A stretch of DNA of 64,000 nt, taken from positions 74,223 to 138,222 of the IMG/VR virus record IMGVR_UViG_3300032007_004072; one strand, given 5' to 3'. The notes under the pieces were generated by a model. The model had not been told where the DNA came from. It made no database searches and saw only the letters and a list, made by a program, of their open reading frames with translations. The position numbers were made by a program, and so were the translations under genes. Of this stretch, positions 1 to 64,000 are shown one piece after another. Within the stretch, counting starts at the first letter, position 1, and the number at the start of each line of letters is the position of its first letter. Origin of the DNA: a virus (taxonomy: Duplodnaviria; Heunggongvirae; Uroviricota; Caudoviricetes).

Positions 1-201
1 GCTATTGATTATAACATTATTACTAAGTCTGGAGCATGGTTTACATTTGAAGATGAAGAAGGTAATCCTCGTATAGATAGTGACTCGAATACAATGAAAT
101 GGCAAGGATTGACTGGTGTAGTAAAGTATTTTGAAACACATGAAAAAGAATACTCTGAATTATTTGACTTGGTGGACAAAAAAGTTCGAGAAAACTCTTG
201 A
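1..201 (+). CDS. recA: RecA-like recombinase, C-terminal end (partial)
   Basis: Frame 1 reads AIDYNIITKSGAWFTF...KWQGLTGVVKYF..., matching the RecA C-terminal (I-KSGAWF..QG) pattern; stop TGA 199-201. Confidence 0.7.
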   Translation, partial: AIDYNIITKSGAWFTFEDEEGNPRIDSDSNTMKWQGLTGVVKYFETHEKEYSELFDLVDKKVRENS

Positions 202-247
202 CAAATCTCTTAAAATATGCTATACTCTTTTTGTGAGGTGATTAATA

Positions 248-460
248 GTGTTAGTTTATAAACCATCTGTGGTAAGGCAAATAGGGCTAGTATTACCAAG
301 CGATATTCTAATTACAGAAGGTAATCTATTTAAGATCATGGCTCCTTTTGCTGATGAATATTTCATGAGAGATGGAGAATGGAGTCGTTCAAAAAAGGGA
401 TTAGATGTAACAACAGCAAATGTTAATAAAATTCTTACAGAAATGGGGTATAAGTTATGA
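248..460 (+). CDS. hypothetical protein
   Basis: ORF track; follows TTGACA(198)-17-TATACT promoter and GAGGTG RBS. Confidence 0.7.
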   Translation: MLVYKPSVVRQIGLVLPSDILITEGNLFKIMAPFADEYFMRDGEWSRSKKGLDVTTANVNKILTEMGYKL

Positions 461-993
461 AATTAACAATCAGAAAAGGTATGTTTGAAACAAATTCATC
501 TTCAATGCACTCTATTATTATTACTAAGAATAATGATAGTTATGATGAAAAAGAACTTAAAGTGTATTATGGAGGTACATTACATTTTTCTGACGATGAT
601 TTAGAGTTTAGTCGTTATCCGTTTAAATTTTTAAATACTTGGCGTAGTAAAGTAGCTTACGCTATTGCATCTTATTGTCAAGAATATAATAAAGATGATG
701 AAGAAGCTAAAGAATTTATTTCTAAGCTTGAGGCTATTATTAAAAAGCATGTAAAAAATTTTGACCATATTGAACTTCCAGACCCAGAAGATACATGGTA
801 TCCTTTTGGTTATGTGGATCATCAATCAGAAGGATTACTTCAGAAATTCCTAAGTGAAGAAAATGTTACCTTAGAAGATTTTATTTTCACACCTAAATAT
901 ATTGTAATTATTGATGGTGATGAGTATTGTATCTTTAATAGCATGAAAAGAGATATTAAATTTGAAGTAGAGAAAGAAGTGCTTCCATGGTAA
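457..993 (+). CDS. conserved phage protein with N-terminal FETNSSSxHS motif
   Basis: IRKGMFETNSSSMHS and GYVDHQS motifs; overlaps radical SAM start. Confidence 0.75.
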   Translation: MKLTIRKGMFETNSSSMHSIIITKNNDSYDEKELKVYYGGTLHFSDDDLEFSRYPFKFLNTWRSKVAYAIASYCQEYNKDDEEAKEFISKLEAIIKKHVKNFDHIELPDPEDTWYPFGYVDHQSEGLLQKFLSEENVTLEDFIFTPKYIVIIDGDEYCIFNSMKRDIKFEVEKEVLPW

Positions 994-1910
994 AGTACAA
1001 GAATGGCAATGTCTATGTAAGTATAGACGAAAATACAGGTACTAAAATTAGATTCTCAAAGGAGGATGATTTTCATCCTTCCTTTGCAGAAAGTATGGAT
1101 GTTTCTATAACGCAGAAGTGCAGTCAGTCGTGTAATTTTTGTTATTTGGGTTGTACACCAAAAGGTAAACATGCAGATTTAATGTCTGATTATGTAGTGA
1201 ATACTTTTATTCCGTCATTGCACTCATATACAGAGCTTGCATTAAATGGAAATGATTTAGATAACCCTACATTACTACCATTTTTAGAAATGCTTAAAGC
1301 TCAAAAAGTATTTGCTAACATCACAGTAAATCAAAATCAATTCATGTATAATCTACAAACATTAGCTGATTGGCAAGAAAATGAACTTATTCATGGCATT
1401 GGTATTTCTTATAAGAAATACGAAGGGGAGTTCTTTTTATGCCTATCAAAAGTAGAAAATGTAGTTATTCATGTAGTTGCAGGTATATTTAGTGAAGAAG
1501 ATCTATATCATTTAGCTTCTAGAGATTTAAATCTTTTAATACTAGGATATAAAAATATAGGTCGTGGTAAAGAGTATTATGAGCATATGAATAGGCTTAT
1601 TGCTGATAATCAAGATTTTTTAAAGAAGTATTTAAGAACCAAAGCTTTTTACGAAGAATTTAAAGGTGTTGGTTTTGATACTCTTGCTTGTAAGCAATTA
1701 GATATTAAATCTATGCTTAGTGAAGATGAGTGGGAAACTATGTATCAAGGTGATGATGGTTCATTTACATTCTATGTAGATCTTGTCAATAATAAATTTG
1801 CTAAGAGTTCTACATCTAACTTTACATATGACATTAAAAATCGCAATGTTGATGATATGTTTAATTCCATAAGGGGGCTTAATAATGCCAAGAAAGGGGT
1901 CAAAGACTAG
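987..1910 (+). CDS. radical SAM enzyme
   Basis: CxxxCxxC motif (CSQSCNFC) plus typical phage radical SAM C-terminus (FTFYVDLVNNKFAKSS). Confidence 0.9.
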   Translation: MVKYKNGNVYVSIDENTGTKIRFSKEDDFHPSFAESMDVSITQKCSQSCNFCYLGCTPKGKHADLMSDYVVNTFIPSLHSYTELALNGNDLDNPTLLPFLEMLKAQKVFANITVNQNQFMYNLQTLADWQENELIHGIGISYKKYEGEFFLCLSKVENVVIHVVAGIFSEEDLYHLASRDLNLLILGYKNIGRGKEYYEHMNRLIADNQDFLKKYLRTKAFYEEFKGVGFDTLACKQLDIKSMLSEDEWETMYQGDDGSFTFYVDLVNNKFAKSSTSNFTYDIKNRNVDDMFNSIRGLNNAKKGVKD

Positions 1911-2358
1911 CAAAACAATAATGAAAGAAAAGGGTAATGTAGCTAACCCTGTCAAGAAAATTAAAAAAGCTACAGGCTCAAAAGAAAAGGTAAAAGCAGT
2001 ATTAGAAAAGGAGAGGAAAGATCCTACAAAAAGTAAGATTCCCCTTCCTCTCCATGTAATACCTCTTGAGTATCCCTTTTTCATTAGAGCGTATAATGCA
2101 GGGTTTGCATTATGTATGGTTAAAAAGCCTGTGGACGGGAAACCTACATATGAATCCTTATGCTATGCAAGTCGCTTAGAGCAAATGTTTTCAATAGTAG
2201 TAAACTATATGATTAAAGTTCCTTTAGATGTGCAAGAATTATCTAAAAAATTAGACCATATTTATGACATGATTAAGGCTAGAGTTGAAAATAAGAAAGC
2301 GTCAGAACTTTTTGATGAATATAAGACTACAGAAGAATTTGTGGAGGATTTCAAGTGA
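1885..2358 (+). CDS. hypothetical protein
   Basis: ORF track; coupled to neighbours. Confidence 0.7.
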   Translation: MPRKGSKTSKTIMKEKGNVANPVKKIKKATGSKEKVKAVLEKERKDPTKSKIPLPLHVIPLEYPFFIRAYNAGFALCMVKKPVDGKPTYESLCYASRLEQMFSIVVNYMIKVPLDVQELSKKLDHIYDMIKARVENKKASELFDEYKTTEEFVEDFK

Positions 2359-2627
2359 GATATACATTGACTGAAGAAGAAAGAAACTTTGTACAAACTG
2401 CTTTAGATAAATTTTTAACAGATTTTGAACCTGTCAATTTTGCAGGGACAAGTATTTCCCCTTACAATTTAAGAGAAGTCTTAATGGATAATGGTTTTAC
2501 AGAAGATGTCTATGATAATAACGCTATGGATTATTGGTGGTATTTTATTCATCCTAAATATGGTAGAGTCGTTATGTATTTTGATGCTCAAAGTTTTGAA
2601 CTTGTTTTATCTGTTTATGAGGAGTAA
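2355..2627 (+). CDS. hypothetical protein
   Basis: ORF track; GTGA overlap. Confidence 0.7.
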   Translation: MRYTLTEEERNFVQTALDKFLTDFEPVNFAGTSISPYNLREVLMDNGFTEDVYDNNAMDYWWYFIHPKYGRVVMYFDAQSFELVLSVYEE

Positions 2628-2630
2628 AAT

Positions 2631-3338
2631 ATGAGAGTAAAATTAATCACATATACACCAAATCCAGAATTTATTGTGGCATCTGCTGCAAGACTTTGTT
2701 ATGCGAATACAGTAAATATAGAAACTTTAATGGATAATCTTACATGGGAGAAAGTTAATGCCTTGGTAGAAGATTTAGCCGAAAGTGGTCATGCAAGTCC
2801 CTTTACTCAAATATACTTTACTTTTGCTGTAGAAGGTGTGTCAAGGGCATTTAGTCACCAATTTTGTCGGCATCATGTAGGGTTAACTCTAGATCAACGT
2901 AGTCAAAGATATGTTAATGAAGAAAATTTTCAGTATATTGTACCAAAAGCGATAGCTAATTCTGATATGGCTTCTGAATATGAATCCTTTATGCAGAATA
3001 TTGCAGGATTCTATAAAAGACTTGTAGATGCAGGTTTTAAAAAAGAAGATGCTAGATCTGTTCTTCCTAATGCTTGTGAAACTAAACTAATTGCTACTAT
3101 AAATGCACAAGAACTTTTTCATATATTTAATTTAAGATGCTGTAATCGTGCTCAATATGAGTTTAGAATGGTAGCAAATGAAATGCTTAAACTTTGTAAA
3201 GAAGTAGCACCTATTATTTTTAAGAATGCAGGAGCATCTTGTATATCTTTAGGTTATTGTCCTGAAGGTAAGATGTCTTGTGGAAAAGCACCAACATTAA
3301 AAGAGGTTATGGAGGTATACAATGGACAAAATTCTTGA
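2631..3338 (+). CDS. thyX: FAD-dependent thymidylate synthase
   Basis: GHASPF, RHH-X7-SQRY (ThyX RHR-X7-S variant), EDARSVLPNA, LRCCNRAQYE motifs. Confidence 0.93.
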   Translation: MRVKLITYTPNPEFIVASAARLCYANTVNIETLMDNLTWEKVNALVEDLAESGHASPFTQIYFTFAVEGVSRAFSHQFCRHHVGLTLDQRSQRYVNEENFQYIVPKAIANSDMASEYESFMQNIAGFYKRLVDAGFKKEDARSVLPNACETKLIATINAQELFHIFNLRCCNRAQYEFRMVANEMLKLCKEVAPIIFKNAGASCISLGYCPEGKMSCGKAPTLKEVMEVYNGQNS

Positions 3339-3864
3339 CATTAAATCAGAATCCTATAAATATAAGATAGGAGACTATGTTAGAATTAAAGATATTGATA
3401 ATCTTACTCCTAGAGTTTCTAGTGGTATGTGTAATTATGCAGGAACAGAAGCTTGCATTACATCTGTAGAATATGATGATGTTAAAGAAATATACGTTTA
3501 TAGCTTAGATATTGACTCTGGAATACATTTTTGGACAGAAGAAATGTTTACTCCTTTATTTGCAAGAAAAACATCTAGTGCCAATTGCGGAGTATCTGCA
3601 AAACAAGAACATTATCAAAATTCAGCACTTCAACCAATACAGGTGATGCAAAGAATTATGTCTAAGGAGCAGTTTTATGGATTTTTAATAGGTAACTTCA
3701 TTAAATATTCTATGCGAATGTCGCATAAGAAAGGTGAATCTGTAGAGAAAGAAAAAGAAAAGGCTAGACAGTATGCATATTGGGCTGAATTGGCTAAAAA
3801 AGATGTTATTATAGACCCTATAGAACATTCAGTTCCTCCTGATTATGTTTTTAAGGGACTGTAA
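3322..3864 (+). CDS. DUF3310-like domain protein with N-terminal SH3-like segment
   Basis: HYQ...QPIQVM...FYGFLIGNFIKY..R...K...KARQY pattern. Confidence 0.7.
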   Translation: MDKILDIKSESYKYKIGDYVRIKDIDNLTPRVSSGMCNYAGTEACITSVEYDDVKEIYVYSLDIDSGIHFWTEEMFTPLFARKTSSANCGVSAKQEHYQNSALQPIQVMQRIMSKEQFYGFLIGNFIKYSMRMSHKKGESVEKEKEKARQYAYWAELAKKDVIIDPIEHSVPPDYVFKGL

Positions 3865-4042
3865 TCTACTTAGGGGAGGGGCTAAACTTGGAATTCACTA
3901 TAAGAACAAATAAAAAAGAATATCAAGAATATAATGGTAAGCGATGTAAGATAGTAAATGCCCATAGATCAGATGGATTAGTGGAAGTACTTGTATTGGA
4001 CTGTAATTGTCTTATACTACTTAAAATGAATGAATTGGAGGA

Positions 4043-4255
4043 TTGAATATGACACGAAAAGAAGCATTGGATTCTATTCTTGGATCAGAACACTCTAACT
4101 ATCAATATAGCAAGATGATGAGAAGTAGTTTGGGCTGTTTTAATTGTTTATTTAGAACCCCCTGTAATGAAGCATACAAGAATAATAAGTTTAGGTCTTG
4201 TGGTGAATTTATCAATGAATATTTAGATTCGGAGTTTATTCCTAATGGCAACTAA
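4043..4255 (+). CDS. hypothetical Cys-rich protein
   Basis: ORF track; CxxC motif; GGAGG RBS. Confidence 0.6.
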   Translation: MNMTRKEALDSILGSEHSNYQYSKMMRSSLGCFNCLFRTPCNEAYKNNKFRSCGEFINEYLDSEFIPNGN

Positions 4256-4592
4256 GAATGATAAGGCTACACGTTTCTACTCAAATAAACAAGAAGAATA
4301 TATAAAAAATCTTGTAGGTGGTTCTAGATGTAGCAACTCAGGTGCTTCACCCTTCACTTGTGGAGATTGTGTAGATAATTTATTTGTGTATGAATGCAAA
4401 ACACAGACTACTAGTAAAAAATCATTTAGTATAAAAAAATCGTGGTTAGAAGATAATGAGCTTGAACGGCTTCAATTGCATAAACAATTTGGGGCATTGG
4501 TTATTCAGTTTGAGCCAGATGGGGAAAATTATTTTGTCCTCCCAGAAAAAACTTTCAAAAAACTACTTGACAAATATAAAGAAGAATGTTAA
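4245..4592 (+). CDS. Holliday junction resolvase-like PD-(D/E)XK nuclease
   Basis: SNKQE...SNSGA...GD...YECKT...SFSIKKSWLE pattern of phage Hjc-type resolvases. Confidence 0.75.
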   Translation: MATKNDKATRFYSNKQEEYIKNLVGGSRCSNSGASPFTCGDCVDNLFVYECKTQTTSKKSFSIKKSWLEDNELERLQLHKQFGALVIQFEPDGENYFVLPEKTFKKLLDKYKEEC

Positions 4593-4631
4593 AATAAATA
4601 CAGAAAATGTAAAGCAAAGGAGCATAAAAAT

Positions 4632-4985
4632 ATGATTACTTACGAACAGAATGGTACAACTATTGTCGCAAAATTTTCTCAAGATGGTAAAACACTTAAA
4701 AGAATTTGGCAAGAATCCCTTTGGGAATGTGTAGATAAGTACACATATGGCACAGCCTTTAGTCATTGGGGATTTGCAGATGATATTACAGAAAAAGTAT
4801 TAAATGGTAGAAAACTCGTAGGTATTGCAAAATGTCATCCTAATGATACATTTGATTTGGAGGAAGGTAAACGACTTGCTAGGGAGGATCTTATCAATCG
4901 TTTTAACCTTGCTAAAGCACAACTTAAAAAAGAAATTTTATACGCAGTAAAACACGATGTAAAAGTTCTTAGAGATAGAATGTAA
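4632..4985 (+). CDS. hypothetical protein
   Basis: ORF track; AKCHPNDTFDLEEGKRLA motif common in phage proteins. Confidence 0.7.
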   Translation: MITYEQNGTTIVAKFSQDGKTLKRIWQESLWECVDKYTYGTAFSHWGFADDITEKVLNGRKLVGIAKCHPNDTFDLEEGKRLAREDLINRFNLAKAQLKKEILYAVKHDVKVLRDRM

Positions 4986-5056
4986 TAATTTAAGCAGTAC
5001 GACAATTAAAGACAGAGATTTAATTTCTGTCTTTTTTTGTTGGAGGAGGGCTAATT

Positions 5057-5287
5057 ATGACAAATAAAAAAGTGTTTGCTAGATACGGTAAAGAATCTTG
5101 GATTGTCGAACATCAGTTAGTCAGTCTTCTACAAAGATATATAGAAGAAGGAAAAAATGTCAATCTTGTAGCATTTGTGAAGGATTTTATGGATGCTGAA
5201 ACTGATTGCGATACTGAAATTGAGCTTTTTGAAAAGAATAGGACAGACGTTATAGATGTGGATTACGCTGAAGGTGATAGCTATTGA
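5057..5287 (+). CDS. hypothetical protein
   Basis: ORF track; GGAGGAGG RBS. Confidence 0.7.
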   Translation: MTNKKVFARYGKESWIVEHQLVSLLQRYIEEGKNVNLVAFVKDFMDAETDCDTEIELFEKNRTDVIDVDYAEGDSY

Positions 5288-5610
5288 AATTTAAATATAA
5301 CGACATTGTAAAGTGGCATAATGAAGTAGGATTAATTACAGATTCACGTATTCATAATGGTATTTTACAATATCAAGTTAAACTAGTAGATGGAACTATT
5401 GTTTGGACAGAAGAAGGTCATATCATGATACACACAGCAAGAAATTTAGCAAAGATTGGTGATAAGGTTTCTTATTATGATAATGGATTTAAGTATGGTA
5501 TTGTAGTAGATGTAGATTATTCTCATGGATTTAAATTTTTAGTAGAGATGTCTAATCGTGAACGTCTTTGGAAACAGGAAGGTGAGATTCGTGTATGTAA
5601 AAGTAAATAA
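5284..5610 (+). CDS. hypothetical protein with two SH3/KOW-like repeats
   Basis: Two K(Y/I)(N/G)D.V...G...D..Y.V repeats. Confidence 0.6.
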   Translation: MKFKYNDIVKWHNEVGLITDSRIHNGILQYQVKLVDGTIVWTEEGHIMIHTARNLAKIGDKVSYYDNGFKYGIVVDVDYSHGFKFLVEMSNRERLWKQEGEIRVCKSK

Positions 5611-5827
5611 TGACTTAATTTGTATAGATAAACTAATCAAAGCAGAACTTACTCCTGCTTCCTATAATAAAGGAACAATAAAGCTGACTTATTTAGTTAA
5701 TGATATTACTGCAAAAGAGCCTGTAGTTACCAGTGAATTTTCACACATTTCTCCAAATTCTATACAATTACTGGCAGAAGCTGTACAAAACAATAAAAAT
5801 TACGTAGATTTATCGAAAAATCCTTGA
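5558..5827 (+). CDS. hypothetical protein (true start probably GTG 5591)
   Basis: ORF track; stop TGA lies in next -35 box. Confidence 0.6.
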   Translation: MNVFGNRKVRFVYVKVNNDLICIDKLIKAELTPASYNKGTIKLTYLVNDITAKEPVVTSEFSHISPNSIQLLAEAVQNNKNYVDLSKNP

Positions 5828-5878
5828 CAAATAATACAAAATCTGCTATACTTAAATCATAGGGAAAGAGGTGAGTAC

Positions 5879-6562
5879 ATGGTTTTTGTGGACGCAGAAA
5901 ATATTAGTAAAACTCTTTTTAAGCAGTTCTATCTTAAACATAAAGAAGAAAAGTATAAAGTATATGCAAAGAAGTCAGTAATTAGTGGTATATATCTTAG
6001 ACTTAGTAATGTAGAATTTATTGATTGTTGTCACGGTAAAAATAGTGCAGATACCTATATGACCGCAGATATTGTTAAATCTCTATATGAAGATAATATC
6101 TTTCAGTATTATGTTATTACTCAAGATAAAGATTTAGCAATAGCACTTAAAGCCATTACAGATCACTTAAAAAGAGTAACGCTTGTAACATCCCTTGGAC
6201 AGAAGTTATCGAATCTTAAATCTGTTGGTGTTGATCTCAAATATGTGGATATAGAAGAGATTGACACAAAAGATAATAATTCATTTATTACTAGAATAAC
6301 TAGGACAAATGATACTGCAACTATTTACAACTCATACAAGAAAAGAGTTTGGGTAAAAAGAGTAAATGGAAATATTTTAGAAGTACCTTTTGAAAATGGA
6401 ATGCATATTGGAACATTTAAGAGATTTTTATCACCACATAAAAAATCTTTAGGTATTGGGCCAACTACTTCTTGGGTTGACTTTATAGAAAAGCAATATC
6501 TAAAAGTAGTTGGTACTCAAATATACTTTTTGTCGGAGGATGAGCTATGGGATGAGTCATAG
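5879..6562 (+). CDS. NYN (PIN-like) domain nuclease
   Basis: VFVDAENI, GKNSADTYM, TQDKDLA acidic motifs. Confidence 0.8.
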   Translation: MVFVDAENISKTLFKQFYLKHKEEKYKVYAKKSVISGIYLRLSNVEFIDCCHGKNSADTYMTADIVKSLYEDNIFQYYVITQDKDLAIALKAITDHLKRVTLVTSLGQKLSNLKSVGVDLKYVDIEEIDTKDNNSFITRITRTNDTATIYNSYKKRVWVKRVNGNILEVPFENGMHIGTFKRFLSPHKKSLGIGPTTSWVDFIEKQYLKVVGTQIYFLSEDELWDES

Positions 6563-6917
6563 AACAAAAAATAAAATCGGACTTAAGCTAGGCGAACAAG
6601 CTAAAGCTAGGGGCGATTTTTTCAGAAAATTTTTGGATAAAGAGATAACCTTAACTGGAAAGATATTAGCCCTGCAAGATGTATTATCTGTAAATTTCAT
6701 TGGTAAATCTGTATTATTCAGTGTCAGTAATATCCCAGATGTGGATCATTTGTGGATTCACTTAGAAGAATTTAAGAACTTTAATGTAGAAGAATTTAAT
6801 TGGAATAATCCAATTACAATTAAAGGAATAGTATACTCATATACAAGAGAAAATAAAAGTAAGGTTTGGCATGTTAAATATTCACTTAAAGATGTTAGAG
6901 TAGTGAAAGGAGAATAA
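6552..6917 (+). CDS. hypothetical protein
   Basis: ORF track, start trimmed to ATG 6552 after GGAGG. Confidence 0.65.
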   Translation: MSHRTKNKIGLKLGEQAKARGDFFRKFLDKEITLTGKILALQDVLSVNFIGKSVLFSVSNIPDVDHLWIHLEEFKNFNVEEFNWNNPITIKGIVYSYTRENKSKVWHVKYSLKDVRVVKGE

Positions 6918-6920
6918 GTT

Positions 6921-7163
6921 ATGCGCTATATTGTTAAAGTTGAAACAAAATCTGATAATCTTTATCTTTATGTTATTAACAGCAATACTCCTTCTCTTAC
7001 ATGTCGTTGGCATGATGCTACATTCTTTAGGACAAAAGAAGAAGCTATGCATGGTATTTCTTTAATTCGTCAGAATTTTGCTGATTGTGGTATTACAGCT
7101 TTTGAGGTTCGCAGTGTAAATGTAAATATGGATGATGTAGTAGTTGCAAAGGAGTACTTCTAA
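6921..7163 (+). CDS. hypothetical protein (paralog of 7163..7435)
   Basis: Shared A.(F/L)F..K..A...L pattern. Confidence 0.65.
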   Translation: MRYIVKVETKSDNLYLYVINSNTPSLTCRWHDATFFRTKEEAMHGISLIRQNFADCGITAFEVRSVNVNMDDVVVAKEYF

Positions 7164-7435
7164 TGGAAAAGTTATATGCAATTGCAATAGAATGTAGAGA
7201 TAAAGAAACTAATGCTGATATTACTATGTATGTAAAAGATGGTGCTACTGCTGATAGTTGGTTCACCACACTTAATATTGGAGAAGCGTTCCTTTTTTGG
7301 GATAAGAATGTAGCTCGTGATGTAGCAAGTAATTTGACAGAATATTTTAAGGAAGAAGATAGCCTTATTGTAGAAGGTATTATGATACTTTCTGTAAAAA
7401 TTGAACTAGAAAGGGTTGAGTATCTTGAATCTTAA
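7163..7435 (+). CDS. hypothetical protein
   Basis: ORF track; TAATG coupling. Confidence 0.65.
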   Translation: MEKLYAIAIECRDKETNADITMYVKDGATADSWFTTLNIGEAFLFWDKNVARDVASNLTEYFKEEDSLIVEGIMILSVKIELERVEYLES

Positions 7436-7706
7436 ATGTTTCTTTGGTTTCCACGATTATTAACCTGTGGATGGGTTATGATGGGAGTATAAATATACAA
7501 CATATACTTATTATCCACCAGATTTAATTGGTATAGATGTATTAAAATTATATAAATGTAAGAATTGTGATAAGATGTATAGAAAATATATTGAATACTA
7601 TTCTAAATCTCAGGGTTATACTTATGGGTTTAATCTTAATCGTGTTATAGATGATTTAGAGCTTAAAGGTATTCAGCACATCACTAAATTTTATGTTGAC
7701 AAATAA
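7425..7706 (+). pseudogene. small Cys/His protein with two in-frame stops
   Basis: TTG 7425 after GAAAGGG; MNLKCFFGFHDY*PVDGL*WEYK...YKCKNCDK...VDK*; stops at 7461 (TAA) and 7479 (TGA). Confidence 0.6.
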
Positions 7707-8097
7707 AGAAAAACATTATTTTCTACTAGCAAAAGCCGAAGCTGATAAATCCACATTCTATAGAATAAACATAGGTTGTGTGATAGTTAAAGGTAACAAG
7801 ATTCTTGCTCGTGGCTGTAATGTAGAAAAATCTCACCCTAAACAAAAATTCTTAAATGAAAAGTGTAGGAAGTTCACTACGAAAAATAACTATATTCATG
7901 CAGAGCTTAATGCAGTAATACATTCAACCACTTATAATTTAAGCGGAGCTACTTGTTATCTTTATCGAGAAGATGGTAATGGACAAATGTGTTGTTGCAA
8001 ACCTTGTCCTGCCTGTGAGTTTGTTTTAAGACAAGTTGGAATAACTACAGTGTATTATACAGACTATAATAAATTTATGAAAATGGAGTTGGTATAA
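7693..8097 (+). CDS. cytidine/deoxycytidylate deaminase family protein
   Basis: HAE...PCxxC zinc motifs (HAELNA, KPCPAC). Confidence 0.88.
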   Translation: MLTNKEKHYFLLAKAEADKSTFYRINIGCVIVKGNKILARGCNVEKSHPKQKFLNEKCRKFTTKNNYIHAELNAVIHSTTYNLSGATCYLYREDGNGQMCCCKPCPACEFVLRQVGITTVYYTDYNKFMKMELV

Positions 8098-8098
8098 A

Positions 8099-8326
8099 AT
8101 GATTATTATGGACAGAAAAAAGAATTCTATTATTAATATTATCAGTAATTGGCATATTTCTTTTGTAAATAATCAGCTTTGGTTATTTCCAGAATTAAAT
8201 ATTGATGATTTTGAAAAAGCTAACCATTATGTATTTGATCTTGATTATTCAGCAGAAGAAATTATGTCTCGGTTTGTAAGAGATTTACATTTCAACTTAA
8301 ATAAAGATGTAGAAGTATTCCTTTAA
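8099..8326 (+). CDS. hypothetical protein
   Basis: ORF track. Confidence 0.6.
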   Translation: MIIMDRKKNSIINIISNWHISFVNNQLWLFPELNIDDFEKANHYVFDLDYSAEEIMSRFVRDLHFNLNKDVEVFL

Positions 8327-8634
8327 TGTACAGGTTAGTATTTAAATGCCAAAGAAGTGGTAAGTTAGATTATTTATATTTAACACCTATAGTTAATGAA
8401 GAAAATATTCTACTTAGTTTTGGCATTACCTACAATAAATATAAATCTTATAGTTTTAATACTATATATGAAGCAAAGGCAGTTTTAGATTATATTTTAC
8501 GAAATAAACGGAAACTTTTGAATAGGATTAAGTCTATTGATAAGTACATTGAAAATATAATAGGATATGAAATTGAAGAAGATTTTGGAACACAACACAT
8601 TGTTAGATTAGTTAAAGTAGGTAAGATAGCATGA
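8326..8634 (+). CDS. hypothetical protein
   Basis: ORF track; TAATG coupling. Confidence 0.65.
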   Translation: MYRLVFKCQRSGKLDYLYLTPIVNEENILLSFGITYNKYKSYSFNTIYEAKAVLDYILRNKRKLLNRIKSIDKYIENIIGYEIEEDFGTQHIVRLVKVGKIA

Positions 8635-9566
8635 ACTATAAATTATATACACACAATGACTTAGATGGTGTTGGTTGTGCAATACTTGCTAAACTTGCAT
8701 GGGGAGATGGAGTTGAAGTTCGGTATTGTAACTCACCAGATGAAGTCACTAATAGATTAATTAAGGATGATAATGCACATAAAGATTTAGTATATGTTAC
8801 AGATTGTAGTTTTAATTATGAAAAGTTACGTAACAGTAATCATAGAGTAATTGGTAAGATTAGATTATTTGATCATCATGCAACAGCATTATCATTAGTA
8901 CAAAAAAGTGAATATTTTAAGGTAGAAACTCATAGAGAAGATGGACATCCTACTTGTGGCACAGAAATTTTCTATAAATTCTTGCAGGAAAGAAAAGGAT
9001 TTACTACTAATTGTGACTATTTTGTAGAGCAAGTTAGGCTCTATGATACATGGGAATGGGCTGAAGGGACATCTAATATTCCTAGATATTTGTCAATGCT
9101 TCTTTACACTAATAGTATAGATAAGTTCTGTGACACATTTACTGCAAAACTTCTCAAAGGTAAATTAAATGACCTCAATGTATTTACAGATAGTGAACGT
9201 GCAGTACTTGAATATGAAGAGCGTAGACAAAATAAAGAAATGGAAAAAGCACTTAAAAATACTTATATTGTGAATACCAATAATTATTCTTATGGTATTG
9301 TATTTGGTAGTGTAGATATGAGTACAGTTGGAAATGCTATTTGTAATGAATATGATGTAGATGTTGCAATGAATATTAATCCTGCTACTAATATTATTGG
9401 TGTAAGAACTACAAGAAATAATTTAGATTTAGGCAAGTTAATGAAAGATATTTATGGTGGTGGTGGACATCCTAAAGCAGCAGGAGCACCTATTACTAAT
9501 TTAGCTGAAGATATTATTAGAAATGTATTACACGATAAAGTAAGTTTTATTTCAAAAGCGGGGTAA
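8631..9566 (+). CDS. DHH/DHHA1 phosphoesterase (oligoribonuclease-like)
   Basis: THNDLDG, VTDCS, FDHH, GGGHPKAAG motifs. Confidence 0.92.
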   Translation: MNYKLYTHNDLDGVGCAILAKLAWGDGVEVRYCNSPDEVTNRLIKDDNAHKDLVYVTDCSFNYEKLRNSNHRVIGKIRLFDHHATALSLVQKSEYFKVETHREDGHPTCGTEIFYKFLQERKGFTTNCDYFVEQVRLYDTWEWAEGTSNIPRYLSMLLYTNSIDKFCDTFTAKLLKGKLNDLNVFTDSERAVLEYEERRQNKEMEKALKNTYIVNTNNYSYGIVFGSVDMSTVGNAICNEYDVDVAMNINPATNIIGVRTTRNNLDLGKLMKDIYGGGGHPKAAGAPITNLAEDIIRNVLHDKVSFISKAG

Positions 9567-9571
9567 CTATT

Positions 9572-9823
9572 ATGGAAGAATTTATCAATGGTTTACTTGA
9601 AGAACCTTTAACATTAGTAGATGTAGTTCAGCATGGATTATTTGAATGTACAGTAGTGATTCGTATTGATGATACAGGTAGAGATTGGTCATATAATTTA
9701 GAAGATATTTATAATCTTTTCTTAGAACTCGAAACAAAGTTTGATATTGTTAATTTAGTAAGTATTAGTGAAGATCATATCGTAACCATTTATGTATATG
9801 ATGAATATTTCTTGGGGGAATAA
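9572..9823 (+). CDS. hypothetical protein (paralog of 9827..10087)
   Basis: Similar length and L..L.V...S.DHIV.Y pattern. Confidence 0.65.
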   Translation: MEEFINGLLEEPLTLVDVVQHGLFECTVVIRIDDTGRDWSYNLEDIYNLFLELETKFDIVNLVSISEDHIVTIYVYDEYFLGE

Positions 9824-9826
9824 CCA

Positions 9827-10087
9827 TTGAAAAGTTTAATTGTAGCAACTATAAATAATATATTTAATAATTTACATACAGAATTTCATCTTGTATCTGT
9901 AGAGCATTATGAAAGGATTGGACATTTAATTACTATCTCTTTTAATGAAGCTAAAGCAAGTTGGCTTTATGCAGACCTTGCTTATATTCTGCATGGATTT
10001 GAAAGATTTTTTACTGGTGTTGAAGTAGATGAAGTAACTTCTGACCATATTGTAATCTATGCTGAAGGTGGTTGGTTTAATGATTAA
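9827..10087 (+). CDS. hypothetical protein
   Basis: ORF track. Confidence 0.65.
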   Translation: MKSLIVATINNIFNNLHTEFHLVSVEHYERIGHLITISFNEAKASWLYADLAYILHGFERFFTGVEVDEVTSDHIVIYAEGGWFND

Positions 10088-10760
10088 AATTTATTGTGGT
10101 GATAGTTATGCACTACTTCCGTCTATTATAACAAATTGTAAAAATCCTGTTATTGTTTCTGATCCGCCCTTTAATATTAATTATCACTATCGTACTTTTA
10201 AGGATAAAATTCCACATGAAGAATATATTGAAAAAATGAAGTATGTATTTTCTATGTGTCCGTCAGTAATAATTAATTATCCTGAAACAACATATGAAAT
10301 AGCTATTGCTATGGGTAAACCACCTGTAAAGGTTGTATCTTGGGTGTACAACTCAAATACTGCAAAACAACATAGGGATATTGCATTTTTTGATATTAAA
10401 CCAGACTTTAGGAAAGTCATTCAACCGTATAAGAATCCTAATGATAAACGTATTAAAGAGCGTATAGCTAGAGGTATTTTAGGTGGTAGACTTTATGATT
10501 GGTGGAATGTAAATCAAGTAAAGAATGTTTCTAAAGCTAAAACAACACATCCATGTCAAATGCCCTTAGAAGTAATGAAAAATATTGTAGGAATATTGCC
10601 AGATAATGTTACAATTATTGACCCGTTTATGGGTAGTGGTACAACAGGAAAAGCTTGTAAAGAGTTAAATAAAGATTTTATTGGCATTGATATAGATGAG
10701 ACTTATTGTAAAATAGCAGAAAATAGATTACAAGTAAAGGAGAATGATATTGGTGGATAA
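10080..10760 (+). CDS. N6A/N4C DNA methyltransferase (beta-type order)
   Basis: DPPF catalytic motif, HPCQMP, DPFMGSGTT SAM motif; start trimmed to ATG 10080. Confidence 0.92.
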   Translation: MIKIYCGDSYALLPSIITNCKNPVIVSDPPFNINYHYRTFKDKIPHEEYIEKMKYVFSMCPSVIINYPETTYEIAIAMGKPPVKVVSWVYNSNTAKQHRDIAFFDIKPDFRKVIQPYKNPNDKRIKERIARGILGGRLYDWWNVNQVKNVSKAKTTHPCQMPLEVMKNIVGILPDNVTIIDPFMGSGTTGKACKELNKDFIGIDIDETYCKIAENRLQVKENDIGG

Positions 10761-10968
10761 AGGAAATTATTTTCTTTATAGACTTTCAATGTATCAATGT
10801 ACATTTTGTAATTCAGATTGTCTTAATCTAGCTTGTCAGAGAAATAAGGATTCAGAAACATATACATATTTTAAAAAGTATAAAGATATTAAATTCTTAG
10901 ATGATTTTTCTCCTTATTGCACTAAATATAAAAAGCCATTGACGGTGGTGAAACACGATGTTACTTAA
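10744..10968 (+). CDS. hypothetical Cys-rich protein
   Basis: ORF track; CTFC/C..C..C.R. Confidence 0.6.
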   Translation: MILVDKGNYFLYRLSMYQCTFCNSDCLNLACQRNKDSETYTYFKKYKDIKFLDDFSPYCTKYKKPLTVVKHDVT

Positions 10969-11236
10969 TTTTGCACTTGTAATTGTAGCTGTTTGGGTAT
11001 TCTTATATATGATAGCTTATGCTTGTTTCTTTAAGTTTATGGGATTAGTTACTCGTGAACACGATGGAAATTATGAGCTATTTGAATTTTATTGGAATGG
11101 CATTACAAACGACTATAAATTAAATTTAATTTGTAGAGGGTCTGAAAGAACATATAATTTATGGAATGCAGACCCAGATATTACAGAACTTCATAAAATG
11201 ATTGAAGATATGAGAACAGATCCTTTTAGAAAATAA
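10958..11236 (+). CDS. putative membrane protein
   Basis: N-terminal hydrophobic helix. Confidence 0.65.
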   Translation: MLLNFALVIVAVWVFLYMIAYACFFKFMGLVTREHDGNYELFEFYWNGITNDYKLNLICRGSERTYNLWNADPDITELHKMIEDMRTDPFRK

Positions 11237-11409
11237 GCCTATTTTAGCCCTATTTTTCACAGGTATATATAAATGTATAGGGAGTGCTCTACTCGCGCTC
11301 CTAGCCTATGAAAATGGGGGTCTAGCGGGCAAATATTAAACAAAATTTAGTCTTGACAATTTAATCAGATTGTGCTATAATATTAGTACATAGAAAGGAA
11401 TGATTAATA

Positions 11410-11718
11410 ATGTCAAGAGTAAAAGATATTTGTCGTGTGTATGGTATTAGCTCTACTAGAGAATTATGTAGGATGCTTAATAATCAAGGATTTAGTGTAA
11501 CTCCTGCTACTATTGGGAACATTGAAAACCCCAATGTAAAATCTACATGGTGTCTTATACTAAAACTAGCTGATATATTTGGTGTTTCTACAGGTTACTT
11601 AATGGAACAACACGGAGCTATATCAGATCAAGAAAAAATATTAGAAGGGATCATGTATGTACAAGATGACTTCTTTAGAAAAATGAAACAATTAGAATTG
11701 GAGGAGGATGCAAGTTGA
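11410..11718 (+). CDS. XRE/Cro-type HTH regulator
   Basis: S.RELC...TIGNIE...ILKLADIFGVSTGYLM; own promoter and AGAAAGGA RBS. Confidence 0.82.
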   Translation: MSRVKDICRVYGISSTRELCRMLNNQGFSVTPATIGNIENPNVKSTWCLILKLADIFGVSTGYLMEQHGAISDQEKILEGIMYVQDDFFRKMKQLELEEDAS

Positions 11719-12005
11719 CAGACGAAATACTTGTAAGATGTAATAAACTTAAATCTCGTATAAATGAGGTAGATGCAATTCTTAAGGAGATAGAAGCTGT
11801 AAATACTGCAACAGGTGAAGAAATGACTTTACCTATCTGTATACAAGCAGGTATTCAAAATCCTACAGAGTTTTTCTTTGGTGAAGAGTTTTCTGACCCA
11901 TCTCTATATGAAGTAGATCTTGCAGTATATAAACTGATCGTGGATACACTTAAAAATTATAGAGATAGACTTCAGCAAACTTTTGAGGATATTAGAGATT
12001 ATTGA
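11715..12005 (+). CDS. hypothetical protein
   Basis: ORF track; GGAGG RBS. Confidence 0.65.
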   Translation: MTDEILVRCNKLKSRINEVDAILKEIEAVNTATGEEMTLPICIQAGIQNPTEFFFGEEFSDPSLYEVDLAVYKLIVDTLKNYRDRLQQTFEDIRDY

Positions 12006-12029
12006 TTTTTAAGATTGGAGGCAAGTATT

Positions 12030-12386
12030 ATGACAATTTTTGAGATTATGCAAGAACAGCAGAAGAAATTTAAGTTCTCCAAAAAAGGTATTCTTTATCT
12101 AAATGAATTTGAGGTAAAAGAAGAACCTAAAAAATCTAAGGTTAATAAAAAACCATTTATGCTCTATAAATTAGAGGAAAGTAAAGCCATCAATAAGAAA
12201 GCTAAGGATGAAATGAATAAGGCTCGTGTTCATGGTAATTCCCAATTTGCTACTTATGAATTGGGTAAAGATGGAGTTTTAGAATTTGTTCCTGCTAGTG
12301 AAATTGCAAGAAGGGCAAAAGAAGAAGCTGAAGCTAAAAAGCAAGCAGAAATTGAAGCATTAGTAAAAGGTGAAGAAGCAGTATAA
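12030..12386 (+). CDS. hypothetical protein
   Basis: ORF track, ATG 12030 after GGAGG. Confidence 0.65.
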   Translation: MTIFEIMQEQQKKFKFSKKGILYLNEFEVKEEPKKSKVNKKPFMLYKLEESKAINKKAKDEMNKARVHGNSQFATYELGKDGVLEFVPASEIARRAKEEAEAKKQAEIEALVKGEEAV

Positions 12387-12425
12387 TTAGTAAAAAGGCA
12401 AGTATTAACTGAATATATTTGGTTA

Positions 12426-12638
12426 GTGCTTGCCTTTATTTTATTGGTGGTGGAAATAATGATATTAAATTCAAAATCAAATGCAAATAATGTTGCAATA
12501 CTTTCCTATTGTGAATCAACTAAAGAATACTTTGTAGATGTATATGAAGAAACTAGCACTTGTTCGTTGTTTTTAATCGGCACTAGAAGATTTAAGCATA
12601 TAGAAGATGCCGAAGTAGCTTATGGTGAAACGCTATGA
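12426..12638 (+). CDS. hypothetical protein (start probably ATG 12459)
   Basis: ORF track. Confidence 0.55.
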   Translation: MLAFILLVVEIMILNSKSNANNVAILSYCESTKEYFVDVYEETSTCSLFLIGTRRFKHIEDAEVAYGETL

Positions 12639-12754
12639 TTACAGCGACTATCAAAACTTTTGGTAACTATTCATTACTTGCAGTAATTGATCAATTTACA
12701 TCACTTGTTAAAGCCTATCTTATTGTAGATGGTGAAGGTTCTCAAACATTTTAT

Positions 12755-14382
12755 CAGCAAGTTAAGACCTCCACCTCTATAGGTAGGGGATTGACAAAAC
12801 TCTAAAGATATGCTAGAATATCTATAAAGGAGGTGAATATTGTGCATAATCTACAAGACAAGTTTTTAAGATTAGGATTCTTGGAAGAATTAGAAAAAGA
12901 ATTTACTGCTGGGTATGTCTATGAAATATACCCAACTACTGAGCAACGTCAGTATATCCATAAAAATTGTGGCTGTAAACGTCAATTACATAATATATTT
13001 GTTGCTCAATTATATGATTATCTTGAAAGTATAAATTTTAAGTGTGGTTATATTCCTAAAGAATTTGTAAAGAATTTACCTACAGTTAAATCTATAAAAG
13101 AAAAGTTTTCTTATATGAAAGAAGTTGATTCTTTAGCATTGTCTGCCGCAAGATTAGATTTTGTAAATTCTATTAAGAAATATAATGATGAATATGTACC
13201 TAAAGGTAATCAATATAAAAAGAAAGCTCTTAAACAAGTTAAAACTATTGGTAAGGAGCTTACATTTAGAGATTTAAAGGGTATGCCTAAATTTTCAGCT
13301 AAATTCTTTTCTGAACAATCTTTTACTACCAATAATCAAAAAGGTACAGTAAGGTTAGAGGGGTATCTTGGAGAAAGTAGTAGGTACATGGCACTTGTAA
13401 TACCTAAGTTAAAGAATCCAATAAAACTAAGGTATCATCGTGACCTACCAGAAAATTGCAGAATAACCAAAGCAGTTATTAAGCGAATAGGTCAAGATAG
13501 ATATACTGTGTCTTTAATTGTAATATATACTAAAGAGTATGTTACATTAAAACATGATAAAGAAACTTTAGCTAAAGTTAAGGATTATTTAAATAATCAT
13601 AAAGAATTATGTCTTGGATTAGATTATGCACAACAAGGTGGATGTGTTCCTAGCAGTAAGGATAAAACCTTATTAGATAATATATTAGCATCATTTCAGA
13701 AGACATATCACAAGAATGAATGTAAGCTTAAAGCATTACAAAAGAAACTTGCGAAGAAGGAAAAACAAAGCAATGCGTACCTAAAGTTGCTTAAAAGAAT
13801 TCAAAAACTTCATAGGAAGGTAGCTAATATAAGGAAGAATGCACTACATATACTTTCTTTTAGGATAGTAAAGCAATTTGCACTAGTTTCTGTAGAAGAT
13901 ATTGATTTAAGAGCAATGTCACAGACACTTAAATTAGCTAAAAACTTGTTAGACAATGGTTTCGGCATGTTTAGGTTAATGCTAGAGTATAAACTTAAGC
14001 ATAAAGGCATGATCTTTGTAAAGATAAATAGGTTTGAAAAATCTACACAAAAATGCCATGAGTGCGGTTATATAAACACATTGACTAAAAATTTAGCTAT
14101 TAAGGAGTATGATTGTGGTGGTTGTGGTAAGCATCTATACAGAGATTATAATGCATCTTTGAATATTAGAGATATTGGAATATCTATGATTGAACCTAAA
14201 TTATTTGAGGAAAAGCAAAATAAGTTTTCTTTAGCTAATTTGCGTTCAAAAAGGGCAAGGAACTTGTCCTAAAGTCTAATGGGAGTTATCATATATATCT
14301 ACGTATAGGACAAGTTCTTATGCTTAGATGGTGAAGCAATGATAATTAGAAGCTCCCACTTCTATAAGTGGGAGTAGTTCAC
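12755..14382 (+). mobile_element. non-autonomous IS200/IS605-family element (tnpB only)
   Basis: Left-end hairpin CCTCCACC-TCTATA-GGTAGGGG after TTTAT; right-end hairpin CTCCCACTT-CTAT-AAGTGGGAG then TAGTTCAC; no target duplication; no tnpA in window. Confidence 0.88.
12833..14272 (+). CDS. tnpB: TnpB RNA-guided nuclease
   Basis: N-terminal Y.IYPT.EQ..., RuvC D (LGLDY), E (VEDIDL), zinc finger CHEC/CGGC, RDYNASLNI; start may be GTG 12842. Confidence 0.93.
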   Translation: MNIVHNLQDKFLRLGFLEELEKEFTAGYVYEIYPTTEQRQYIHKNCGCKRQLHNIFVAQLYDYLESINFKCGYIPKEFVKNLPTVKSIKEKFSYMKEVDSLALSAARLDFVNSIKKYNDEYVPKGNQYKKKALKQVKTIGKELTFRDLKGMPKFSAKFFSEQSFTTNNQKGTVRLEGYLGESSRYMALVIPKLKNPIKLRYHRDLPENCRITKAVIKRIGQDRYTVSLIVIYTKEYVTLKHDKETLAKVKDYLNNHKELCLGLDYAQQGGCVPSSKDKTLLDNILASFQKTYHKNECKLKALQKKLAKKEKQSNAYLKLLKRIQKLHRKVANIRKNALHILSFRIVKQFALVSVEDIDLRAMSQTLKLAKNLLDNGFGMFRLMLEYKLKHKGMIFVKINRFEKSTQKCHECGYINTLTKNLAIKEYDCGGCGKHLYRDYNASLNIRDIGISMIEPKLFEEKQNKFSLANLRSKRARNLS

Positions 14383-14400
14383 TCATATAGTAAAGCAGAT
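14273..14400 (+). ncRNA. putative TnpB omegaRNA 3' part plus guide (5' end probably inside tnpB)
   Basis: Position between tnpB stop and right end; guide would begin at 14383 (TCATATAGTAAAGCAG); boundaries inferred. Confidence 0.6.
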
Positions 14401-14438
14401 AAAGCTTTTGTTGAATTAATTAGGAAGGGGCAATAATT

Positions 14439-14747
14439 ATGGTAATTAATAGACCAGAAGATAAAAATACTGTAGAATTTATTTCTTATACAGGGAAATA
14501 TCCTAATCTTTGTAGTGGGATATTAACTTTAAAAATTAATGGTAAAACATATATATTTGGGTATGGACAAAAATATGATAGATTTTGGGAAAGTGGTGGA
14601 GGATTAGATAGAGACTATAATCCTACTATAGAAGAATGGCTTATAGATTGTGATTATCTTCCTAAAGAATTGGTTAAATATGCGGATCAGATTGATAGGG
14701 CAATAAATGAAAATATTCCTTTTGGTTGTTGTGGAGGTTGTGCTTAA
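14439..14747 (+). CDS. hypothetical protein
   Basis: YTGKYPNLCSGIL...CCGGC pattern recurring in phage proteins. Confidence 0.72.
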   Translation: MVINRPEDKNTVEFISYTGKYPNLCSGILTLKINGKTYIFGYGQKYDRFWESGGGLDRDYNPTIEEWLIDCDYLPKELVKYADQIDRAINENIPFGCCGGCA

Positions 14748-14914
14748 TGCTTTATAAGTTTTTTAAATTTTTAGCTAAAATTAGCTTAACTGTTAGTCTT
14801 TGGTTTTTAACTTTTGCAGCAAAGTCTGTAGGTGCAAAAGCTGCATATAAAGTAGACGAGTTAGAAGATGAATTGGGTTTTGATGTGCATTTTAGGTGGG
14901 TTAATAATGACTAA
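14747..14914 (+). CDS. hypothetical protein
   Basis: ORF track trimmed to ATG 14747. Confidence 0.55.
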   Translation: MLYKFFKFLAKISLTVSLWFLTFAAKSVGAKAAYKVDELEDELGFDVHFRWVNND

Positions 14915-15197
14915 AGAAGAGTTTAATAAAGAATATAAACGTGCTGAATATAGATATGCAGAGTTGAAACAGTACAAAAAGCTTTTTGATAATGCTGAAG
15001 AATTAGAATACAAACTTAAATTAATACATGAAATGTTTAATATACATCATATAGCTATATATAAGAATTTAAATAATTTTATTGAGTTTTACAATTTAAC
15101 AGATGCTGCACAAGTGGCTATTAAAACTATTATTGAAAATGATTTGGAAGAAAGACTTAACAAAATTAATGAAAAAATAAAGGAAATAAATTTATGA
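14907..15197 (+). CDS. hypothetical coiled-coil protein
   Basis: ORF track trimmed to MTKEEF. Confidence 0.6.
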   Translation: MTKEEFNKEYKRAEYRYAELKQYKKLFDNAEELEYKLKLIHEMFNIHHIAIYKNLNNFIEFYNLTDAAQVAIKTIIENDLEERLNKINEKIKEINL

Positions 15198-15529
15198 ATA
15201 AGTTTACTCTAGTTACTGTAATGTCTGTATTACTTACACTAGCTATAATATACGGTACTTGCATTGCAGTAGTATTCCTTATGTACATGGTATGTTATCT
15301 ATGATTGATATTATTTCAGATAGTATCATTCTAGGTGCTATATGTGGCACTTATGTATTATGTTTATTAGTATTGGCACAAGGTATTTTATGGCTGATTA
15401 AGAGGTATTTTTAATGGAGACACTATTTAATATCGGAATCGGATTACTTATTGTCTATGCTATAATTTTTATAATAACATTTGGTATTGCATGTAAAATA
15501 ATTTGGAAATGCTATAAAGAGGTATTCAA

Positions 15530-16507
15530 ATGAGTCTTGCAACTAAATACAGACCACAAACTTTAGATGAAGTAGTTGGTCAAGAACATATAATTAAAAT
15601 ATTAAAAGAAGAAATAGCTAATAATGATATTAAGCATTCTTATATCTTCATGGGAAAATCAGGTTCTGGAAAATCAACAATTTCTAGAATCATAGCTAAT
15701 ATACTTAATGCTTATGTAGTAGAAGTAGATTCTGCATCTCATAATACATCAGAAGATATGGCTAATATTATAGAATCTGTAAAGACTAAACCTATTGCAT
15801 ATGACAATACAGTTTTAATCTTAGATGAATGTCATTGTTTTGGTACTAAAGCAATTAGTAAACTCCTTCTTCTTTTAGAGTCTTTGCCGAGCTACCTTTA
15901 TGTTATAATGTGTACTACAGAAGAAAATAAAATACTTCCAACAATTAAAAACAGATGTGAGTGTTTTAATTTTCTTCCTGTTAATGTAAATAATATAACA
16001 AAAAGATTAGAGTATATATGTAATGAAGAACATTTTGTTGTGGATAACAATCGGTTTCTTGCAGAAATAGCTAAATCTGGTAGTGGATCTGTTAGACAAG
16101 CAATAGCTAATTTAGAACTTATAGCACCTAATATAACAATAGATAGAGTTAAGATGATTTATGATTGTAGCTATGATAACTTCTTAAATATTGTCTATTC
16201 AGTATCTGATAAAAATTTAAATGAAATTATAAATATCTTAAACAAAGTAGCAGACGCTAATAAGTTTACAGAATCTTTCTTTAGCTTTTTGCTTGACATT
16301 AAGATTTATAATAATACAAACAATATGGGTTTAACAACACTACCAACAGAATATGAAGAAGATATTAAGGCTTTAAAACATGAAGATATGGTGCATGTAG
16401 ATTCTTTAATAGATAAATTACTCAATCTCTTGACGGAGGTAAAAAAATCTGCTATAATGAAAGAGTTGTTATTGGCTAATCTTATGCAGGAGGTTCGTAA
16501 TGTTTAG
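15530..16507 (+). CDS. dnaX: DNA polymerase III gamma/tau-like clamp loader subunit
   Basis: LATKYRPQTLDEVVGQ, Walker A GKSGSGKST, LDECH, TIKNRC, GSVRQA. Confidence 0.93.
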   Translation: MSLATKYRPQTLDEVVGQEHIIKILKEEIANNDIKHSYIFMGKSGSGKSTISRIIANILNAYVVEVDSASHNTSEDMANIIESVKTKPIAYDNTVLILDECHCFGTKAISKLLLLLESLPSYLYVIMCTTEENKILPTIKNRCECFNFLPVNVNNITKRLEYICNEEHFVVDNNRFLAEIAKSGSGSVRQAIANLELIAPNITIDRVKMIYDCSYDNFLNIVYSVSDKNLNEIINILNKVADANKFTESFFSFLLDIKIYNNTNNMGLTTLPTEYEEDIKALKHEDMVHVDSLIDKLLNLLTEVKKSAIMKELLLANLMQEVRNV

Positions 16508-16663
16508 AGAATTTTTGGGTGAATTTCCTATAATCTTTATGATTAGTGCATTAGTTTACCTTCTTTGTTTTCCTTTAGATCCTAAAACAGCTTTAGAAAC
16601 ATTTTTAAAATTTTTTCTTTACGTTTTTGTAGCAAGTTTTATATTAAGATTTATTTTTGAAAG

Positions 16664-17020
16664 GTGGTTATAATTTTGGAACCTATTATTAGTCCTTGGC
16701 TTATTTACATAGTAGATGTAGCATCTACTATTAAAATTGTGTCTATGATAGTCATGATTTTAGGAATAGTTGCTGTAATTTTATTTCCTATGCTTGCAGA
16801 TACTGCTGATGTTCAAAAAGAAACACTAATTAGAATTGAAAAGTTAATAGGTGCAATAACCGTTGTATCTATATTATTGGTTATTTTCATTCCTACTAAA
16901 ACAACATTATTAATGATGTTAGTTCTTCAATATACTACTCCAGATAATGTTTCTTTGGTACAGGACAACATAATTGATTTTGTTCAAAAGATCGCAGAAG
17001 CTGTAAAGGTGAGCAAATAA
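16664..17020 (+). CDS. membrane protein (paralog of 17020..17298)
   Basis: PWLIY, two TM helices, IP...T, TPDN. Confidence 0.7.
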   Translation: MVIILEPIISPWLIYIVDVASTIKIVSMIVMILGIVAVILFPMLADTADVQKETLIRIEKLIGAITVVSILLVIFIPTKTTLLMMLVLQYTTPDNVSLVQDNIIDFVQKIAEAVKVSK

Positions 17021-17298
17021 TGATTAATCCGTGGTTAATTTATTTAATGAGTTGTGCTGACAAAATACTTTTGGTTGCATATATAATTGCATTTGTTAGT
17101 TTTGTTTATCTTATTGTTAAGCGCAGTGCATTAGTATTTATAATAAGTGTTGTAGTAATAATTATTATACCTAGTGAACAAACTTGTCTTGCTATAATTG
17201 CTTCACAAACAATAACACCAGATAATTTACCTACAGATATGTATAGCTATATAAAAGATTTGTATGAAACTTGTGGAAGGGTTGTGAATAATAGATGA
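17020..17298 (+). CDS. membrane protein
   Basis: INPWLIY...IPS..T..ITPDN. Confidence 0.7.
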   Translation: MINPWLIYLMSCADKILLVAYIIAFVSFVYLIVKRSALVFIISVVVIIIIPSEQTCLAIIASQTITPDNLPTDMYSYIKDLYETCGRVVNNR

Positions 17299-17480
17299 AA
17301 ACAATATTAGTAGCATATAAAGCAATTTATGTTGGTGAAAAAGAATTTGTAGTGCCAGATGATTTTGATATTACAAATGAGGATGCTGTATACAAACTTT
17401 TGGAAGATTATGGTGAAGTAAAACTTGTTGATGAAGCAGAATTAGACGAATTAGACTATGAGGATGTGTTCGAGTTATGA
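17295..17480 (+). CDS. small acidic hypothetical protein
   Basis: ORF track; ATGA overlap. Confidence 0.6.
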   Translation: MKTILVAYKAIYVGEKEFVVPDDFDITNEDAVYKLLEDYGEVKLVDEAELDELDYEDVFEL

Positions 17481-17957
17481 TAGATAGATTTTTAGATGGT
17501 TTTCCTATACTTGTAATAGTATGTTTAATCATGTGTTGTATACTTATATATTTGGGAGCACCCATGAGCATATCAGTATTTTTAAGCATATTATTTTGGG
17601 CATCTATATTTAATTTTATTTTACTTTGGCTAGAGGAGCGATTTCTGTGATGTGGAATATGTATCATTTTAGTTTCGATCAAGATAATGAGCGTGTAGGT
17701 TGTATTATTGAAGCAGGTTCATCTTATGAAGCTATCAGTACTTTTTGGGAAGAATATCCTAATGCGGAAAATGTAGAATTAGATGGCGGTGGTATTAATA
17801 ATAATTATGGAGAGATTAAAAGCTGATATTATTATTGGTATTCTTACCGCATTGGAACAGTGTGAAAAGAATAATCAATATAACGTAACACTAGATAATG
17901 TAACTCTTAATATTATTCATGATGCTTTATTATACTATTTAGAGGCAGGGATAATGT

Positions 17958-18506
17958 ATGAGTAACTATTTATTTATAACAAATAACAATGAAGCAGTAG
18001 AAGCATTAACAAAACAATATGCAAAAGACAATTGTCTTGAGTTTTATTCTTTTTATAACAATTCAGAAGACATGCAAAAGGTTCAAGAATTGTTTAGAAA
18101 TGCTGATAATTTATGTCTTTTTATCCAAAATCTAAACAAAGCAAATACTTCTGATGTATTGTTGAAAATTTTAGAGGAAAATTCTAAAAATATTCATGTG
18201 TTTGCTACAGGCAAAGATGATGTTAAGGAAGCTCTTAAAGCAAGATTTACAATAAAATACATTAAAGGTAAGTCATATATTAAATACATAAATGATTTTT
18301 TAGGTGATAAAACAATACCTAAAGAAGTATATTCTGATGTATATTTTTATAAAGAACTTGCTACATACTTTGTCAATAACTACGATAAATATACAATAGA
18401 TAACTTAAAACTTCTGCATAGTATTATTAATGACTTTACTTTAGCAACAACTAATCTTAATTATGATTATGAATATGAGAGATTGCGAGGCTTAAAATAT
18501 GATTAG
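17958..18506 (+). CDS. putative degenerate clamp-loader delta-prime-like subunit
   Basis: DVLLKILEENSKN and EALKARF resemble HolB NALLKTLEEP and PTIRSR. Confidence 0.5.
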   Translation: MSNYLFITNNNEAVEALTKQYAKDNCLEFYSFYNNSEDMQKVQELFRNADNLCLFIQNLNKANTSDVLLKILEENSKNIHVFATGKDDVKEALKARFTIKYIKGKSYIKYINDFLGDKTIPKEVYSDVYFYKELATYFVNNYDKYTIDNLKLLHSIINDFTLATTNLNYDYEYERLRGLKYD

Positions 18507-19164
18507 TCTTTATCACGATGATTGCTTTAACCTATTATCTAAGATTAAGTGTGATATTGTTTTTACTTCACCTCCATATAATAGAAGGCGTAATGATAAA
18601 TATAAAAACTACGATGATACAATAGATGATTATTTTGCTTTTCTTGTTAATTTTATAGACAATGTGCAATACAATAAGTATTTATTCTTAAACGTACAGA
18701 CAAATTTCTACAACAAGCAAGATATTTATAAAATTATTGGCAAGTATTATAATAAAATTCAGCAGATATTTGTTTGGGAAAAGTCTAATCCTATGCCCGC
18801 ACAAGGATTTAATATTACAAATGCTTATGAATATTTTTTAGTGTTCGGTGATAAAGCACTTAAATCTAATTACACATATACTAAAAATATATTAACAACA
18901 TCTGTTAATTCAGCTACAACAACAAAGATACATAGAGCAGTAATGAAACAAGAAGTAGCTGATTGGTTTATTTATAATTTTACTACACAGATAGATATTA
19001 TATTTGATCCTTTTATGGGACTTGGAACAACAGGTATTTCTTGTCTAAGATATAATAGAGATTTTATTGGTATTGAGAAAAATAAAGAGTATTATGATCT
19101 AGCAAGTGAAAGAATATCAGAGGTGGCAACTAATGGTTATAGAGCGAACATGGGCAATGCCTAA
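18499..19164 (+). CDS. N4C/N6A DNA methyltransferase
   Basis: TSPPY catalytic motif; DPFMGLGTT SAM motif. Confidence 0.92.
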   Translation: MISLYHDDCFNLLSKIKCDIVFTSPPYNRRRNDKYKNYDDTIDDYFAFLVNFIDNVQYNKYLFLNVQTNFYNKQDIYKIIGKYYNKIQQIFVWEKSNPMPAQGFNITNAYEYFLVFGDKALKSNYTYTKNILTTSVNSATTTKIHRAVMKQEVADWFIYNFTTQIDIIFDPFMGLGTTGISCLRYNRDFIGIEKNKEYYDLASERISEVATNGYRANMGNA

Positions 19165-19645
19165 TAAGAATACATTTTCTATTAAACCAATTAAACAATT
19201 ACTCATAGAAGAAGTAGATAACAAAAGTAATCTGTGGATAGATCCTTTTGCTAATACTAATAAGTGGGGTAATATAACTAATGATTTAAATCCAGAGTAT
19301 GATACAGATTATCATTTAGATGCATTAGATTTTCTAATACATTTTGAAAATGAAAGTGTTGATGGGGTTTTATTCGATCCACCTTTCGGGCCTCGTCAAG
19401 TCTCTGAATGTTATAAGGGATTTGGCATTCCTGTAACAATGCAAACAACACAAGCATCATTTTATGCCAACATTAAAAAAGAGATAGCAAGAATAGTAAA
19501 GCCTGATGGTAAAGTAATATCTTTTGGTTGGAATAGTGGAGGTATTGGGAAAACAAATGGCTTTATTATTACAAGAATTTTACTTGTTGCTCATGGTGGG
19601 TGGCATAATGATACAATATGTACTGTGGAGGTAAAACAATGGTAA
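19133..19645 (+). CDS. short phage adenine methyltransferase-like protein
   Basis: WAMPNKNTFSIKPI, IDPFAN, LFDPPF, AHGGWHNDTI motifs. Confidence 0.8.
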   Translation: MVIERTWAMPNKNTFSIKPIKQLLIEEVDNKSNLWIDPFANTNKWGNITNDLNPEYDTDYHLDALDFLIHFENESVDGVLFDPPFGPRQVSECYKGFGIPVTMQTTQASFYANIKKEIARIVKPDGKVISFGWNSGGIGKTNGFIITRILLVAHGGWHNDTICTVEVKQW

Positions 19646-19748
19646 CAGTAGGCTGGATTATACTTTTTGTAACAATGTGTGCATGTGAAGATTTATTTAC
19701 AGCTATATTCTTTTGTATTGGATTAGCTTTAGTTTTAGGGGTTTTATC

Positions 19749-20480
19749 ATGAATAATAAATTATTTATGTCAGCTTTAGTAGGTTCACATAATTATAACC
19801 TTAATACTGAAACTTCTGATAAAGATTATAAAGTATTTGTGTTTCCTACTTTTGATGATTTATATAACAAAAAAGAAATTGCTAAATCGAAAGTATCAAA
19901 CGATTTAGATTATGAAGTTCACGACATAAGAAAATTATCTCAATTGTGGTGGAAAGCTAATATTAATTTTATTGAGGTTTTATTTAGTCGAGATGTTATG
20001 TATTATATTGATAGGGATAATGATCTTGTACAATTCATAGAACAAAATGATAGTGAATTAGCTACAATGAATCTTCCTTATCTTTATGATGCTTGTATGG
20101 GAATGAGTCTTAGAAAACAAAAGGATATGCTAATTGATAGTCCTGCTAGGCATAATAATATAGAAAAGTATGGTTATGATACAAAGTCAGCTTGTCATGC
20201 TATTAGAGTATTAGATTTTTTAGTTAAATTAGCTCAATGTGACTTTTCTTTTGGTAAAGCTATTTGGTATGATAATAGTGATATAAAAAGAGATTCACTT
20301 TTATCTATTAAACGAGGTATGTATACTTTAGAAGAAATTAAATATATGATTGAAACGTGTACCAACAATGCTAATTGCATTAAAGATGTCTATAAACAAC
20401 AAAAGCCTAATACTAAGCTAAAAGAACAATTAGATGAGGTTATTAAAGAACAATGCTACGAATTTATCAAGGAGATTTAA
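19749..20480 (+). CDS. Pol beta-superfamily nucleotidyltransferase (RlaP/YcgL-like phage type)
   Basis: GSHNYNLN...SDKDY (GS..DxD), KANINFIEVL, GYDTKSACHAIR. Confidence 0.82.
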   Translation: MNNKLFMSALVGSHNYNLNTETSDKDYKVFVFPTFDDLYNKKEIAKSKVSNDLDYEVHDIRKLSQLWWKANINFIEVLFSRDVMYYIDRDNDLVQFIEQNDSELATMNLPYLYDACMGMSLRKQKDMLIDSPARHNNIEKYGYDTKSACHAIRVLDFLVKLAQCDFSFGKAIWYDNSDIKRDSLLSIKRGMYTLEEIKYMIETCTNNANCIKDVYKQQKPNTKLKEQLDEVIKEQCYEFIKEI

Positions 20481-20989
20481 AAACAATAAAAGAGGAAATA
20501 GAAAAACTTTTTCGTAACTCTAAAGTTAGTAAATTAAAATTTAGTAAAAACATAATGAGTGAAAAGTTTCATGGTTTATTTTACGAGCCAACTCTTTTCT
20601 ATTTTCTTTACGACAAAGAATTTTTTAAGGATAAAGAAATAATAGATAACTTTATTAAGTTTGCTGAAAGTACAGATTCTATTATTGTCTGTATTATAGA
20701 AGAAGAACTAGACAAGAAAACAATAATCTATAAAAAATTTAAGCCATATATAAAAACAATATCAACTAATAAACAAAATAAAGTAGACTATAAAGCAGAA
20801 ATACTTAAAGATCTATCTTGTGTATATTTAGTAGACAATAGTAAATTTATTTCTATTCTTTTTTCACTTTCATACTCAAAATATAAACAATCAGCAGGAT
20901 TTGTATTATCTTTAATCCTTACAGGCAGGATGAACAATACAGAACTTGCTAAAAAATTATTCATAACTCTTGCGACAATGAAAGGTTGA
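20453..20989 (+). CDS. hypothetical protein, possibly clamp-loader delta-like
   Basis: Size and context only; weak resemblance. Confidence 0.3.
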   Translation: MLRIYQGDLKTIKEEIEKLFRNSKVSKLKFSKNIMSEKFHGLFYEPTLFYFLYDKEFFKDKEIIDNFIKFAESTDSIIVCIIEEELDKKTIIYKKFKPYIKTISTNKQNKVDYKAEILKDLSCVYLVDNSKFISILFSLSYSKYKQSAGFVLSLILTGRMNNTELAKKLFITLATMKG

Positions 20990-21431
20990 TATACTTTGGG
21001 ATTTATGTTAATGATGATTTGGTTAGTATTTTTAATTTCACTTATTGCGCTGATGATTCTAGCATTATATTTACTAGGAGGTAACAATGATGGATAAGCA
21101 TTACTATTTTTTCGGAACATTAGATAACAATACAAACGAATTTTCTAGGTATGTAAAAAAGTTTTGTACAAAAGATGAAGCTATTTCAATTATTGATACA
21201 TTAAAAACAAAGTACCCTAATAAAAATTTTGGATTCTTTTCCTTGGATGGTGATGACAATGTATAACTATTGGCTAACAGAAGGAGAAACAATTAAACAT
21301 AAAAAATTTGGTGTAGGTATTGTAATTAAAGCTAACAATATAGATACATGTTGGGCAGTACAAAATCTAAAAACTAATGAAATTCGTGTATTTGATAAAG
21401 AAGATTTACCTAATATGGAGGTGGTCAGTAA

Positions 21432-21701
21432 ATGATTAAATTAGATATAGCTAATAAACACCGTAAAAAATATGTAGCATTTGCACTTACACCTAACAAT
21501 GTAGAACATATTATTGCATCTGATACTAAAGCTAAACTAATGAAGTTTCTATTTTGTAATGCAAGTGTATTTGAAGATTTTTATATTTTTGATGGCAGAG
21601 GAAGAATTGTTAATGCTTATGAGTACAATAACAATATAAACATACAAAATATAGTAAAATATGGTATTACAACACCATATGTTGAGGTTCAATTTGTATA
21701 G
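21432..21701 (+). CDS. hypothetical protein
   Basis: ORF track. Confidence 0.6.
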   Translation: MIKLDIANKHRKKYVAFALTPNNVEHIIASDTKAKLMKFLFCNASVFEDFYIFDGRGRIVNAYEYNNNINIQNIVKYGITTPYVEVQFV

Positions 21702-21826
21702 AATTTTCGCAAAAATTCAAATATAATTTCTTTTGTTTCAGCCCTTGACAGAGCCTTTTATATTTGCTATACTATGTTCAAAGCCTAAGCAATAGGTAAG
21801 GAAATAGGGAAATCTAATCAGAAAGG

Positions 21827-22033
21827 ATGATTGTCATGGGTATCAAAGAAAAAGACATTGTATTGTATAACAATACATTTGTGCGTGTAGTCTTTTTGTG
21901 GAGAACAAAGGCAGTAATTATGGAAGGAACAAGAATTTTTGAAGTTCCTAAAAAACATTTGACTGCGCTAAATCCTGATGTTATTGCAGAAACCTTTGAG
22001 TTTTTGCGGAATGATTTTCGGTTTGTGGCATAA
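21827..22033 (+). CDS. hypothetical protein (start about 21837)
   Basis: Own promoter at about 21745; AGAAAGGA RBS. Confidence 0.6.
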   Translation: MIVMGIKEKDIVLYNNTFVRVVFLWRTKAVIMEGTRIFEVPKKHLTALNPDVIAETFEFLRNDFRFVA

Positions 22034-22487
22034 CAATATGCTTCAAATAATACACGCTTAAAACTTGTGTCGTTGAGCTTAGCGACCCAAACACGAAAAG
22101 AGTTCGGTTTGAGATGATATTTCTCGTAGAAGAACAAAACAATTATTGTTAAGAGCAAGGTGCGATACCTTGCTTTTCGTGTGTAATGGAGGGGATTATA
22201 TGTATGTAGTTCAAAATAAAGTTACTAAAAAATATTTAAGTATTAATAAGCATAGTCCTAATGTATGGAGCAGAGATATTGAATATGCAACTAAATTTTA
22301 TTCTTTGCAGGAAGCATGTGAAGCATTAAATCTTTATTATGGAGAGCCTGTTGAGATTGTAATTATATGATAGCATCTTATAAAAGTATTGTCAAGCATA
22401 AAATATAAAAAATTTCCTATTGACAAAATTCCTCCCATGTATTATAATAAGGACAGAGAAAATTGAGAATTAGGGAGAGGATTAACC

Positions 22488-22856
22488 ATGAAGAAAACTT
22501 TAATTGCTATGGCTATTGCCACCACCATTTCTAATGTAGGATTTGCACACCCTTTTCAAGACACTTCCTATTATAATGATATGGTAAAGGTCAATAATGA
22601 GCATAATCGTGCTGAAGTACTCTTAAACACTAAATCTTGCACAAAGAAAACTCATGCTACTTTTGTAGAATATAATGGTAAGGTACATTATATTGATGGT
22701 GTTAAAGATGTTACTATTAGATTTTTTCATGGACAGGAAGATGATTGGGCATTAATTAAATATGATAATGAAGAATACTTTAAGGAACTTAGAGTGGATG
22801 ACCCTATGCTTGTAAATCTATATTATTTTATGAAGGACTTCGCAAAGGAGATATGA
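22488..22856 (+). CDS. putative secreted protein
   Basis: Sec-type signal MKKTLIAMAIATTISNVGFA-H; own promoter. Confidence 0.7.
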   Translation: MKKTLIAMAIATTISNVGFAHPFQDTSYYNDMVKVNNEHNRAEVLLNTKSCTKKTHATFVEYNGKVHYIDGVKDVTIRFFHGQEDDWALIKYDNEEYFKELRVDDPMLVNLYYFMKDFAKEI

Positions 22857-23059
22857 ATTTGTCTAACCTAACGGCAACTACAATATTAGAGTATCAAAAT
22901 AAGTTTCAAAATATCACTACAAGAGCACAATGGCAAGCATTACGCAGAGAGTTAAGAGAAACCTATGGTGTTAGTGATATAGATGCTATTAACCTACTGA
23001 ATAACTATGACGTTTTAGGTACATTAGCAAAATATGAGGGGGCTAATAAAAATGTATGA
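22853..23059 (+). CDS. hypothetical protein
   Basis: ORF track. Confidence 0.6.
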   Translation: MNLSNLTATTILEYQNKFQNITTRAQWQALRRELRETYGVSDIDAINLLNNYDVLGTLAKYEGANKNV

Positions 23060-23264
23060 AACTCATTGGGTAGGACATGGACAAGATAATATACATGGTA
23101 CATTTTCTACATTAGAAGAAGCACAACAATCTGTAATGGATTGGTGGAAAGAGAATAATTATGAGCCACCTTATGTAAGGCAATGGACAAGAGATAATGT
23201 AACAATATGGGATTATGGTTCTCATACTTGTTTTTATCATTTTGTTGAGGTAAACAATGAGTAA
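23034..23264 (+). CDS. hypothetical protein (start about 23052)
   Basis: YVR.W...N....DYGSHTCF motif. Confidence 0.65.
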   Translation: MRGLIKMYETHWVGHGQDNIHGTFSTLEEAQQSVMDWWKENNYEPPYVRQWTRDNVTIWDYGSHTCFYHFVEVNNE

Positions 23265-23484
23265 TAGACTAAAAGAGTTAAGGATGCACAAACTAATAGA
23301 ATCGCAAAGAGAACTTGCTATTCAAGTTAACAAAAAGTATGGTGGAAATGCAATAAGCTATGGAACGATTGCAACATTAGAAAGAGGGGAAGGGAATCCT
23401 CGGTGGAAAACAATTCTAATGTTAAGTGATTTCTTTGGTGTTACACCACAATATTTAATGGGTTATGATGAAAGGAGAAATTAA
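23257..23484 (+). CDS. XRE/Cro-type HTH regulator
   Basis: NRLKELR...SQRELA...TIATLERGEGNP...LSDFFGVTPQYLMG. Confidence 0.88.
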   Translation: MSNRLKELRMHKLIESQRELAIQVNKKYGGNAISYGTIATLERGEGNPRWKTILMLSDFFGVTPQYLMGYDERRN

Positions 23485-23486
23485 TT

Positions 23487-23945
23487 ATGAAAACTAAGCA
23501 ACTTCCTTATGACGCTAGAATGTATCTTTGTGATGATATTTGCAAGTTAGCAGACAATCTTTCTAGCACAAGTAATAATTGGAAAAGAACTTTTTATGAT
23601 TTACTGAATGATTATGTACCGCCGATTGTAAAGAAGAATGAGTCTGATTGCTTTAACTTCCATATGGAAGAAATTAAGCACTATTTGAAAGATGCATACA
23701 ATGATGGTAATAGACCTAGTTCCTTTACTCAATTATTGGATTCAGCATTAGATACCTATTTGTGTGAAAAGGTTATTATCAATATGGATGTAGTCGCATA
23801 TAACTTCCTTATTAACCTTATTAATAGTATTGGATTACAAAGAAGTGTTAGTTATGAGATGGTAGATATTATTGCAAGTAATGCTAATGAGTATACTTCG
23901 CCACAAGAACTTGCAGATAATCTCCGTAGCATGATAGAGGACTAA
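23487..23945 (+). CDS. hypothetical protein
   Basis: ORF track; followed by GCAGG terminator; resembles C-termini of next two genes. Confidence 0.7.
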   Translation: MKTKQLPYDARMYLCDDICKLADNLSSTSNNWKRTFYDLLNDYVPPIVKKNESDCFNFHMEEIKHYLKDAYNDGNRPSSFTQLLDSALDTYLCEKVIINMDVVAYNFLINLINSIGLQRSVSYEMVDIIASNANEYTSPQELADNLRSMIED

Positions 23946-24035
23946 AATATGGGCAGGAAATTTTTCCTGCCTTTTCTATTGACAAGACTTTTTATTTGTG
24001 TTATACTTTAGATACAGTCGAAAGGAGAGGTAGAC

Positions 24036-24707
24036 ATGAAAAGTAAAATGATTGAAGGATTAACTAAACAGTTGGGAATGCCTGTTGGAAGTTCGTTTAC
24101 GCTTAGAAGTATTGCAGGAAAGTATACAATCACTAATGATGGTATTGTTAAAGATGGTAAATTGATTAGTCAGCAGGAACTTCTATATATTCTTTATTGT
24201 GGCAAAAAGCATAACGATTTGTACTATGTAGAAGTTAGTCAGCAAGAAAGATTTAAAGACCTTTATCCACTATTTAGTATGTACGATTATGTAGAAAAGT
24301 TTAAGGGCGTTCTTTTTGAAGATGGTAATTCTGCACAAGATGCTATTGATGTTGTGTCTGTAGAGTGGGTACAGGAGATTATGGTAACTAAATTTAATGC
24401 AGATTGCCTTGCCCCATTTATTGAAAAAGCACTTGAACAAAAAGATGTAGATATTGTGGATATGAAGCAAATTTTTAAGTATACTTTAGAGTATATTTTT
24501 GATGAGTTTATTTCCAACGATATTCTTGAAGCACTTACATTTAATTACTTGGTAGACTATGTTAAAGCTAATGCTATAGATGTATCAAGTGAAAATATTT
24601 GGGGTATTATTTATGAACGATTAGATTATACTTCTTGTTCTTATAAAGAAGCATTAAATGAACTTAAGGAGGATATTAAAAATGACTACGCAGGAAAAGA
24701 TTGCTAA
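24036..24707 (+). CDS. hypothetical protein (paralog of 24682..25383)
   Basis: Shared I.K.LG......F N-terminal module. Confidence 0.7.
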   Translation: MKSKMIEGLTKQLGMPVGSSFTLRSIAGKYTITNDGIVKDGKLISQQELLYILYCGKKHNDLYYVEVSQQERFKDLYPLFSMYDYVEKFKGVLFEDGNSAQDAIDVVSVEWVQEIMVTKFNADCLAPFIEKALEQKDVDIVDMKQIFKYTLEYIFDEFISNDILEALTFNYLVDYVKANAIDVSSENIWGIIYERLDYTSCSYKEALNELKEDIKNDYAGKDC

Positions 24708-25383
24708 ACATTTAGGTGTTAATATCAATGAACCTTTTATGATTAGTGAGTGGGGGCATAATCCCTTTCATGTTGACCCTAATCTTGGGCTTGTAACTCA
24801 TGATGGTGATAGAGTATCTAATGCGCTATTACAGGAAATTTTCTTTGGTGATGTCCATATTATTAAATTGGATAAAAGAAAGTTTACTATTCCTTCTCGT
24901 ATGTATCAGTATGTAGACTGTTATCTTAAAGATGAACTTATTAAAGAATGTATTGAACTCGAAAGATTTAGTGATAGACCATTTTATGATAGAATTATTG
25001 ATGTTGCTGATAATATGGCAATAAAACATAAAGGTGATATTAAGTATATTTATCAGTTCAAAGATTATATTGACGATTTTCTTGATGTAGCAATGGATGA
25101 TAGTTTTGCAGGTGTTTCATATTTAACAGATATGAATAGAATTTTTCTTGCACATTCACTAGATAAAATTATCATCAATAACTATTTAACTACTATTGGT
25201 TTTAATATTCTTGCTAAATATGTGCAAACTATTGGCTTAGATACTATTAAAACAACAAATGAAGTAGAACATATTATGGAAGAAGTAGCAAGAGAAATGG
25301 ATGTAGAAGATACGCAACAAGATATTATCAACAAACTTATTGAGAAGGTGAATACTAATGAGCAAGTTAATTCAAATTCTTAA
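24682..25383 (+). CDS. hypothetical protein
   Basis: ORF track trimmed to ATG 24682 after AAGGAGG. Confidence 0.7.
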   Translation: MTTQEKIAKHLGVNINEPFMISEWGHNPFHVDPNLGLVTHDGDRVSNALLQEIFFGDVHIIKLDKRKFTIPSRMYQYVDCYLKDELIKECIELERFSDRPFYDRIIDVADNMAIKHKGDIKYIYQFKDYIDDFLDVAMDDSFAGVSYLTDMNRIFLAHSLDKIIINNYLTTIGFNILAKYVQTIGLDTIKTTNEVEHIMEEVAREMDVEDTQQDIINKLIEKVNTNEQVNSNS

Positions 25384-25555
25384 AGATTTAGAAGTTCCGT
25401 TTGAACTCAAACGAAATTCCATAGTGGTTGGTAAAAAGCGTATGTATGTAGTAGGACAATATGTATACTTTAGTTATCCTAATAGTGAGTCAAAACTTAG
25501 TATTAACAATCCTATGTTAAAATCATGGATTAGATATTATGTAGGAGGTAAATAA
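25358..25555 (+). CDS. hypothetical protein (similar to 36829..37044)
   Basis: IL..L.(V/I)P(F/Y) start motif. Confidence 0.6.
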   Translation: MSKLIQILKDLEVPFELKRNSIVVGKKRMYVVGQYVYFSYPNSESKLSINNPMLKSWIRYYVGGK

Positions 25556-25800
25556 TGGATAGGCTAAAAGATTTACTCGATATCTATAATGCTGAATATG
25601 CTGTAAAAGAAGATACAATTTACCTTACAGATTATGGCGATATTTGGGGTAGTATCTATTATACTGACAAAGATGAGTATTATCATTTTGAATATGGCAA
25701 TACAGAGATTAAGGTATGGAAACAAGACCCACATTTAGGTGAGTATGTAGAGCATTATCTTAATGGTTTTGATGATTTTGTAGAATTTGTGGAGGGGTAA
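25555..25800 (+). CDS. acidic hypothetical protein
   Basis: ORF track. Confidence 0.6.
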   Translation: MDRLKDLLDIYNAEYAVKEDTIYLTDYGDIWGSIYYTDKDEYYHFEYGNTEIKVWKQDPHLGEYVEHYLNGFDDFVEFVEG

Positions 25801-25802
25801 TA

Positions 25803-26027
25803 ATGACCATAAAAGAAATTACCTATCAACATAGAAGGGATTTTAAGGCTATCTTTGCTTGTTCTGCTTGTGGTTATGAGGAAGAGCGTTGGGGTTATGA
25901 TGATGATAACTTTCATAGAAATGTAGTACCTAAAATACAATGCCCTCATTGTGGACTATCAGAAGAAGATTTAGGTACTGATTATAGACCTATAGGAACA
26001 AAGTATGCGGAGGGTGTACAAGTATGA
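25803..26027 (+). CDS. zinc-ribbon protein
   Basis: CSAC...CPHC; RRDF..YDD.NFH. Confidence 0.72.
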   Translation: MTIKEITYQHRRDFKAIFACSACGYEEERWGYDDDNFHRNVVPKIQCPHCGLSEEDLGTDYRPIGTKYAEGVQV

Positions 26028-26191
26028 GAATCAAAACAGTAATACATAGAAATCCTAATGCGGTTATTGCTACTTTTGAATGTCCTTATTGTGGTTGTAC
26101 GGCTGATAGATGGTCAGATAATAGTAAGGACTTTCAAGATACTATCAAATGTCCTAATTGTGGTAAAACTGAAAAAGATGTTAAGAAATAA
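26024..26191 (+). CDS. zinc-ribbon protein, paralog of preceding gene (not in track)
   Basis: MRIKTVIHRN...FECPYCG...IKCPNCG; ATGA overlap. Confidence 0.65.
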   Translation: MRIKTVIHRNPNAVIATFECPYCGCTADRWSDNSKDFQDTIKCPNCGKTEKDVKK

Positions 26192-26279
26192 CTTTAAGCA
26201 GGAAATTTTTCCTGCTTTTTCTATTGACATTACTTTTAGGCTATGTTATACTTTAATCAAGGTTAAAGGAGGAATTGAA

Positions 26280-26843
26280 ATGACTAGAGAAGAAATGCTT
26301 AAGGAAGTTGTATTTAATGTAAATCAGTTAAGGAATGAACTTATTCAGAAAGGCTTTAATGTATTTCCTATTAGGGAAGTTAAACTTTCTACAAGATGTA
26401 CTAGAAGATTTGGTTTATGTACTTATCATAGAGATGATTACGGAGAGATTATTGAGGTTACTATTACTATTTCTGATATTTGTTTTCATAGTACAAAAAA
26501 TTGTTTGCGTGATGTTATTTTACATGAGCTTTGTCATGCTATGCCTAATGGACAAGGACATAGAGAATGGTTTCAGAATTATGCTAGAAAAGTAATGCAA
26601 CTTTATGATAACTGCCATATTGGTACATATTCTACTCATGAAGAAGCTGAAAAGAAAAATGAATATATTAAATCTATTGATAGATACAGAGAATATAAAT
26701 ACAAAGTAACCTGTAATAATTGTGGTCATAGTTACTATTATAAAAATGAAACTAAATTTGTTCGTCAGATTAGATTAGGGACAAGACTCACTTATCGTTG
26801 TGGTGCATGTAAACATAAAGAATTTAATTTAGAAATTTTATAA
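26280..26843 (+). CDS. SprT-like metalloprotease with zinc ribbon
   Basis: ILHELCHA (HExxH), GH..WF, CNNC...CGAC; start ATG 26280. Confidence 0.87.
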   Translation: MTREEMLKEVVFNVNQLRNELIQKGFNVFPIREVKLSTRCTRRFGLCTYHRDDYGEIIEVTITISDICFHSTKNCLRDVILHELCHAMPNGQGHREWFQNYARKVMQLYDNCHIGTYSTHEEAEKKNEYIKSIDRYREYKYKVTCNNCGHSYYYKNETKFVRQIRLGTRLTYRCGACKHKEFNLEIL

Positions 26844-26901
26844 AACATATTGACAAAACTTTTTATATGTGTTAATATATAATCATAAGGAGGAAATAAA
26901 A

Positions 26902-27036
26902 ATGATTAGTAAAACTATTATGTGTTTAGCTATCTTGTTCGCATTGATTGGTGAATATAAGTATAATTTTTATTATGAGGATTTGCTGATTATGCTTATG
27001 CTTGTGGCTATCTATTTTAAGAAGGGAGAGATTTAA
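26902..27036 (+). CDS. 44-aa hydrophobic peptide (not in track)
   Basis: Own promoter, AAGGAGG RBS, MISKTIMCLAILFALIG... Confidence 0.6.
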   Translation: MISKTIMCLAILFALIGEYKYNFYYEDLLIMLMLVAIYFKKGEI

Positions 27037-27037
27037 T

Positions 27038-27445
27038 ATGAATCTGTATGATAATGGTTGTTATATGTGGGATGGTTTAGTTTTAGGTATGGCTAGAGCA
27101 CTTATTAGTGAAGCTGAACATATTTTAGATGAAGAAGATTGTCATATTTATGACAGTATTCTAAATAAGATTGATGAAAATTGTATTGATACACAAGCAG
27201 TTGACCTTCTTGTACATACTGCAAGAGCATATTGTGAAGCAGGACTTCTTTGTAATGAGTATGAGGAAGATAAGCAAGAAGAAGGTTTTGACCTTTTCTA
27301 CGACCTTTATTTGGGTAATAAACACCACTTATTGCAGGATAATGATAATGCTAATAAATTTTATGATAAATATCAGAAAATTTTTGAGAGAACACCTAAT
27401 ATTGGTGAATCTGTAGATGGTGATATTAGAGTATTTTTTGAATAA
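27038..27445 (+). CDS. acidic hypothetical protein
   Basis: ORF track trimmed to ATG 27038. Confidence 0.65.
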   Translation: MNLYDNGCYMWDGLVLGMARALISEAEHILDEEDCHIYDSILNKIDENCIDTQAVDLLVHTARAYCEAGLLCNEYEEDKQEEGFDLFYDLYLGNKHHLLQDNDNANKFYDKYQKIFERTPNIGESVDGDIRVFFE

Positions 27446-27681
27446 ACCTATTGACAAGACTTTGAATGTATGATAATATATAATCAAACGAAAGGAGAGA
27501 TACATATGAAACTTAGAATTACTGTAACAGGTATTGCAGACATTGAAGTACCTAAAGAACTTGAAGATGAAGACATTGATACTATTTGGAATGAATTGCA
27601 GGATGATATATCTTGTGTAGATTGTGGAGAACTTTATAGCATTGATAGTGAACCTTTAGATTTAGATATGGAGGATTAATT

Positions 27682-27969
27682 ATGATTAGATGTAATAATT
27701 GCATGTCTGTATTTAAGTGTGAAGAAGATATGCCGATGATGCAATTAGGTGAGGATTATACTTATGCTTGTCCTAATTGTAAAACGGATGAGTATTTAAT
27801 GGATATTGAAAAAGTTCTACTTAAAGTCAATCTTACCGCTTATGTAGAAGTACCTACAAAACTTTGTGGGCTTACTAAGGAAGAAATATTTGAGATTTTG
27901 GCTGATAAAGTAGATATTGGTGAACTTATTTGTGTTGAAGGTAAACCTATTGGATTGGAGGTGCATTAA
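27682..27969 (+). CDS. zinc-ribbon protein
   Basis: CNNC...CPNC.TDEYLMD. Confidence 0.68.
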   Translation: MIRCNNCMSVFKCEEDMPMMQLGEDYTYACPNCKTDEYLMDIEKVLLKVNLTAYVEVPTKLCGLTKEEIFEILADKVDIGELICVEGKPIGLEVH

Positions 27970-28145
27970 ATGAGCCTTAAATCCTTTAATCAAGTTTGGG
28001 AAGAACTTGCTAATATTCCTTTTGATGAAGTAGATGGAGAACTCTTCTTGGCAGAAGATTGGTATTTCTTCACTAAAGGTACATCAAGAGAAGATGTTTG
28101 GCATGGCTTAGAAGATTTGTATGGTGTAGCTATAGGAGATTTATT

Positions 28146-28556
28146 ATGAGTAAATTAGAAGAATTGTATAAAAATAGTGATAAATATACACATTGTTCTT
28201 ATAATGAATGGCTTTATGATTTTGGCTTATTCATTAATGATAATCTTTCTGATTATGAAAAGTGTCTTATCTATAATGAAATAGCACAAAATAGACACTA
28301 TGCTATGTGGGATAATATTGATGATATATCTGAAATATTTGGTCACGATTTTCTGCATGTATATAGTTTAATTGACCACGATAGATTTAATATTTATGAC
28401 GATATTATTTTTGAAGAGGGGTGCTTGATTGTATCCTATACTTATGCTGATTTTATTAGTGAGTATTGGAACATAGAAGATATTGTAACTTATATTAGTA
28501 AGTTTGGCTTAGAAAATTTAATCAATAAAGATTTAATTCTTGACAAACTAGATTAA
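28146..28556 (+). CDS. acidic hypothetical protein (weakly similar to 57267..57656)
   Basis: ORF track trimmed to ATG 28146. Confidence 0.65.
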   Translation: MSKLEELYKNSDKYTHCSYNEWLYDFGLFINDNLSDYEKCLIYNEIAQNRHYAMWDNIDDISEIFGHDFLHVYSLIDHDRFNIYDDIIFEEGCLIVSYTYADFISEYWNIEDIVTYISKFGLENLINKDLILDKLD

Positions 28557-28591
28557 GTGTGTTAGTATAATATTAAAGGCAGGTGATTAGC

Positions 28592-28687
28592 TTGATTGTA
28601 TTGGGGTTCTTAGCATTTGGATGTGGTTTCATTGTCACGATAGCTTTATTCTTACTAATTGAATGTATAGATGCAATAAAAAAATAA
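28592..28687 (+). CDS. 31-aa single-TM peptide (not in track)
   Basis: Own promoter; AGGTG RBS; MIVLGFLAFGCGFIVTIALFLLIECIDAIKK. Confidence 0.55.
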   Translation: MIVLGFLAFGCGFIVTIALFLLIECIDAIKK

Positions 28688-28757
28688 GAATAACCTATTG
28701 ACAAAACTTCAAAAGTATGATAAGATATAATCAAGATAAAGGAAAGGAGAGATAATC

Positions 28758-28841
28758 ATGACACTATCAATTATCCTATTGGTAAGTTTTGTAAGCTATA
28801 TGGTTTATAAAACTGTAAAAACTTTAGAAAATATTGCTTGA
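28758..28841 (+). CDS. 27-aa single-TM peptide (not in track)
   Basis: Own promoter; AAAGGAG RBS; MTLSIILLVSFVSYMVYKTVKTLENIA. Confidence 0.6.
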   Translation: MTLSIILLVSFVSYMVYKTVKTLENIA

Positions 28842-28910
28842 CAAGCAATGAAAAGTATGGTAAACTTAAAGCATAAAAAATTTAAGGATTTAGGAAAAGG
28901 AGAATGTAAA

Positions 28911-29378
28911 ATGGAAAACATGGTAAATGTAGTTAATGGTGTTAATTTTGTAGAAGAATCTAAGGAGGAAAAGGCAATGATGAACGAAGAAGTAAAAGCA
29001 CAGGAAAATGTTGTTGTAGCTAATAAGGAGGAAAAGGAAATGATGAATGAAGAAGTTAAACAGGAAAATAATCATGAAGGTATGGTACGCCGTTTCTGTG
29101 TAGAATGTGGTAAGGAACTTTGGCTTCCGCAGGGTAGCAGACAGACCATTTGCAATGAGTGCAAGGCTGAAAAGAAAGCTATGGCGGCAAAGGTAGCACA
29201 TGAACGTGCAATGGAACGCAAGGCTAAATTGGGGTTGGTTACGAAATCTTTGAGCATCTATGAATCCACCTTTAATATTCTCCGTAATGGTAGTAAAGAA
29301 AAAGGAATCTCCATTGCAGAATATCTCCGTATCTTGGTAGAAGGTGAGCAGAAAGCCGAACAGGAAGAAATCGCATGA
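28911..29378 (+). CDS. zinc-ribbon plus RHH-like DNA-binding protein
   Basis: CVEC...CNEC then LSIYESTF..L......GISIAEYLR.L; strong terminator 29383-29416. Confidence 0.65.
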   Translation: MENMVNVVNGVNFVEESKEEKAMMNEEVKAQENVVVANKEEKEMMNEEVKQENNHEGMVRRFCVECGKELWLPQGSRQTICNECKAEKKAMAAKVAHERAMERKAKLGLVTKSLSIYESTFNILRNGSKEKGISIAEYLRILVEGEQKAEQEEIA

Positions 29379-29526
29379 TTATAAAAGGACTACGAAACAT
29401 TTCGTAGTCCTTTTTATTGCTTCAAATTGTTTTCTATTATTTTAATTTTTACAGTTGACATGATTTTTATAGTGTGGTATATTATATATGTAATAAGTTT
29501 ATACTTTGAGGGGAGAAATTTAAGAA

Positions 29527-29832
29527 ATGGAGAATGGTATTGTTTTGACTTGTTTTGTAGGGGATTGGCTTGATTTTAGAAGTGCTTACCCTAACGCTAT
29601 GGAGGTTGATACGGCAAAGTTTAAAATCTATAATGGGGTATTTAATTTAAAATGGAATGAGTTGTCTGAAAATATTGCTGAATTTTTCAGTAAGCGTAAT
29701 AGTATTATTACTTGTATTAAAGATAATAAGATAACTTATCAAAAGCCTTATGGCTCATTTGACTCTTTAATTGTTTATTCTCCTGCCCTTAAGGGTAATG
29801 AGATTGTATTTACAGAAAAGGAAGTGTGCTAA
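29527..29832 (+). CDS. hypothetical protein
   Basis: ORF track; own promoter. Confidence 0.6.
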   Translation: MENGIVLTCFVGDWLDFRSAYPNAMEVDTAKFKIYNGVFNLKWNELSENIAEFFSKRNSIITCIKDNKITYQKPYGSFDSLIVYSPALKGNEIVFTEKEVC

Positions 29833-30300
29833 TTGGAATTTAAGGATATTGAGCAAGCGTATTTACATGATTTTGCCTACGATAATATTCAGCAGTATTT
29901 AAGAGATAATCATGCTAAGCTATTCTTTAAGAATAATAAGGTGCATAAGGCTTCACCTTTTGTATGTGGTGTTTTAGCAGGGATTATGGAATGTTACATA
30001 AGAGAAGCTAAGGATATTCCTTCTTGGCTCTATGAATATATTGGCAATAATCAAGATATGCTTATTGATATGTGTACGGATGAATGTATTGATTTTGCTA
30101 TGTATATGGAAAAATATGTAGATGAATTTTTTAATATAAAACATAGTTTTCATGTAGGCAAAACGCTCTATATAGATAGATATCATTGTATATTTACACT
30201 TTATCCTCATACTGAATTTGATTATTTTAAGTTCTTGGATGAATTTGAAAAACCTTTTTTAGCTATGCAAGGTAGTAAATTCTGTATAGAAATTATCTAA
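29833..30300 (+). CDS. hypothetical protein
   Basis: ORF track. Confidence 0.6.
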   Translation: MEFKDIEQAYLHDFAYDNIQQYLRDNHAKLFFKNNKVHKASPFVCGVLAGIMECYIREAKDIPSWLYEYIGNNQDMLIDMCTDECIDFAMYMEKYVDEFFNIKHSFHVGKTLYIDRYHCIFTLYPHTEFDYFKFLDEFEKPFLAMQGSKFCIEII

Positions 30301-30367
30301 ATTTGTGCTTGACATTACTTCCCCATTGTGATATACTTTAAGTACAGTAAAGAAAGGAGAGATTGAT

Positions 30368-30691
30368 ATGAGAGTAAACGCTAATAAACTTTATGAAGAT
30401 ATTTTAAGAAGATATGCAGAAGAATATTCTATGACAAAAACGGCTTTAGATGCATATGAAAAACTTGTGAATATTAAATTTACTGAAAAAACTTATGCTC
30501 AACTTGAGGTATTGCAGGAAGATAATAGATTAGCTTTTGATAAGTATACAGATATATTATCTGTTTGTGAACTTCAAAAAGATGAAGAAGAGGAACTACA
30601 GAAAATTATGGACACTAATAGCGAAGAAGTTATTCTAAACACTATTAAAATGTATTTAGAAGATATTGGTTTTGAGAGGGGGATGAATTAA
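30368..30691 (+). CDS. acidic hypothetical protein
   Basis: Own promoter; AGAAAGGAG RBS. Confidence 0.7.
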   Translation: MRVNANKLYEDILRRYAEEYSMTKTALDAYEKLVNIKFTEKTYAQLEVLQEDNRLAFDKYTDILSVCELQKDEEEELQKIMDTNSEEVILNTIKMYLEDIGFERGMN

Positions 30692-30692
30692 A

Positions 30693-31019
30693 ATGGCAAT
30701 TGTAAGTGATGTTGTATTTACTGTACATGGTTATGATTGGGCAGAATTTGCAGAAAATAATATGGATAATCCTTATGTTAAGGGTGCTAAAGTAACTTCT
30801 TATGCAAGAACTGACTTAGTTAATGTAATGTTTGAGGGTGTAAAATGGTATACTAAAGATGATTATATTGATGAAATTATAGTTTACTTTAATGACCATG
30901 ATTTTCTTCTTACCACTTTAGATGAAGATAATACTGTTTTTCAGCAAGACCATGTATCTGATGATAATATGATATCTGAATTTTGGGATTATGCCCCACA
31001 AGTTAAATTGGTTGTATAA
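30693..31019 (+). CDS. acidic hypothetical protein
   Basis: ORF track. Confidence 0.65.
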   Translation: MAIVSDVVFTVHGYDWAEFAENNMDNPYVKGAKVTSYARTDLVNVMFEGVKWYTKDDYIDEIIVYFNDHDFLLTTLDEDNTVFQQDHVSDDNMISEFWDYAPQVKLVV

Positions 31020-31607
31020 GGAGAGATTATAAATGTCATATATTAATATTAAAGCAATTCAAAATGGTAGAGATGATGATGTTATTGATGTTACAGGTGA
31101 TATGAGTCCACATGAAATTACTGACTTGTACTTTAACATTATCAGCCATATGGTAGAGTTTGATGATGAAGATGAAGTGTACTCACTTCTTCATATGCTT
31201 ATTCTATCCCATATGAAGGAGGAATAATCTTGGAAGTAATGATGTTTGGGAATGAGAAATATTCTTATGACAGGGATAGTCAAAGGGTATTTGTAGATAA
31301 TTATGAGAAGGGAACTCGTGCCGTATTTTGGCTTGAAAATGGAAATTTAATTCAGAAAACTAAAACAGGTTGTAATGCAGAAGGACTTATACTTTTGTAT
31401 AAAACTATAATTTGTGGTTGACAAGACTTTTAATATGTAGTATAATAAAGGAGAAATAAGAAATGGTTATTAAAGTTAAGGGCAAAGAATTTGATTTAAG
31501 AGACACGATTGAAGATGTTATGGATGACTACTTTGGTGAAGATGATGATTTTGCTTTTCACTTTGCCCTAGCAATGGAAGATTATTTAAGAAAGAAGGTT
31601 GATAACG

Positions 31608-31901
31608 ATGGCAAGTATTAAAGGTTTACCTAATTGGCGTGGTATTCGTGGTATTCGTTTTAACTTTGGTGGTGAGTGGTCTGATTCCTATTTGCTTTAC
31701 CATAGATACATTTTTAATGCAGATGATATTGAGGACGCATTATGGCAAATGTTTTGTGAAGAAACAGGGCATAAAGATAGTGAAGCTGACCTAAGTAAAG
31801 TTAATGAAGAATATAACATGTGGCTTAATGAGGATAATCGTGCTAAAAATTATTTAGATGATTGTATTCATGGTAGATGTTATATTGGGAGGTATCATTG
31901 A
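31608..31901 (+). CDS. WRGI-motif protein (paralog of 54674..54964)
   Basis: PNWRGI...DIEDALW...YLDDCI.G.CY; roughly half identical to paralog by eye. Confidence 0.75.
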   Translation: MASIKGLPNWRGIRGIRFNFGGEWSDSYLLYHRYIFNADDIEDALWQMFCEETGHKDSEADLSKVNEEYNMWLNEDNRAKNYLDDCIHGRCYIGRYH

Positions 31902-32203
31902 CTATGGAGATTTTCACTCTTGAACACCTTTATGATTTTCTTAGGCAAAAGCATGGAGATGAATTTGTAGAACTTGCACAAAGACTTATTGAAGAAGATG
32001 TTTCACGTGCAACAGGAAAACTCATGGATAACATTGATATTTATGAAGATGGTTTTGAAGATGCCTTAGATATAATTAAGGAATATGAGAAAAAATATCC
32101 TAAGATTGATTATGATGATAGCCATATAGAAGAAGCTAATAAACTTAGTAAAGCTATTTACATGTGGGCATATAATAATTATTATGCAGATGTAGGAGAT
32201 TAA
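31877..32203 (+). CDS. hypothetical protein (paralog of 32207..32542)
   Basis: Shared IDIY..GFE.AL...NYYA.(V/I)G. Confidence 0.7.
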   Translation: MLYWEVSLTMEIFTLEHLYDFLRQKHGDEFVELAQRLIEEDVSRATGKLMDNIDIYEDGFEDALDIIKEYEKKYPKIDYDDSHIEEANKLSKAIYMWAYNNYYADVGD

Positions 32204-32206
32204 ATT

Positions 32207-32542
32207 ATGTATGTAAATGATTTGGATGGGTTTTATGAACTCATCAAAGAAAGTTTTGGACAAGAAAAAGCTGACCTTTTTGTAGAACTTATAGGCGAAA
32301 GAATTATACAGGAAACTAGCAAACTAAAAGAGCAGATTGATATTTATTCTCGTGGATTTGAGCAAGCATTATTTCATAAAGAATTTCATGAACGTATGAG
32401 TGGAGAAATTTACGACCATTTAGATAGTGAAGATATAATTAAAGCGGAAGTATTGAACTATAAAATATATAGAGATTATGATAACCCTAATTACTATGCA
32501 AGAATAGGAGAGTATCACCATGAAAACGCTGAATATTTATGA
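32207..32542 (+). CDS. hypothetical protein
   Basis: ORF track. Confidence 0.7.
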   Translation: MYVNDLDGFYELIKESFGQEKADLFVELIGERIIQETSKLKEQIDIYSRGFEQALFHKEFHERMSGEIYDHLDSEDIIKAEVLNYKIYRDYDNPNYYARIGEYHHENAEYL

Positions 32543-33065
32543 CTTTGACGAACTTACCGAAGATGTGCGGAGAGAAGTATTAAATAGAATTGTTAAAAGT
32601 GATGATTATGCTTTAGATATGCGTATTGCACTAAAGGATTTTCTCGATGAAGAAATATACGACATTGGTGGTGGGTTTGTCACTAATGAGCGTGAATGTG
32701 TTATTACAGATGTAGTAAACTTTCTTGATGAAATTTATCGTTACGATAATAAACATGATACGGAATTAAATGTACAACTTAATTGTGCATGTGCTTGGGA
32801 ACATATGGGTAAAATTACCATTAGTGACTATCTTACTAATGTAGGTATTGAAACCTTTTTAGATAATCCTAATTTCAATTTTCTTATTGAAGAATTTAGG
32901 GAAGATATTAAGTATTGGCTTGGAAATATTAAAAAAGAATTAAAGGAGAAAGAAGAAAAGTTTATTAAGGATTATAAATCAAGGAATTGCCTTGAAGATT
33001 ATATTTATAAGCATGACCTAATGTTTACTAAAGATGGAGAGGATGTTAAAATTGGAGCAGACTAA
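32520..33065 (+). CDS. acidic protein of FDELSE...FTEDG family
   Basis: Y.FDEL.E start, FT.DGE end; paralogs 33361 and 35789. Confidence 0.7.
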   Translation: MKTLNIYDFDELTEDVRREVLNRIVKSDDYALDMRIALKDFLDEEIYDIGGGFVTNERECVITDVVNFLDEIYRYDNKHDTELNVQLNCACAWEHMGKITISDYLTNVGIETFLDNPNFNFLIEEFREDIKYWLGNIKKELKEKEEKFIKDYKSRNCLEDYIYKHDLMFTKDGEDVKIGAD

Positions 33066-33357
33066 ATATTGTAAAGAATGTGGTAAACCTTTTGAAGCTA
33101 CACATGGAAATCAGAAACTTTGTAGCTATTGTAGATATCATATGAGCGAAATTCGCCGTAAAAAGAATATCGGTAAAGTTAAAGATAGAAAGAAGAAACT
33201 AGGTATTAGGGCTTCATATCTTTATAATGAAGATATAGATTTAGTTAAGAAGATTAAAAATAGTGATGAAACTATTGCAGATGTATTTCATAAGATTTTA
33301 TATTATTACATGGAAAATAAGGGAATTGTTGTAGATACTATTCTTAAGGGGGAATAA
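33034..33357 (+). CDS. zinc-ribbon plus RHH-like protein
   Basis: CKECGKPF...LCSYC; paralog of 54333..54593. Confidence 0.7.
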   Translation: MERMLKLEQTKYCKECGKPFEATHGNQKLCSYCRYHMSEIRRKKNIGKVKDRKKKLGIRASYLYNEDIDLVKKIKNSDETIADVFHKILYYYMENKGIVVDTILKGE

Positions 33358-33360
33358 CTT

Positions 33361-33888
33361 ATGGGGACTTTAGTTACGTATACTATTGATGAATTATCCG
33401 ATGAAGCAAAAGCTATTGCGCTTCAAAATGTAAAGGATTCTACTTCATACAAGGCTTATTATAGTGCAGAATTTAATTCTTTTTCAGATAGAGTTTTTGG
33501 TGAAGAAAGCAACGAACTTTTAGAAAATAATGCTGAATATACTATTACTGATACTGATATTCTTATTAGTTCTGTATATGAAGATGGTAGTGGGGATGGT
33601 AGTGCTATTCTTAGCACACTCTATTCTATGTATATTTTAGGTGATGTATCAGTATATGAAAATCAAACTTTTACAGTAAAAGTTAATTATGATACTGAAC
33701 CTATTAGAGAACTTGTAAATACTTTTCAAGAAGATATTAAAACATGGGCTAATGGTGTATTGGATAAAGTTGGAATTCGGCAGGAAGAATTTACAGAAGA
33801 ATTTTTCTCTGATTATACTGTAACACAATATATTCGTGAAAATAATTATATCTTTACGGAAGATGGGCAAAGAATTTACATTAACTGA
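33361..33888 (+). CDS. acidic protein of FDELSE...FTEDG family
   Basis: YTIDELSDEAK...YIFTEDG. Confidence 0.7.
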   Translation: MGTLVTYTIDELSDEAKAIALQNVKDSTSYKAYYSAEFNSFSDRVFGEESNELLENNAEYTITDTDILISSVYEDGSGDGSAILSTLYSMYILGDVSVYENQTFTVKVNYDTEPIRELVNTFQEDIKTWANGVLDKVGIRQEEFTEEFFSDYTVTQYIRENNYIFTEDGQRIYIN

Positions 33889-33947
33889 TTGACATATAGT
33901 TTTAAGTATGTTATACTATAGTCAAGATAAAGAAAGGAAGTGCTAAT

Positions 33948-34346
33948 ATGTTTAGCGAAGAACTTAAAGAAAGACTTGAAGAAATGAAAGCTATTGATGC
34001 AATGTATAAGGAGGTTATTGAAGAACTTGTACAAGATGAATACACAGACAAAGACTTCTATAACATTGTAAATGATATTTCTTCTCATGGCTGTAAGAGT
34101 GGTATTGTAACTTCTATGATTAACTATGAAGATACTGTAAAATTCTATGAACGCCATAAATATATTATCAATGGTTATCTTAGTGAACATTGGCAGAATA
34201 CAGGTTGTGAAAGCATTAAAGAAATCTTTAGGGACTTCGATGACGATGACCTTCTTTGCCTTGATGTACACAATTAGAATTTACTTGCATGGTATGGTTA
34301 TGAGTATGTAGTATCTGACCTTCTTACCATGATGGAGGAAATGTAA
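33948..34346 (+). pseudogene. acidic phage protein with one internal amber (TAG 34275)
   Basis: Frame continues HN*NLLAWYGYE...MEEM* to TAA 34344, next to the following ATG 34348. Confidence 0.65.
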
Positions 34347-34347
34347 T

Positions 34348-34620
34348 ATGGTTTATGTAGTATTACATGAAAATGAAATTTGTTTTATTGCTGATAATGA
34401 GCATGATATTCTTAAATATTTAGACCTTACAGATGGTACAGGCTATACTCATGCAGGATTTACTGAAGAGTTAGGTATTGACCCTTATGTGTGGCTAGAC
34501 AATGGTCATATTATTGATGATATTTCAGAGTTTCTTGATAATGATTATTATGTGACTCAATATCATCTTAACTATGATTATAGACACGATTCTCCCTATT
34601 TTTTGAAGGAGATTAAATAA
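34348..34620 (+). CDS. acidic hypothetical protein
   Basis: ORF track; GGAGG RBS. Confidence 0.65.
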   Translation: MVYVVLHENEICFIADNEHDILKYLDLTDGTGYTHAGFTEELGIDPYVWLDNGHIIDDISEFLDNDYYVTQYHLNYDYRHDSPYFLKEIK

Positions 34621-34712
34621 AATTAGCAGGGAGAAATCCCTGCTTTTTTCATATTTACTATTGACATTACTTTAGATTTATGTTAATATATAACTATAGA
34701 AAGGAGATAGAC

Positions 34713-35321
34713 ATGGATAAGATAGTTGTAAAAATGAAAGATTTAGCTAAAATTGATGCTTGGAAAAATGCAGAAAAGAGAAGCATTGAAGAATATTGCC
34801 ATCACTTTAATCCTCCATTTAAGGATATTGAAGTATATATTGTAGAAACTAACTTAGGATTAAAATGTTATAATAAAGGTACTTATGTTAATATTTATCC
34901 TATGATAGATAATCAAAGTTGTGGCAATTATAGGGTAAGATTAACGGATATGAAGGTCATTAAAAATAAGACTAAGACTTTACAGAATACTGATATTCCT
35001 ATAGACACACTAAATCAGCTTGCTACTTTTTATGTATTGCTTATGGTATATATAGCAACTTATAAAAAATCTATTGAACCACAAAAAGCCAAAGTAGAAA
35101 ATAAGCATGTAGGAAATAAGAAGAAAAAGAATAAACCACGTTATACTTATATTTTCAATAGTAGCTATAGTAGTGAGTATAAAGGTGGACACCACGCTAG
35201 TCCATCTTATGCTTTTAAGGTAAGGGGACATTATAGACATCTTAAAAATGGTAAGAAAATTTGGGTAAGAGAGTATACTAAAGGAGAAGGAAAAGCAAAA
35301 GAAAGGATGTATAGACTATGA
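34713..35321 (+). CDS. hypothetical protein with VRGHYR motif
   Basis: HASP...VRGHYRHLKNGKKIWVREY.KG pattern common in phage proteins. Confidence 0.72.
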   Translation: MDKIVVKMKDLAKIDAWKNAEKRSIEEYCHHFNPPFKDIEVYIVETNLGLKCYNKGTYVNIYPMIDNQSCGNYRVRLTDMKVIKNKTKTLQNTDIPIDTLNQLATFYVLLMVYIATYKKSIEPQKAKVENKHVGNKKKKNKPRYTYIFNSSYSSEYKGGHHASPSYAFKVRGHYRHLKNGKKIWVREYTKGEGKAKERMYRL

Positions 35322-35788
35322 TTGTACTTCATATTGAAAGTGAAAACTATGATACCAATGAGATTAAAAAAGAGTGTGTTGTAGTAGATAAAGTTACAAA
35401 AAAGTTTATTGACGATTATATTTCTAATAATTATTTTCAATATACTTATGCAGATGTTAGAGGTAGTGCGGTAACTTATAGAACTCTTAGTAAATGTGCC
35501 ATTGTTACGGCTTTTAAGCCTACATATATTAAAGGAGAGATTGTGTCATGAATAAGATAATTAATCAGATTAGGATTATTGACCATAGCGGTAAAGTAGA
35601 TATGCTTGACCCAAAAGAAGTTCAATTAGTGGCTTTTAATATGCGATTTTATGAACTTGTAGATTATATTGCCCAAAATCAAAATCAATATTTACGCACT
35701 CTTTTTCAAATTAGGGATTGACTTTCGCCCCATTCTTTGATATAATAAAATCATAAGATAAGTACTTCGATTAAAAGGAGAGATAAAA

Positions 35789-36367
35789 ATGAGATATATT
35801 ACTATTAAAGCCTTCAAGTTTGATGAATTGTCTGAAAAGGCTAAAGAAAATGCTCGTGAAAACTATCGTAGGGAATGTGAATGTGACCAACTTCCTTGGG
35901 CAGATGAAAATAGTGAAAGTATTCGCAAAATTTGTGAAGCACTTAACTGTAGCTATGAAATTGATAACTATAATCATTGTTTTCTTACTTTTCAAGGGGA
36001 AGATGAAGTATTAACTCTTAAAGGTGCAAGAGCCTATAAATATGTGTGGAATAACTTTATTGAACCTAATCTAAAGGGTAAGTATATTAGTAATGGGCAT
36101 AAAAATTATTACAGTAAAGTAACTAAAGAATTTAATTGTCCATTTACAGGATATTGTGCAGATATGCTTTTACTTGACGCTTTTAATGTGTGGAAAGATG
36201 ATTTAAGAGAATTTGAAACTGCTGTAGAATGTTTCTTAAATCGTGTTGGCTATGCTATTGAAAATTTCTTAGATAGTGAAGAAGAATATTATGATAGTGA
36301 TGAGTATGTAGAAGATATGATTATTGCAAATGATTATGAATTTACAGAGGATGGTGAAATTCTATGA
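35789..36367 (+). CDS. acidic protein of FDELSE...FTEDG family
   Basis: FKFDELSEKAKENA...CPFTGYC.D...NDYEFTEDGE. Confidence 0.75.
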   Translation: MRYITIKAFKFDELSEKAKENARENYRRECECDQLPWADENSESIRKICEALNCSYEIDNYNHCFLTFQGEDEVLTLKGARAYKYVWNNFIEPNLKGKYISNGHKNYYSKVTKEFNCPFTGYCADMLLLDAFNVWKDDLREFETAVECFLNRVGYAIENFLDSEEEYYDSDEYVEDMIIANDYEFTEDGEIL

Positions 36368-36633
36368 GAATAATGCACATGAAAAATCATCTTGGACATA
36401 TTAGTAAAAATAATATGATTATAGAGCATGATTGTAAGTTATATATGGTTAGCTACGATGAAGTAGTTATAGTTAAAAATGGGCATAATGTGGCGGTAAA
36501 AAAGAGCGCAAAAGAAAAGAGTAAAACTACAAGCAGATTTATAGGATATTTCCTAAAAAGATATTGTCAACTTTGCAACTTAGAAGCTATAGAGTGGATG
36601 GGGGATGAAGAATTTGATTTACTATGTAGGTAA
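36364..36633 (+). CDS. hypothetical protein (similar to 45551..45817)
   Basis: SY.E.(V/I) ... S.(T/S)T.(R/K) pattern. Confidence 0.65.
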   Translation: MRIMHMKNHLGHISKNNMIIEHDCKLYMVSYDEVVIVKNGHNVAVKKSAKEKSKTTSRFIGYFLKRYCQLCNLEAIEWMGDEEFDLLCR

Positions 36634-36828
36634 TGCAGGAAAAATCATTAACCATAATCTTAAAGGTCACTTTTATATAAGTAAAGGAGAAATCTTTACA
36701 GAAAAAGAACTTGTAGCAAAAAAGATTTGCAGAGAAGGTTTTACTATGATTGAAACTTCCAAAAATAATACCTATAAACTTTTTGGAGAAAGGTATATTA
36801 TTGATGATATGAAAGTGAGGAAAATAAA

Positions 36829-37044
36829 ATGAAAGAGATTTTAGAAGAACTTAAAATACCATATACTATGCAAGGTGTAGACTACTATGTATTAGGTAAT
36901 GGCAGAGAAATCTATCAAGATGGAAATACTGTATACTTTTGGTGTAAAACTACTTTAGTCAAGAAGAATATTCGTCAAAAGACTATCAAGCGTATTGTAA
37001 GAGCCTATGCGCGAGGACGCAGAATCGAATGTGGGGAATGGTAA
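36829..37044 (+). CDS. hypothetical protein
   Basis: ORF track. Confidence 0.6.
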   Translation: MKEILEELKIPYTMQGVDYYVLGNGREIYQDGNTVYFWCKTTLVKKNIRQKTIKRIVRAYARGRRIECGEW

Positions 37045-37213
37045 TTATGATTTATAGCGCAGAAGAAGAAGCTAAAATCCTAGATACTAAAATGATTAAC
37101 TTTAGGACAAGGAAACTTCTAAAAGATTTTCTTAGCTATTACGAAATTGAATATGATAAAAGAAAATTGAATAAAGTAGACATTCATGCAATTAAAACGA
37201 TAGGAGAATTATT

Positions 37214-37579
37214 ATGCCGTATCTAACTATCAGAAAAGAAGTATCGTCTTTTGAATTGACCTTAGAACTTGAAGGAAAAGCCTTAGAGTATGCTGATACT
37301 ATGTATGACTATAATATTTTAGATGACTTTGTACAGGACATGGGGGATTATTTTGAAGGTAAATATCCTTCCATTGAAGAGGTTAGTGACTATATCCTTT
37401 CTAATGCTAATGAGTATATTATCCTTAATAGACCTATCTATACTTTTGAGGATAAGGCAGAAATTGAAGTACACCTAATCAAGAATCATATTCCATATAG
37501 TGAAGAAAAACTAGCAAAGGTTGACGTTGATAACTATTCTAATATAGCTGAACTGAAAGAAGATATTTTGCCGTGGTAA
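37214..37579 (+). CDS. acidic protein (paralog of 47323..47673)
   Basis: Shared EDK......Y.E......D.D.YS.I.E C-terminal module. Confidence 0.65.
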   Translation: MPYLTIRKEVSSFELTLELEGKALEYADTMYDYNILDDFVQDMGDYFEGKYPSIEEVSDYILSNANEYIILNRPIYTFEDKAEIEVHLIKNHIPYSEEKLAKVDVDNYSNIAELKEDILPW

Positions 37580-37628
37580 ATATATACCCCATTTTATTGG
37601 GGTTTATATTTTATTGTATAAAATTAAG

Positions 37629-37669
37629 TTATCCACAATAAAATGCAGTTATCCACATAGTTATCCACA
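37629..37669 (+). promoter_or_regulatory. three perfect DnaA boxes (TTATCCACA)
   Basis: Exact consensus at 37629, 37649, 37661; intergenic, co-oriented, just upstream of a TTGACA promoter. Confidence 0.8.
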
Positions 37670-37702
37670 GGCTAAAAAATAATTTGACAAATATAAAAAT
37701 CT

Positions 37703-38209
37703 ATGCTATATTATGTAATAGAAAAAGTTAATGTAGAGAGGGTTTTGGAAGTGAGAGCAATCATAGTAGGCAGGGAAAGATTAACGATTAGGGAATATTG
37801 CCGTAGGCATGGGCTGAATCCGCATAGGGTATATAACTATAAGAAAAAGCATAATCTAAGCTATGAGGAAGTAATACGGCGATATGAGGAAGGAGAAATT
37901 ACCCAAAGAAGGGCATATGAAATAGAGGGATTAAGCCTAAAGGAATATTGCAGAAAAGAAGGATTATCCTATAGTGCTATATATAGCTATATGCAACGCC
38001 ATAAGGTAAGTGCAGAAGAAGCCTTAGAAGTATATAAAGGTACAGGAAATAGAAACACTTATTATTACATAGAAGGAATGAGTTTAAGAGCATGGTGTAT
38101 AAAGCATAAAAGCTATAATGATTATAGAGGTATTTTATACTATAAGAAAGAGCATAATTGTAGTGTAGAAGAAGCGGTGAGAGGGTATTATGATAATCGA
38201 AACGAATGA
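37703..38209 (+). CDS. tandem HTH-repeat protein (nuclease-less relative of the HNH genes)
   Basis: Three repeats of G.SL.(E/A)(Y/W)C...Y..I..Y...H..S.EEA...Y. Confidence 0.7.
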   Translation: MLYYVIEKVNVERVLEVRAIIVGRERLTIREYCRRHGLNPHRVYNYKKKHNLSYEEVIRRYEEGEITQRRAYEIEGLSLKEYCRKEGLSYSAIYSYMQRHKVSAEEALEVYKGTGNRNTYYYIEGMSLRAWCIKHKSYNDYRGILYYKKEHNCSVEEAVRGYYDNRNE

Positions 38210-38585
38210 TATGTTATATAGTCTAAAAGAATATTGTGATTGTTATCATCTTCCCTATGATACTATAAATGCCTATAGAGCAAATCATAAAGAATTATCA
38301 ACTATGGAAGCAATAGAAGCATGGAAGAAGATGAAAAGAAAGCAAAAAGAAGTAAAAGAATTTTGCAGACTATATGATATAAGCACACAAACATATAGAA
38401 GAAAACTAAAGATAATGACAAAGGAAGAGTTAGCGGAAGAAATAAAAGAAAATAAGATATACTATAAAGGTCAATATATAGCTATAAGTAAGTATTGTAG
38501 AGTAAATGGTATAAGCTATAAAAAGATAGGAAGTAGAGCGCAAAGAGAAGGAAGAAGCATAAAAGAAGTAGTATTAGAAGAATAA
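38190..38585 (+). CDS. tandem HTH-repeat protein
   Basis: SLKEYCD...Y..I..YR...EAI; ISKYCR.NGISY. Confidence 0.68.
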   Translation: MIIETNDMLYSLKEYCDCYHLPYDTINAYRANHKELSTMEAIEAWKKMKRKQKEVKEFCRLYDISTQTYRRKLKIMTKEELAEEIKENKIYYKGQYIAISKYCRVNGISYKKIGSRAQREGRSIKEVVLEE

Positions 38586-38761
38586 AAATTTTAGGGGGAG
38601 AATCAAAAAAGAAAAGGAGGTGATTATATAAAAAAGATTTTAAAATTTGGGCAGAGAAAAGAAGAGAGAAAGAATGGGAATATAAGTTATAATAGTATAA
38701 GATAATAAATATATAAAACTAGAATAAGTATTATTATAGACACTATTATTAATAAAAATAA

Positions 38762-38902
38762 TTGCTAAAAATAGATGATAAAATCTAGTATATATATTTG
38801 GCAAAAATAAAAGGTAAACTTAAATTGGCAAAAATAAATGGTAAAACTAGTAAATTGATAAAAATATAAGGTATATTGGCAAAAATAGATGGTAAAACCT
38901 AC
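38762..38902 (+). repeat. five iteron-like direct repeats TTGGCAAAAATA(G/A)ATGGTAAA
   Basis: Imperfect copies at 38762, 38798, 38825, 38855, 38876 in a ~750-bp AT-rich gene-free gap. Confidence 0.72.
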
Positions 38903-39619
38903 GGCGTTTCTCACTACAACAAACAATAACAACAACAAATAACAGTAATTACAGAGGCATTGCACACAATACAATACAATATTCTAACAACTAGAATATT
39001 CAGTCTATGTCAGAATATTCAAATTAATGGACAAATTCTTTATTATGCTGAACACAATAATAAATTGTTCGATACTATTTATTCTTATTTAATTTAGCAC
39101 AATAAAATGTGTCTCCATATAAGGGGGGTAGTATTATTTATTTGTATTGTTTTTAGTATACTAAATAATTTTTTTTCATATTATTTTCATAAATTAAATT
39201 GTATGCAATCAAACGCTAAAGTTGTCTGATAATCTAAATATTCAGACAACTTACTTAAATAGACAGATAATTCAGTTTATCAGACAACTCTTTTTTTGAC
39301 CTATAAAAATTATAGTATTGACATTATAGCTATATTATAGTATACTATATATAGAGGTGATAAATAATGAAAATTACATTTGAGTCTAAAGACTATCCTA
39401 AAAAGACTATAGAGGTTAAAAGTAAATATAGTATTAGGGCTTTAATTTGGGATTTATATGATAAGCATATTGATAGTGTTATTAAGGTTAATAATAATAA
39501 ATATTTAGCTGATGATATTACTTGTATTATAGAGAAATAACTTCTTTTTCTTTTTACCGCCAACCTATTGACAATACTATTGGTATATGCTATACTATAT
39601 ATAGAAAGGAGAGGTACTT

Positions 39620-39898
39620 ATGAAAGTATTACTTAAGTCATTAAAAGAACTTAAATTAGAATATGGTATTGAAGAAATAAATGGCTATTTAATTATTGGT
39701 AGTGGTGTTGTAGCTACTGATATGGTTAAATTATTTGGTAAGGTAGTAGAAGCTAAATATGATAAGGTATCTGATTCTTATGTTATTTATGATTGGTATT
39801 TTCATCCTAATTTTGTTAAAGGTGAAGTTATTAATGAAGAAACTATTTATACTATTAAAAGACTTAATGATGGTATTGAATACACTCTTTCTTTTTAA
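39620..39898 (+). CDS. hypothetical protein (paralog of 42323..42523)
   Basis: LK(S/T).KEL..EYG......M..L.G.V...W.F.P. Confidence 0.68.
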   Translation: MKVLLKSLKELKLEYGIEEINGYLIIGSGVVATDMVKLFGKVVEAKYDKVSDSYVIYDWYFHPNFVKGEVINEETIYTIKRLNDGIEYTLSF

Positions 39899-39946
39899 TT
39901 CTTTCCCGCCCCACTTAAAATTTATTATATATTATATAGGAAGGAA

Positions 39947-40249
39947 ATGTATATGAGAATAAGAAATGCATATGTAGTTTATATTGATTTTGATGGAGAT
40001 ATTTATAGTGAAGTAGAAGGTTATTACATATTTGCAGGAGAAGATGCTATTAATGAAGTAAAAGAACTTGTTAGACAAGCACTTAAAGACTTATATAATC
40101 ATCTTGTAAAGAAAGGATGGTCTACAGACTGTGATATTGAGGGACATCTTGTTTCATTAAAAGATGTTATTAATACCGATAAAATATTGGATGCATGGGG
40201 TTGTGGTCATTTTGGCAATTGGACAATTGAAGTAGAAAGGTGTATATAA
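39947..40249 (+). CDS. hypothetical protein
   Basis: ORF track. Confidence 0.6.
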   Translation: MYMRIRNAYVVYIDFDGDIYSEVEGYYIFAGEDAINEVKELVRQALKDLYNHLVKKGWSTDCDIEGHLVSLKDVINTDKILDAWGCGHFGNWTIEVERCI

Positions 40250-40723
40250 TATGTTTTACAGAATCCGTAATCATATTTTTAACCTAGACAGAGTTATTGA
40301 TATTCATATTGAAGATGATTTTATTATAATTAATATGGATAATGGTACTAATTTTAGTATTAGTCTTAATGGTATTAATAGTAGTAAATTAATGGATAGA
40401 ATACAGTTAGATTTACCTACTCTTTGAGGTGATTTTAATGACTCTTAATTATTGTAATACTAAACTTGATAGACATGATAGTATAGTAGTTCCTAGTAGT
40501 AATATTGAAAAAGCTATTATAGAAAATGCTATTATGCTATATGGTAATGATTTTTATGTTCTTACTGAAATTAATGAATTAGAATATAGTCTTAATAGTT
40601 ATATTAAATGTAATGTATGTATATAAGAGAAGATACTTTCTTCTCTTTTTTGCTAAATTTTGCGAAAATTCTCATTATCAGACTATTTATTACTAAAATA
40701 AGGAGTAAAATTACTCCTACTCC

Positions 40724-41839
40724 TTACCATTTACTATGTATATCTTTAAGCAAGTTTATCCACTCATCATAAGATAAATTTTCTATATCTTTAAAAAATT
40801 CATTGTTCCCACTTTTAATAATATTTTTCATTTCTTTATGAGATAAATTATATAATGTTTCTAATTCTTTATATGTATAATTATTATCCCCTATATAAAA
40901 TTTATGACCTTTACGACAGGAGCAACCTTTATTAGGAACACGATTTATTAAGTTATATACGCACAACTTATGGTTACTACCACAAATATTACATTTTCCT
41001 ATTGCACTTGAAGTATCTATTTCATCTAAACACACTATACTAAATTCTCTAATATTCTTACCAATATACTCTAAATATTTTCCTCTATACTTAGGTATAG
41101 GCATTGACTCTGCTTCTTCTAGTGTATAACCATCCAACATTCTTTGATGTATTACATTATATCGTAAGCCTTTACGTTCACAGTATTCTATTAAAAGTTC
41201 ATCTTCATTAGCCCACAAATTTCTATCTTGATTTCTATTCTGCATACTTTTAGGAATCCAATGGCAATTTTCTTTGAAATAACCTATATCATTATTTTTT
41301 CTATCAATAGAGGGTAGGTCATTAGGATTATCTAAACAAGCTAAATACTCTTCATACATATCATTTTGAAAGTTTTCAAAATCTAACCATGATTCTTGTA
41401 TCCCATGTTTGTGATAATATTTATAGTTAATATTTTTAGGATTGGTACACCTATCTACCATACTATACCATATACTATAAAATCTTAAATCTTTAATAAT
41501 TCCTCTCTGCCTATTTATTCTGCCTCCATTTTCTTCATAATAAGCAAATATATCCTCAAAGGAATCTCCTGTTTTATACCTTCTATTATATACCATGGTA
41601 GGACTTATTCTTTTCCTCCTACAGTATTCTAGTACTGACACTAATTCACCATCACAATCAATTAAATATTTTGTACAAGTAGATTTATCCTCTTTTGTTT
41701 CATAATAAGCTACTGCTTGTTCATAGGTTTCTCCGTATTTTTTAACCCTATATTGTACTGCACAATAGTTAAGCTTCTTTCTTTTACAATATTCTTTGGC
41801 AGGAATCATTTCTCCATCTAATTCTAAATAGTGTGCCAA
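40724..41839 (-). CDS. HNH-like endonuclease with HTH repeats and C-terminal zinc motif
   Basis: RFYSIWYSMVDRC...SIDRKNNDIGYFKENCHW...QNRN; TTG start; TTGACT promoter at 41899-41871. Confidence 0.8.
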   Translation of the reverse strand: MAHYLELDGEMIPAKEYCKRKKLNYCAVQYRVKKYGETYEQAVAYYETKEDKSTCTKYLIDCDGELVSVLEYCRRKRISPTMVYNRRYKTGDSFEDIFAYYEENGGRINRQRGIIKDLRFYSIWYSMVDRCTNPKNINYKYYHKHGIQESWLDFENFQNDMYEEYLACLDNPNDLPSIDRKNNDIGYFKENCHWIPKSMQNRNQDRNLWANEDELLIEYCERKGLRYNVIHQRMLDGYTLEEAESMPIPKYRGKYLEYIGKNIREFSIVCLDEIDTSSAIGKCNICGSNHKLCVYNLINRVPNKGCSCRKGHKFYIGDNNYTYKELETLYNLSHKEMKNIIKSGNNEFFKDIENLSYDEWINLLKDIHSKW

Positions 41840-41942
41840 TTTACCTCACTCTCCAATAAGTTTTATTTTTAGTATAGCATAAATTAGTCAAAAAGTCAAG
41901 AAAAAATTTATTGACTTTTTCTATTGACATTACTTTTTAGCT

Positions 41943-42224
41943 GTGTTATACTTATTACATAGAAAGGAGTTGATAAAATTGACCTATTATGATAAATTAG
42001 TTAAAGAGAAAGTTAAACTTCATGAAAAGCTAAAAGAACTTACAGAAGAAATTGCTAAAGTTTATCTTACGCAATATACTTTTATTATTAAAAATGGATT
42101 TATTAGTGAAACTAATAGTTTAAGTATTAAAAATATGGAAAAAGAATACCATAATATAGAATTAGAAATTAGTAAAATTGAATTTGCTATGGAAACTTAT
42201 AAGACATGGCTATGCAATAGTTAG
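41943..42224 (+). CDS. hypothetical coiled-coil protein (start about 41979)
   Basis: Own promoter; AGAAAGGAG RBS. Confidence 0.6.
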   Translation: MLYLLHRKELIKLTYYDKLVKEKVKLHEKLKELTEEIAKVYLTQYTFIIKNGFISETNSLSIKNMEKEYHNIELEISKIEFAMETYKTWLCNS

Positions 42225-42322
42225 GTCTAAAACTTGAATAAACTGTCTGCTAGAGCATAAAAATAGGGTGTTTTTTCTATTGACATTACTTTTTATGTAT
42301 GTTATAGTATATATAAAAGGAG

Positions 42323-42523
42323 TTGATTAATATGTTACTTAAAACTTATAAAGAATTAGTAGAAGAATACGGATTAGATAGAGATAATCTTTGTTATGGT
42401 GTTAATATTAGTAGACTTAAACATCTAGGTGAAGTTGTTATTGGTGTTTATTTAAAGGAAGATGACATGTATATTATTGATGGACAGTATTACTATCCGT
42501 GGATGATATCTTCTCTAAATTAA
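42323..42523 (+). CDS. hypothetical protein
   Basis: Own promoter; paralog of 39620. Confidence 0.62.
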   Translation: MINMLLKTYKELVEEYGLDRDNLCYGVNISRLKHLGEVVIGVYLKEDDMYIIDGQYYYPWMISSLN

Positions 42524-42912
42524 AATTTACTATTGACATAACTCTATAAGTATGTTATACTATATATATAGATTGAAAGGAGAGATTAATAATGTTTAGT
42601 GTAAATGATACTTTTACTATTGTTAATATTGATATTGCTAATAAGCTATATATTATTAGTATTAATGGTAAATTATATACTATTTCCTTTTCTTCAATTA
42701 TTCCGCGAAAATAAGGAGAGATTAATAATGACTACTAAGCAAAAAGAACTTATGCTATCTTTATTTAAGATTTTAGGAGATATTAATAAAGAAGCTATTG
42801 AAGATGTAGATTTTAATTATTTTCTTGCTGATACTTTAAATGGTCATATTAATTGTTCATTAGATGAATTAGCTATGCGTATTTTTGCTAAGACTATTGG
42901 GGAGGAATAATA

Positions 42913-43332
42913 ATGATTAGTATTGATAAAATGAAAGAACTTGCCCAAAAAGAAGTAGAAGCTGAAAAAGAACTTGCTGAAATTAAATATAATAAGGATT
43001 TGGCTCGTTACAGAGATAAACTTAAAGAAGTAAAGCCTAAACTCATGGAATACATTGAAAAATGTATCTATAATGGACTTAAATACAATAAGAAAATAGG
43101 GCTTTATACATCTTTTGTTGAAGATATATTTAAGCCTATTAGAGATTATGGGGATAATGTATTATATTATTTAGCTGACCCTAATCGTAAAACTATTAGT
43201 GCTTATGATGTTGCTTTAAAAGAATTAGCAGATGATGTAAGAGAAGAACTATTTAATGCAGGAGTTAAACATATTGTTTCTAATGATAGGAATTGTTATA
43301 TGGGCGAACCTTATCTTTTCTTGGAGGTATAA
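42913..43332 (+). CDS. hypothetical protein
   Basis: ORF track; GGAGG RBS. Confidence 0.68.
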   Translation: MISIDKMKELAQKEVEAEKELAEIKYNKDLARYRDKLKEVKPKLMEYIEKCIYNGLKYNKKIGLYTSFVEDIFKPIRDYGDNVLYYLADPNRKTISAYDVALKELADDVREELFNAGVKHIVSNDRNCYMGEPYLFLEV

Positions 43333-43653
43333 GTATGGATATTAAAGACATTACTATTATTAATATAGCATATAATATTATTTGTTGGAGTATATTTATA
43401 TATTTAGTATAGCATATAAGAGGAAATCTTTTTCCTCTTTTTATTATGCTTAATTTTCAGACTATTCTGTTTGTGTAACTTCTTTCCATTTTTATTAATT
43501 AGAGGTGATTATTTTTAGCACCAATTTTATGTTGTTTAGTGCTAATTTTAGCACTAATTTTTTCTCAAAATGTGCTAACCCTTGATATATCTATGCTTGA
43601 CAATTATATATGGAGGTGTTACAATATAAGAAAAACTATAAGGAGAGAACCCA

Positions 43654-44952
43654 ATGTGCAAAATCCATGTAATTGACGCTCCCTGTGGGGCAGGTAAAAG
43701 TTATGCAATGGCAAACATGATTAATTCTAAACTAGGTGGATTTAATTATATATATGTAACACCACGCTTAAAAGATTTTGATTATTTTGCAAATAATCTC
43801 AAGAAGACTTTTAGGCTTAAAGGTCTTTCCTTAAAGGATATTAGTGATGACGATTTAATAAAGTCTATGTTTAATCAACCAAAAAATAATGGTAAGGGTG
43901 GCAAATTAGCTGACCTAAAAAGACTTATTACTCGTAAGCAAAATATTATGACTACTCATGCACTCTTTAAGATTTGTGATGAAGAATTTGCAGAATTAGT
44001 TAAAGAACGCAACTATATTCTTATTTTAGATGAGTCTTTGTCTGTAGTAGAGCCTATTAAGGAGTCAGAAGTATGTTATATGGATTTAAAAGCTATGGAA
44101 GCAATAGGGATTATATCTATTGATAAAGATACAGGATTAATTACATACAATACTGATAATGAATATCCTCCTAAAGGTGTTCATGCTAAACAGTTATATA
44201 GATTTAAGAATAATTCTGCATATATATACAAAAAGAAGAAACTTGTGTGGACATTTCCTGTACAATTTTTTGATTGTTTTAAAGAAGTATACTTATGTAC
44301 ATTTATGTTCTATGCACAACTACAAAAGCACTACTTTGATTTCTTTGGATTTGACTATGAATTATTAACAATAAAAAATAGAGAAATTATTCCTTATGAA
44401 AGACAATTTCCTAATTTTGATAAATTACACATATGTCAAGATGAGAAACTAAATAGCATAGGTGATAGAGAAGCAGGTAAAAAGCGTAACTCTACTCTAT
44501 CAATTAATTGGTATAAATATGCAACTAAAACACAGTTAGAACAAATGAGCAATAATATTTATAATTACGTCAGAAATAAACGTAAAGCACCTGCAAATAA
44601 AATACTTTGGACAACATATTCAAAATATGAAAAGGTACTAAGTGGCAAAGGATATACAAATTCTTTTGCTTCATGGACTACTCGCAGTACTGAACAATAT
44701 GTTGGTCGTGATACTGTTGTTTATCCAATCAATGTATTTTTAAATCCTAGTGTATCTGAATTTTTTAGGCAAAGAAAAATCAGTGTTGATGTTGACCAAT
44801 GGGCATTATCCGAAATGATACAATTTATTTGGCGGTCAGCAATTAGAAGAGACTTGGATACTTATGTGTATATTCCTTCTAACAGAATGAGAGGATTGTT
44901 GGAACAATACATTCACTTATCAAAAGTCTATGAACCTAACAAAATGTTCTAA
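43654..44952 (+). CDS. SF2/DEAD-like helicase-domain protein, possible origin-binding protein
   Basis: Walker A DAPCGAGKS, TTHALF, Walker B LILDES, QFIWRSAIR, YIPSNRMR. Confidence 0.78.
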   Translation: MCKIHVIDAPCGAGKSYAMANMINSKLGGFNYIYVTPRLKDFDYFANNLKKTFRLKGLSLKDISDDDLIKSMFNQPKNNGKGGKLADLKRLITRKQNIMTTHALFKICDEEFAELVKERNYILILDESLSVVEPIKESEVCYMDLKAMEAIGIISIDKDTGLITYNTDNEYPPKGVHAKQLYRFKNNSAYIYKKKKLVWTFPVQFFDCFKEVYLCTFMFYAQLQKHYFDFFGFDYELLTIKNREIIPYERQFPNFDKLHICQDEKLNSIGDREAGKKRNSTLSINWYKYATKTQLEQMSNNIYNYVRNKRKAPANKILWTTYSKYEKVLSGKGYTNSFASWTTRSTEQYVGRDTVVYPINVFLNPSVSEFFRQRKISVDVDQWALSEMIQFIWRSAIRRDLDTYVYIPSNRMRGLLEQYIHLSKVYEPNKMF

Positions 44953-45332
44953 ACCGCTTATGCTTAATCTCTTTTCTCATTCTCTTTTTCTTTTTTCTTA
45001 TTACAATTCTAGCACCGAAAAAATTTTTTTGGTGCTAAAATTGAAAATAAACCTAGTAATATCAAGGGTTCTAGGACTTTTTATTAAAGAATATATAAAG
45101 AATAATTTATAGCATAGGGCAGGGATAAATTTAACAATTTCTCCCTACCCCATGTTTGCTCTAACCGAGGGGGTCTGGGGGATACTTCCCCCTCATATAT
45201 GTTTTGAGTAGCCTCCCTATCCTAAGCGGTAAACTGTAACATATTAACATACTAAAGGATTTTGTTATTGACAAAACAGTAAAAATATGTTATAATATGA
45301 CTAGTTAAATAGTTAAGGAAGGTGATAACATT

Positions 45333-45554
45333 ATGGATGTATTTGAGTTGCTAGATGATACAACAACATGTAATGGCACATTTTATAAAAAAGGAACAAA
45401 GTTTTGGTTAAGAAAGAATGTGGATAATTTAGGACTTTTCTTTAGTTTATTAGGTTCAACAAAAGATGATTTAGTATTAGATATGACTTCGTTATATTTA
45501 GTATTCAAACCTTGTGATTATTATGAAGATGAAGAGGATGAAGAAGAACAATGA
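45333..45554 (+). CDS. hypothetical protein with acidic tail
   Basis: Own promoter; GGAAGGTG RBS. Confidence 0.65.
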   Translation: MDVFELLDDTTTCNGTFYKKGTKFWLRKNVDNLGLFFSLLGSTKDDLVLDMTSLYLVFKPCDYYEDEEDEEEQ

Positions 45555-45817
45555 GGCTATATCAACTAAGTCATAATGCTAATGTGGTTCATTTAGATTC
45601 TGCATACATTTTATTCTCGTACAACGAACCTATAGCTATGTATAATGATGATGATACTTTGTTTTTGGTAAAAAATTGGGATAAGTTTTCACAATCAACA
45701 AATAAACATACCTATGAATTTTTAAGACAATACACGGCATATAAAACAATAAGAACAAAGAGAGAAGTAGAATCCTTAATAAAAAATAATTCTATAAAAA
45801 TAGTTGACAGTTTGTAG
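45551..45817 (+). CDS. hypothetical protein
   Basis: LFSYNEPIA...FSQSTNKH. Confidence 0.68.
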   Translation: MRLYQLSHNANVVHLDSAYILFSYNEPIAMYNDDDTLFLVKNWDKFSQSTNKHTYEFLRQYTAYKTIRTKREVESLIKNNSIKIVDSL

Positions 45818-45837
45818 AAAGTATGGTAATATAAGAG

Positions 45838-45937
45838 AGTAGGTTCTTTTGCATTGGGAACTTACAAGAATCTTAATAGATTCATCTCCTTTTAGAGAAA
45901 TATCCTTAGTAGTCCTACCTACTAGGGATATTTTTTT
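45838..45937 (+). ncRNA. candidate sRNA-1
   Basis: TTGACA 45804-17-TAATAT; hairpins; CATCTCCTTTT; 13-bp terminator stem plus T-run; no RBS-ORF. Confidence 0.65.
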
Positions 45938-45974
45938 ATCTTGACAAATAAAGCTAAATATGCTATATTATAAG

Positions 45975-46050
45975 TGGGCTATGGCTTCAACACTTTTCTT
46001 CTTTTATAATTTCAAATTACAAAAAAGGCTCTTGACAAAGGGCTTTTTTT
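45975..46050 (+). ncRNA. candidate sRNA-2
   Basis: TTGACA 45941-17-TATATT; 5' hairpin, U/C-rich linker, terminator. Confidence 0.5.
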
Positions 46051-46091
46051 GTGCTATAATATTGTAAATTATTAATAGAAAGGACAAAACA

Positions 46092-46187
46092 ATGGAATAT
46101 CTAAGCATTTTAGACGTAAGAGGAACAAATATAATCTGTCACTATAGGGGAAGGCTTATAGTGTTGTATATGGGGTATTCACTCTAA
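46092..46187 (+). CDS. 31-aa peptide (not in track)
   Basis: Promoter 46032/46055; AGAAAGGA RBS; MEYLSILDVRG... Confidence 0.5.
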   Translation: MEYLSILDVRGTNIICHYRGRLIVLYMGYSL

Positions 46188-46241
46188 AAATAATTTCAAA
46201 AAAAGTGTTGACAAGGGCTTTAGAATTTGCTATACTAAGTA

Positions 46242-46397
46242 TGTAATCGAGATGGGGAAGCCTTGATTGCGGTAACTACAAATAGCTATTAGCAAGTCAG
46301 AAAACTAATAGCAAAAGCATAAGATGTATGTATCCGATACAGATTATGTAAGACTGTGTTCGGAGAATAAGCAGAGGTGGGGATCTCTGCTATTTTC
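46242..46397 (+). ncRNA. candidate sRNA-3 (four hairpins)
   Basis: TTGACA 46208-17-TATACT; three stems plus GCAGAG/CTCTGC terminator; no RBS-ORF. Confidence 0.65.
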
Positions 46398-46483
46398 CAT
46401 ATATGAAATTCACAGAAAATTCTAGTTAAATGATAATTAATTTTATGACTTGACAAATTTGAAAAAATGTGTTATAATATATA

Positions 46484-46590
46484 TAGAAGGTGGAAATCAT
46501 CTTCTATCATTATCATTACTTACACTATACACACGTGTAAGTTTAACATTACCGTTTGTCATTGGGGGAGTAAAATCCCCCTAAATTTTT
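46484..46590 (+). ncRNA. candidate sRNA-4
   Basis: TTGACA 46450-17-TATAAT; two stems plus GGGGGA/TCCCCC terminator. Confidence 0.62.
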
Positions 46591-46621
46591 AATTAAAAAC
46601 ACTAATGAGGTGATTATATAA

Positions 46622-46861
46622 ATGAGCGTAGTAGATGACCTTACCCTCTTTGTGCGCAAATGTTACAAAGAGGCTTTTCAGAAGTATTATTTTGCACAAA
46701 AGACAAACAATACAAATGATGTATTATTCTTTTCGGGACAAGTAACATTTTTAGAGCAAAATTTTGCAACATATTTAGGACTAGATGTAGATAAACAAGA
46801 ATTAAAAGATTCAGCTAAAGAAGAAGTTGATTCTTTATTAGATTTTTATAATTCTCCTTGA
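46622..46861 (+). CDS. hypothetical protein (similar to 49832..50086)
   Basis: YK.A...YYF...Y..G...FLE.NF. Confidence 0.68.
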   Translation: MSVVDDLTLFVRKCYKEAFQKYYFAQKTNNTNDVLFFSGQVTFLEQNFATYLGLDVDKQELKDSAKEEVDSLLDFYNSP

Positions 46862-46891
46862 CAAATTGTTAAAATGATGGTATATTAAACA

Positions 46892-46970
46892 TGTACCTTC
46901 CTTTAACTCAATTCAACATAATCAACTTACAAGGGAAAGAGCCTACGAAAAATAATCGTAGGCTTTTTTC
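46892..46970 (+). ncRNA. candidate sRNA-5, antisense to early-gene leader
   Basis: TTGACA 46858-17-TATATT; ACCTTCCTTTAACTC...AACTTACA; terminator GAGCCTACGA/TCGTAGGCTT. Confidence 0.68.
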
Positions 46971-47041
46971 TTTTTTATACTTGACAATACTTTTAGTATG
47001 TGTTATACTTAAAGTACATTAACAGAAAGGAATGATAAACA

Positions 47042-47236
47042 ATGACACTTGAAGAAATTAAACAAGCAGTAAACAGTGGTAAGCATGTGTATTGGTGTAA
47101 TAATAATTATGAAGTAATTAAAGATAAATATGACCAATGGTTTATTGTATGCTATATTGGTAATACTATTGGACTTACTTGGAGAGATGGCAAAACTCTT
47201 AACGGAAAAGAAGAAGAATTTTATATTGGAGAGTAA
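47042..47236 (+). CDS. hypothetical protein
   Basis: MTLEEIKQAV..GK.V.W.N..YEV; own promoter. Confidence 0.72.
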   Translation: MTLEEIKQAVNSGKHVYWCNNNYEVIKDKYDQWFIVCYIGNTIGLTWRDGKTLNGKEEEFYIGE

Positions 47237-47322
47237 AAAAGTTCTTGACACTTAAAGTAAAATATGGTACTATATAAGCATAGAAGAAATAAACACCTTG
47301 TATTAAAAAGGAGAGATTGATT

Positions 47323-47673
47323 ATGTTAGAAGTAAAAATGGAAATGAGCTTTGAAGACTTGAAAAATAATTGTTGGAGTGGAGCACTTGACAGAATTAAA
47401 GAGATTGAAGAAAAAGGGCTTGATGACACCTTAATGTCTTACCTTGAAGAAATCTTCTGTGATGAAATTCCTGAAATGGTAACTGTCAACGATTGGTTGT
47501 GGTTCGAGGCCGATGATTGGATTCTTAGAAATACAGAAGTAGAAGACAAGGAACAAGTTAAAAAAGAACTTGACGATGCAGGAAAATGCTATGATGAAGA
47601 TGAATTTAATGAACTTGACATGGATGATTATTCAACCATTGAAGAAGTAATGGATGAATTAAACATTGATTAA
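47323..47673 (+). CDS. very acidic protein, DNA-mimic candidate
   Basis: 39 D/E in 116 aa; WSGA...VNDWLWFE motif. Confidence 0.7.
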   Translation: MLEVKMEMSFEDLKNNCWSGALDRIKEIEEKGLDDTLMSYLEEIFCDEIPEMVTVNDWLWFEADDWILRNTEVEDKEQVKKELDDAGKCYDEDEFNELDMDDYSTIEEVMDELNID

Positions 47674-47844
47674 ATAATATTGACTAGGATGAAAAATTCC
47701 TAGTCTTTATTGCTTTTTATTACTTTCAGAATATTTATAATAGAGCGATTTTCAGACAACTTCTTTGTGGACATTTGTATTTTTCCTCTTGACTTTTTGA
47801 TTTATTTATGCTATACTAAAAGAAAAATTAAAGGAGTAATAAGT

Positions 47845-48888
47845 ATGAATTATTTAGACGCAAAGAGCAATGGTAAACGTAAATCAAAAAATCAGCGATT
47901 GCGTAGAATATGGTATCAAATGGTGTATAGATGTTATAATTCTAAGTGCAAAGCGTACCCTTTATATGGTGGTAGGGGAATTAAAGTACAAGAATCGTGG
48001 AAAGATAATTATTTTAACTTTGAAGATGATTTATACGATAGTTATATTAAACATGTGGAAGAATATGGAGAGAAAGACACAACTTTAGATAGAATTGATT
48101 ATAACGGAAATTACGAATTACCCAATTTACGTTGGGCTACACAAGAAGAACAAGCAAACAATACTAGTCGCAACTTTATAGTCATAGATGGATTAAATTT
48201 AACACAATTTAGTAATAAGTATGATTTACCTGTTGCAACTGTATGGGCAAGACTACATTATGGGTGGACAATAGAAAAAATTATAACTACACCTGTTAGA
48301 AAATTATCACCTAAAATTTATGCACCAACAGGAGAAAGTATAGAAGAACTTGCTAAAAGATTGAATATAAATAAAAGTACTATAAAAAGTAGGCTTAATA
48401 GAGGTTGGACATGGGAAAAAATATTAAATACTCAAGTTAGAGAGTCAATTGTTGCTCCAACAGGAGAATCTTTGCAAGAAATTGCAGATAAGTTTGGTAT
48501 TTCTCCTCACACGATAAAAACACGGCTTAATAGGGGTTGGACATGGGAAGAAGCTTTAAGTAATCCAGTTAGAAATATTTCTAAAATTGTGTTATCAACA
48601 GGGGAAACAATAGCAGAATTAAGTGAGCGTACAGGTATTTCTAAAAAGGTAATAGATACTAGGTTTCATCATGGTTGGTCAGTAGAAAAAATAATAAATA
48701 CACCTGTAGAACCTAGATATAAATATTATTTACCTTGTAATAAGTCATTAAAAGAACATTGTAATAAAAATAATTATAATTATAAGACAATAGTTAACTA
48801 TATTAAAAAATATAACTTAGAACCTCATGAAGCATTAGCCAAATATTTAGAAAATAAACAAAAAAGAAATAATAAAAATACCCCTTGA
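47845..48888 (+). CDS. HNH-like endonuclease with five C-terminal HTH repeats
   Basis: RLRRIWYQMVYRC..YGGRGI..TLDRIDYNGNYELPNLRWATQEEQANN; RL..GW..EKI..TPV repeats; start trimmed to ATG 47845. Confidence 0.85.
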   Translation: MNYLDAKSNGKRKSKNQRLRRIWYQMVYRCYNSKCKAYPLYGGRGIKVQESWKDNYFNFEDDLYDSYIKHVEEYGEKDTTLDRIDYNGNYELPNLRWATQEEQANNTSRNFIVIDGLNLTQFSNKYDLPVATVWARLHYGWTIEKIITTPVRKLSPKIYAPTGESIEELAKRLNINKSTIKSRLNRGWTWEKILNTQVRESIVAPTGESLQEIADKFGISPHTIKTRLNRGWTWEEALSNPVRNISKIVLSTGETIAELSERTGISKKVIDTRFHHGWSVEKIINTPVEPRYKYYLPCNKSLKEHCNKNNYNYKTIVNYIKKYNLEPHEALAKYLENKQKRNNKNTP

Positions 48889-48919
48889 CAATCTTTTTAG
48901 TATTTGCTATACTATAAGC

Positions 48920-49048
48920 AGTTAGAGAACACCAAATCTCTAACTAAGCATATATTTTTATCCCTTTCTAATGTCTTTGATTGAATCAAGGACGCTCAGC
49001 TTTTAACCTTACATGGATTATGGCAGGAATAAATTTCCTGTCATTTTT
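48920..49048 (+). ncRNA. candidate sRNA-6
   Basis: TTGACA 48885-17-TATACT; two stems, ATCCCTTTCT and AACCTTACA, GCAGG terminator. Confidence 0.65.
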
Positions 49049-49093
49049 CATTTTCCCTATTGACAGGATAATTGCTATATGCTATAATGAGTA

Positions 49094-49190
49094 CATAAGG
49101 TTGAAGTGAAACAGCCTTACACCTACCTTTCATAAAACTCTTTTAACTGCAAGATTGGGCTTAAAGAGCGAGGACTTTTTAAGCCTTTTC
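49094..49190 (+). ncRNA. candidate sRNA-7
   Basis: TTGACA 49060-17-TATAAT; 5' hairpin, ACCTACCTTTCATAAAACTC, terminator. Confidence 0.65.
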
Positions 49191-49334
49191 TTGTGTCACA
49201 AACAATGGAGGTCAATTAATTTGGAAACTACAGAATACCTACAAAGATTAAGACAGGAAATTAACAATGGAATAACATACAAAGATATTGAAAAAAGTAC
49301 TTGACAAGCAAAGCGAAATTTAGTAATATAATAT

Positions 49335-49412
49335 ATGGATTTACACATTCCATTAAATAGCTGATAGTATCGACTCCCATAAAATCCCTATTCGATACTA
49401 TTAGCTATTTTT
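49335..49412 (+). ncRNA. candidate sRNA-8 (18-bp stem, C-rich loop)
   Basis: TTGACA 49301-17-TAATAT; stem 49356-73/49392-409, loop CTCCCATAAAATCCCTAT, T-run. Confidence 0.65.
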
Positions 49413-49475
49413 ACTTGACATTACTTTTATATTGTGGTATACTTATAGTATCAAAACAAAAGGAGAGATTAAACA

Positions 49476-49760
49476 ATGATAGAAATTAAACCTTGGTATT
49501 CAATATTAAATAGTGATGCACCTGCAACATATAAAGATATGAAGGGAATATCTATCGGTTATGATGTATATTTAGCATTTAAAGATACTGCTTACTATTA
49601 TGAAGATATAACAAAAGAATCTTTTTACGAAATAATAGATGATAAATTTATAGAAAAATCTTCATTACCACAGAAATTAAAAGGTAAATACTCATACTAC
49701 TATACAATTAAAGATAAAGAATTTATAACTGCATATAAAAAACATCCTAAAGACTATTGA
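49476..49760 (+). CDS. hypothetical protein
   Basis: Cassette promoter plus AAAGGAG RBS. Confidence 0.68.
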   Translation: MIEIKPWYSILNSDAPATYKDMKGISIGYDVYLAFKDTAYYYEDITKESFYEIIDDKFIEKSSLPQKLKGKYSYYYTIKDKEFITAYKKHPKDY

Positions 49761-49831
49761 CAATACTTTTAGAATATGATAATATATAAGCATAAAGAAA
49801 ATACTTCGACTTAAAGAAAGGAAGATTTATT

Positions 49832-50086
49832 ATGACTTACAGTAATGCTACACAGGAATATAAGAAAGCATGTTTCAGCTATTATTTTAATCTTAATTTA
49901 CCTAAAGATGAAGAAGGAAAAGTAAATGACAATGTAAACTATTATTTAGGCATTAAAGAATTCCTTGAAAAGAACTTTAGAGACATTACCAACAATGAAG
50001 ACAATAGCGTATATGAAAGATGGGAAGAATATAGGCAAGAAGCAAAACAACAAGCAAAAGAACTCTTAAAAGTACATAGATTGTAA
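49832..50086 (+). CDS. hypothetical protein
   Basis: Cassette promoter, RBS, terminator. Confidence 0.68.
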   Translation: MTYSNATQEYKKACFSYYFNLNLPKDEEGKVNDNVNYYLGIKEFLEKNFRDITNNEDNSVYERWEEYRQEAKQQAKELLKVHRL

Positions 50087-50215
50087 ACAATAAAGGGCTG
50101 AAAAAGCCCTTTTTATCTTAAAAAATAAAAATTAATGCTTGACAATATAACGATATCATGTTATACTTTTAATATAAGATAAATACTTCAATAAGAGAAG
50201 AAGGAGAGATTAACA

Positions 50216-50464
50216 ATGAAAAAAGAATTTGCATTAAATTTCTACAATGGGGAATATGAAAAGGCTTCCAATCTTGTAGAGATGGAAAAACAGAATCTTA
50301 TCCGTAACATGGAATCTATGCTTGAAGAAATAAAAAAAGATGGATTTGTAAATAGTTATAAATGGGAAAAAATACAAAAATCATATGAAGAATATCAAAG
50401 ATATAGAAAAGAAAGTACACATAGTATTGAAATCTATAATATTATTAAAACCTTAGAAGATTAA
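50216..50464 (+). CDS. hypothetical protein
   Basis: Cassette promoter, RBS, GCAGG terminator. Confidence 0.68.
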   Translation: MKKEFALNFYNGEYEKASNLVEMEKQNLIRNMESMLEEIKKDGFVNSYKWEKIQKSYEEYQRYRKESTHSIEIYNIIKTLED

Positions 50465-50606
50465 AAGAAAGCAGGGAAGAAATTCCCTGTTTTTTATTGC
50501 TTAATATTATTGTCAAACTTTCAGACAACTTAAATAAAAATAGGTATTGACAATAAAACAGTATTTTGCTATAATAATAGTAACAAAAGGAAAGGAGAGA
50601 TAAACA

Positions 50607-50813
50607 ATGACTAATTCTGAGAACTTAGCATATTTAGTATATAAAGATGTACAGGAGATACTTGTAAAAAATAAACATAATAACAATACATATTTAGCAG
50701 GAATTTCATTAGCAGGAAATAACATAGAATTATACAGTATAGTAGATAATAGCGGTGAAGGAGACTTAATAATTTCTATCAAAGATTTTGATACTAATTA
50801 TGAATTTATTTAA
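50607..50813 (+). CDS. hypothetical protein
   Basis: Cassette promoter and RBS. Confidence 0.65.
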   Translation: MTNSENLAYLVYKDVQEILVKNKHNNNTYLAGISLAGNNIELYSIVDNSGEGDLIISIKDFDTNYEFI

Positions 50814-50896
50814 AAATACCTATTGACAATAAAACAATACTATGGTAAGATATAAGCATAAAGAAAATAACTCGAATTAAAGAGAGGAAGATTAAA

Positions 50897-51208
50897 ATGA
50901 CTAATGAAGAAAAATGGGCGAATACACTTGAAAAACTGCATGATATTGAACCTGCCCCATTTAACCCTAATTACAATGAAGAACATTCAAAAGTAGCAGA
51001 ACTTCAATCAAAATTTATGTATAAAATTAGAAAAGAACTGTCAGAAATAGAAACAAATGACAATGAGGAAATACTAAATAAAATAGAAGATTTATGTTAT
51101 GTTTATACCTGCGCTATTCATAATATGTATGGTTATAGTATTGAAAATGGTAAGATTAAACATACAACAGAAAGAGGTCAAAAACTAGCTGACATTTTTA
51201 ATAATTGA
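50897..51208 (+). CDS. hypothetical protein
   Basis: Cassette promoter, RBS, GCAGG terminator. Confidence 0.68.
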   Translation: MTNEEKWANTLEKLHDIEPAPFNPNYNEEHSKVAELQSKFMYKIRKELSEIETNDNEEILNKIEDLCYVYTCAIHNMYGYSIENGKIKHTTERGQKLADIFNN

Positions 51209-51378
51209 TACATAGGCAGGGAATATTCCCTGTCTTTTTAGTCTGTAAATTGTAAGAAAATTCTATTTAAATGACAATTTAATGGTAGCTATTCTCAATA
51301 AAAATATCATAATTTGCTATTGACATTATTTTTAGTATGTGCTATACTATAATCAAGATAAGAAAAGGAGAGATAAAA

Positions 51379-51459
51379 ATGTTAGACGTATTAGTATTAG
51401 CTATTGGCTATACCATTGTTTTTACAAGTTTCAAACATATTTTTACAAAAAAGTATTGA
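51379..51459 (+). CDS. 26-aa single-TM peptide (not in track)
   Basis: Own promoter, AAAGGAG RBS; MLDVLVLAIGYTIVFTSFKHIFTKKY. Confidence 0.6.
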   Translation: MLDVLVLAIGYTIVFTSFKHIFTKKY

Positions 51460-51529
51460 CAAGCTAAATGCTATATGCTATAATAAGTACAGAAAGTTGA
51501 TTAAGAACTAAAAGAAAGGTTGATGTAAA

Positions 51530-51931
51530 ATGGATACTTTGAAAAACTTTGTTATTGACGCTATGATTGATGAACTTAGTGCAATGGAAGATAGAGAAAT
51601 CTATGGAGCAGACCTCGGTTATGAGATTTTTAGTGAAGCAAATTGTAATGGTAGTTATACCTGTAATGCACTTGAAGCAGAAAATTTTATTAAGGAATAC
51701 TTTTCAGATTTTGGGGAAGTAGTAGAGGATATCAAATTTAATTTAGGTGCAGAGAATATTCCTAATCCATTTACAGAAAGTGAGCGTTTCCAAGTTGTTA
51801 TTATGCTTGAAATGAGTTCTTCACTTGTTGCACAAGTATCTATTGTAGATGAAAATTGGAACAATGAGTTTATGCTTACTAAAGAAGTAATCGAAAAAAT
51901 CACAAAAGAACTTGAAGAAATGAAAGACTAA
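51530..51931 (+). CDS. acidic protein, DNA-mimic candidate
   Basis: D/E-rich; N.NGSYTCN..EA..FI.EY. Confidence 0.68.
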   Translation: MDTLKNFVIDAMIDELSAMEDREIYGADLGYEIFSEANCNGSYTCNALEAENFIKEYFSDFGEVVEDIKFNLGAENIPNPFTESERFQVVIMLEMSSSLVAQVSIVDENWNNEFMLTKEVIEKITKELEEMKD

Positions 51932-52129
51932 AATATATAAATAGGTCGTGGGTCGCTTGTTACGACTCACGGCTTATTATTTTGTAAAGAATTCAGAAAA
52001 TTCTATTAGTGTGAAAACTCCATATATTCAGCAAAATTATTATCATAAATTTTTAATAAATCTATTGACATAATAACAATACTATGCTATACTATATACA
52101 GGTTAAGAGATAGAAAGGATTGATTAACA

Positions 52130-52336
52130 ATGACTAATTACGAAAGACTTTTAGAACTTGAAAAACAGGACAATACAGAGATTTTAGCAAAAGATAATTA
52201 TGGTAATGAATATGTTATTAACAGTACAGTAAAAGGAGAAGTGGCGTTATTTCATGTAAACTATGCAGATGGTTCTAAGGATAAGCTAATTAGTAAAGAG
52301 GATTTTAATAGTAATTATACAATAATTTCCTATTGA
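52130..52336 (+). CDS. hypothetical protein
   Basis: Cassette promoter 52065/52088. Confidence 0.65.
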   Translation: MTNYERLLELEKQDNTEILAKDNYGNEYVINSTVKGEVALFHVNYADGSKDKLISKEDFNSNYTIISY

Positions 52337-52391
52337 CAATATAACGACAATATGTTACAATAAGTATAGTTAAAAGAGAGGAGAGATAAAT

Positions 52392-52613
52392 ATGCGTTAT
52401 GCTATTTATAGAACAATGGATAAAAGTAAAAAGAATCATGTTATTCTTAGTCATGATGATATTAAAGATATGTATTATGTAACCTATAAACTTTATGATA
52501 AGAGCGAAGTATTTGAATATACTCATTATAACCATGCTTGTTATAAGTTTGATACTATTCATAAAACTTTTAAGGAACTTTTTCCAAAAACACTCTTGAC
52601 AAATGTTAAATAA
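52392..52613 (+). CDS. hypothetical protein
   Basis: Cassette promoter; GAGAGGAG RBS. Confidence 0.62.
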   Translation: MRYAIYRTMDKSKKNHVILSHDDIKDMYYVTYKLYDKSEVFEYTHYNHACYKFDTIHKTFKELFPKTLLTNVK

Positions 52614-52670
52614 TCTGTTATATTATAGGTATAGTAAATAACTCGATTAAAAGAGAAGGAGAGATTAACA

Positions 52671-52937
52671 ATGAAAACTTATATGGTAAATGAGCTTGAT
52701 GTTTGGAAAGATATTGAAGGTTATACAATCAATGACGTAATGAGAGATTGTGCAAAGATTGAACTTGAAAATCCATACAATGTAAGGGAAGTATTAAAGA
52801 AATTAAGAGAACACTATAATTTACAAAATGGCAAGTATACAACAAACATTAAAGAATTTTGTGACCCAGCAGTATTTGAAGTTATCAATAGAAAAACAGG
52901 TGAATATGTATTGCAATTAGAACTTGTAAAAGAATAA
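52671..52937 (+). CDS. hypothetical protein
   Basis: LDVW.D.EG.Y..ND motif; GCAGG terminator. Confidence 0.7.
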   Translation: MKTYMVNELDVWKDIEGYTINDVMRDCAKIELENPYNVREVLKKLREHYNLQNGKYTTNIKEFCDPAVFEVINRKTGEYVLQLELVKE

Positions 52938-53113
52938 AGGAATAAGGCAGGGAAACCTGTCTTATTTTAATGTTTTAAATAGTTAGAAAATTATGGTTTT
53001 CAGACACTTTATTTCTAAAAGGAAAAATAAATTTCAAAAACCTATTGACATTATTATTGTTATATGCTACAATTACATTGTAAGGTTGATTAAGAGTTAA
53101 AAGAAAGGGTTGG

Positions 53114-53506
53114 TTGGTTATGAAAATTCATGTTAAGTATGTATATGTAAATGGTGTAAGTTTCTTTGCTTGTGCAGGTGGTGGTTATTATGTACATACA
53201 CCATTTTCAATGGTAGAGTATTCCAAAGGAGATAAAAAGATTTATTATATGGGGCTGAAACAGACCACAAAAGATGAATGTAACAAAAAATACTTAGAAT
53301 TAAAACATGATTGTAAACATATAAAAGGCAAGAAGTTTGAACGAGAAATAACAGAATATGATATAACAATGGAAGAATTAGAAAAGCAACTCATGAAAGG
53401 CTATGATGAATATACATGTTACATAGATGATTATAATCAAGAACAAGAAGCAATTAAGCATAATAAAGCTATATTAGCTAAAATAGAAGCAATTAAAGAA
53501 TTGTAA
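53114..53506 (+). CDS. hypothetical protein
   Basis: Cassette promoter 53045/53068; conserved leader. Confidence 0.68.
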   Translation: MVMKIHVKYVYVNGVSFFACAGGGYYVHTPFSMVEYSKGDKKIYYMGLKQTTKDECNKKYLELKHDCKHIKGKKFEREITEYDITMEELEKQLMKGYDEYTCYIDDYNQEQEAIKHNKAILAKIEAIKEL

Positions 53507-53676
53507 GAATAGGGCAGGAGAAATCCTGCTCTTTATTAGTTTGAAAAGTTTTCAGAAAATTGTGGTTTTCAGACACTTTCAACGACCATAAAAAATATTT
53601 CAAAAACCTATTGACATAATTAGTGCTATATCTTATAATATAGTTGTAAGGTTGATTGAGAGAAAGGTTGATACTT

Positions 53677-54159
53677 ATGAAGTGTTACAAGTTGTTTAGA
53701 TTAAAGGATAATCAGTTATATCCACTGTATGTATTAGCTAATGAGCCTATTCCTGTAGGTGTATGGCTTGAAGCTAAAGAAGGAATAAAAGCAAGTGACG
53801 GGAAACATGTAAAGTCAAGATTAGGTAATCTTTCATATCGTCCAGGATTCCATTGCTCTGATTATCCTGTAGCGACCCATATCGGAAGTAAGAAGAATAA
53901 AACAGACATTAAACCTAGTTTTAGACCTAAAAATCAAGTTTGGGCTGAGTGTGAGATTAAAACAGATATACACTATACAGACTACAAATCATTAAGGGAA
54001 GTACCTAAAAATGGTTATTATAGGTTCAAAACAAATGCTAACATGTATGGTAATTGGTTGATTGCAGGAAATATGAAAGTAAACAGAATACTAACAGATA
54101 AAGAAGTGTATGAAATCAATAGTAAAACAGGAGTACACGATTTACCAAGAGAAGAATAA
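53677..54159 (+). CDS. conserved hypothetical phage protein
   Basis: YKLFR...LYPLYV...RPGFH...VWAECE...GYYRFKTN; start ATG 53677. Confidence 0.72.
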   Translation: MKCYKLFRLKDNQLYPLYVLANEPIPVGVWLEAKEGIKASDGKHVKSRLGNLSYRPGFHCSDYPVATHIGSKKNKTDIKPSFRPKNQVWAECEIKTDIHYTDYKSLREVPKNGYYRFKTNANMYGNWLIAGNMKVNRILTDKEVYEINSKTGVHDLPREE

Positions 54160-54332
54160 GAAATAAGAGCAGGGTAAGACCTGCTCTTTATTGATTTATA
54201 AAAATTCAGAAAATTGTGGTTTTCTGACACTTCTTTTAATACTTGCAAAAATAAAATAAAAAATGTTACATATAACTATTGACATATAATATTAGTTATG
54301 GTATACTAAATACAGAAAGTGAGTTGATAACA

Positions 54333-54593
54333 ATGTTTGAAAAGATATGTAAATGTTGTGGTAAACCATTTACTACAGACAATAACAGAAAAAGACTCTG
54401 TAATACTTGCAAGGAACACAATAGAGAAAAACACGCTAAAGAGTATTGTGTTAGATACAGTAAAGAGAAAAAATGGGTTATATCTATTGATAAAGAAGAT
54501 AATAAAATGCTTGAAAAAATTTCTTCTACTACAGGTATGAGTAAAACTAAAATTATTCATGTATTGCTTGAAAATTTTATGGAAAATATTTGA
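54333..54593 (+). CDS. zinc-ribbon plus RHH-like protein
   Basis: CKCCGKPF...LCNTC then ISIDKED..ML.......GMSKTKII..LL. Confidence 0.72.
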   Translation: MFEKICKCCGKPFTTDNNRKRLCNTCKEHNREKHAKEYCVRYSKEKKWVISIDKEDNKMLEKISSTTGMSKTKIIHVLLENFMENI

Positions 54594-54673
54594 AAAACCT
54601 ATTGACATTATTCTATAAAGTGTTTATAATATAAGTATAGTAAGTTATGAGTTAAAAGAAAGGATTGATTAAA

Positions 54674-54964
54674 ATGGCTAGTGTAAAAGTATATCCTAAT
54701 TGGAGAGGAATTAAAGGTATTCGTTATGTTTACAATGGTAGTTGGTCAGATTGGAATTTAATATACAAATCTTATGTATTTACAGGGAAAGACATAGAAG
54801 ACGCATTATGGGAAAACTTTTTAGAAGATACAAACCATAAAGACAATGAAGCAGGTAATGAAGAAGTAGAAAAAGAATTTAATATGTACTTAGAAGAAAA
54901 TGCAAAACCCTATTTAGATGATTGTATTTGGGGAAAATGCTATTTAGGTAAATTTAAGTATTGA
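54674..54964 (+). CDS. WRGI-motif protein
   Basis: Paralog of 31608..31901. Confidence 0.75.
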   Translation: MASVKVYPNWRGIKGIRYVYNGSWSDWNLIYKSYVFTGKDIEDALWENFLEDTNHKDNEAGNEEVEKEFNMYLEENAKPYLDDCIWGKCYLGKFKY

Positions 54965-55147
54965 ATATGCAGGCAGGGAGAAATCCCTGTCTTTTATTAG
55001 TGTTTAATTGTCTGTTTTCAAGAATTATCTGTCAATTTCCATAAAAATATTTTTATGAAATTACTAATTTGTTATTGACATTATTTTATATGTATGTTAA
55101 AATAAGTATGTAAGTTGAAGTTGATTAATAGTTAAAAGAAAGGTTGA

Positions 55148-55483
55148 TTGATTATGTTTACTGTATGTGTAGAAAATTGGATTAACGAAAAGGAATTAGT
55201 AGTAAAGTGTGAAAGCAAGGAACAAGCAGAAAATGCACTTAAAATCATTGTGAATAACTTTTTAGAGGATTTTCTTATTGATAGTACTATGGAAGAATTT
55301 AATAAAGGTTTTGGGGAATATGATAGTATTATCAAAGAAGGAAAATTTATTATCCCCTATGAAGCTACTATGTATATTGACAATATGTTACCACAGGAAG
55401 TAGAAAAATTAGATAAAACACCTAATAATTTAGGTGGTTGTATGGTTATGACTTATAAGAAGTTTGTAGAAGAAAATATGTGA
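55148..55483 (+). CDS. acidic hypothetical protein
   Basis: Cassette promoter, conserved leader, terminator. Confidence 0.65.
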   Translation: MIMFTVCVENWINEKELVVKCESKEQAENALKIIVNNFLEDFLIDSTMEEFNKGFGEYDSIIKEGKFIIPYEATMYIDNMLPQEVEKLDKTPNNLGGCMVMTYKKFVEENM

Positions 55484-55655
55484 TAATAGAGAGCAAGGCA
55501 GGGAAGTCTTGCTCTTTATTGGTTTATATTATTTTCAGAAAATTGTGGTTTTCAGACACTTTCAATGTGTGCAGAAAAGACAGGTGTAATTTTTTTCTTG
55601 ACTTTTTGATTTTTATGTGATATACTAAAGTAAAAATCAAAGAGAGGCGGTAATT

Positions 55656-56426
55656 TTGGCAAATTTAATTGAATTCAATGGAAAAATAGCGTGTGTAACT
55701 GAACATTGTAAGGATTTAGGGATAAGTCCTAATACTTTATGGACAAGAAAACATAGAACAGGAGAATCAGATTTAGAATGTTTAAAATATTACCAAGAAA
55801 ATGGAGTAAAATCTGTAATTAGAGCTAGACCTAAACATAGGCATAGCTATAAAATAAAAGATAAAAGATTGTATAGTAAATGGTATAGTACAAAAGAAAA
55901 ATGTGAAAATCCTAAACATACTGCCTATCCCCGTTATGGTGCAAAGGGAATTAAAGTTTGTGAGCGTTGGCAAAATTATGAAAATTTTGAGAACGATTTA
56001 CTTGAGTCCTTTCTTAAACATATTGAAGAATATGGGATAAAAAATACAACATTAGACAGGTATCCAGACAAAGAAGGGAATTATGAACCTAATAATGTAC
56101 GTTGGGCAACAATGAAAGAACAACAAAATAATAAAACAAATAATAGAATGATTACCAAAGAATTAAATGTGACACAATTTGCTGAAAAATATAATATTCC
56201 TTATAGTGTTGTATTAGCAAGATTAAATGCTGGATGGTCAATAGAAAGGATTATAAATACACCTATAAAAAAATCTAAATACTATTTACCTTGTGGGGTA
56301 TCATTAAGACACCACTGCCTAAAGAACAATTATGTTTATACAGCAATAATAAACTATATCAAACAATATAATTTAACACCAGATAAAGCACTTGCTAAAT
56401 ACTTGAAAGAAATAAAAAATGAATAA
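55656..56426 (+). CDS. HNH-like endonuclease with HTH repeats
   Basis: RLYSKWY...YGAKGIKVCERW..TLDRYPDKEGNYEPNNVRWAT..EQ.NN; TTG start. Confidence 0.85.
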   Translation: MANLIEFNGKIACVTEHCKDLGISPNTLWTRKHRTGESDLECLKYYQENGVKSVIRARPKHRHSYKIKDKRLYSKWYSTKEKCENPKHTAYPRYGAKGIKVCERWQNYENFENDLLESFLKHIEEYGIKNTTLDRYPDKEGNYEPNNVRWATMKEQQNNKTNNRMITKELNVTQFAEKYNIPYSVVLARLNAGWSIERIINTPIKKSKYYLPCGVSLRHHCLKNNYVYTAIINYIKQYNLTPDKALAKYLKEIKNE

Positions 56427-56592
56427 ATTTAATTTAGGGCAATTTAATTTTGCCCTGTTATTTTGTTAGGAAATTTTCAGAAAATTTAAAAGATAAATAA
56501 AATTCTGTTTGTCGAACTTCTTTTTCTAATTTCAAAATAACCACAACTAAATTTTTACTTGACAAGCTAACAATACAATGTTATAATATAGT

Positions 56593-56683
56593 TACAGGTT
56601 AAGATAAAACCTGTTAAAACCTTTTTATAAACTCAATTAACTTACAGCATTGCAGGCAAGAATAAAATTCTTGTCTGTTTTGC
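56593..56683 (+). ncRNA. candidate sRNA-9, antisense to early-gene leader
   Basis: TTGACA 56559-17-TATAAT; ACAGGTT/AACCTGT stem; AACCTTTTTATAAACTCAATTAACTTACA; terminator. Confidence 0.68.
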
Positions 56684-56771
56684 TATATTTATAAAAAACC
56701 TATTGACATAACTCTTATTATTTGTTATACTATATATAGAGTTAAGGAGTTAAAGAAAGGAAGTTGTTATT

Positions 56772-57050
56772 ATGATTATTAACTTGTTAGATTTGGCTAT
56801 TAAGTCACAAGAACCTATGGAAAAGAAAAAAGAATACATAGAGGGTGTAAAGTTTGCCATGGACTGTATTAAGTCTAATAAAACATACAATGGTAACTAC
56901 CTTGAGTGTATACAGTACTTAAATAACAAAGTACAGTTAGCAACAATTAACATGTGCCATGACGATAATAAAATGCTATATTGTGGTTGTATTGCTCTAT
57001 ATTCTTCTATGATTGAAACACTCATTATTAAAATACAGGATAATGAATAA
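56772..57050 (+). CDS. hypothetical protein
   Basis: Cassette promoter, leader, terminator. Confidence 0.65.
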   Translation: MIINLLDLAIKSQEPMEKKKEYIEGVKFAMDCIKSNKTYNGNYLECIQYLNNKVQLATINMCHDDNKMLYCGCIALYSSMIETLIIKIQDNE

Positions 57051-57266
57051 AAGCAAGGCGGGAGAAATCCTGCCTTTTTAACTTTTATATATAAATTGAG
57101 TGTTAAATTGAATCTTGTGAATTGCGTGAAAATTCTCATTGTATGACGATTTAAGCATTAAAACGGTAAAAATAAAATAAAAAAAGTTGTAAATAACTAT
57201 TGACTTTATTTTTTAGATATGGTATTATATATACAGGTTAAGAGATAAGTCAATTAAGAAAGGAAG

Positions 57267-57656
57267 TTGTTAAAAATGACTAAGTATGAAATTATTAAAA
57301 ATTGGATGATGAATGAAGCTAGTGATGATGATTTGATTCAGATTGTTAATGAAGTAAACTCATATAACGGAAATCTTGAAGAATATTGCTGTTATGAAGT
57401 TGAAATGCTCAACGAATTCTATTGTGATACAAAGCCCACTGACCTGTTGCAGAAATTAGCAAGTGATTTTGATATTAACACTGATTATATTAAATTCTCT
57501 ATTTATGGCGTAGAATCTACTACATTAGAGGATATGGTAGACGAAATTAAAAACTATGCAGAAGATATTGCAGAAGCTATTGAGGATGTACTTGACGATA
57601 TTTATTTACCCTCCGAACTTGAAGAAGCATTAGAAGAAGCAGAAGAAGAAGAATAA
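57267..57656 (+). CDS. very acidic protein with poly-Glu tail, DNA-mimic candidate
   Basis: 37 D/E in 129 aa; ends LEEALEEAEEEE. Confidence 0.7.
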   Translation: MLKMTKYEIIKNWMMNEASDDDLIQIVNEVNSYNGNLEEYCCYEVEMLNEFYCDTKPTDLLQKLASDFDINTDYIKFSIYGVESTTLEDMVDEIKNYAEDIAEAIEDVLDDIYLPSELEEALEEAEEEE

Positions 57657-57822
57657 AAAATAAAGGCAGGATTTATTCCTGCTTTTTATTGTTTTGAAAA
57701 GATTTCAGAAAATTCTGATTGTGTGACTTCTTTTCCTTGTGGAAAGTACTTTTGTAAAAATCTACTTGACTTTTTGACTTATTTATGATAGGATAAAAGA
57801 AAACTATGAGGAGGACTTAAAT

Positions 57823-58722
57823 TTGAGTAATATTATTTTAGTTGAGATTAATGGTATAATTGATAACTTAAAAAATCAGTGTGAGCGACTAGGATTAAAT
57901 TATAAGCAAGTTTCTGAATATAATAGGTTGCATAAGGAAATAGATACTAAATCTGTAGTAGAGTTTTATCAAATTAAATCTATATTTTCATATAAATCAC
58001 GCCGTAGGCTTTATACTATATGGCATAATATGAAAAATCGGTGTGAAAACCCTAATCATAACGCATATAAAAATTATGGTGATAGAGGAATAAAAATATG
58101 TGATAGGTGGAAATATTTTGAATATTTTTGTATTGATATGATATATAGCTATCAACAACATGTAGAAGAATATGGAGAGAAGAACACAACATTAGATAGG
58201 ATTGATTATAATGGTAATTATGAATTATCTAATTGTAAATGGGCTACTATTATAGAACAAGTTAATAATAGACGAAATACAATTAGATTAGAAAATGGTG
58301 AGTCTTTATCTAACTATTGTCGTAGAAATAATTTAAGGTATAGGACAATAATGAGTAGATTATTAAATGGTTGGGAAATTGATGAAGCAATAAATACACC
58401 AATACAAACAAAGTGTAGACATAATGATAGAGTTTCTCCAACAGGTGAAACAATGTCACAATTAGCCAAAAGATTAGGTATTAGTAAGCGATTATTAGAT
58501 GAAAGATTTAGGGCAGGCTGGGATTGGGATAAAATAATCAATACGAAAGTTAGAGAAGCAATATATTATTTGCCTTGTAATAGAACATTAAGACAACATT
58601 GTATTATAAATAATTATGATTATAATTTAATTGCGTCTTATTACATTAAAAAGTGTAATTTATCCCCACATGAAGCACTTGCAAAATATTTAGAGAACAA
58701 ACAAAAGAAAAATACTCCTTGA
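57823..58722 (+). CDS. HNH-like endonuclease with HTH repeats
   Basis: RLYTIWHNMKNRC..YGDRGI..TLDRIDYNGNYELSNCKWAT..EQ.NN; TTG start. Confidence 0.85.
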   Translation: MSNIILVEINGIIDNLKNQCERLGLNYKQVSEYNRLHKEIDTKSVVEFYQIKSIFSYKSRRRLYTIWHNMKNRCENPNHNAYKNYGDRGIKICDRWKYFEYFCIDMIYSYQQHVEEYGEKNTTLDRIDYNGNYELSNCKWATIIEQVNNRRNTIRLENGESLSNYCRRNNLRYRTIMSRLLNGWEIDEAINTPIQTKCRHNDRVSPTGETMSQLAKRLGISKRLLDERFRAGWDWDKIINTKVREAIYYLPCNRTLRQHCIINNYDYNLIASYYIKKCNLSPHEALAKYLENKQKKNTP

Positions 58723-58766
58723 CATTGTGTTTTAAGTATGATATACTTTAGATACATTAAAGAAAG

Positions 58767-58979
58767 GTGGTTAAAACAATGAGAGTAGAATTAACAGGAC
58801 ACAAAGCCATGTTATACAATGGTATATATTATATGTCAATTTGGCAAGATGGAACAATAAACAAAATAAAAGAAGAAAATGGAAAGTTAAAAGATAGTAG
58901 TTTTAGTGTAAAGGATAATCTTATCTTTGATAAAATGTTTCAGAATTTTGTAAAGCACGATTATCAATTAATTGCATAA
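58767..58979 (+). CDS. hypothetical protein (start about 58779)
   Basis: Cassette promoter 58719; terminator. Confidence 0.62.
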   Translation: MVKTMRVELTGHKAMLYNGIYYMSIWQDGTINKIKEENGKLKDSSFSVKDNLIFDKMFQNFVKHDYQLIA

Positions 58980-59163
58980 AACTAAATGGCAAGGCAGGGA
59001 AGTCTTGCCTTTGTCTTTTTGACTTTTAATTCTCTGTTAATATGAATCTTGTAAATTTTCACGCAATTCTTACTGTCGAACTTCTTTTATTTATCAAAAA
59101 AGTGCTTGCATTATCTTTTAAGCTATGCTATAATATAAATATAGTTAAGAGATAAAGAAAGGG

Positions 59164-59508
59164 TTGGTTAAAATGACTAGGTATTTTCCAAAAGATATAA
59201 TTGAAAGTGCTCATGCTAATATTGAAGATGTACCTATTCGCTTATGTGTTGGTGGAATACAGGTATACAGGAAAAAGATTCCAAACGATAAAATATTAGA
59301 GCATATTCAAAAACTAATGTGGCAAGCATTTTCAGCTTTATATGGTATTAAAGATGAAACGCCAAAAGGAAAAACCATAGATGATTATATGAACTCTATT
59401 TTAGAGTCTCAATCGGGATTTATTGGAAATACTAACCGTGATTTTAGGTCGTATACTGTAAGCAAGTTAAAAGAGGCTATAGCTATAGTAGAATATTGTC
59501 ATAGATAA
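59164..59508 (+). CDS. hypothetical protein
   Basis: Cassette leader and terminator. Confidence 0.62.
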   Translation: MVKMTRYFPKDIIESAHANIEDVPIRLCVGGIQVYRKKIPNDKILEHIQKLMWQAFSALYGIKDETPKGKTIDDYMNSILESQSGFIGNTNRDFRSYTVSKLKEAIAIVEYCHR

Positions 59509-59590
59509 TATAAAGGGGAAAATTCCCCTTATTTTTTTATAAAAAATACTTGACATTATTTATATTATACTGTAGAATATAGTCATAAGG

Positions 59591-59845
59591 TTGATTAAGG
59601 GTTTTAAGAAAGGATTGGTAACTATGAAAAACTATGACGCTATCGTTGGTAACTATGGGATTGTAATGGAATATAATAGTAAAGGAAAGGTATTTACAGG
59701 GCATATAGATTATATAGGCAAGGCAAAAAATAAAAGAAGTGGTAACGGCTTTTTTGTTAGCTATGAATATAATAATATACGCTATGATTACCCTGAATTA
59801 GTCACTAAGCAAGTAAATAATTACTTGTTTAATGTTCTTTTGTAA
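59591..59845 (+). CDS. hypothetical protein (start about 59624)
   Basis: Cassette promoter and conserved leader. Confidence 0.62.
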   Translation: MIKGFKKGLVTMKNYDAIVGNYGIVMEYNSKGKVFTGHIDYIGKAKNKRSGNGFFVSYEYNNIRYDYPELVTKQVNNYLFNVLL

Positions 59846-59859
59846 TGGAGGGCATAAAA

Positions 59860-59982
59860 ATGACTACTACCAATTTTCTGCTTAGTCTTCTTGTTTGTCT
59901 TATACTGCCTATTCCTTTCCTTACACCACTATTTATTATTATTTATTTAGTTAAATACGGGCCATATACTTATGATAAATGA
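59860..59982 (+). CDS. 40-aa single-TM peptide (not in track)
   Basis: GGAGG RBS; MTTTNFLLSLLVCLILPIPFLTPLFIIIYLVKYGPYTYDK. Confidence 0.6.
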   Translation: MTTTNFLLSLLVCLILPIPFLTPLFIIIYLVKYGPYTYDK

Positions 59983-60133
59983 TTATAGGCAGGGAATATT
60001 CCCTGTCTTTTTAATCTTTGAAGAATTCTGAAAATTCTGATTGTGTGACTTTTAGTTTATAGACGTTTGTATTTTTCCTCTTGACTTTTTGCCCTTTATT
60101 TGTTATACTAAAGTAAAGAGGAGGGGTTAATGA

Positions 60134-60757
60134 ATGAGTGACGAAAAATTTCTAATTTCTACACCACTAGAAGATGAATGTGATACTGTAACTTATGCAC
60201 AAGGTAAGCACAAGAAATATTATGACCCAGATAGTAAAAGGTATAGAATTATGGATAATAAAGGTTATGCTAAACTATGGATAGCTAATGATTTATATGA
60301 AATTGCAGAAGGAGATAATAATATTGTCGCTTATATTACTTATTTACTATCAAATATGAATTATGATAGTGCTATCACTAGATATGATAAGCACTTAAAA
60401 GCAAGAATACTTATTAAAAATAGAGAAGAATTAGCAGAAATACTACACTTAAACTATTCTTCAGGGCGTACTAGGGGCAAAATTAAAAAACTCATTGACA
60501 TGGATATAATCTTTGAGGCAAAAGTCAAAATAAATAATTATCCTGTTTATTATACTTATTATCTTAATCCCCTTATTGGTATGAGAAATAAAGGAATTTC
60601 CTTAGATTGCTATATGCACTTTAGACATATTCTTGTTAATAATTTACCAAAAAGAGCTATTAAAAACCTAGATAAACATGTCATAGAAGAATATGGAAAA
60701 GATGCTATAAATATACTACCTAGTGAAGATGTCCCCAAAATGGACAAAATAGAATAA
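60134..60757 (+). CDS. RepL-like winged-helix protein (putative replication initiator)
   Basis: REELAEIL...IKKLIDMDII...YYLNPLI..KG pattern. Confidence 0.5.
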   Translation: MSDEKFLISTPLEDECDTVTYAQGKHKKYYDPDSKRYRIMDNKGYAKLWIANDLYEIAEGDNNIVAYITYLLSNMNYDSAITRYDKHLKARILIKNREELAEILHLNYSSGRTRGKIKKLIDMDIIFEAKVKINNYPVYYTYYLNPLIGMRNKGISLDCYMHFRHILVNNLPKRAIKNLDKHVIEEYGKDAINILPSEDVPKMDKIE

Positions 60758-61400
60758 AATTGTCCCCAATGGGGACAAGCAAAAATAGCCTTCAGTCCAG
60801 TATCTATAAGGGTTGAGGGCTTTTTTCTTGCGAAAACATCATATATAGTATAATATATATACTTTTCGCAATAAACATAAAAATTTTAACCTATTTACCT
60901 TTAATGATCCTAGAAATAGTTTTAGAGAGAAAGGGCGAAGCCCGACTGTAACGATACGAAGTATCGTGGAAGTCGCAATAACAATTCTACTGAATAAAGC
61001 TAATAGCTTTACTAGAATAGCCCAAACAATGCCAAAGGCATTGGACGGCGTTAAACAAGAGAATTGTTTCCCATAGGTCGAAAGAATAATTGTTATCCTT
61101 AATAAAGATAATCTGAATAAACCTTTAAGTTTTAAGAAATAGTTGTAAACAACTAAAATATTTTTAAGTAAGGTTTATATAATATTAACAATAAACAATA
61201 CTACTTCCTTTTAGTCAGTAGCATTGATAAATTGTTAAATAAAATTATCTTTAGTACAATTAACAATACACTAAAGCTATTAACATACCTTTAGTTAAAT
61301 TGTTAAGATAAAATAACAATACTGTATAGATTGCAACTAATAAAGCAATAAAGGCACATATTCTCCCTATGGTCGAATATATGCTAGATTGCTTTAGAAA
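60758..61400. other. gene-free palindrome/hairpin cluster, origin-like
   Basis: TTGTCCCC-AAT-GGGGACAA, GGGC-GAA-GCCC, ACGATAC-GAA-GTATCGT, CAATGCC-AAA-GGCATTG. Confidence 0.5.
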
Positions 61401-61653
61401 TTTTTTAAGATGCTGATTTCGCAAAATATTCAGAAAATAAATAATATTATTATTTACAGAATATTGTTAAGAAATTGTAAAGTATATAGCCAATAGCTAA
61501 GTATATTCCTTTCAGTCATATACTTAGGAAATTGTCTAGTCATAAATGAAATTTATATTTAAAATAAATATTTAGTATTTCACTTCTTTCAATTTTTATG
61601 GTAATATATAACCATAGAGAAAAACACATAAGAGTTTTAGAGGAGGTTTTAAT

Positions 61654-61789
61654 CATGAAAGTTTCAAAAATGACTAGAAAAGAGTTCCATCGTCTTATTG
61701 AAAATCTTAAAATTGTAGCAGACCAATTAAATGAAGCTAAAAAGGAAAATGAAAAGCAGGAAAACACGGAGGATAAAGAAAATGAGTGA
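61654..61789 (+). CDS. small charged protein
   Basis: GGAGG RBS before MKVSKMTRKEF (coordinates approximate). Confidence 0.5.
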
Positions 61790-61991
61790 AAATCTTAAAA
61801 AGACTGTAATGTATTGTGTATTATATGATATAATAGCCGATACACATACCAATAGCGACTCGATACGTTCTATGTATAGTCTATTTGATAGATTAACGGA
61901 CGATAGTATAGATATGGAAAAAGAACGTAATAAAAAAGAATTTGATACAATGTATAATAGCTTATATAAGGAATTAAGCAAATTAGCATAA
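61782..61991 (+). CDS. hypothetical protein
   Basis: MSENLKK start overlapping previous stop; terminator follows. Confidence 0.55.
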   Translation: MSENLKKTVMYCVLYDIIADTHTNSDSIRSMYSLFDRLTDDSIDMEKERNKKEFDTMYNSLYKELSKLA

Positions 61992-62045
61992 AAGCATAAA
62001 AGGGAAGGTGTAAAAAGCCTTCCCTGTATATTGGAGGATATAGCA

Positions 62046-62189
62046 ATGACTAATTATAAATGGAATAGATTTAAGAGTGACCGAGCACAATATAAAATGT
62101 ATTGGAACATGTTAAAAGCAGGAATATCTTTAATTGCATTATTTCTTGCAGGATTGACTATTTTAGGTGCAGGAATAGCTATTTTATAA
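62046..62189 (+). CDS. 47-aa peptide with C-terminal TM helix (not in track)
   Basis: GGAGG RBS; ...KAGISLIALFLAGLTILGAGIAIL. Confidence 0.6.
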   Translation: MTNYKWNRFKSDRAQYKMYWNMLKAGISLIALFLAGLTILGAGIAIL

Positions 62190-62201
62190 GGTGGTGTAAG
62201 T

Positions 62202-62552
62202 ATGGCAAAATTAAAAACCTATCACTTGAATTTAGAGCAGTTTTTTGCTGAATATGGCAACGACATAGATGATAGAATTACACCTGTTTTTAATAACATA
62301 AGAATTTCACGTGATAAACATCTTTATATGGCAGACTGTAAATTTAACTTAAATGATGAAATTCAGTTGGATACAAGAATTATAGCTAACAGATATAAAG
62401 ACACAATTAAATTTGAATTTACTAATTTATCACAACATAATTATTATTTATTGCGTAAAAAATACAGTAATGTAAGACAGGATTTAATGCAAAACTTAAA
62501 AGAGTGGTTTAATTGCATAAAACCTATTTTATTTCAAATTCGAGAAGCATAA
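62202..62552 (+). CDS. hypothetical protein
   Basis: ORF track; terminator follows. Confidence 0.65.
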   Translation: MAKLKTYHLNLEQFFAEYGNDIDDRITPVFNNIRISRDKHLYMADCKFNLNDEIQLDTRIIANRYKDTIKFEFTNLSQHNYYLLRKKYSNVRQDLMQNLKEWFNCIKPILFQIREA

Positions 62553-62792
62553 GAATAATAGCCTACTTTTATTTCGTAGGCTATTTAATTGCATAAAATC
62601 AATTTCTTGTGGGTAGAGTTGTCAAATAATCAGAAAATTTAAAAGATAAATAAAATTATGTTTATCAGAAAATTTAATCAGTGGGCAAGAAAAATAAAAT
62701 AAAAAAATCTAAAAAACCTATTGACATTATTCTGCTATTAGTCTATAATAAAAGCATAAGTTAATCAAGAGTTTTGAAAGGCGGTTTTAATT

Positions 62793-63119
62793 ATGAAAAA
62801 ACACATTACTATTAAGGAAGCTAAAAGAATTGCTAACTATGGCGTAGGGTATTGTAACTTGCAATATTTATTTAATTGCCTTGAACCTTTCGCCTATACA
62901 GCAACTAACACTTATGGGTGGCGGTCAGATTTATATCGTGTGGGCGGTGTAGTAATTAGTACAGGTTATGCACCACAAGGCGAATCAATTCCTTATGAAT
63001 TAACCCAAAAATATGAAAATCTAGCTATGAAGGTTATAAGCAAAAATCCTGACTATCACAATAGAAAAGATAAATTAGACAAGTTAATTGATGAATTTTT
63101 AGCAGAATTGGAGGCATAA
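62793..63119 (+). CDS. conserved hypothetical phage protein
   Basis: GYC.LQYL...YGWR.D.Y...ISTGY.P; promoter 62721/62744. Confidence 0.72.
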   Translation: MKKHITIKEAKRIANYGVGYCNLQYLFNCLEPFAYTATNTYGWRSDLYRVGGVVISTGYAPQGESIPYELTQKYENLAMKVISKNPDYHNRKDKLDKLIDEFLAELEA

Positions 63120-63123
63120 AACA

Positions 63124-63333
63124 ATGTTAATGGAATTAAACAACAATGATTTTAACACTATCTATGGGAACGAAAAATCAAATACTACTTGTCAAAATGT
63201 ATGTAATGGGTGTATCGAATGTATTATAGACGAATATACTACAAGTGAAGTAACGGCAGGTTATGACGATAAAGGTAATAATATTATTGTAGCTTGCAAC
63301 CTAAAAAATTATTGTGGTGCTGTCAACAATTAA
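63124..63333 (+). CDS. Cys-rich hypothetical protein
   Basis: ORF track; GCAGG terminator. Confidence 0.55.
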   Translation: MLMELNNNDFNTIYGNEKSNTTCQNVCNGCIECIIDEYTTSEVTAGYDDKGNNIIVACNLKNYCGAVNN

Positions 63334-63734
63334 AAACAACAATAAGCAGGGAATAAAAACCCTGCTTTTTAATTTATCAATTACAATACAGGGATAAAAA
63401 CAATAAATAAAACCCTGTCAGACTTCCTATTTATGCCCTATCGTGAAGGATAACAACAATTAGGTATAATTATATACCTTGTCTAAAAAATACCCTAAAA
63501 TAGCCTTATTTTTAGTAAATTGTACGACTATCAGAGTTTTCTGTCAATTCCTTGAAATTTTCAGAATATTTAGATTGTGTGAAAATTTATTCTATTGGCA
63601 AAGTTTTCAGAAAATTCAGTGTCTTTTCAGGAAGGACATTCTATGAAAAAGTTTTTTATTGTATACATAAAAAAGTACTTGACTTATTTTATGTATTGGT
63701 GTAATATATAAGCATAGAGTTAATCACGAGTTAA

Positions 63735-63959
63735 TTGAAAGGATTGATTAAAATGGTAAGACTGTGGAGATTTAAAGAATATCAAGTTTGGAAAAATGGA
63801 GAATTTACTGGCGCGGTTAGGTTGTATGACCTTACAAAAGAAGCAATAACTGAGGCATTGGGAATAGAGGTTACTTGCTTAAAGGATGACCACCCACACC
63901 ATGATATCTTACAGGTTAATGACAATATTCGATTAGAGTGGTTTGCAACAGTATATTAA
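63735..63959 (+). CDS. hypothetical protein (start about 63752)
   Basis: Cassette promoter and leader. Confidence 0.6.
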   Translation: MKGLIKMVRLWRFKEYQVWKNGEFTGAVRLYDLTKEAITEALGIEVTCLKDDHPHHDILQVNDNIRLEWFATVY

Positions 63960-64000
63960 AACAATTAGGGGAGTCAAAACAATGGCTTCCCTTTTTATTG

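Follow-up and report, generated by a model that had tools for sequence, protein, structure and literature searches.

The protein endoribonuclease RegB of phage T4 recognises GGAG and inactivates many early mRNAs at the Shine-Dalgarno (SD) sequence, and the csRNAs of Streptococcus are sibling anti-SD sRNAs of Firmicutes. In Listeria, LhrC1-5 are paralogous sibling sRNAs of ~100 nt that act by occluding the SD (cited in PMC12282133). The sRNA c4 of phages P1 and P7 blocks translation of a phage mRNA by pairing in trans with its ribosome-binding region (PMC12197685). In T4-type phages, recombination between cassettes bearing promoter-early stem-loops (PeSLs) shuffles genes (Arbiol et al. 2010, PMC2839356), and in Staphylococcus phage K (~148 kb, Firmicute host) sncRNAs were detected by RNA-seq in the terminal-repeat early region (PMC9241854). 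Our literature search found no published description of phage sRNAs antisense to a shared early leader.

In a 64,000-nt stretch (the window) of the genome of an uncultured 148-kb phage, we identified nine small promoter-to-terminator units, u1-u9, all on the + strand and without a protein-coding frame inside. The nine -35 boxes lie exactly where a preliminary description of this DNA had placed them, and the promoters are near-consensus TTGACA-17-TAnnnT (10-12 of 12 consensus matches, 17-nt spacers), most of them with an extended -10 TG. They are part of a set of ~40 same-strand promoters between 45 and 64 kb of the window; 5-kb bins in the unit region hold 17 and 14 strong + strand promoters, compared with 0-4 in most other bins of the genome. 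All nine units have the expected hairpin and T-run 75-155 nt past the promoter. The terminators of u3, u4, u5, u6, u7, and u9 are among 44 terminator-like sites found in a scan for which shuffled sequences predicted 4.5, while those of u1, u2, and u8, which have long, more AT-rich stems followed by a T run, were seen only in RNAfold. A layout of 5' hairpin, unpaired segment, and terminator was observed in most units, but u5 has no 5' hairpin and u3 no CU-rich motif. Anti-SD 5-mers are three times commoner in the units than across the + strand of the genome, and a search of Rfam, including its leaders and riboswitches, returned no match above threshold for the units. The earlier claim that no SD-led ORF starts within a unit was borne out (0/9). 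Frames of 11-42 codons do start inside u1, u2, u3, u4, u6, u7, and u9, as would be needed if the units encoded short peptides, but all of these frames lack an SD, the longer ones mostly extend into or beyond the terminator hairpin or the promoter that follows, no frame at all occurs in u5 or u8, and the micro-frame in u7 differs in both length and frame in the related contig L021. We find a peptide-coding role hardly credible.

As non-coding cassettes, seven of the nine units stand alone, with the next full promoter 1-50 nt downstream, whereas u4 and u7 precede SD-led ORFs that have no promoter of their own. The u4 unit (46450..46592) consists of a promoter and a predicted leader of ~108 nt with two hairpins, ACUUACA/UGUAAGU and a G5/C5 stem with an interrupted T-run. 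It is probably an attenuating 5' leader, since the 79-aa ORF downstream (46622-46861) is promoter-less. L021 retains the hairpin and T-run of u4 but has a different sequence in place of the upstream part, and in contig L016 a homologue of the 79-aa ORF is located directly behind a promoter. A 27-aa ORF (49221..49304, + strand) with a TTG start and a GGAGG SD separates the u7 terminator from the u8 promoter; compared with L021, it shows six synonymous and two non-synonymous differences, distributed 2, 1, and 6 over the three codon positions, as is typical of coding sequence. With a promoter-less ORF following each, both u4 and u7 may thus double as terminator-containing, attenuating leaders of small downstream genes. 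That the units are generally cis-acting leaders, attenuators, or riboswitch-like elements, and not trans-acting RNAs, is very unlikely in view of the promoters that follow the other seven and the lack of above-threshold Rfam leader or riboswitch matches; the promoter-less ORFs behind u4 and u7 and the interrupted T-run of u4 would fit such a role.

Four units carry generic anti-SD motifs (u1, u2, and u8) or no such motif (u3). The predicted u1 RNA (~100 nt, 45839-45939; unit 45804..45939, -35 at 45804) forms two hairpins on its 5' side, leaves CAUCUCCUUUUAG unpaired, and closes with a 20-bp terminator and U7. Its L021 counterpart is identical at nt 1-97 of the 101 and differs solely in the terminal T-run. 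The u2 unit (45941..46053), 97% identical to the L021 copy, has a predicted RNA of ~78 nt in which CUUUUCUUCUUUU stays unpaired; the promoter that comes next has its -35 box (46032) inside the u2 terminator stem. In u8 (49301..49412, predicted RNA ~77 nt), CUCCC and UCCCU lie in the 18-nt loop of a 19-bp terminator hairpin, and stem and C-rich loop motifs are intact in the 94% identical L021 copy. The u3 unit (46208..46399; 99% identical to L021) is predicted to give a structured RNA of ~157 nt with four hairpins, which has neither a CU-rich nor an anti-SD motif and no Rfam match. The conservation of u1, u2, u3, and u8 says little, since their sole homologue is 94-100% identical. The motifs of u1, u2, and u8 (16S-3'-end-like, CU-rich, or UCCC) are generic anti-SD motifs without leader specificity, the u8 loop itself being outside the test described below, and these units may act more broadly. 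Canonical GGAGG sites, wherever they lie in the genome, rank highest as partners of u1 and u2, and the targets of u1 are generic strong SDs outside the leader family.

The remaining units, u5, u6, u7, and u9, relate to a leader common to ~12-16 early genes of the phage. A leader HMM recovered this element at all eight sites named previously and at further ones. Five leader and SD regions on the + strand are prominent predicted targets: those of a 128-aa gene (53080..53122; u9, u5, u7, and u6), a 160-aa gene (53646..53679; best genome-wide u9 site, -23.5 kcal/mol), a 109-aa gene (55110..55156; best in-window u5 site, 28 bp, -25.9 kcal/mol), a 108-aa gene (62756..62795; second-best genome-wide u9 site, 28 bp from -37 to -2, and also a u7 site), and a 73-aa gene (59585..59626; best u7 site, -24.3 kcal/mol). 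Further + strand members precede genes of 133 aa (51491..51532), 68 aa (63718..63755), and 96 aa (54637..54676), the last being the fifth-best genome-wide u9 site. In u5 (46858..46976; predicted RNA ~84 nt, terminator at its end), an unpaired 38-nt stretch on the 5' side (46893-46932) runs antisense to the cassette leaders, starting at their 5' UGUAAGUUGA and taking in the SD, and the predicted duplex with a leader just outside the window is stronger (-31.1 kcal/mol) than that with the 55110 leader. In u9 (56559..56685; predicted RNA ~92 nt), a 5' hairpin made of the sense leader start folded on its complement is followed by a 31-nt unpaired seed (56614-56647), likewise antisense to the leaders, and the terminator. 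The predicted u7 RNA (~100 nt; 49060..49194) also opens with a hairpin of the sense leader start and its complement, after which come the unpaired seed, CACCUACCUUUCAU...UUAACUG, and a terminator. The u6 RNA (~133 nt; 48885..49052) is predicted to run from a 5' hairpin through CCCUUUCU, an internal hairpin, and UUAACCUUACA to the terminator, and shares exact 9-nt and 8-nt complementary blocks with the 53080 leader.

The strength of this complementarity depended on what was shuffled. In seed-only tests against 37 early leaders, with 150 dinucleotide shuffles each, z-scores for the best target and the mean of the top five were -4.5 and -5.0 for u5 and -3.3 and -5.1 for u9, with no shuffle as good (0/150) for either seed. 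For u7 the values were -1.8 and -3.0 (8/150 and 2/150 shuffles as good), the top targets of u6 were not significant (24/150), and those of u1 and u2 were no better than shuffles; u2 showed no leader specificity beyond composition. When whole sRNAs were shuffled, hybridisation z-scores were only -0.4 to -1.9; pairing between a pyrimidine-rich RNA and a purine-rich leader is partly a matter of composition alone. A search with nhmmer detected no minus-strand copy of the leader, and the seeds gave no leader matches. Across the whole + strand (24.7k windows), however, early-cassette leaders made up the top seven sites of u9 and the top three of u5, with the SD inside each duplex, and ranks 1, 4, 8, and 12 for u7; among ~225 RBS regions, 11 of the 12 best u9 targets carried the leader motif. 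The predicted duplexes start at the mRNA 5' end and span -45 to -2 from the start codon, SD included. As judged from these scores, u5 and u9 have a real and specific complementarity to the leader; that of u7 is moderate, and that of u6 does not exceed chance. The proposal of phage sRNAs antisense to a shared leader and RBS is thus upheld computationally for u5, u9, and u7, and against seed-only controls, but does not extend to the top targets of u6 or to u1, u2, u3, and u8.

We consider it unlikely that the units are instead general anti-SD sRNAs directed mainly against host mRNAs during takeover, or against all strong SDs, with the match to phage leaders as a side effect. The motifs of u1, u2, and u8, the best targets of u1 and u2, and the enrichment in anti-SD 5-mers would fit such a role, as would units of related contigs with ACCUCCUU in a hairpin loop, and UCCC-type sibling sRNAs of Firmicutes act in this way (LhrC, cited in PMC12282133). 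The complementarity of u5, u7, and u9, on the other hand, continues upstream for 20-30 nt beyond the SD, as far as the mRNA 5' end, and these three choose the leader family over ~200 other phage RBSs.

Homologues of u9 were found in at least five other metagenome contigs with differing gene contexts (L021, L017/L026, L023, L031, L046, and L049); besides L021, five low-GC contigs have it with different flanking genes. The homologues, from at least six contexts and 76-93% identical, all retain the 5' hairpin, the free seed, and the terminator. The check for covariation revealed compensatory changes preserving pairing in both hairpins; in the terminator, two pairs are changed on both sides, two G-U pairs are replaced by A-U or G-C, and none is broken inside the stem. 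The AAAACCUU anti-SD box, which lies outside the search pattern, is invariant, and in two homologues (L023 and L049) it is paired within the 5' hairpin. By these sequence comparisons, u9 behaves like a selected RNA gene. In L021, which also has a homologue of u5, the u7 seed is kept although the terminator stem is swapped for a different sequence that still forms a hairpin. The homologues of u9, u5, and u7 found in L021, L031, and L023 likewise have their best partners among the leaders of the contig in which they lie; more distant relatives contain further ORF-less promoter-terminator units with anti-SD-like motifs, and the units of the more distant, short contigs showed no clear leader preference. 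A single family of nine members, as first suggested, is not what we observed: u5, u7, and u9, perhaps with u6, appear paralogous on weak covariance-model support (the u9 model matches u7 with E 0.012), but the other units do not join them.

Another reading, which we hold to be fairly unlikely, is that the units are by-products of recombination, i.e. empty or partly inverted cassettes, perhaps transcribed into RNA without function. The window and L021, L031, and L023 have homologous cassette boundaries and mosaic gene content, PeSL-mediated shuffling is documented in T4-type phages (PMC2839356), and u7 and u9 open with a sense leader start. Read as its reverse complement, u6, which has no homologue among the fetched relatives, resembles an inverted, truncated cassette 5' end with leader, SD, ATG, and two codons. 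A neutral scar would, however, be expected to decay and not to retain an exposed seed, in contrast to the u9 record of identity across contexts, compensatory stems, and invariant anti-SD box, and to the u7 seed retained despite the terminator swap. An origin by inversion is also compatible with later function.

We give about an even chance to the explanation that sibling trans-acting sRNAs repress a bank of early mRNAs via the shared leader. The early region would contain small RNA genes, each with a host sigma-A/sigma-70-type early promoter and an intrinsic terminator, from which the units would be transcribed. Of these, u5, u7, and u9, and perhaps u6, may be siblings born of a cassette leader inverted behind a normal early promoter. 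The 30-40 exposed unpaired nt of u5, u7, and u9 would pair in vivo with the common 5' leader over a stretch that begins at the first bases transcribed (UGUAAG...) and includes the GAAAGG SD, and the resulting interrupted duplex of 24-30 bp would conceal the SD from the ribosome and may also form a substrate for a double-strand RNase, such that the whole bank of early genes would be damped or shut off together. The sRNAs would outlast the early mRNAs owing to their well-structured 3' ends and, mostly, 5' ends. Any timing of the repression would be less straightforward: a simple temporal switch is not obvious, because sRNAs and targets use the same promoter class. The toxicity suggested for the targets is conjectural, their predicted products being small, soluble, and acidic and not membrane toxins, and host mRNAs may be putative targets as well. 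The same pairing could instead serve competition between phages, silencing the early genes of a superinfecting relative in an RNA-based exclusion resembling the c4 immunity of P1 and P7 (PMC12197685). Co-expression of the sRNAs with their own targets would fit defence better than self-timing, the leader module is present across all related contigs, and the presence of sRNA cassettes varies between strains (u6 was seen only in this phage, and L021 has an extra unit at L021:4187). Nevertheless, the best matches of each seed are leaders of the same genome and other strains yielded no target with a better match, and we regard exclusion as quite unlikely.

Like phage K, this phage appears to have small non-coding RNAs among early host-takeover genes. 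The phage K sncRNAs have no assigned mechanism or shared-leader target and no sequence relation to the units (PMC9241854); they were seen by RNA-seq, whereas here both the targets and the RNAs are predicted. With PeSLs the units share dense strong sigma-70-type promoter, terminator stem-loop, and SD repeats flanking small ORFans in a plastic early region. The PeSL, however, marks a boundary and lies directly in front of an ORF, and is an element for which no function of an RNA product was claimed (PMC2839356), whereas seven of nine units here have no ORF and several conserve an inverted leader as an exposed seed. RegB is a functional analogue only, as an early phage product hitting many early mRNAs at the SD; the agent proposed here would be an antisense RNA recognising an extended leader. 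The likeness to LhrC and the csRNAs lies in paralogues of ~100 nt, a CU-rich/UCCC unpaired motif between hairpin and terminator, and SD occlusion, which is predicted here. Those sRNAs are chromosomal and stress-regulated, with seeds of 6-10 nt and unrelated host mRNA targets, whereas the seeds here, in units without an Rfam match, are 30-40 nt and mirror images of a shared phage leader. The units have no sequence or Rfam similarity to c4, but resemble it in the predicted trans pairing at the RBS and in having the complementary bases in unpaired regions. Processing of an operon transcript yields c4 in a temperate phage, where it controls the single target ant (PMC12197685), whereas the phage described here is probably virulent, several independent promoter-terminator genes are present, and one seed matches the leader of ~15 genes.

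The nine ORF-less promoter-to-terminator units (u1–u9, window 45804–56685, + strand) are a real feature of this phage genome, and computational support is solid for three of them. All nine −35 boxes proposed in the preliminary description are present exactly where it placed them, and the units have a promoter and an intrinsic terminator outside ORFs, which by sequence consensus marks them as transcription units of their own. With the start taken ~7 nt past the −10 box, the predicted RNAs are 77–157 nt long, and their terminators consist of a hairpin and a T-run in the predicted folds. The proposed layout of 5′ hairpin, unpaired stretch, and terminator holds for most units and fails for u5, which has no 5′ hairpin. 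The further claim that the units lack an RBS-led ORF was borne out: no frame starting inside any unit is preceded by an SD, and u5 and u8 contain no frame whatsoever; short-peptide coding by the units was therefore rejected. When the 148-kb genome was scanned crudely for strong promoters lacking an SD-led ORF, no other convincing promoter–terminator unit emerged. Searches of the whole window with Rfam 15, including C4, LhrC, and other sRNA and leader models, gave zero matches at gathering thresholds; at E ≤ 1 nothing meaningful appeared, and positions 45700–49500 yielded sub-threshold, terminator-driven hits only.

For seven of the nine units, the next full promoter follows within 1–50 nt. The u4 hairpin has an interrupted T-run, and downstream of it lies an SD-led ORF of 79 aa (46622–46861) without a promoter of its own. 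Likewise, a 27-aa ORF with a TTG start and a GGAGG SD (49221–49304, + strand) comes after the u7 terminator and before the u8 promoter and has no own promoter; it differs from the corresponding ORF of the related metagenome contig L021 by six synonymous and two non-synonymous changes, and its stop codon falls within the u8 −35 box. Because promoter-less, SD-led ORFs come after their terminators, u4 and u7 could serve additionally as attenuating leaders. Cis attenuation by the units, a main rival explanation, is plausible for u4 and u7 only. A 31-aa ORF cassette (46092–46187, + strand) is found between u2 and u3 and is probably coding, since the two changes that separate it from L021 are both synonymous.

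The source record totals 147,994 bp, of which the window represents bases 74223–138222, with a GC content of 26–32% and nearly all genes on the + strand. Among GenBank phages there was no near or distant DNA relative, the sole match being a 95-nt HNH stretch, and no tRNA genes were found. The low GC content, a DNA polymerase sharing 33% identity with Clostridium phage polymerases, and the presence of an anaerobic NrdD point to a likely anaerobic, low-GC host. Window positions 45–64 kb constitute an early-type region with ~40 near-consensus TTGACA-17-TAnnnT promoters, + strand throughout, in most cases heading a cassette of short leader, strong SD, small ORF, and terminator. Terminator-like sites are far more frequent than expected (44 observed vs 4.5). 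One early cassette (51379–51459, + strand) has a strong SD and an early promoter to itself and encodes a hydrophobic 26-aa product, a candidate small membrane peptide; the TGA that ends this ORF is part of the TTGACA of the promoter that follows. The phage has five HNH-type homing-endonuclease paralogues (phrog_3377), at window 47845–48888, 55656–56426, and 57823–58722 (+), window 40724–41839 (−), and genome 56302–57483, three of which lie inside the early cassette block. Unit u6 begins at the stop codon of one HNH gene, and u9 lies ~130 nt downstream of another; this association is not constant, as a coding cassette directly follows the homologous HNH gene in L021. A TnpB/IS605 OrfB-like protein of 479 aa with Cas12f1-like TNB, OrfB_IS605, and HTH_OrfB domains is encoded at window 12833–14272 (+).

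The early cassettes share a leader, a 5′ UTR and SD family common to ~15 genes. A profile HMM built from ten leaders identified 12 + strand copies at E < 0.2 and recovered all eight leader sites listed in the preliminary description. At least three further cassettes with the UGUAAGUUGAU leader start are located 0.3–5 kb past the window end (genome 138543–143000), where a GC-rich hairpin is inserted ahead of a GGGAGG or AGGAGG SD; one of these leaders is the strongest predicted target of u5 (−31.1 kcal/mol). Also past the window end, a AACAATTTT-like direct-repeat run (genome ~141640–141810), in which either strand has promoter-like hits, is a possible origin or packaging-related iteron region. 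The products of 16 leader-family genes are soluble and mostly acidic, 68–160 aa in length, with a maximum 19-residue hydropathy of ≤1.64. No Pfam families were found in them, and tblastn with one target protein detected distant marine phages only. Type I toxin–antitoxin systems, in which an sRNA antitoxin pairs with the 5′ UTR of an mRNA for a small hydrophobic or membrane toxin, were rejected as an explanation, as the predicted targets are soluble.

According to the preliminary description, four units (u5, u6, u7, and u9) carry a segment antisense to this leader, and the verdict on that claim depends on the choice of control. Whole-RNA dinucleotide shuffles (RNAduplex) gave a weak effect (z −0.4 to −1.9), counted as evidence against complementarity; this control is judged conservative because it frees the GC-rich terminator bases. 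When only the exposed unpaired segment of a unit (the seed) was dinucleotide-shuffled (n = 150), the z-scores for the best target and for the mean of the top five were −4.5 and −5.0 for u5 and −3.3 and −5.1 for u9, with 0 of 150 shuffles as good in either unit, and −1.8 and −3.0 for u7, where 8 and 2 of 150 were as good. The top targets of u6, u1, and u2 did not exceed chance in this test; the claim is supported for u5 and u9, moderately for u7, and not for u6. Local alignment of the reverse-complemented units with the leaders gave z of 2–3.5 for u5, u7, and u9 only. No antisense matches were obtained by nhmmer (leader HMM on both strands, each seed), the queries being too short and AT-rich, and a u9 covariance model recognized u7 and u5 weakly (E 0.01–0.07) amid many terminator-driven hits.

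We rate as most telling a scan in which the genome itself served as null, comprising 24.7k overlapping 45-nt windows over the entire + strand, of which leaders make up well under 1%. The best seven sites for u9 are all early-cassette leaders, as are the best three for u5, while leaders rank 1, 4, 8, and 12 for u7. The predicted duplexes comprise 24–30 bp with small internal loops (−22 to −31 kcal/mol) and extend from the mRNA 5′ UGUAAG to the GAAAGG SD, positions −45 to −2. The leader family also heads the target lists among ~225 RBS regions. One of the main rival explanations is that the units are generic or host-directed anti-SD RNAs.

Metagenome contigs belonging to the same phage group were reached through a neighboring 432-aa YonV_C-like protein. 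The IMG/VR relatives found with this protein were only 29–36% identical and lacked the motifs, and neither two small-protein anchors nor the u9 pattern gave matches in IMG/VR. L021 is a strain-level relative that carries u1–u5, u7, u8, and u9 (u1, u2, and u3 being 97–100% identical), lacks u6, and has one extra unit. Its u7 retains the seed with a terminator stem that is unrelated in sequence yet still forms a hairpin. The u4 region of L021 (L021:2287–2500 vs window 46450–46592) contains a pair of tandem promoters and an insert of 130 nt with no relation to the window sequence; identity is complete in the G5/C5 hairpin, in the T-run, and in the downstream gene's SD, which marks a recombination boundary inside u4. 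Another main rival explanation holds that the units are functionless recombination scars in the manner of PeSL elements (PMC2839356). Such scars would fit an early region whose gene content is mosaic relative to the related contigs; on the other side stands the conservation of u9. A u9 pattern search of metagenomes returned five true homologues and 22 chance hits. Flanking genes differ in each contig, a promoter is common to all, and the homologues keep the 5′ hairpin, the free seed, and the terminator. In an alignment of seven sequences of ~4 types, RNAalifold showed two terminator pairs changed on both sides, two G-U pairs changed to A-U or G-C, and no broken pairs inside the stem; the 5′ hairpin is kept, with a C-G to A-U change between types. 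No variation occurs in the anti-SD box AAAACCUU, which lay outside the search pattern, while the invariance of the 3′ part of the seed carries no weight because the pattern fixed it. Structural covariation together with a conserved single-stranded seed was found for u9 only, homologues of the other units being too few or too similar.

Further ORF-less promoter–terminator units with anti-SD-like motifs were observed in the more distant relatives L016, L017, L020, L050, L051, and L054. Positions of such units in related contigs include L016:1863, L017:1716, and L050:3537; L020:3697; L054:4122; and L021:4187. Among them, a family found ahead of the YonV_C-like gene has compensatory changes in its terminator, one unit has ACCUCCUU in its hairpin loop, and the seed of another mirrors the cassette-leader stretch from SD to start codon. 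The units of L050, L051, and L054, which are short contigs, showed no clear leader preference. For the seeds resident in L021, L031, and L023, the best predicted partners are again leaders of the own contig, and the u9 seed of L021 has C in place of U opposite a G that occurs in a leader unique to L021, a case suggestive of co-change. A further main rival explanation is that the units exclude related superinfecting phages.

Based on their sequences, u5, u7, and u9 look like sibling trans-acting sRNAs directed at the phage's own leaders. Their probable origin is a leader placed in inverted orientation behind an ordinary early promoter: at the 5′ end of u7 and u9, the start of the leader is still present in sense orientation and folds back on its complementary sequence, and u6, read on the opposite strand, gives a leader, an SD, an ATG, and two codons. 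The most economical mechanism would be SD occlusion, with or without duplex-dependent decay, across the whole leader-bearing gene set; we infer the timing, direction of effect, and physiological role of such regulation. It is possible, if rather doubtful, that they represent an RNA control layer over the early bank throughout this clade of large phages. With every early cassette using the same recombining promoter-leader module, a few sibling inverted-leader sRNAs could then silence the entire bank, as well as the early genes of related superinfecting phages, and the shared leader would be both regulon address and immunity determinant.

To our knowledge, the agents known to shut off phage early genes post-transcriptionally are mainly proteins, T4 RegB and RegA among them, and the phage sRNAs to which a role has been assigned belong almost exclusively to temperate phages, with one target or a few each. 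If true, the reading of u5, u7, and u9 as leader-directed sRNAs would add a new regulatory design, in which several siblings in a virulent-type phage reach ~15 early genes through one leader, and would link gene-shuffling promoter-leader cassettes to an RNA-readable regulatory address. It would also suggest a function for unexplained small RNAs in the early regions of large Firmicute phages. A full-text literature search turned up no published family of phage sRNAs that target a shared early leader. Among described RNAs, the c4 RNA of P1 and P7 blocks one RBS (PMC12197685), multicopy UCCC sRNAs occur in Listeria (cited in PMC12282133), and the early terminal repeat of phage K encodes sncRNAs to which no function has been assigned (PMC9241854). 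The units resemble PeSL elements in combining a strong sigma-70-like early promoter with a terminator stem-loop, repeated in a plastic, ORFan-rich region. The PeSL element of T4-type phages terminates in the SD and start codon of the downstream gene (PMC2839356, Fig. 2 legend), whereas seven of the nine units here lack both an SD and a start codon and run from promoter through terminator to the promoter that follows.

Follow-up and report, generated by a model that had tools for sequence, protein, structure and literature searches.

The early region and its promoter-to-terminator units

The DNA analyzed here (the window, 64,000 nt) corresponds to bases 74223 to 138222 of a 147,994-bp IMG/VR virus record of 29% G+C, from an uncultured phage. 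The record carries a YonV-type gene (PF27199), the nearest GenBank relatives of which belong to SPbeta-like Bacillus phages and large Clostridioides phages (~33% identity). A domain search revealed no integrase or serine-recombinase domain in the whole record. Other genes of the window encode a clamp loader, a DHH phosphoesterase, a transposase, and several HNH homing endonucleases.

Near-consensus sigma-70/sigma-A promoters, counted as TTGAC[AT]-17-TAnnnT and carrying in most cases the TG of an extended -10, are found 65 times on the + strand of the window versus 4 times on the minus strand. Over the whole record, promoters of this class number 81 (+) versus 5 (minus) and are densest at 100 to 140 kb. 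A typical cassette consists of such a promoter followed by a short leader, a strong Shine-Dalgarno (SD) sequence, and a small open reading frame (ORF), often with a terminator behind it. The region is an early region assembled from cassettes, i.e., a mosaic of ~60 promoter-leader-gene-terminator cassettes with homologous boundaries. Nine promoters lead to a terminator without any ribosome-binding-site-led ORF in between, and these units were named U1 to U9 (Table 1). The unit under study is U5, which is the sRNA-5 of the original prediction and has its -35 box at 46858.

Table 1. Coordinates of U5, of its paralogous units, and of its predicted target leaders (window positions)
Feature	Position	Strand	Description
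-35 boxes of U1 to U9	45804, 45941, 46208, 46450, 46858, 48885, 49060, 49301, 56559	+	
U5 unit	46858-46975	+	Consensus promoter, ~41 unpaired nt, strong terminator
U5 promoter	46858..46886	+	-35 TTGACA 46858-46863, 17-nt spacer, TG 46878-46879, -10 TATATT 46881-46886
U5 unpaired anti-leader segment	46890..46931	+	Open in minimum-energy and centroid folds
Anti-AUG CAT	46890-46892	+	Within the open segment
Anti-SD ACCTTCCT	46895-46902	+	Within the open segment
Anti-leader body TTAACTCAAT	46903-46912	+	Within the open segment
Non-pairing 8-nt stretch	46913-46920	+	Within the open segment
ATCAACTTACA, complement of the mRNA 5' end	46921-46931	+	Within the open segment
U5 intrinsic terminator	46931..46973	+	18-pair stem, 7-nt loop, U-tract; AAGGGAAAG pairs with the U-tract
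U6, probable anti-leader sRNA gene	48885..49050	+	5' hairpin, CCCTTTCT, middle hairpin, TTTTAACCTTACA adjoining the terminator
U7, anti-leader sRNA gene	49060..49195	+	5' hairpin, unpaired ACCTTTC..AACTCTTTTAACT, terminator
U9, paralogous anti-leader sRNA gene	56559..56685	+	Promoter, 5' hairpin, unpaired CCTTTTT..AACTCAATTAACTTACA, terminator
Predicted target, 5' UTR of 128-aa ORF	53079..53122	+	Promoter 53045; U5 duplex -22.8 kcal/mol, cofold gain -21.7
Predicted target, 5' UTR of 109-aa ORF	55109..55156	+	Promoter 55075; start TGTAAGTTGA; ATG 55154
Predicted target, 5' UTR of 73-aa ORF	59584..59626	+	Promoter 59550; U5 duplex -22.4 kcal/mol, cofold gain -19 to -21
Best predicted U5 site, leader	Window-equivalent 65353 (L052:1353-1401), just beyond the window		-32 kcal/mol

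U5 is a predicted RNA gene with its own promoter and terminator

U5 is a predicted + strand RNA gene that runs from its own promoter to its own Rho-independent terminator, between two ORFs of the same strand (46622-46861 and 47042-47236). The promoter scores 11/12, has an extended -10, and belongs to the class shared with ~65 + strand promoters of the window. From sequence and folding, the predicted RNA is ~80 nt long with its first ~41 nt unstructured, and its overall folding energy is -22.5 kcal/mol (z -5.5). The original prediction had also proposed an internal stem between CTTCCTT and AAGGGAAAG that would close a large recognition loop. This stem is missing from both the minimum-energy and the centroid folds; it is not favored because AAGGGAAAG is engaged with the terminator U-tract.

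On the opposite strand, no promoter-like site was found in 46780-47120 and no ORF of at least 30 aa across 46890-46975. The minus strand at U5 reads as a leader-like stretch followed by an ATG and a frame of only 7 codons, with the inverted leader start lying directly against the terminator hairpin, in agreement with the earlier view that U5 lacks a minus-strand promoter and is not simply an inverted gene cassette. With nothing encoded on the opposite strand, U5 is neither a cis-antisense RNA nor a type I antitoxin: the first assignment was rejected for the lack of any minus-strand promoter or ORF of this size across the unit, and the second for the lack of a small toxin ORF on that strand. 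A coding reading of U5 itself, as a leaderless 43-aa ORF (46891-47022), was rejected because this frame is not conserved, its ATG being missing in a related strain, and because it runs through the terminator and the next promoter. No Rfam family reached its gathering score anywhere in the window; the best sub-threshold match on U5, Thr_leader, scored 30.5 bits against a threshold of 55, and matches at E <= 1 are at chance level.

The -35 box of U5 overlaps the stop codon of the ORF at 46622-46861, and read-through transcripts would carry the U5 segment because no terminator separates this ORF from U5. It could therefore be argued that U5 is no independent gene, merely the 3' UTR and terminator of the upstream ORF with an incidental promoter-like site. 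We give this reading very little credence. The promoter, with its score and extended -10, equals those of the cassettes, and a related strain in which the upstream gene is different still has TTGACA-17-TAAGAT followed by the anti-leader segment. Moreover, a 3' UTR bearing an anti-leader segment could still act in trans, and sRNAs of the DapZ/MicL type are known to arise from internal promoters located at ORF ends.

The open segment of U5 is complementary to early-gene leaders

Duplex computation shows that the open 5' part of U5 can pair successively with the start codon, the SD, the leader body, and the 5' terminus of one family of the phage's early mRNAs, a complementarity that extends from the predicted transcription start to the AUG, as expected from the earlier proposal that it is antisense to leaders. 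The strings on which this proposal was built were confirmed letter by letter, both for the reverse complement of 46895-46931 and for the leaders at 55109-55145 and 53079-53115. Pairwise alignments recovered the blocks shared with the 55109 leader (the 10-nt TGTAAGTTGA, then GTTGA, AGTTAAA, and GGT) as well as those shared with the 53079 leader (TTGATTA and GAGTTAAA).

Plain similarity is weak, with an E value of 0.18 for the 55109 leader in a blastn search of U5 against the genome. On the minus strand, U5 was also missed by an nhmmer profile of 11 leaders run against both strands; the best matches of the profile there were U7 (E 2.1) and U9 (E 21). Homology-type statistics therefore do not carry the antisense claim. 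Against 61 leaders, the five best duplexes of U5 averaged -23.9 kcal/mol, a value that none of 300 dinucleotide shuffles reached (-17.9 +/- 1.5 kcal/mol), and the reverse-complement control of the U5 segment was weak (-15.2). When three further leaders were added to the test, U5 had a z of -3.7, with 0/100 shuffles reaching its value. A scan of ~19,700 60-nt windows covering both genome strands gave a mean of -8.0 +/- 3.9, and its three best non-self sites were all leaders: the one at window-equivalent 65353 (-32 kcal/mol), that of promoter 64321 (-26.7), and 55109, behind promoter 55075 (-25.7). The top predicted sites genome-wide are leaders located 8 to 18 kb from U5.

A generic, CU-rich anti-SD seed might produce such matches as a by-product, and U5 would then be a host-directed sRNA serving host takeover. 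Host transcripts are frequent targets of known phage and prophage sRNAs (PMC12197685), and the anti-SD ACCUUCCU would suit many Gram-positive-type ribosome-binding sites. However, when the anti-SD was kept fixed in the shuffles (-18.4 +/- 1.3), the remaining segment still outperformed 300 of 300 on the phage leaders. Moreover, the pairing reaches the phage-specific leader 5' end TGTAAGTTGAT, the + strand copies of which are found almost only at leader starts. We consider a host-directed role improbable.

The strongest duplex, formed with the 65353 leader, has 11 bp over TGTAAGTTGAT and 10 bp over ATTGAGTTA before it continues across AGGGAGGT and the AUG, and it spans an mRNA hairpin that remains folded. 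The description of U5 as a near-continuous antisense copy fits this leader better than the two for which it had been coined, 55109 and 53079, with which the pairing is interrupted. Both of these are indeed predicted targets, but 55109 ranks third and 53079 lower, and the strongest leader lies outside the window. The duplex with 55109 (-25.7 kcal/mol) involves sRNA positions 1-42 and leader positions 1-44, with a cofold gain of -22.6.

Once intramolecular structure was included, the cofold gain of U5 amounted to -27 to -28 kcal/mol with 65353 and to -19 to -23 with 55075, 53045, 59550, and 64321, compared to ~-10 on average for 14 control leaders of another class (AAAGGAGAGA). The leaders of the target family begin with TGTAAG(G)TTGA, and the best match among them is 65353, followed by 64321, 55075, 53045, and 59550. 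One non-family leader (promoter 47245) is an outlier with a gain of -17 to -19, and the preference of U5 for the leader family as a whole is marginal (Mann-Whitney p 0.065), which fits the targeting of a subset of leaders. The target proteins had no Pfam match, and their PHROG matches were of unknown function only.

As for register, the pairing starts at most 1 to 2 nt from the expected mRNA start, 6 to 7 nt after the -10 box, and reaches the AUG. Hairpin-type leaders retain their own hairpin in the cofold, resulting in a junction-like complex. This complex, together with the 11 bp over the extreme mRNA 5' end, could also suggest that the pairing acts positively or guides processing, either as a shield against a 5' exonuclease or in an RNase III-dependent mRNA maturation. 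Yet the SD and the AUG are also covered in all top duplexes, and an sRNA covering both blocks initiation. A positive or processing role hence appears to us quite improbable.

U5 has paralogous units in the same region

The layout of U5 is common to U9 and U7, and probably to U6 (Table 1). In the leader-complementarity shuffle test, U9 (z -4.7) and U7 (z -3.4) were each reached by 0/100 shuffles, the first part of U6 alone gave a weaker signal (z -2.4), and U1 to U4 and U8 failed. On its + strand, the genome contains 8 copies of the leader 5'-end motifs GTAAGTT[GA]A and GTAAGGTT[GA]A, 7 of which lie at leader starts directly after a -10 box. On the minus strand, the 3 copies are located in U5, U9, and U6, each adjoining the terminator hairpin, and the copy in U6 is the sole minus-strand copy of GTAAGGTT[GA]A in the genome.

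The best predicted targets of the four units overlap but differ: 65353 and 55075 for U5, 53045 for U6, 53045 and 59550 for U7, and 65353, 53045, and 64321 for U9. On the 53045 leader, for instance, the cofold gain is -30.9 for U6, compared to -21.7 for U5, -22.6 for U7, and -20.6 for U9. U9 and U7 begin with a sense copy of the leader start that is folded back on its own complement.

The units persist in relatives

No close relatives by DNA were found among GenBank phages (near and distant modes), in PLSDB, or in IMG/VR. A first U5 sequence pattern had no match in IMG/VR, a second one gave only chance matches of 19 to 27 nt in IMG/VR and JGI metagenomes, and the matches of a U9-core pattern in IMG/VR and GTDB genomes were likewise attributable to chance. 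Relatives were reached through the YonV-like protein and the 64-aa protein encoded downstream of U5, which led to metagenomic contigs.

A related strain (contigs L008/L016 and L009), with flanking genes 97 to 99% identical, has U1, U2, U3, U5, U7, U8, and U9 and provided the one other U5 allele found. This allele is 85% identical overall, has an identical terminator, and keeps its promoter as TTGACA-17-TAAGAT. Its open part differs by CCTTCC to CCTTCT, the loss of 5 nt from the non-pairing stretch, a C to T change opposite a G, and GT to AA near the anti-AUG. Across its 20-kb locus, this allele again pairs best with the orthologous leader (-30.9), and U5, U9, and U7 of the related strain, tested against its own 31 leaders, had z values of -5.6, -5.1, and -3.5, respectively. 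Identity between the two alleles is 56% in the upstream gene, 75 to 78% in the promoter and open part, and 98% in the terminator and downstream. From this pattern, the two alleles are set apart by an exchange of mosaic cassettes that has a breakpoint within U5. Pairing is preserved or strengthened by four substitutions, which, given this exchange, are not independent point covariation.

More-distant relatives (L012, L018, L022, and L054; 70 to 80% protein identity) carry units of the same layout, i.e., a 5' hairpin, an open center with CCTTTC, CTCAAT, and CTTACA, and then a terminator. The consensus fold of six of these units shows an unpaired center between two hairpins, with 6 pairs supported by compensatory changes. 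A covariance model built on the U9-type units scored an untrained member at 65 bits, U7 at 27 bits, and the related-strain U5 at 21 bits (E 0.35), and did not score the U5 of the window at E <= 1. The latter has an open center with the anti-leader core and a terminator but no 5' hairpin; in an alignment of 10 sequences, the center aligns. Short contigs with only 5 to 7 leaders gave a weaker anti-leader signal (z -2.2 to -2.8), and one unit gave none.

The main rival to a functional antisense RNA is a relic, namely, a leader fragment that was turned around in the course of cassette shuffling and ended up between a promoter and a terminator. Its RNA may be produced, but the complementarity to leaders would be inherited and unused. 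Several features favor such an origin: the early region is a cassette mosaic with homologous boundaries, a mosaic breakpoint lies within U5 itself, the sense leader start folded on its complement in U9 and U7 resembles an inverted duplication, and the match of U5 to any one leader is imperfect. Nevertheless, the inverted piece is exactly the transcribed leader, from start site to ATG, with no promoter remnant and with the terminator abutting it, and both its orientation and its position are the same in three or four units. Furthermore, the layout survives in diverged relatives, with compensatory changes in the hairpins and the open center CCTTTC..CTCAAT..CTTACA, and the best target is unchanged in both U5 alleles. 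An unused relic is for us the alternative to be taken most seriously, albeit an unlikely one. Most of the evidence for a function is carried by the family, that is, by U9, U7, U6, and the units in relatives.

A proposed model of leader-addressed repression

Altogether, we lean toward a model in which U5 acts in trans, as an antisense sRNA, on a set of early mRNAs defined by their leader, blocks their 5' UTR, and probably turns early-gene translation down. Host RNA polymerase would start at the promoter at 46858-46886 and stop at the terminator at 46931-46973. The resulting sRNA would anneal in trans along the entire 5' UTR of an early mRNA, and the SD and the AUG would be occluded, so that no 30S subunit could bind. 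The long interrupted duplex may in addition draw an RNase III-type cleavage. U5 would work alongside U9, U7, and U6, which are predicted to favor overlapping but distinct leader variants, and the four sRNAs could jointly turn down a leader-defined subset of the early cassettes.

Two outcomes can be envisaged, either a delayed shutoff as stable sRNAs accumulate or a brake on leaky expression. In the first case, a stable sRNA accumulating against short-lived mRNAs might produce a delayed shutoff that would resemble, in function, that exerted by RegB/RegA in phage T4. The promoter class is nonetheless common to the sRNA and its targets, and the timing logic, for which this model does not account, counts against it.

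A broader and more tentative hypothesis, which we regard as possible rather than probable, is that U5 represents one channel of an RNA-based, leader-addressed shutoff network in a clade of large phages with YonV-type (SPbeta-like) genes. Several paralogues would have been kept: U5, U6, U7, and U9 would act on the TGTAAG(G)TTGA leader class, the AAAGGAGAGA leader class would perhaps be served by U1 and U2, and each sRNA would be tuned to a subset of leader variants. The ~60 independently promoted cassettes could then be controlled posttranscriptionally by their leaders rather than by the genes that follow.

Most experimentally known phage sRNAs have either a single phage gene in cis or host genes as their targets. 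If our model is true, a family of trans-acting sRNAs addressed to shared early leaders would constitute a new layer of temporal control and an RNA counterpart of the T4 proteins RegA and RegB. It would also provide a functional reason for the conservation of leader modules in large mosaic phages while the genes behind them are swapped, as well as a compact, programmable sRNA-leader pair for synthetic control. For experimental testing, the locus offers several paralogues, a clear ranking of targets, and natural allelic variants.

Comparison with known systems

A 2025 review of phage sRNAs (PMC12197685) lists no family of the U5 kind. OOP of lambda and sar/sas of P22 are short phage RNAs, bounded by a promoter and a terminator, that repress by pairing, with RNase III involved in the case of OOP (PMC12197685). 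These RNAs differ from U5 in that they overlap their target on the opposite strand and are its perfect complement, while the predicted pairing of U5 is imperfect and in trans.

Among Gram-positive bacteria, LhrC and RoxS/RsaE are CU-rich or C-rich anti-SD sRNAs that are chromosomally encoded, use short seeds often located in loops, and control host regulons. U5 shares with them an unstructured, pyrimidine-rich seed, predicted in its case to pair with the SD of several mRNAs. Unlike them, it is phage-borne, its predicted pairing of ~40 nt extends to the mRNA 5' end, and its predicted targets are the phage's own cassettes.

The nearest described system is the c4 RNA of phages P1 and P7, whose pairing involves at least two short blocks and extends over the ribosome-binding site. 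It is a phage RNA of ~77 to 80 nt that represses in trans, at the ribosome-binding site, a gene of the phage itself (PMC8546580; PMC312442). Likewise, U5 is an ~80-nt phage RNA predicted to pair in trans over the ribosome-binding site in several blocks. In contrast, c4 is processed from the transcript of its target's own operon, has a single target (icd-ant), and serves immunity control, whereas U5 has its own promoter and terminator, multiple unlinked predicted targets of one leader family, and coverage of the whole UTR. Membership of U5 in the c4 family was rejected, as there is no Rfam match at gathering score and the targets are separate cassettes with their own promoters.

In T4, the RegB endoribonuclease and the RegA repressor act on initiation regions common to many early mRNAs (PMC3014915). 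The likeness to the model proposed here, i.e., the inactivation of early mRNAs as a class, is a functional analogy only: the T4 agents are proteins, while those proposed here are base-pairing RNAs that would recognize a longer leader and not GGAG alone.

Mosaic structure of the U5 region and apparently modular leaders

Comparison of the window with the related strain L008 revealed a mosaic breakpoint inside U5, the predicted anti-leader sRNA (46622-47041 versus L008:11936-12366). The upstream ORF is 56% identical between the two, the U5 promoter 75%, the U5 open part 78%, and the U5 terminator with all that lies downstream 98%. The same strain has neither the HNH endonuclease gene 47710-48888 nor U6, a proposed paralogue of U5, and its copy of U7, another proposed paralogue, is preceded by a different 147-aa ORF. 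U6 may have been gained or lost along with the homing endonuclease. The promoter variant and short leader listed below are common to the HNH cassettes and are unlike those found in the remaining cassettes.

Features of the window and of related contigs
Feature	Position	Strand	Description
HNH endonuclease gene	47710-48888		shares the region 47710-49050 with U6
HNH endonuclease cassettes	47789, 55598, 57766, 60081	+	promoter variant TTGACTTTTTGA.. and short leader
HNH endonuclease cassette	41899	-	promoter variant TTGACTTTTTGA.. and short leader
U1	45804-45945		UCUCCUUUU exposed, flanked by two hairpins (predicted fold)
U2	45941-46060		open stretch, long and CU-rich (predicted fold)
U4 and gap preceding ORF 46622-46861	46450-46621		U4 terminator at 46564-46581
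L015 element	3697-3830		promoter, hairpin with CCUCCUU in loop, terminator, SD-led ORF
Extra promoter-to-terminator units in relatives	L054:3143-4200; L008:11702-11907, 13602-13704		without window counterpart

The last four plus-strand early genes of the same phage record lie immediately beyond the window (L052:321-5438, window-equivalent 64321-69438) and have one common leader variant, in which a GCCC(C)-loop-GGG(G)C hairpin is inserted with the leader body on one side and the SD on the other. The best predicted U5 target belongs to these genes, and past L052:5438 the genes change to the minus strand. Between L052:1320-1401 and L016:17824-17905, promoter and leader are kept in both strains and the downstream ORF differs. 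Leaders seem to travel as modules, independently of the gene.

Candidate RNAs and candidate cis-acting elements near U5 and in relatives

Neither U1 nor U2, two promoter-to-terminator units without an RBS-led ORF, showed a preference for the TGTAAG leader class, to which the U5-type predicted targets belong. In cofolds, the second leader class, AAAGGAGAGA, pairs somewhat better with U1 (-8.3 versus -4.4), and U1 and U2 could be the counterpart RNAs of this class.

In the U4 hairpin, the 5' end of a sense leader (GTGTAAGT) is paired to its own complement (ACTTACAC). Because no promoter was found between the U4 terminator and ORF 46622-46861, U4 may serve this ORF as an attenuator-type leader, or act as a decoy with the sRNA target motif. 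A TGTAAG/CTTACA hairpin unit similar to that of U4 occurs at L054:3143, in a more distant relative. In the relative L015, the CCUCCUU exposed in the hairpin loop is an anti-SD, and the element resembles an attenuator or an anti-SD element that acts in cis.

Several of the extra units of L054 and L008 have CU-rich open segments. The extra units of the relatives argue that the putative sRNA cluster adjoining the 64-aa gene is conserved as a feature but changes fast.

Follow-up and report, generated by a model that had tools for sequence, protein, structure and literature searches.

The units sRNA-9 and sRNA-7 of a 148-kb phage genome belong to a family of small RNA genes that, as far as alignments and pattern models can tell, is real, conserved and uncatalogued. 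The family comprises 15 members in all, spread over this phage and about seven related contigs. We think it moderately probable that sRNA-9 and sRNA-7 are trans-acting antisense RNAs, assembled from the parts of the coding cassettes that surround them, which damp one class of early genes. The window, that is, the whole stretch of 64,000 nucleotides that was analyzed, is part of a virus record with 30% GC; the same or nearly the same DNA is present in several metagenome assemblies, and from their sample identifiers we read the source as rumen.

From 45 to ~69 kb (window numbering throughout), nearly every small gene is preceded by a TTGACA-17-TAnnnT promoter of its own and a purine-rich leader, often with a terminator as well, and nine units in this array have no ORF led by a ribosome site. 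The array gene products are unassigned in function save for HNH-like nucleases. One array gene is distantly related to genes from the terminal small-gene regions of Bacillus and Staphylococcus-group phages, which suggests that the array is the early region and that the host belongs to the Bacillota. The family model finds no member in those phage regions, and cultured phages hold no DNA relative of the region and only distant protein relatives. Protein scans of viral contigs returned no close relative, and pattern scans of them gave chance matches or nothing; contig L132, from the same sample, was considered as a relative and proved unrelated. A TnpB-like gene of the phage (L045, 96–1214) is uninformative about the host, its best genome match, to Succinivibrio, being only 56%. 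Three contigs (L034, L037, L038) hold a minus-strand coding cassette within an otherwise one-way array, which indicates that entire cassettes can be inverted. In L028 (543–627) and L035 (4140–4225), a promoter and sense leader stand without an ORF, while the window counterpart (51320–51459) contains one of 26 aa, pointing to the loss of ORFs from cassettes. Beyond the window end (L046, 64.0–68.6 kb), the last cassettes carry a GC-rich hairpin directly before the ribosome site, and the long spacers between them abound in ACAA/TACAA repeats; the genes switch direction near 69.4 kb, possibly a genome end.

Table 1. Coordinates of sRNA-9, sRNA-7, sRNA-5, their putative donor cassettes and predicted target leaders (window numbering)
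Feature	Position	Strand	Remarks
sRNA-9 promoter	56559–56587	+	TTGACA-17-TATAAT, 12/12, extended −10
sRNA-9 sense leader-start copy, 12 nt	56593–56604	+	identical to 52097, 57232; putative 5′ end of RNA
sRNA-9 5′ hairpin	56594–56614 (56594–56600 with 56608–56614)	+	7 bp, 7-nt loop; kept in relatives
sRNA-9 8-nt direct repeat	56605–56622 (56605–56612, 56615–56622)	+	short orthologues L022, L024 lack one unit
sRNA-9 antisense core	56615–56648	+	predicted unpaired
Core: anti-Shine-Dalgarno	56618–56625	+	
Core: middle block	56630–56638	+	
Core: block complementary to target 5′ end	56639–56646	+	
sRNA-9 intrinsic terminator	56652–56683 (hairpin 56652–56678)	+	loop inverted in some strains
Coding-cassette promoter and leader start	52065–52108	+	likely donor type of sRNA-9 5′ module
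sRNA-7 whole unit	49060–49190	+	
sRNA-7 promoter and sense leader start	49060–49104	+	closest to coding promoter 51456; 22 nt identical to L212 orthologous cassette
sRNA-7 5′ hairpin	49096–49119 (49096–49103 with 49112–49119)	+	8 bp
sRNA-7 antisense core	49120–49153	+	kept in L020 despite a different promoter and an unrelated terminator
sRNA-7 terminator	49157–49190 (hairpin 49157–49186)	+	
Coding-cassette promoter and leader	51456–51532	+	likely donor type of sRNA-7 5′ module
sRNA-5	46858–46970	+	family core; no sense leader start, no 5′ hairpin
Predicted target leader (cassette 53045)	53079–53122	+	
Predicted target leader (cassette 53611)	53645–53679	+	best site for sRNA-9
Predicted target leader (cassette 54602)	54636–54676	+	
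Predicted target leader (cassette 55075)	55109–55156	+	
Predicted target leader (cassette 59550)	59584–59626	+	best site for sRNA-7
Predicted target leader (cassette 62721)	62755–62795	+	

As Table 1 shows, sRNA-9 and sRNA-7 share one layout, and their sequence features mark both as independent, non-coding units within the 50–400 nt expected of such RNAs, each with its own promoter and intrinsic terminator. The sRNA-9 promoter taken together with the next 18 nt is closest to that of coding cassette 52065 (score 63, against a mean of 36.7 and sd of 8.9 for 264 promoters), and the sRNA-7 promoter likewise matches the consensus at 12/12 positions with an extended −10. An earlier note on this DNA had claimed that both units open with a sense copy of a leader start, and this is confirmed: the two strands of the 148-kb genome together contain TACAGGTTAAGA at only three places, 56593, 52097 and 57232 (the latter two had been placed one base off, at 52098 and 57233), in all cases 4–6 nt downstream of a −10 box, while CATAAGGTTGA (11 nt) is found in the genome only at 49094 and 59584, just downstream of a −10 box. 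An in-register 12-nt match to a coding leader start is reached by 5/300 shuffles for sRNA-9 and by 0/300 for sRNA-7. The start is folded by its own complement in each RNA, as had also been noticed, and the reverse complement of 56618–56646 does resemble the leader at 54640, which gives the best alignment among the window leaders. In each RNA, the reverse complement of the core follows a leader from its first base through the Shine-Dalgarno site and spacer. The two motifs said to be common to sRNA-5 and sRNA-9 are present at 46905 and 46924 in the former and at 56630 and 56639 in the latter. These comparisons support a leader origin for the 5′ start and for the core alike.

The fold z of sRNA-9 is −5.3, mostly due to the terminator, and the computed unpaired probability of its core is 0.91–0.99. 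A functional minus-strand cassette at 56618–56646 was ruled out, there being no minus-strand promoter or linked ORF, as was a peptide-coding RNA, the sole start being a TTG that has no ribosome site and is absent from the relatives. A search of the window with Rfam 15 gave no match. The terminator loop (56662–56668) is an A-run in the window and L024 and a T-run in L020 and L022, unlinked to the long or short form of the RNA; either a micro-inversion between the arms of the hairpin or recombination within the unit would explain this.

Several of the other non-coding units of the window also start with a hairpin, of 8–9 bp: sRNA-1 (45804–45940), sRNA-4 (46450–46590) and sRNA-6 (48885–49050). 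Of these, sRNA-1 contains a stretch that complements the other leader class (AAGGAGA type), and sRNA-6 resembles a family core interrupted by an inserted hairpin. The 19-bp stem of sRNA-8 (49356–49412) is identical in L020 (2425–2540), with two more A's in the C-rich loop. In the same contig, only a stub of sRNA-4 remains and another RNA, served by the sRNA-4 terminator, has taken its place (655–850, 2555–2660), sRNA-6 is missing, and an extra non-coding unit follows sRNA-8.

The computed pairing points to leaders of the array as partners. When the sRNA-9 core was compared with 11,836 windows taken from both strands of the genome, cassette leaders made up nine of its 13 best non-self partners (53045, 53611, 54602, 55075, 62721 and four located just past the end of the 64,000-nt window, at 64.3–68.7 kb), and one other of the 13 was the sRNA-5 locus read on the opposite strand. 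Against the window leaders, the best-eight mean for the sRNA-9 core is −21.5 kcal/mol, a value that none of 60 dinucleotide shuffles reaches (−14.7 ± 1.2); the sRNA-7 core gives −20.7 kcal/mol, reached by 2/60 (−17.4 ± 1.4). Across the family, no shuffle out of 60 reaches the value of 10 of the 12 cores; for the two sRNA-7 cores, 2 of the 60 do. These statistics are no proof of function, since homology to leaders by itself gives complementarity. The open segment is nevertheless complementary, by computation, to the translation-start regions of mRNAs encoded elsewhere, and the complementarity stops at the predicted first bases of the targets.

The earlier note had expected regulon-wide specificity, and this is not borne out by the predicted energies. 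When full-length RNAs are folded, binding is −14 to −22 kcal/mol for the target leader class and only −5 to −8 kcal/mol for leaders of other classes (49415, 50139 and 50547 at −5 to −6). Even the cassettes that have the same sense start as sRNA-9 (52065 and 57200) are weak targets, at −12 and −8 kcal/mol. Because both groups are predicted to bind weakly, the computed specificity is for one leader class, starting TGTAAG or similar, and not for the entire array.

Related contigs were gathered through homologues of the neighboring proteins (96–97%, 71–74% and 44–51% identity) and, with duplicate assemblies excluded, hold 12 further members: three in L020, two each in L040 and L212, and one each in L022, L024, L026, L035 and L038. 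A 12-member model recovers both L212 members, which were not used in building it (E 5e-12 and 5e-8), and in the phage genome its strong matches are sRNA-5, -7 and -9 only. The model (R1) scores sequence only; RNAalifold on the 12-member alignment gave no consensus pair. At the sRNA-9 site, the RNA is present in L020, L022, L024 and L026, and the site is empty in L028 and L030. Members in L035, L038, L040 and L212 adjoin different genes, so that the units move like coding cassettes, and repeated promoter/terminator/ribosome-site cassettes are gained, lost and replaced among these close relatives.

Within the units, the modules have separate histories. Relative to sRNA-9, the L022 and L024 orthologues keep 24–26 core bases and 33–36 of 36 terminator bases, but only 19–21 of 29–30 promoter bases. 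The sRNA-7 orthologue of L020 retains hairpin and core behind a different promoter and ahead of an unrelated terminator. By these alignments, the antisense core is not decaying; it is maintained while promoter and terminator swap. The neutral decay, or lack of leader homology in orthologues, that would have counted against the earlier note was therefore not seen. In the 5′ stem, 96% of positions are paired across members, and one pair of the sRNA-9 hairpin is G-C, G-U or A-U in different relatives. The orthologues L212:774 and L040:6605 differ by a G-C to A-U change at one stem pair, a position at which two further members carry G-U. The covariation is weak and only suggestive, being matched by 43–51 of 500 shuffles (seven sequences), and one of the two double changes behind it stems from L038 being misaligned.

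These data make it highly improbable that the units are functionless scars of cassette recombination, in which pieces of an inverted leader persist only through gene conversion with leaders. The array is indeed strongly recombinogenic, with ORF-less stubs at L028:543, L035:4140 and L020:655, and sRNA-9 is dispensable in some relatives. The genuine stubs, however, lack terminators, whereas the family members keep perfect promoters, strong terminators and pair-preserving 5′ stems where neighbor proteins are only 44–74% identical, and no minus-strand promoter or ORF makes use of the inverted leader.

The members fall into long and short forms. In the short forms (L022, L024, L035), the 5′ start pairs straight onto the anti-Shine-Dalgarno stretch, which is unpaired at only 0.25–0.47, as against 0.91–0.98 in six long forms; three further long forms are less open (0.47–0.74). 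In sRNA-9, the second hairpin arm looks like one unit of an 8-nt tandem repeat, that is, a slippage repeat, and L038 has its own version of this repeat. Predicted binding energy is about the same in long and short forms. Any gain from the repeat would thus lie in speed, since the anti-Shine-Dalgarno stretch opens but the total binding energy barely changes.

The same comparison bears on what the pairing might do. It is conceivable that the RNAs pair with early mRNA 5′ ends mainly to stabilize them against 5′-to-3′ decay, as such pairing blocks RNase J1 on Listeria hly and prsA2 (PMC8406224): the best-kept block complements the extreme 5′ end of the targets and is open even in the short forms with a paired anti-Shine-Dalgarno stretch. 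However, the anti-Shine-Dalgarno stretch is kept in every member, its CC.TT columns being invariant or nearly so, and the predicted duplexes cover the ribosome site. Action on host mRNAs with similar ribosome sites, the other form of this proposal, has against it that the match extends beyond the Shine-Dalgarno along phage-specific leader sequence. We consider either version improbable.

The origin of the RNAs was claimed in the earlier note to be a fold-back duplication of the shared leader. The part of this claim that stands is that the pieces derive from leaders: the reverse complements of all cores align along entire leaders with 10–12-nt exact runs, as expected of inverted homologues. The self-templated fold-back is not supported, since one fold-back predicts that start and core copy the same leader, and here they come from different leader classes. 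When the sense start of each of the 12 members is scored against its own core, 32–122 of 127 leader starts score better, the own start ranking at about the median or below. Leaders of the donor cassettes rank about 50–74 of 167 against the sRNA-9 core, the likely donor itself at about 58–74; in L040:6605, the first 13 nt are of a third leader type and the donor leaders rank 53–133 of 167. Sense and antisense parts thus do not trace to the same target sequence, with sRNA-7 ambiguous. Its donor-type leaders rank 1–3, 16 and 53 of 167 with the hairpin arm included, a match imposed in large part by the hairpin and the Shine-Dalgarno. Moreover, the order of start, complement and whole inverted leader cannot arise by one fold-back.

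The modules themselves point to an assembly from separate parts. The promoter-plus-start modules match specific coding cassettes, 52065 for sRNA-9 and 51456 together with its L212 orthologue for sRNA-7, and the sense start looks as if it was imported together with a coding-cassette promoter. AAGGTT-like words stand at both leader ends. The hairpin would need no second inversion, because any leader start should complement any inverted Shine-Dalgarno region.

A longer history could still begin with a fold-back duplication of one leader, in which a long palindrome suffered deletion between the AAGGTT-like repeats, followed by promoter exchange and drift. The short forms have exactly the layout that this predicts, a start on the anti-Shine-Dalgarno and then the remaining inverted leader; the ranks of the sRNA-7 promoter-family leaders are in line with it, and small inversions do happen here, as in the terminator loop. 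We find this history rather doubtful, as in no member do sense and antisense parts derive from the same leader beyond chance, sRNA-5 is a core without any sense start, and the sRNA-7 core, besides the forced nature of its match, agrees exactly with two other leader types over 12 nt. The intermediates for which the earlier note had proposed to look did not appear: no leader palindrome of ≥12 bp was present at the promoter starts of 16 loci, a small sample in which long palindromes would assemble poorly, and no coding cassette occupies the sRNA-9 orthologous site in the relatives examined.

In the reading that we favor, antisense RNAs built from cassette parts, the sRNA-9 and sRNA-7 genes would yield trans-acting RNAs of ~90 nt, transcribed by host RNA polymerase from early-type promoters, as the perfect consensus boxes suggest. 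The 5′ hairpin would conceal the borrowed leader start and shield the 5′ end, comparable to the 5′ stems that shield sRNAs from RNase J (PMC8406224). The unpaired core is predicted to pair with one class of early-mRNA leaders, along the stretch between their first bases and the Shine-Dalgarno site, and this pairing may block ribosome loading. A stable RNA would accumulate relative to short-lived mRNAs made from the same type of promoter, resulting in a delayed damping of the gene class. To assemble such a unit, an inverted leader of one class would have been placed between a promoter-plus-leader-start from a cassette of another class and a terminator, and exchange of promoter modules and terminators appears to be still ongoing; recombination between promoter/terminator cassettes has been demonstrated in RB49 and phi1 (PMC2839356). 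In the line of sRNA-9, a slippage repeat of the anti-Shine-Dalgarno stretch would then have supplied the second hairpin arm, leaving that stretch unpaired.

Known trans-encoded base-pairing sRNAs of phages include lambda PreS (10.1101/2024.10.31.621285) and the prophage Pas sRNAs (10.64898/2026.05.13.724894). Like these, the present RNAs have their own promoter and intrinsic terminator, no ORF, and an unpaired segment predicted to lie over the ribosome sites of several mRNAs. They differ in that the predicted targets are the phage's own early genes, reached through a shared leader, and in that the pairing is long (25–35 nt), rests on homology to the target and comes with no Rfam match. The C4 antisense RNA of P1 and P7 also represses phage genes by pairing with mRNA; it shares an operon with its target, icd-ant, and serves lysogeny (PMC8198154). 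The proposed repression here is of the same kind, but sRNA-9 and sRNA-7 are stand-alone units up to 20 kb from their many predicted targets, they give no match to the C4 family of Rfam, and searches of this phage found neither an integrase nor a serine recombinase. The antitoxin of a type I toxin–antitoxin system was rejected as a model, the predicted targets being many, imperfect and distant, with none adjacent or overlapping.

The closest precedent for the array itself is the PeSL cassettes of RB49 and phi1, in which promoter, terminator and ribosome-site repeats surround small uncharacterized genes and are shuffled by recombination (PMC2839356, a text that mentions antisense RNA 0 times). 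The repeated units and their shuffling are of the same kind here, with the difference that some cassettes carry an inverted leader in place of the ORF. Plant microRNAs arise by inverted duplication of their targets, and their precursors are self-complementary fold-backs of one target. Our RNAs resemble them in that the regulator is an inverted copy of the target, so that specificity is given at origin, and differ in having an unpaired antisense part and a sense part drawn from a different leader class. The literature found on regulators that originate by inverted target duplication consists of eukaryotic papers only. Described origin routes of bacterial sRNAs are de novo emergence, decayed phage or transposon genes, mRNAs and rearrangement (PMC8825220, PMC4350180). 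In the literature covered, a scope that most subscription papers fall outside, there is no report of phage sRNAs that copy a shared early leader in inverted form.

It has yet to be settled how new bacterial sRNAs originate and acquire targets (PMC8825220). In this family the regulator and its predicted targets are homologous, lie in one genome region and vary among close strains, so that genome comparison can trace the steps by which they arise (module swap, slippage, inversion). The family also hints that large lytic phages, for which few regulatory RNAs have been described, may shut off early genes by means of RNA. We propose tentatively, as something possible that we would stop short of calling probable, that the early array breeds its own regulators: a leader inverted behind any array promoter would become a class-wide silencing RNA, and the shuffled set would serve as an RNA-only timer of early genes. 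The inversion could result from a fold-back followed by deletion, or the leader could be captured from a different cassette, and each RNA of the set may be tuned to a different leader class. If true, such an array would be a route of sRNA birth not found in the literature examined.

Further non-coding units adjoin the family in L040 and L212. Upstream of the family member are two more conserved non-coding units of other types (L040, 6150–6420; L212, 305–600), and L040:4244 and L212:5928 have a long structured leader in common. Back to back with the family member, on the minus strand, lies a non-coding cassette (L040, ~6420–6580; L212, ~600–750) in which a TGTAAG-class sense start is folded on its own complement and followed by an anti-Shine-Dalgarno stretch and a terminator; this cassette is the best candidate for a true local fold-back.
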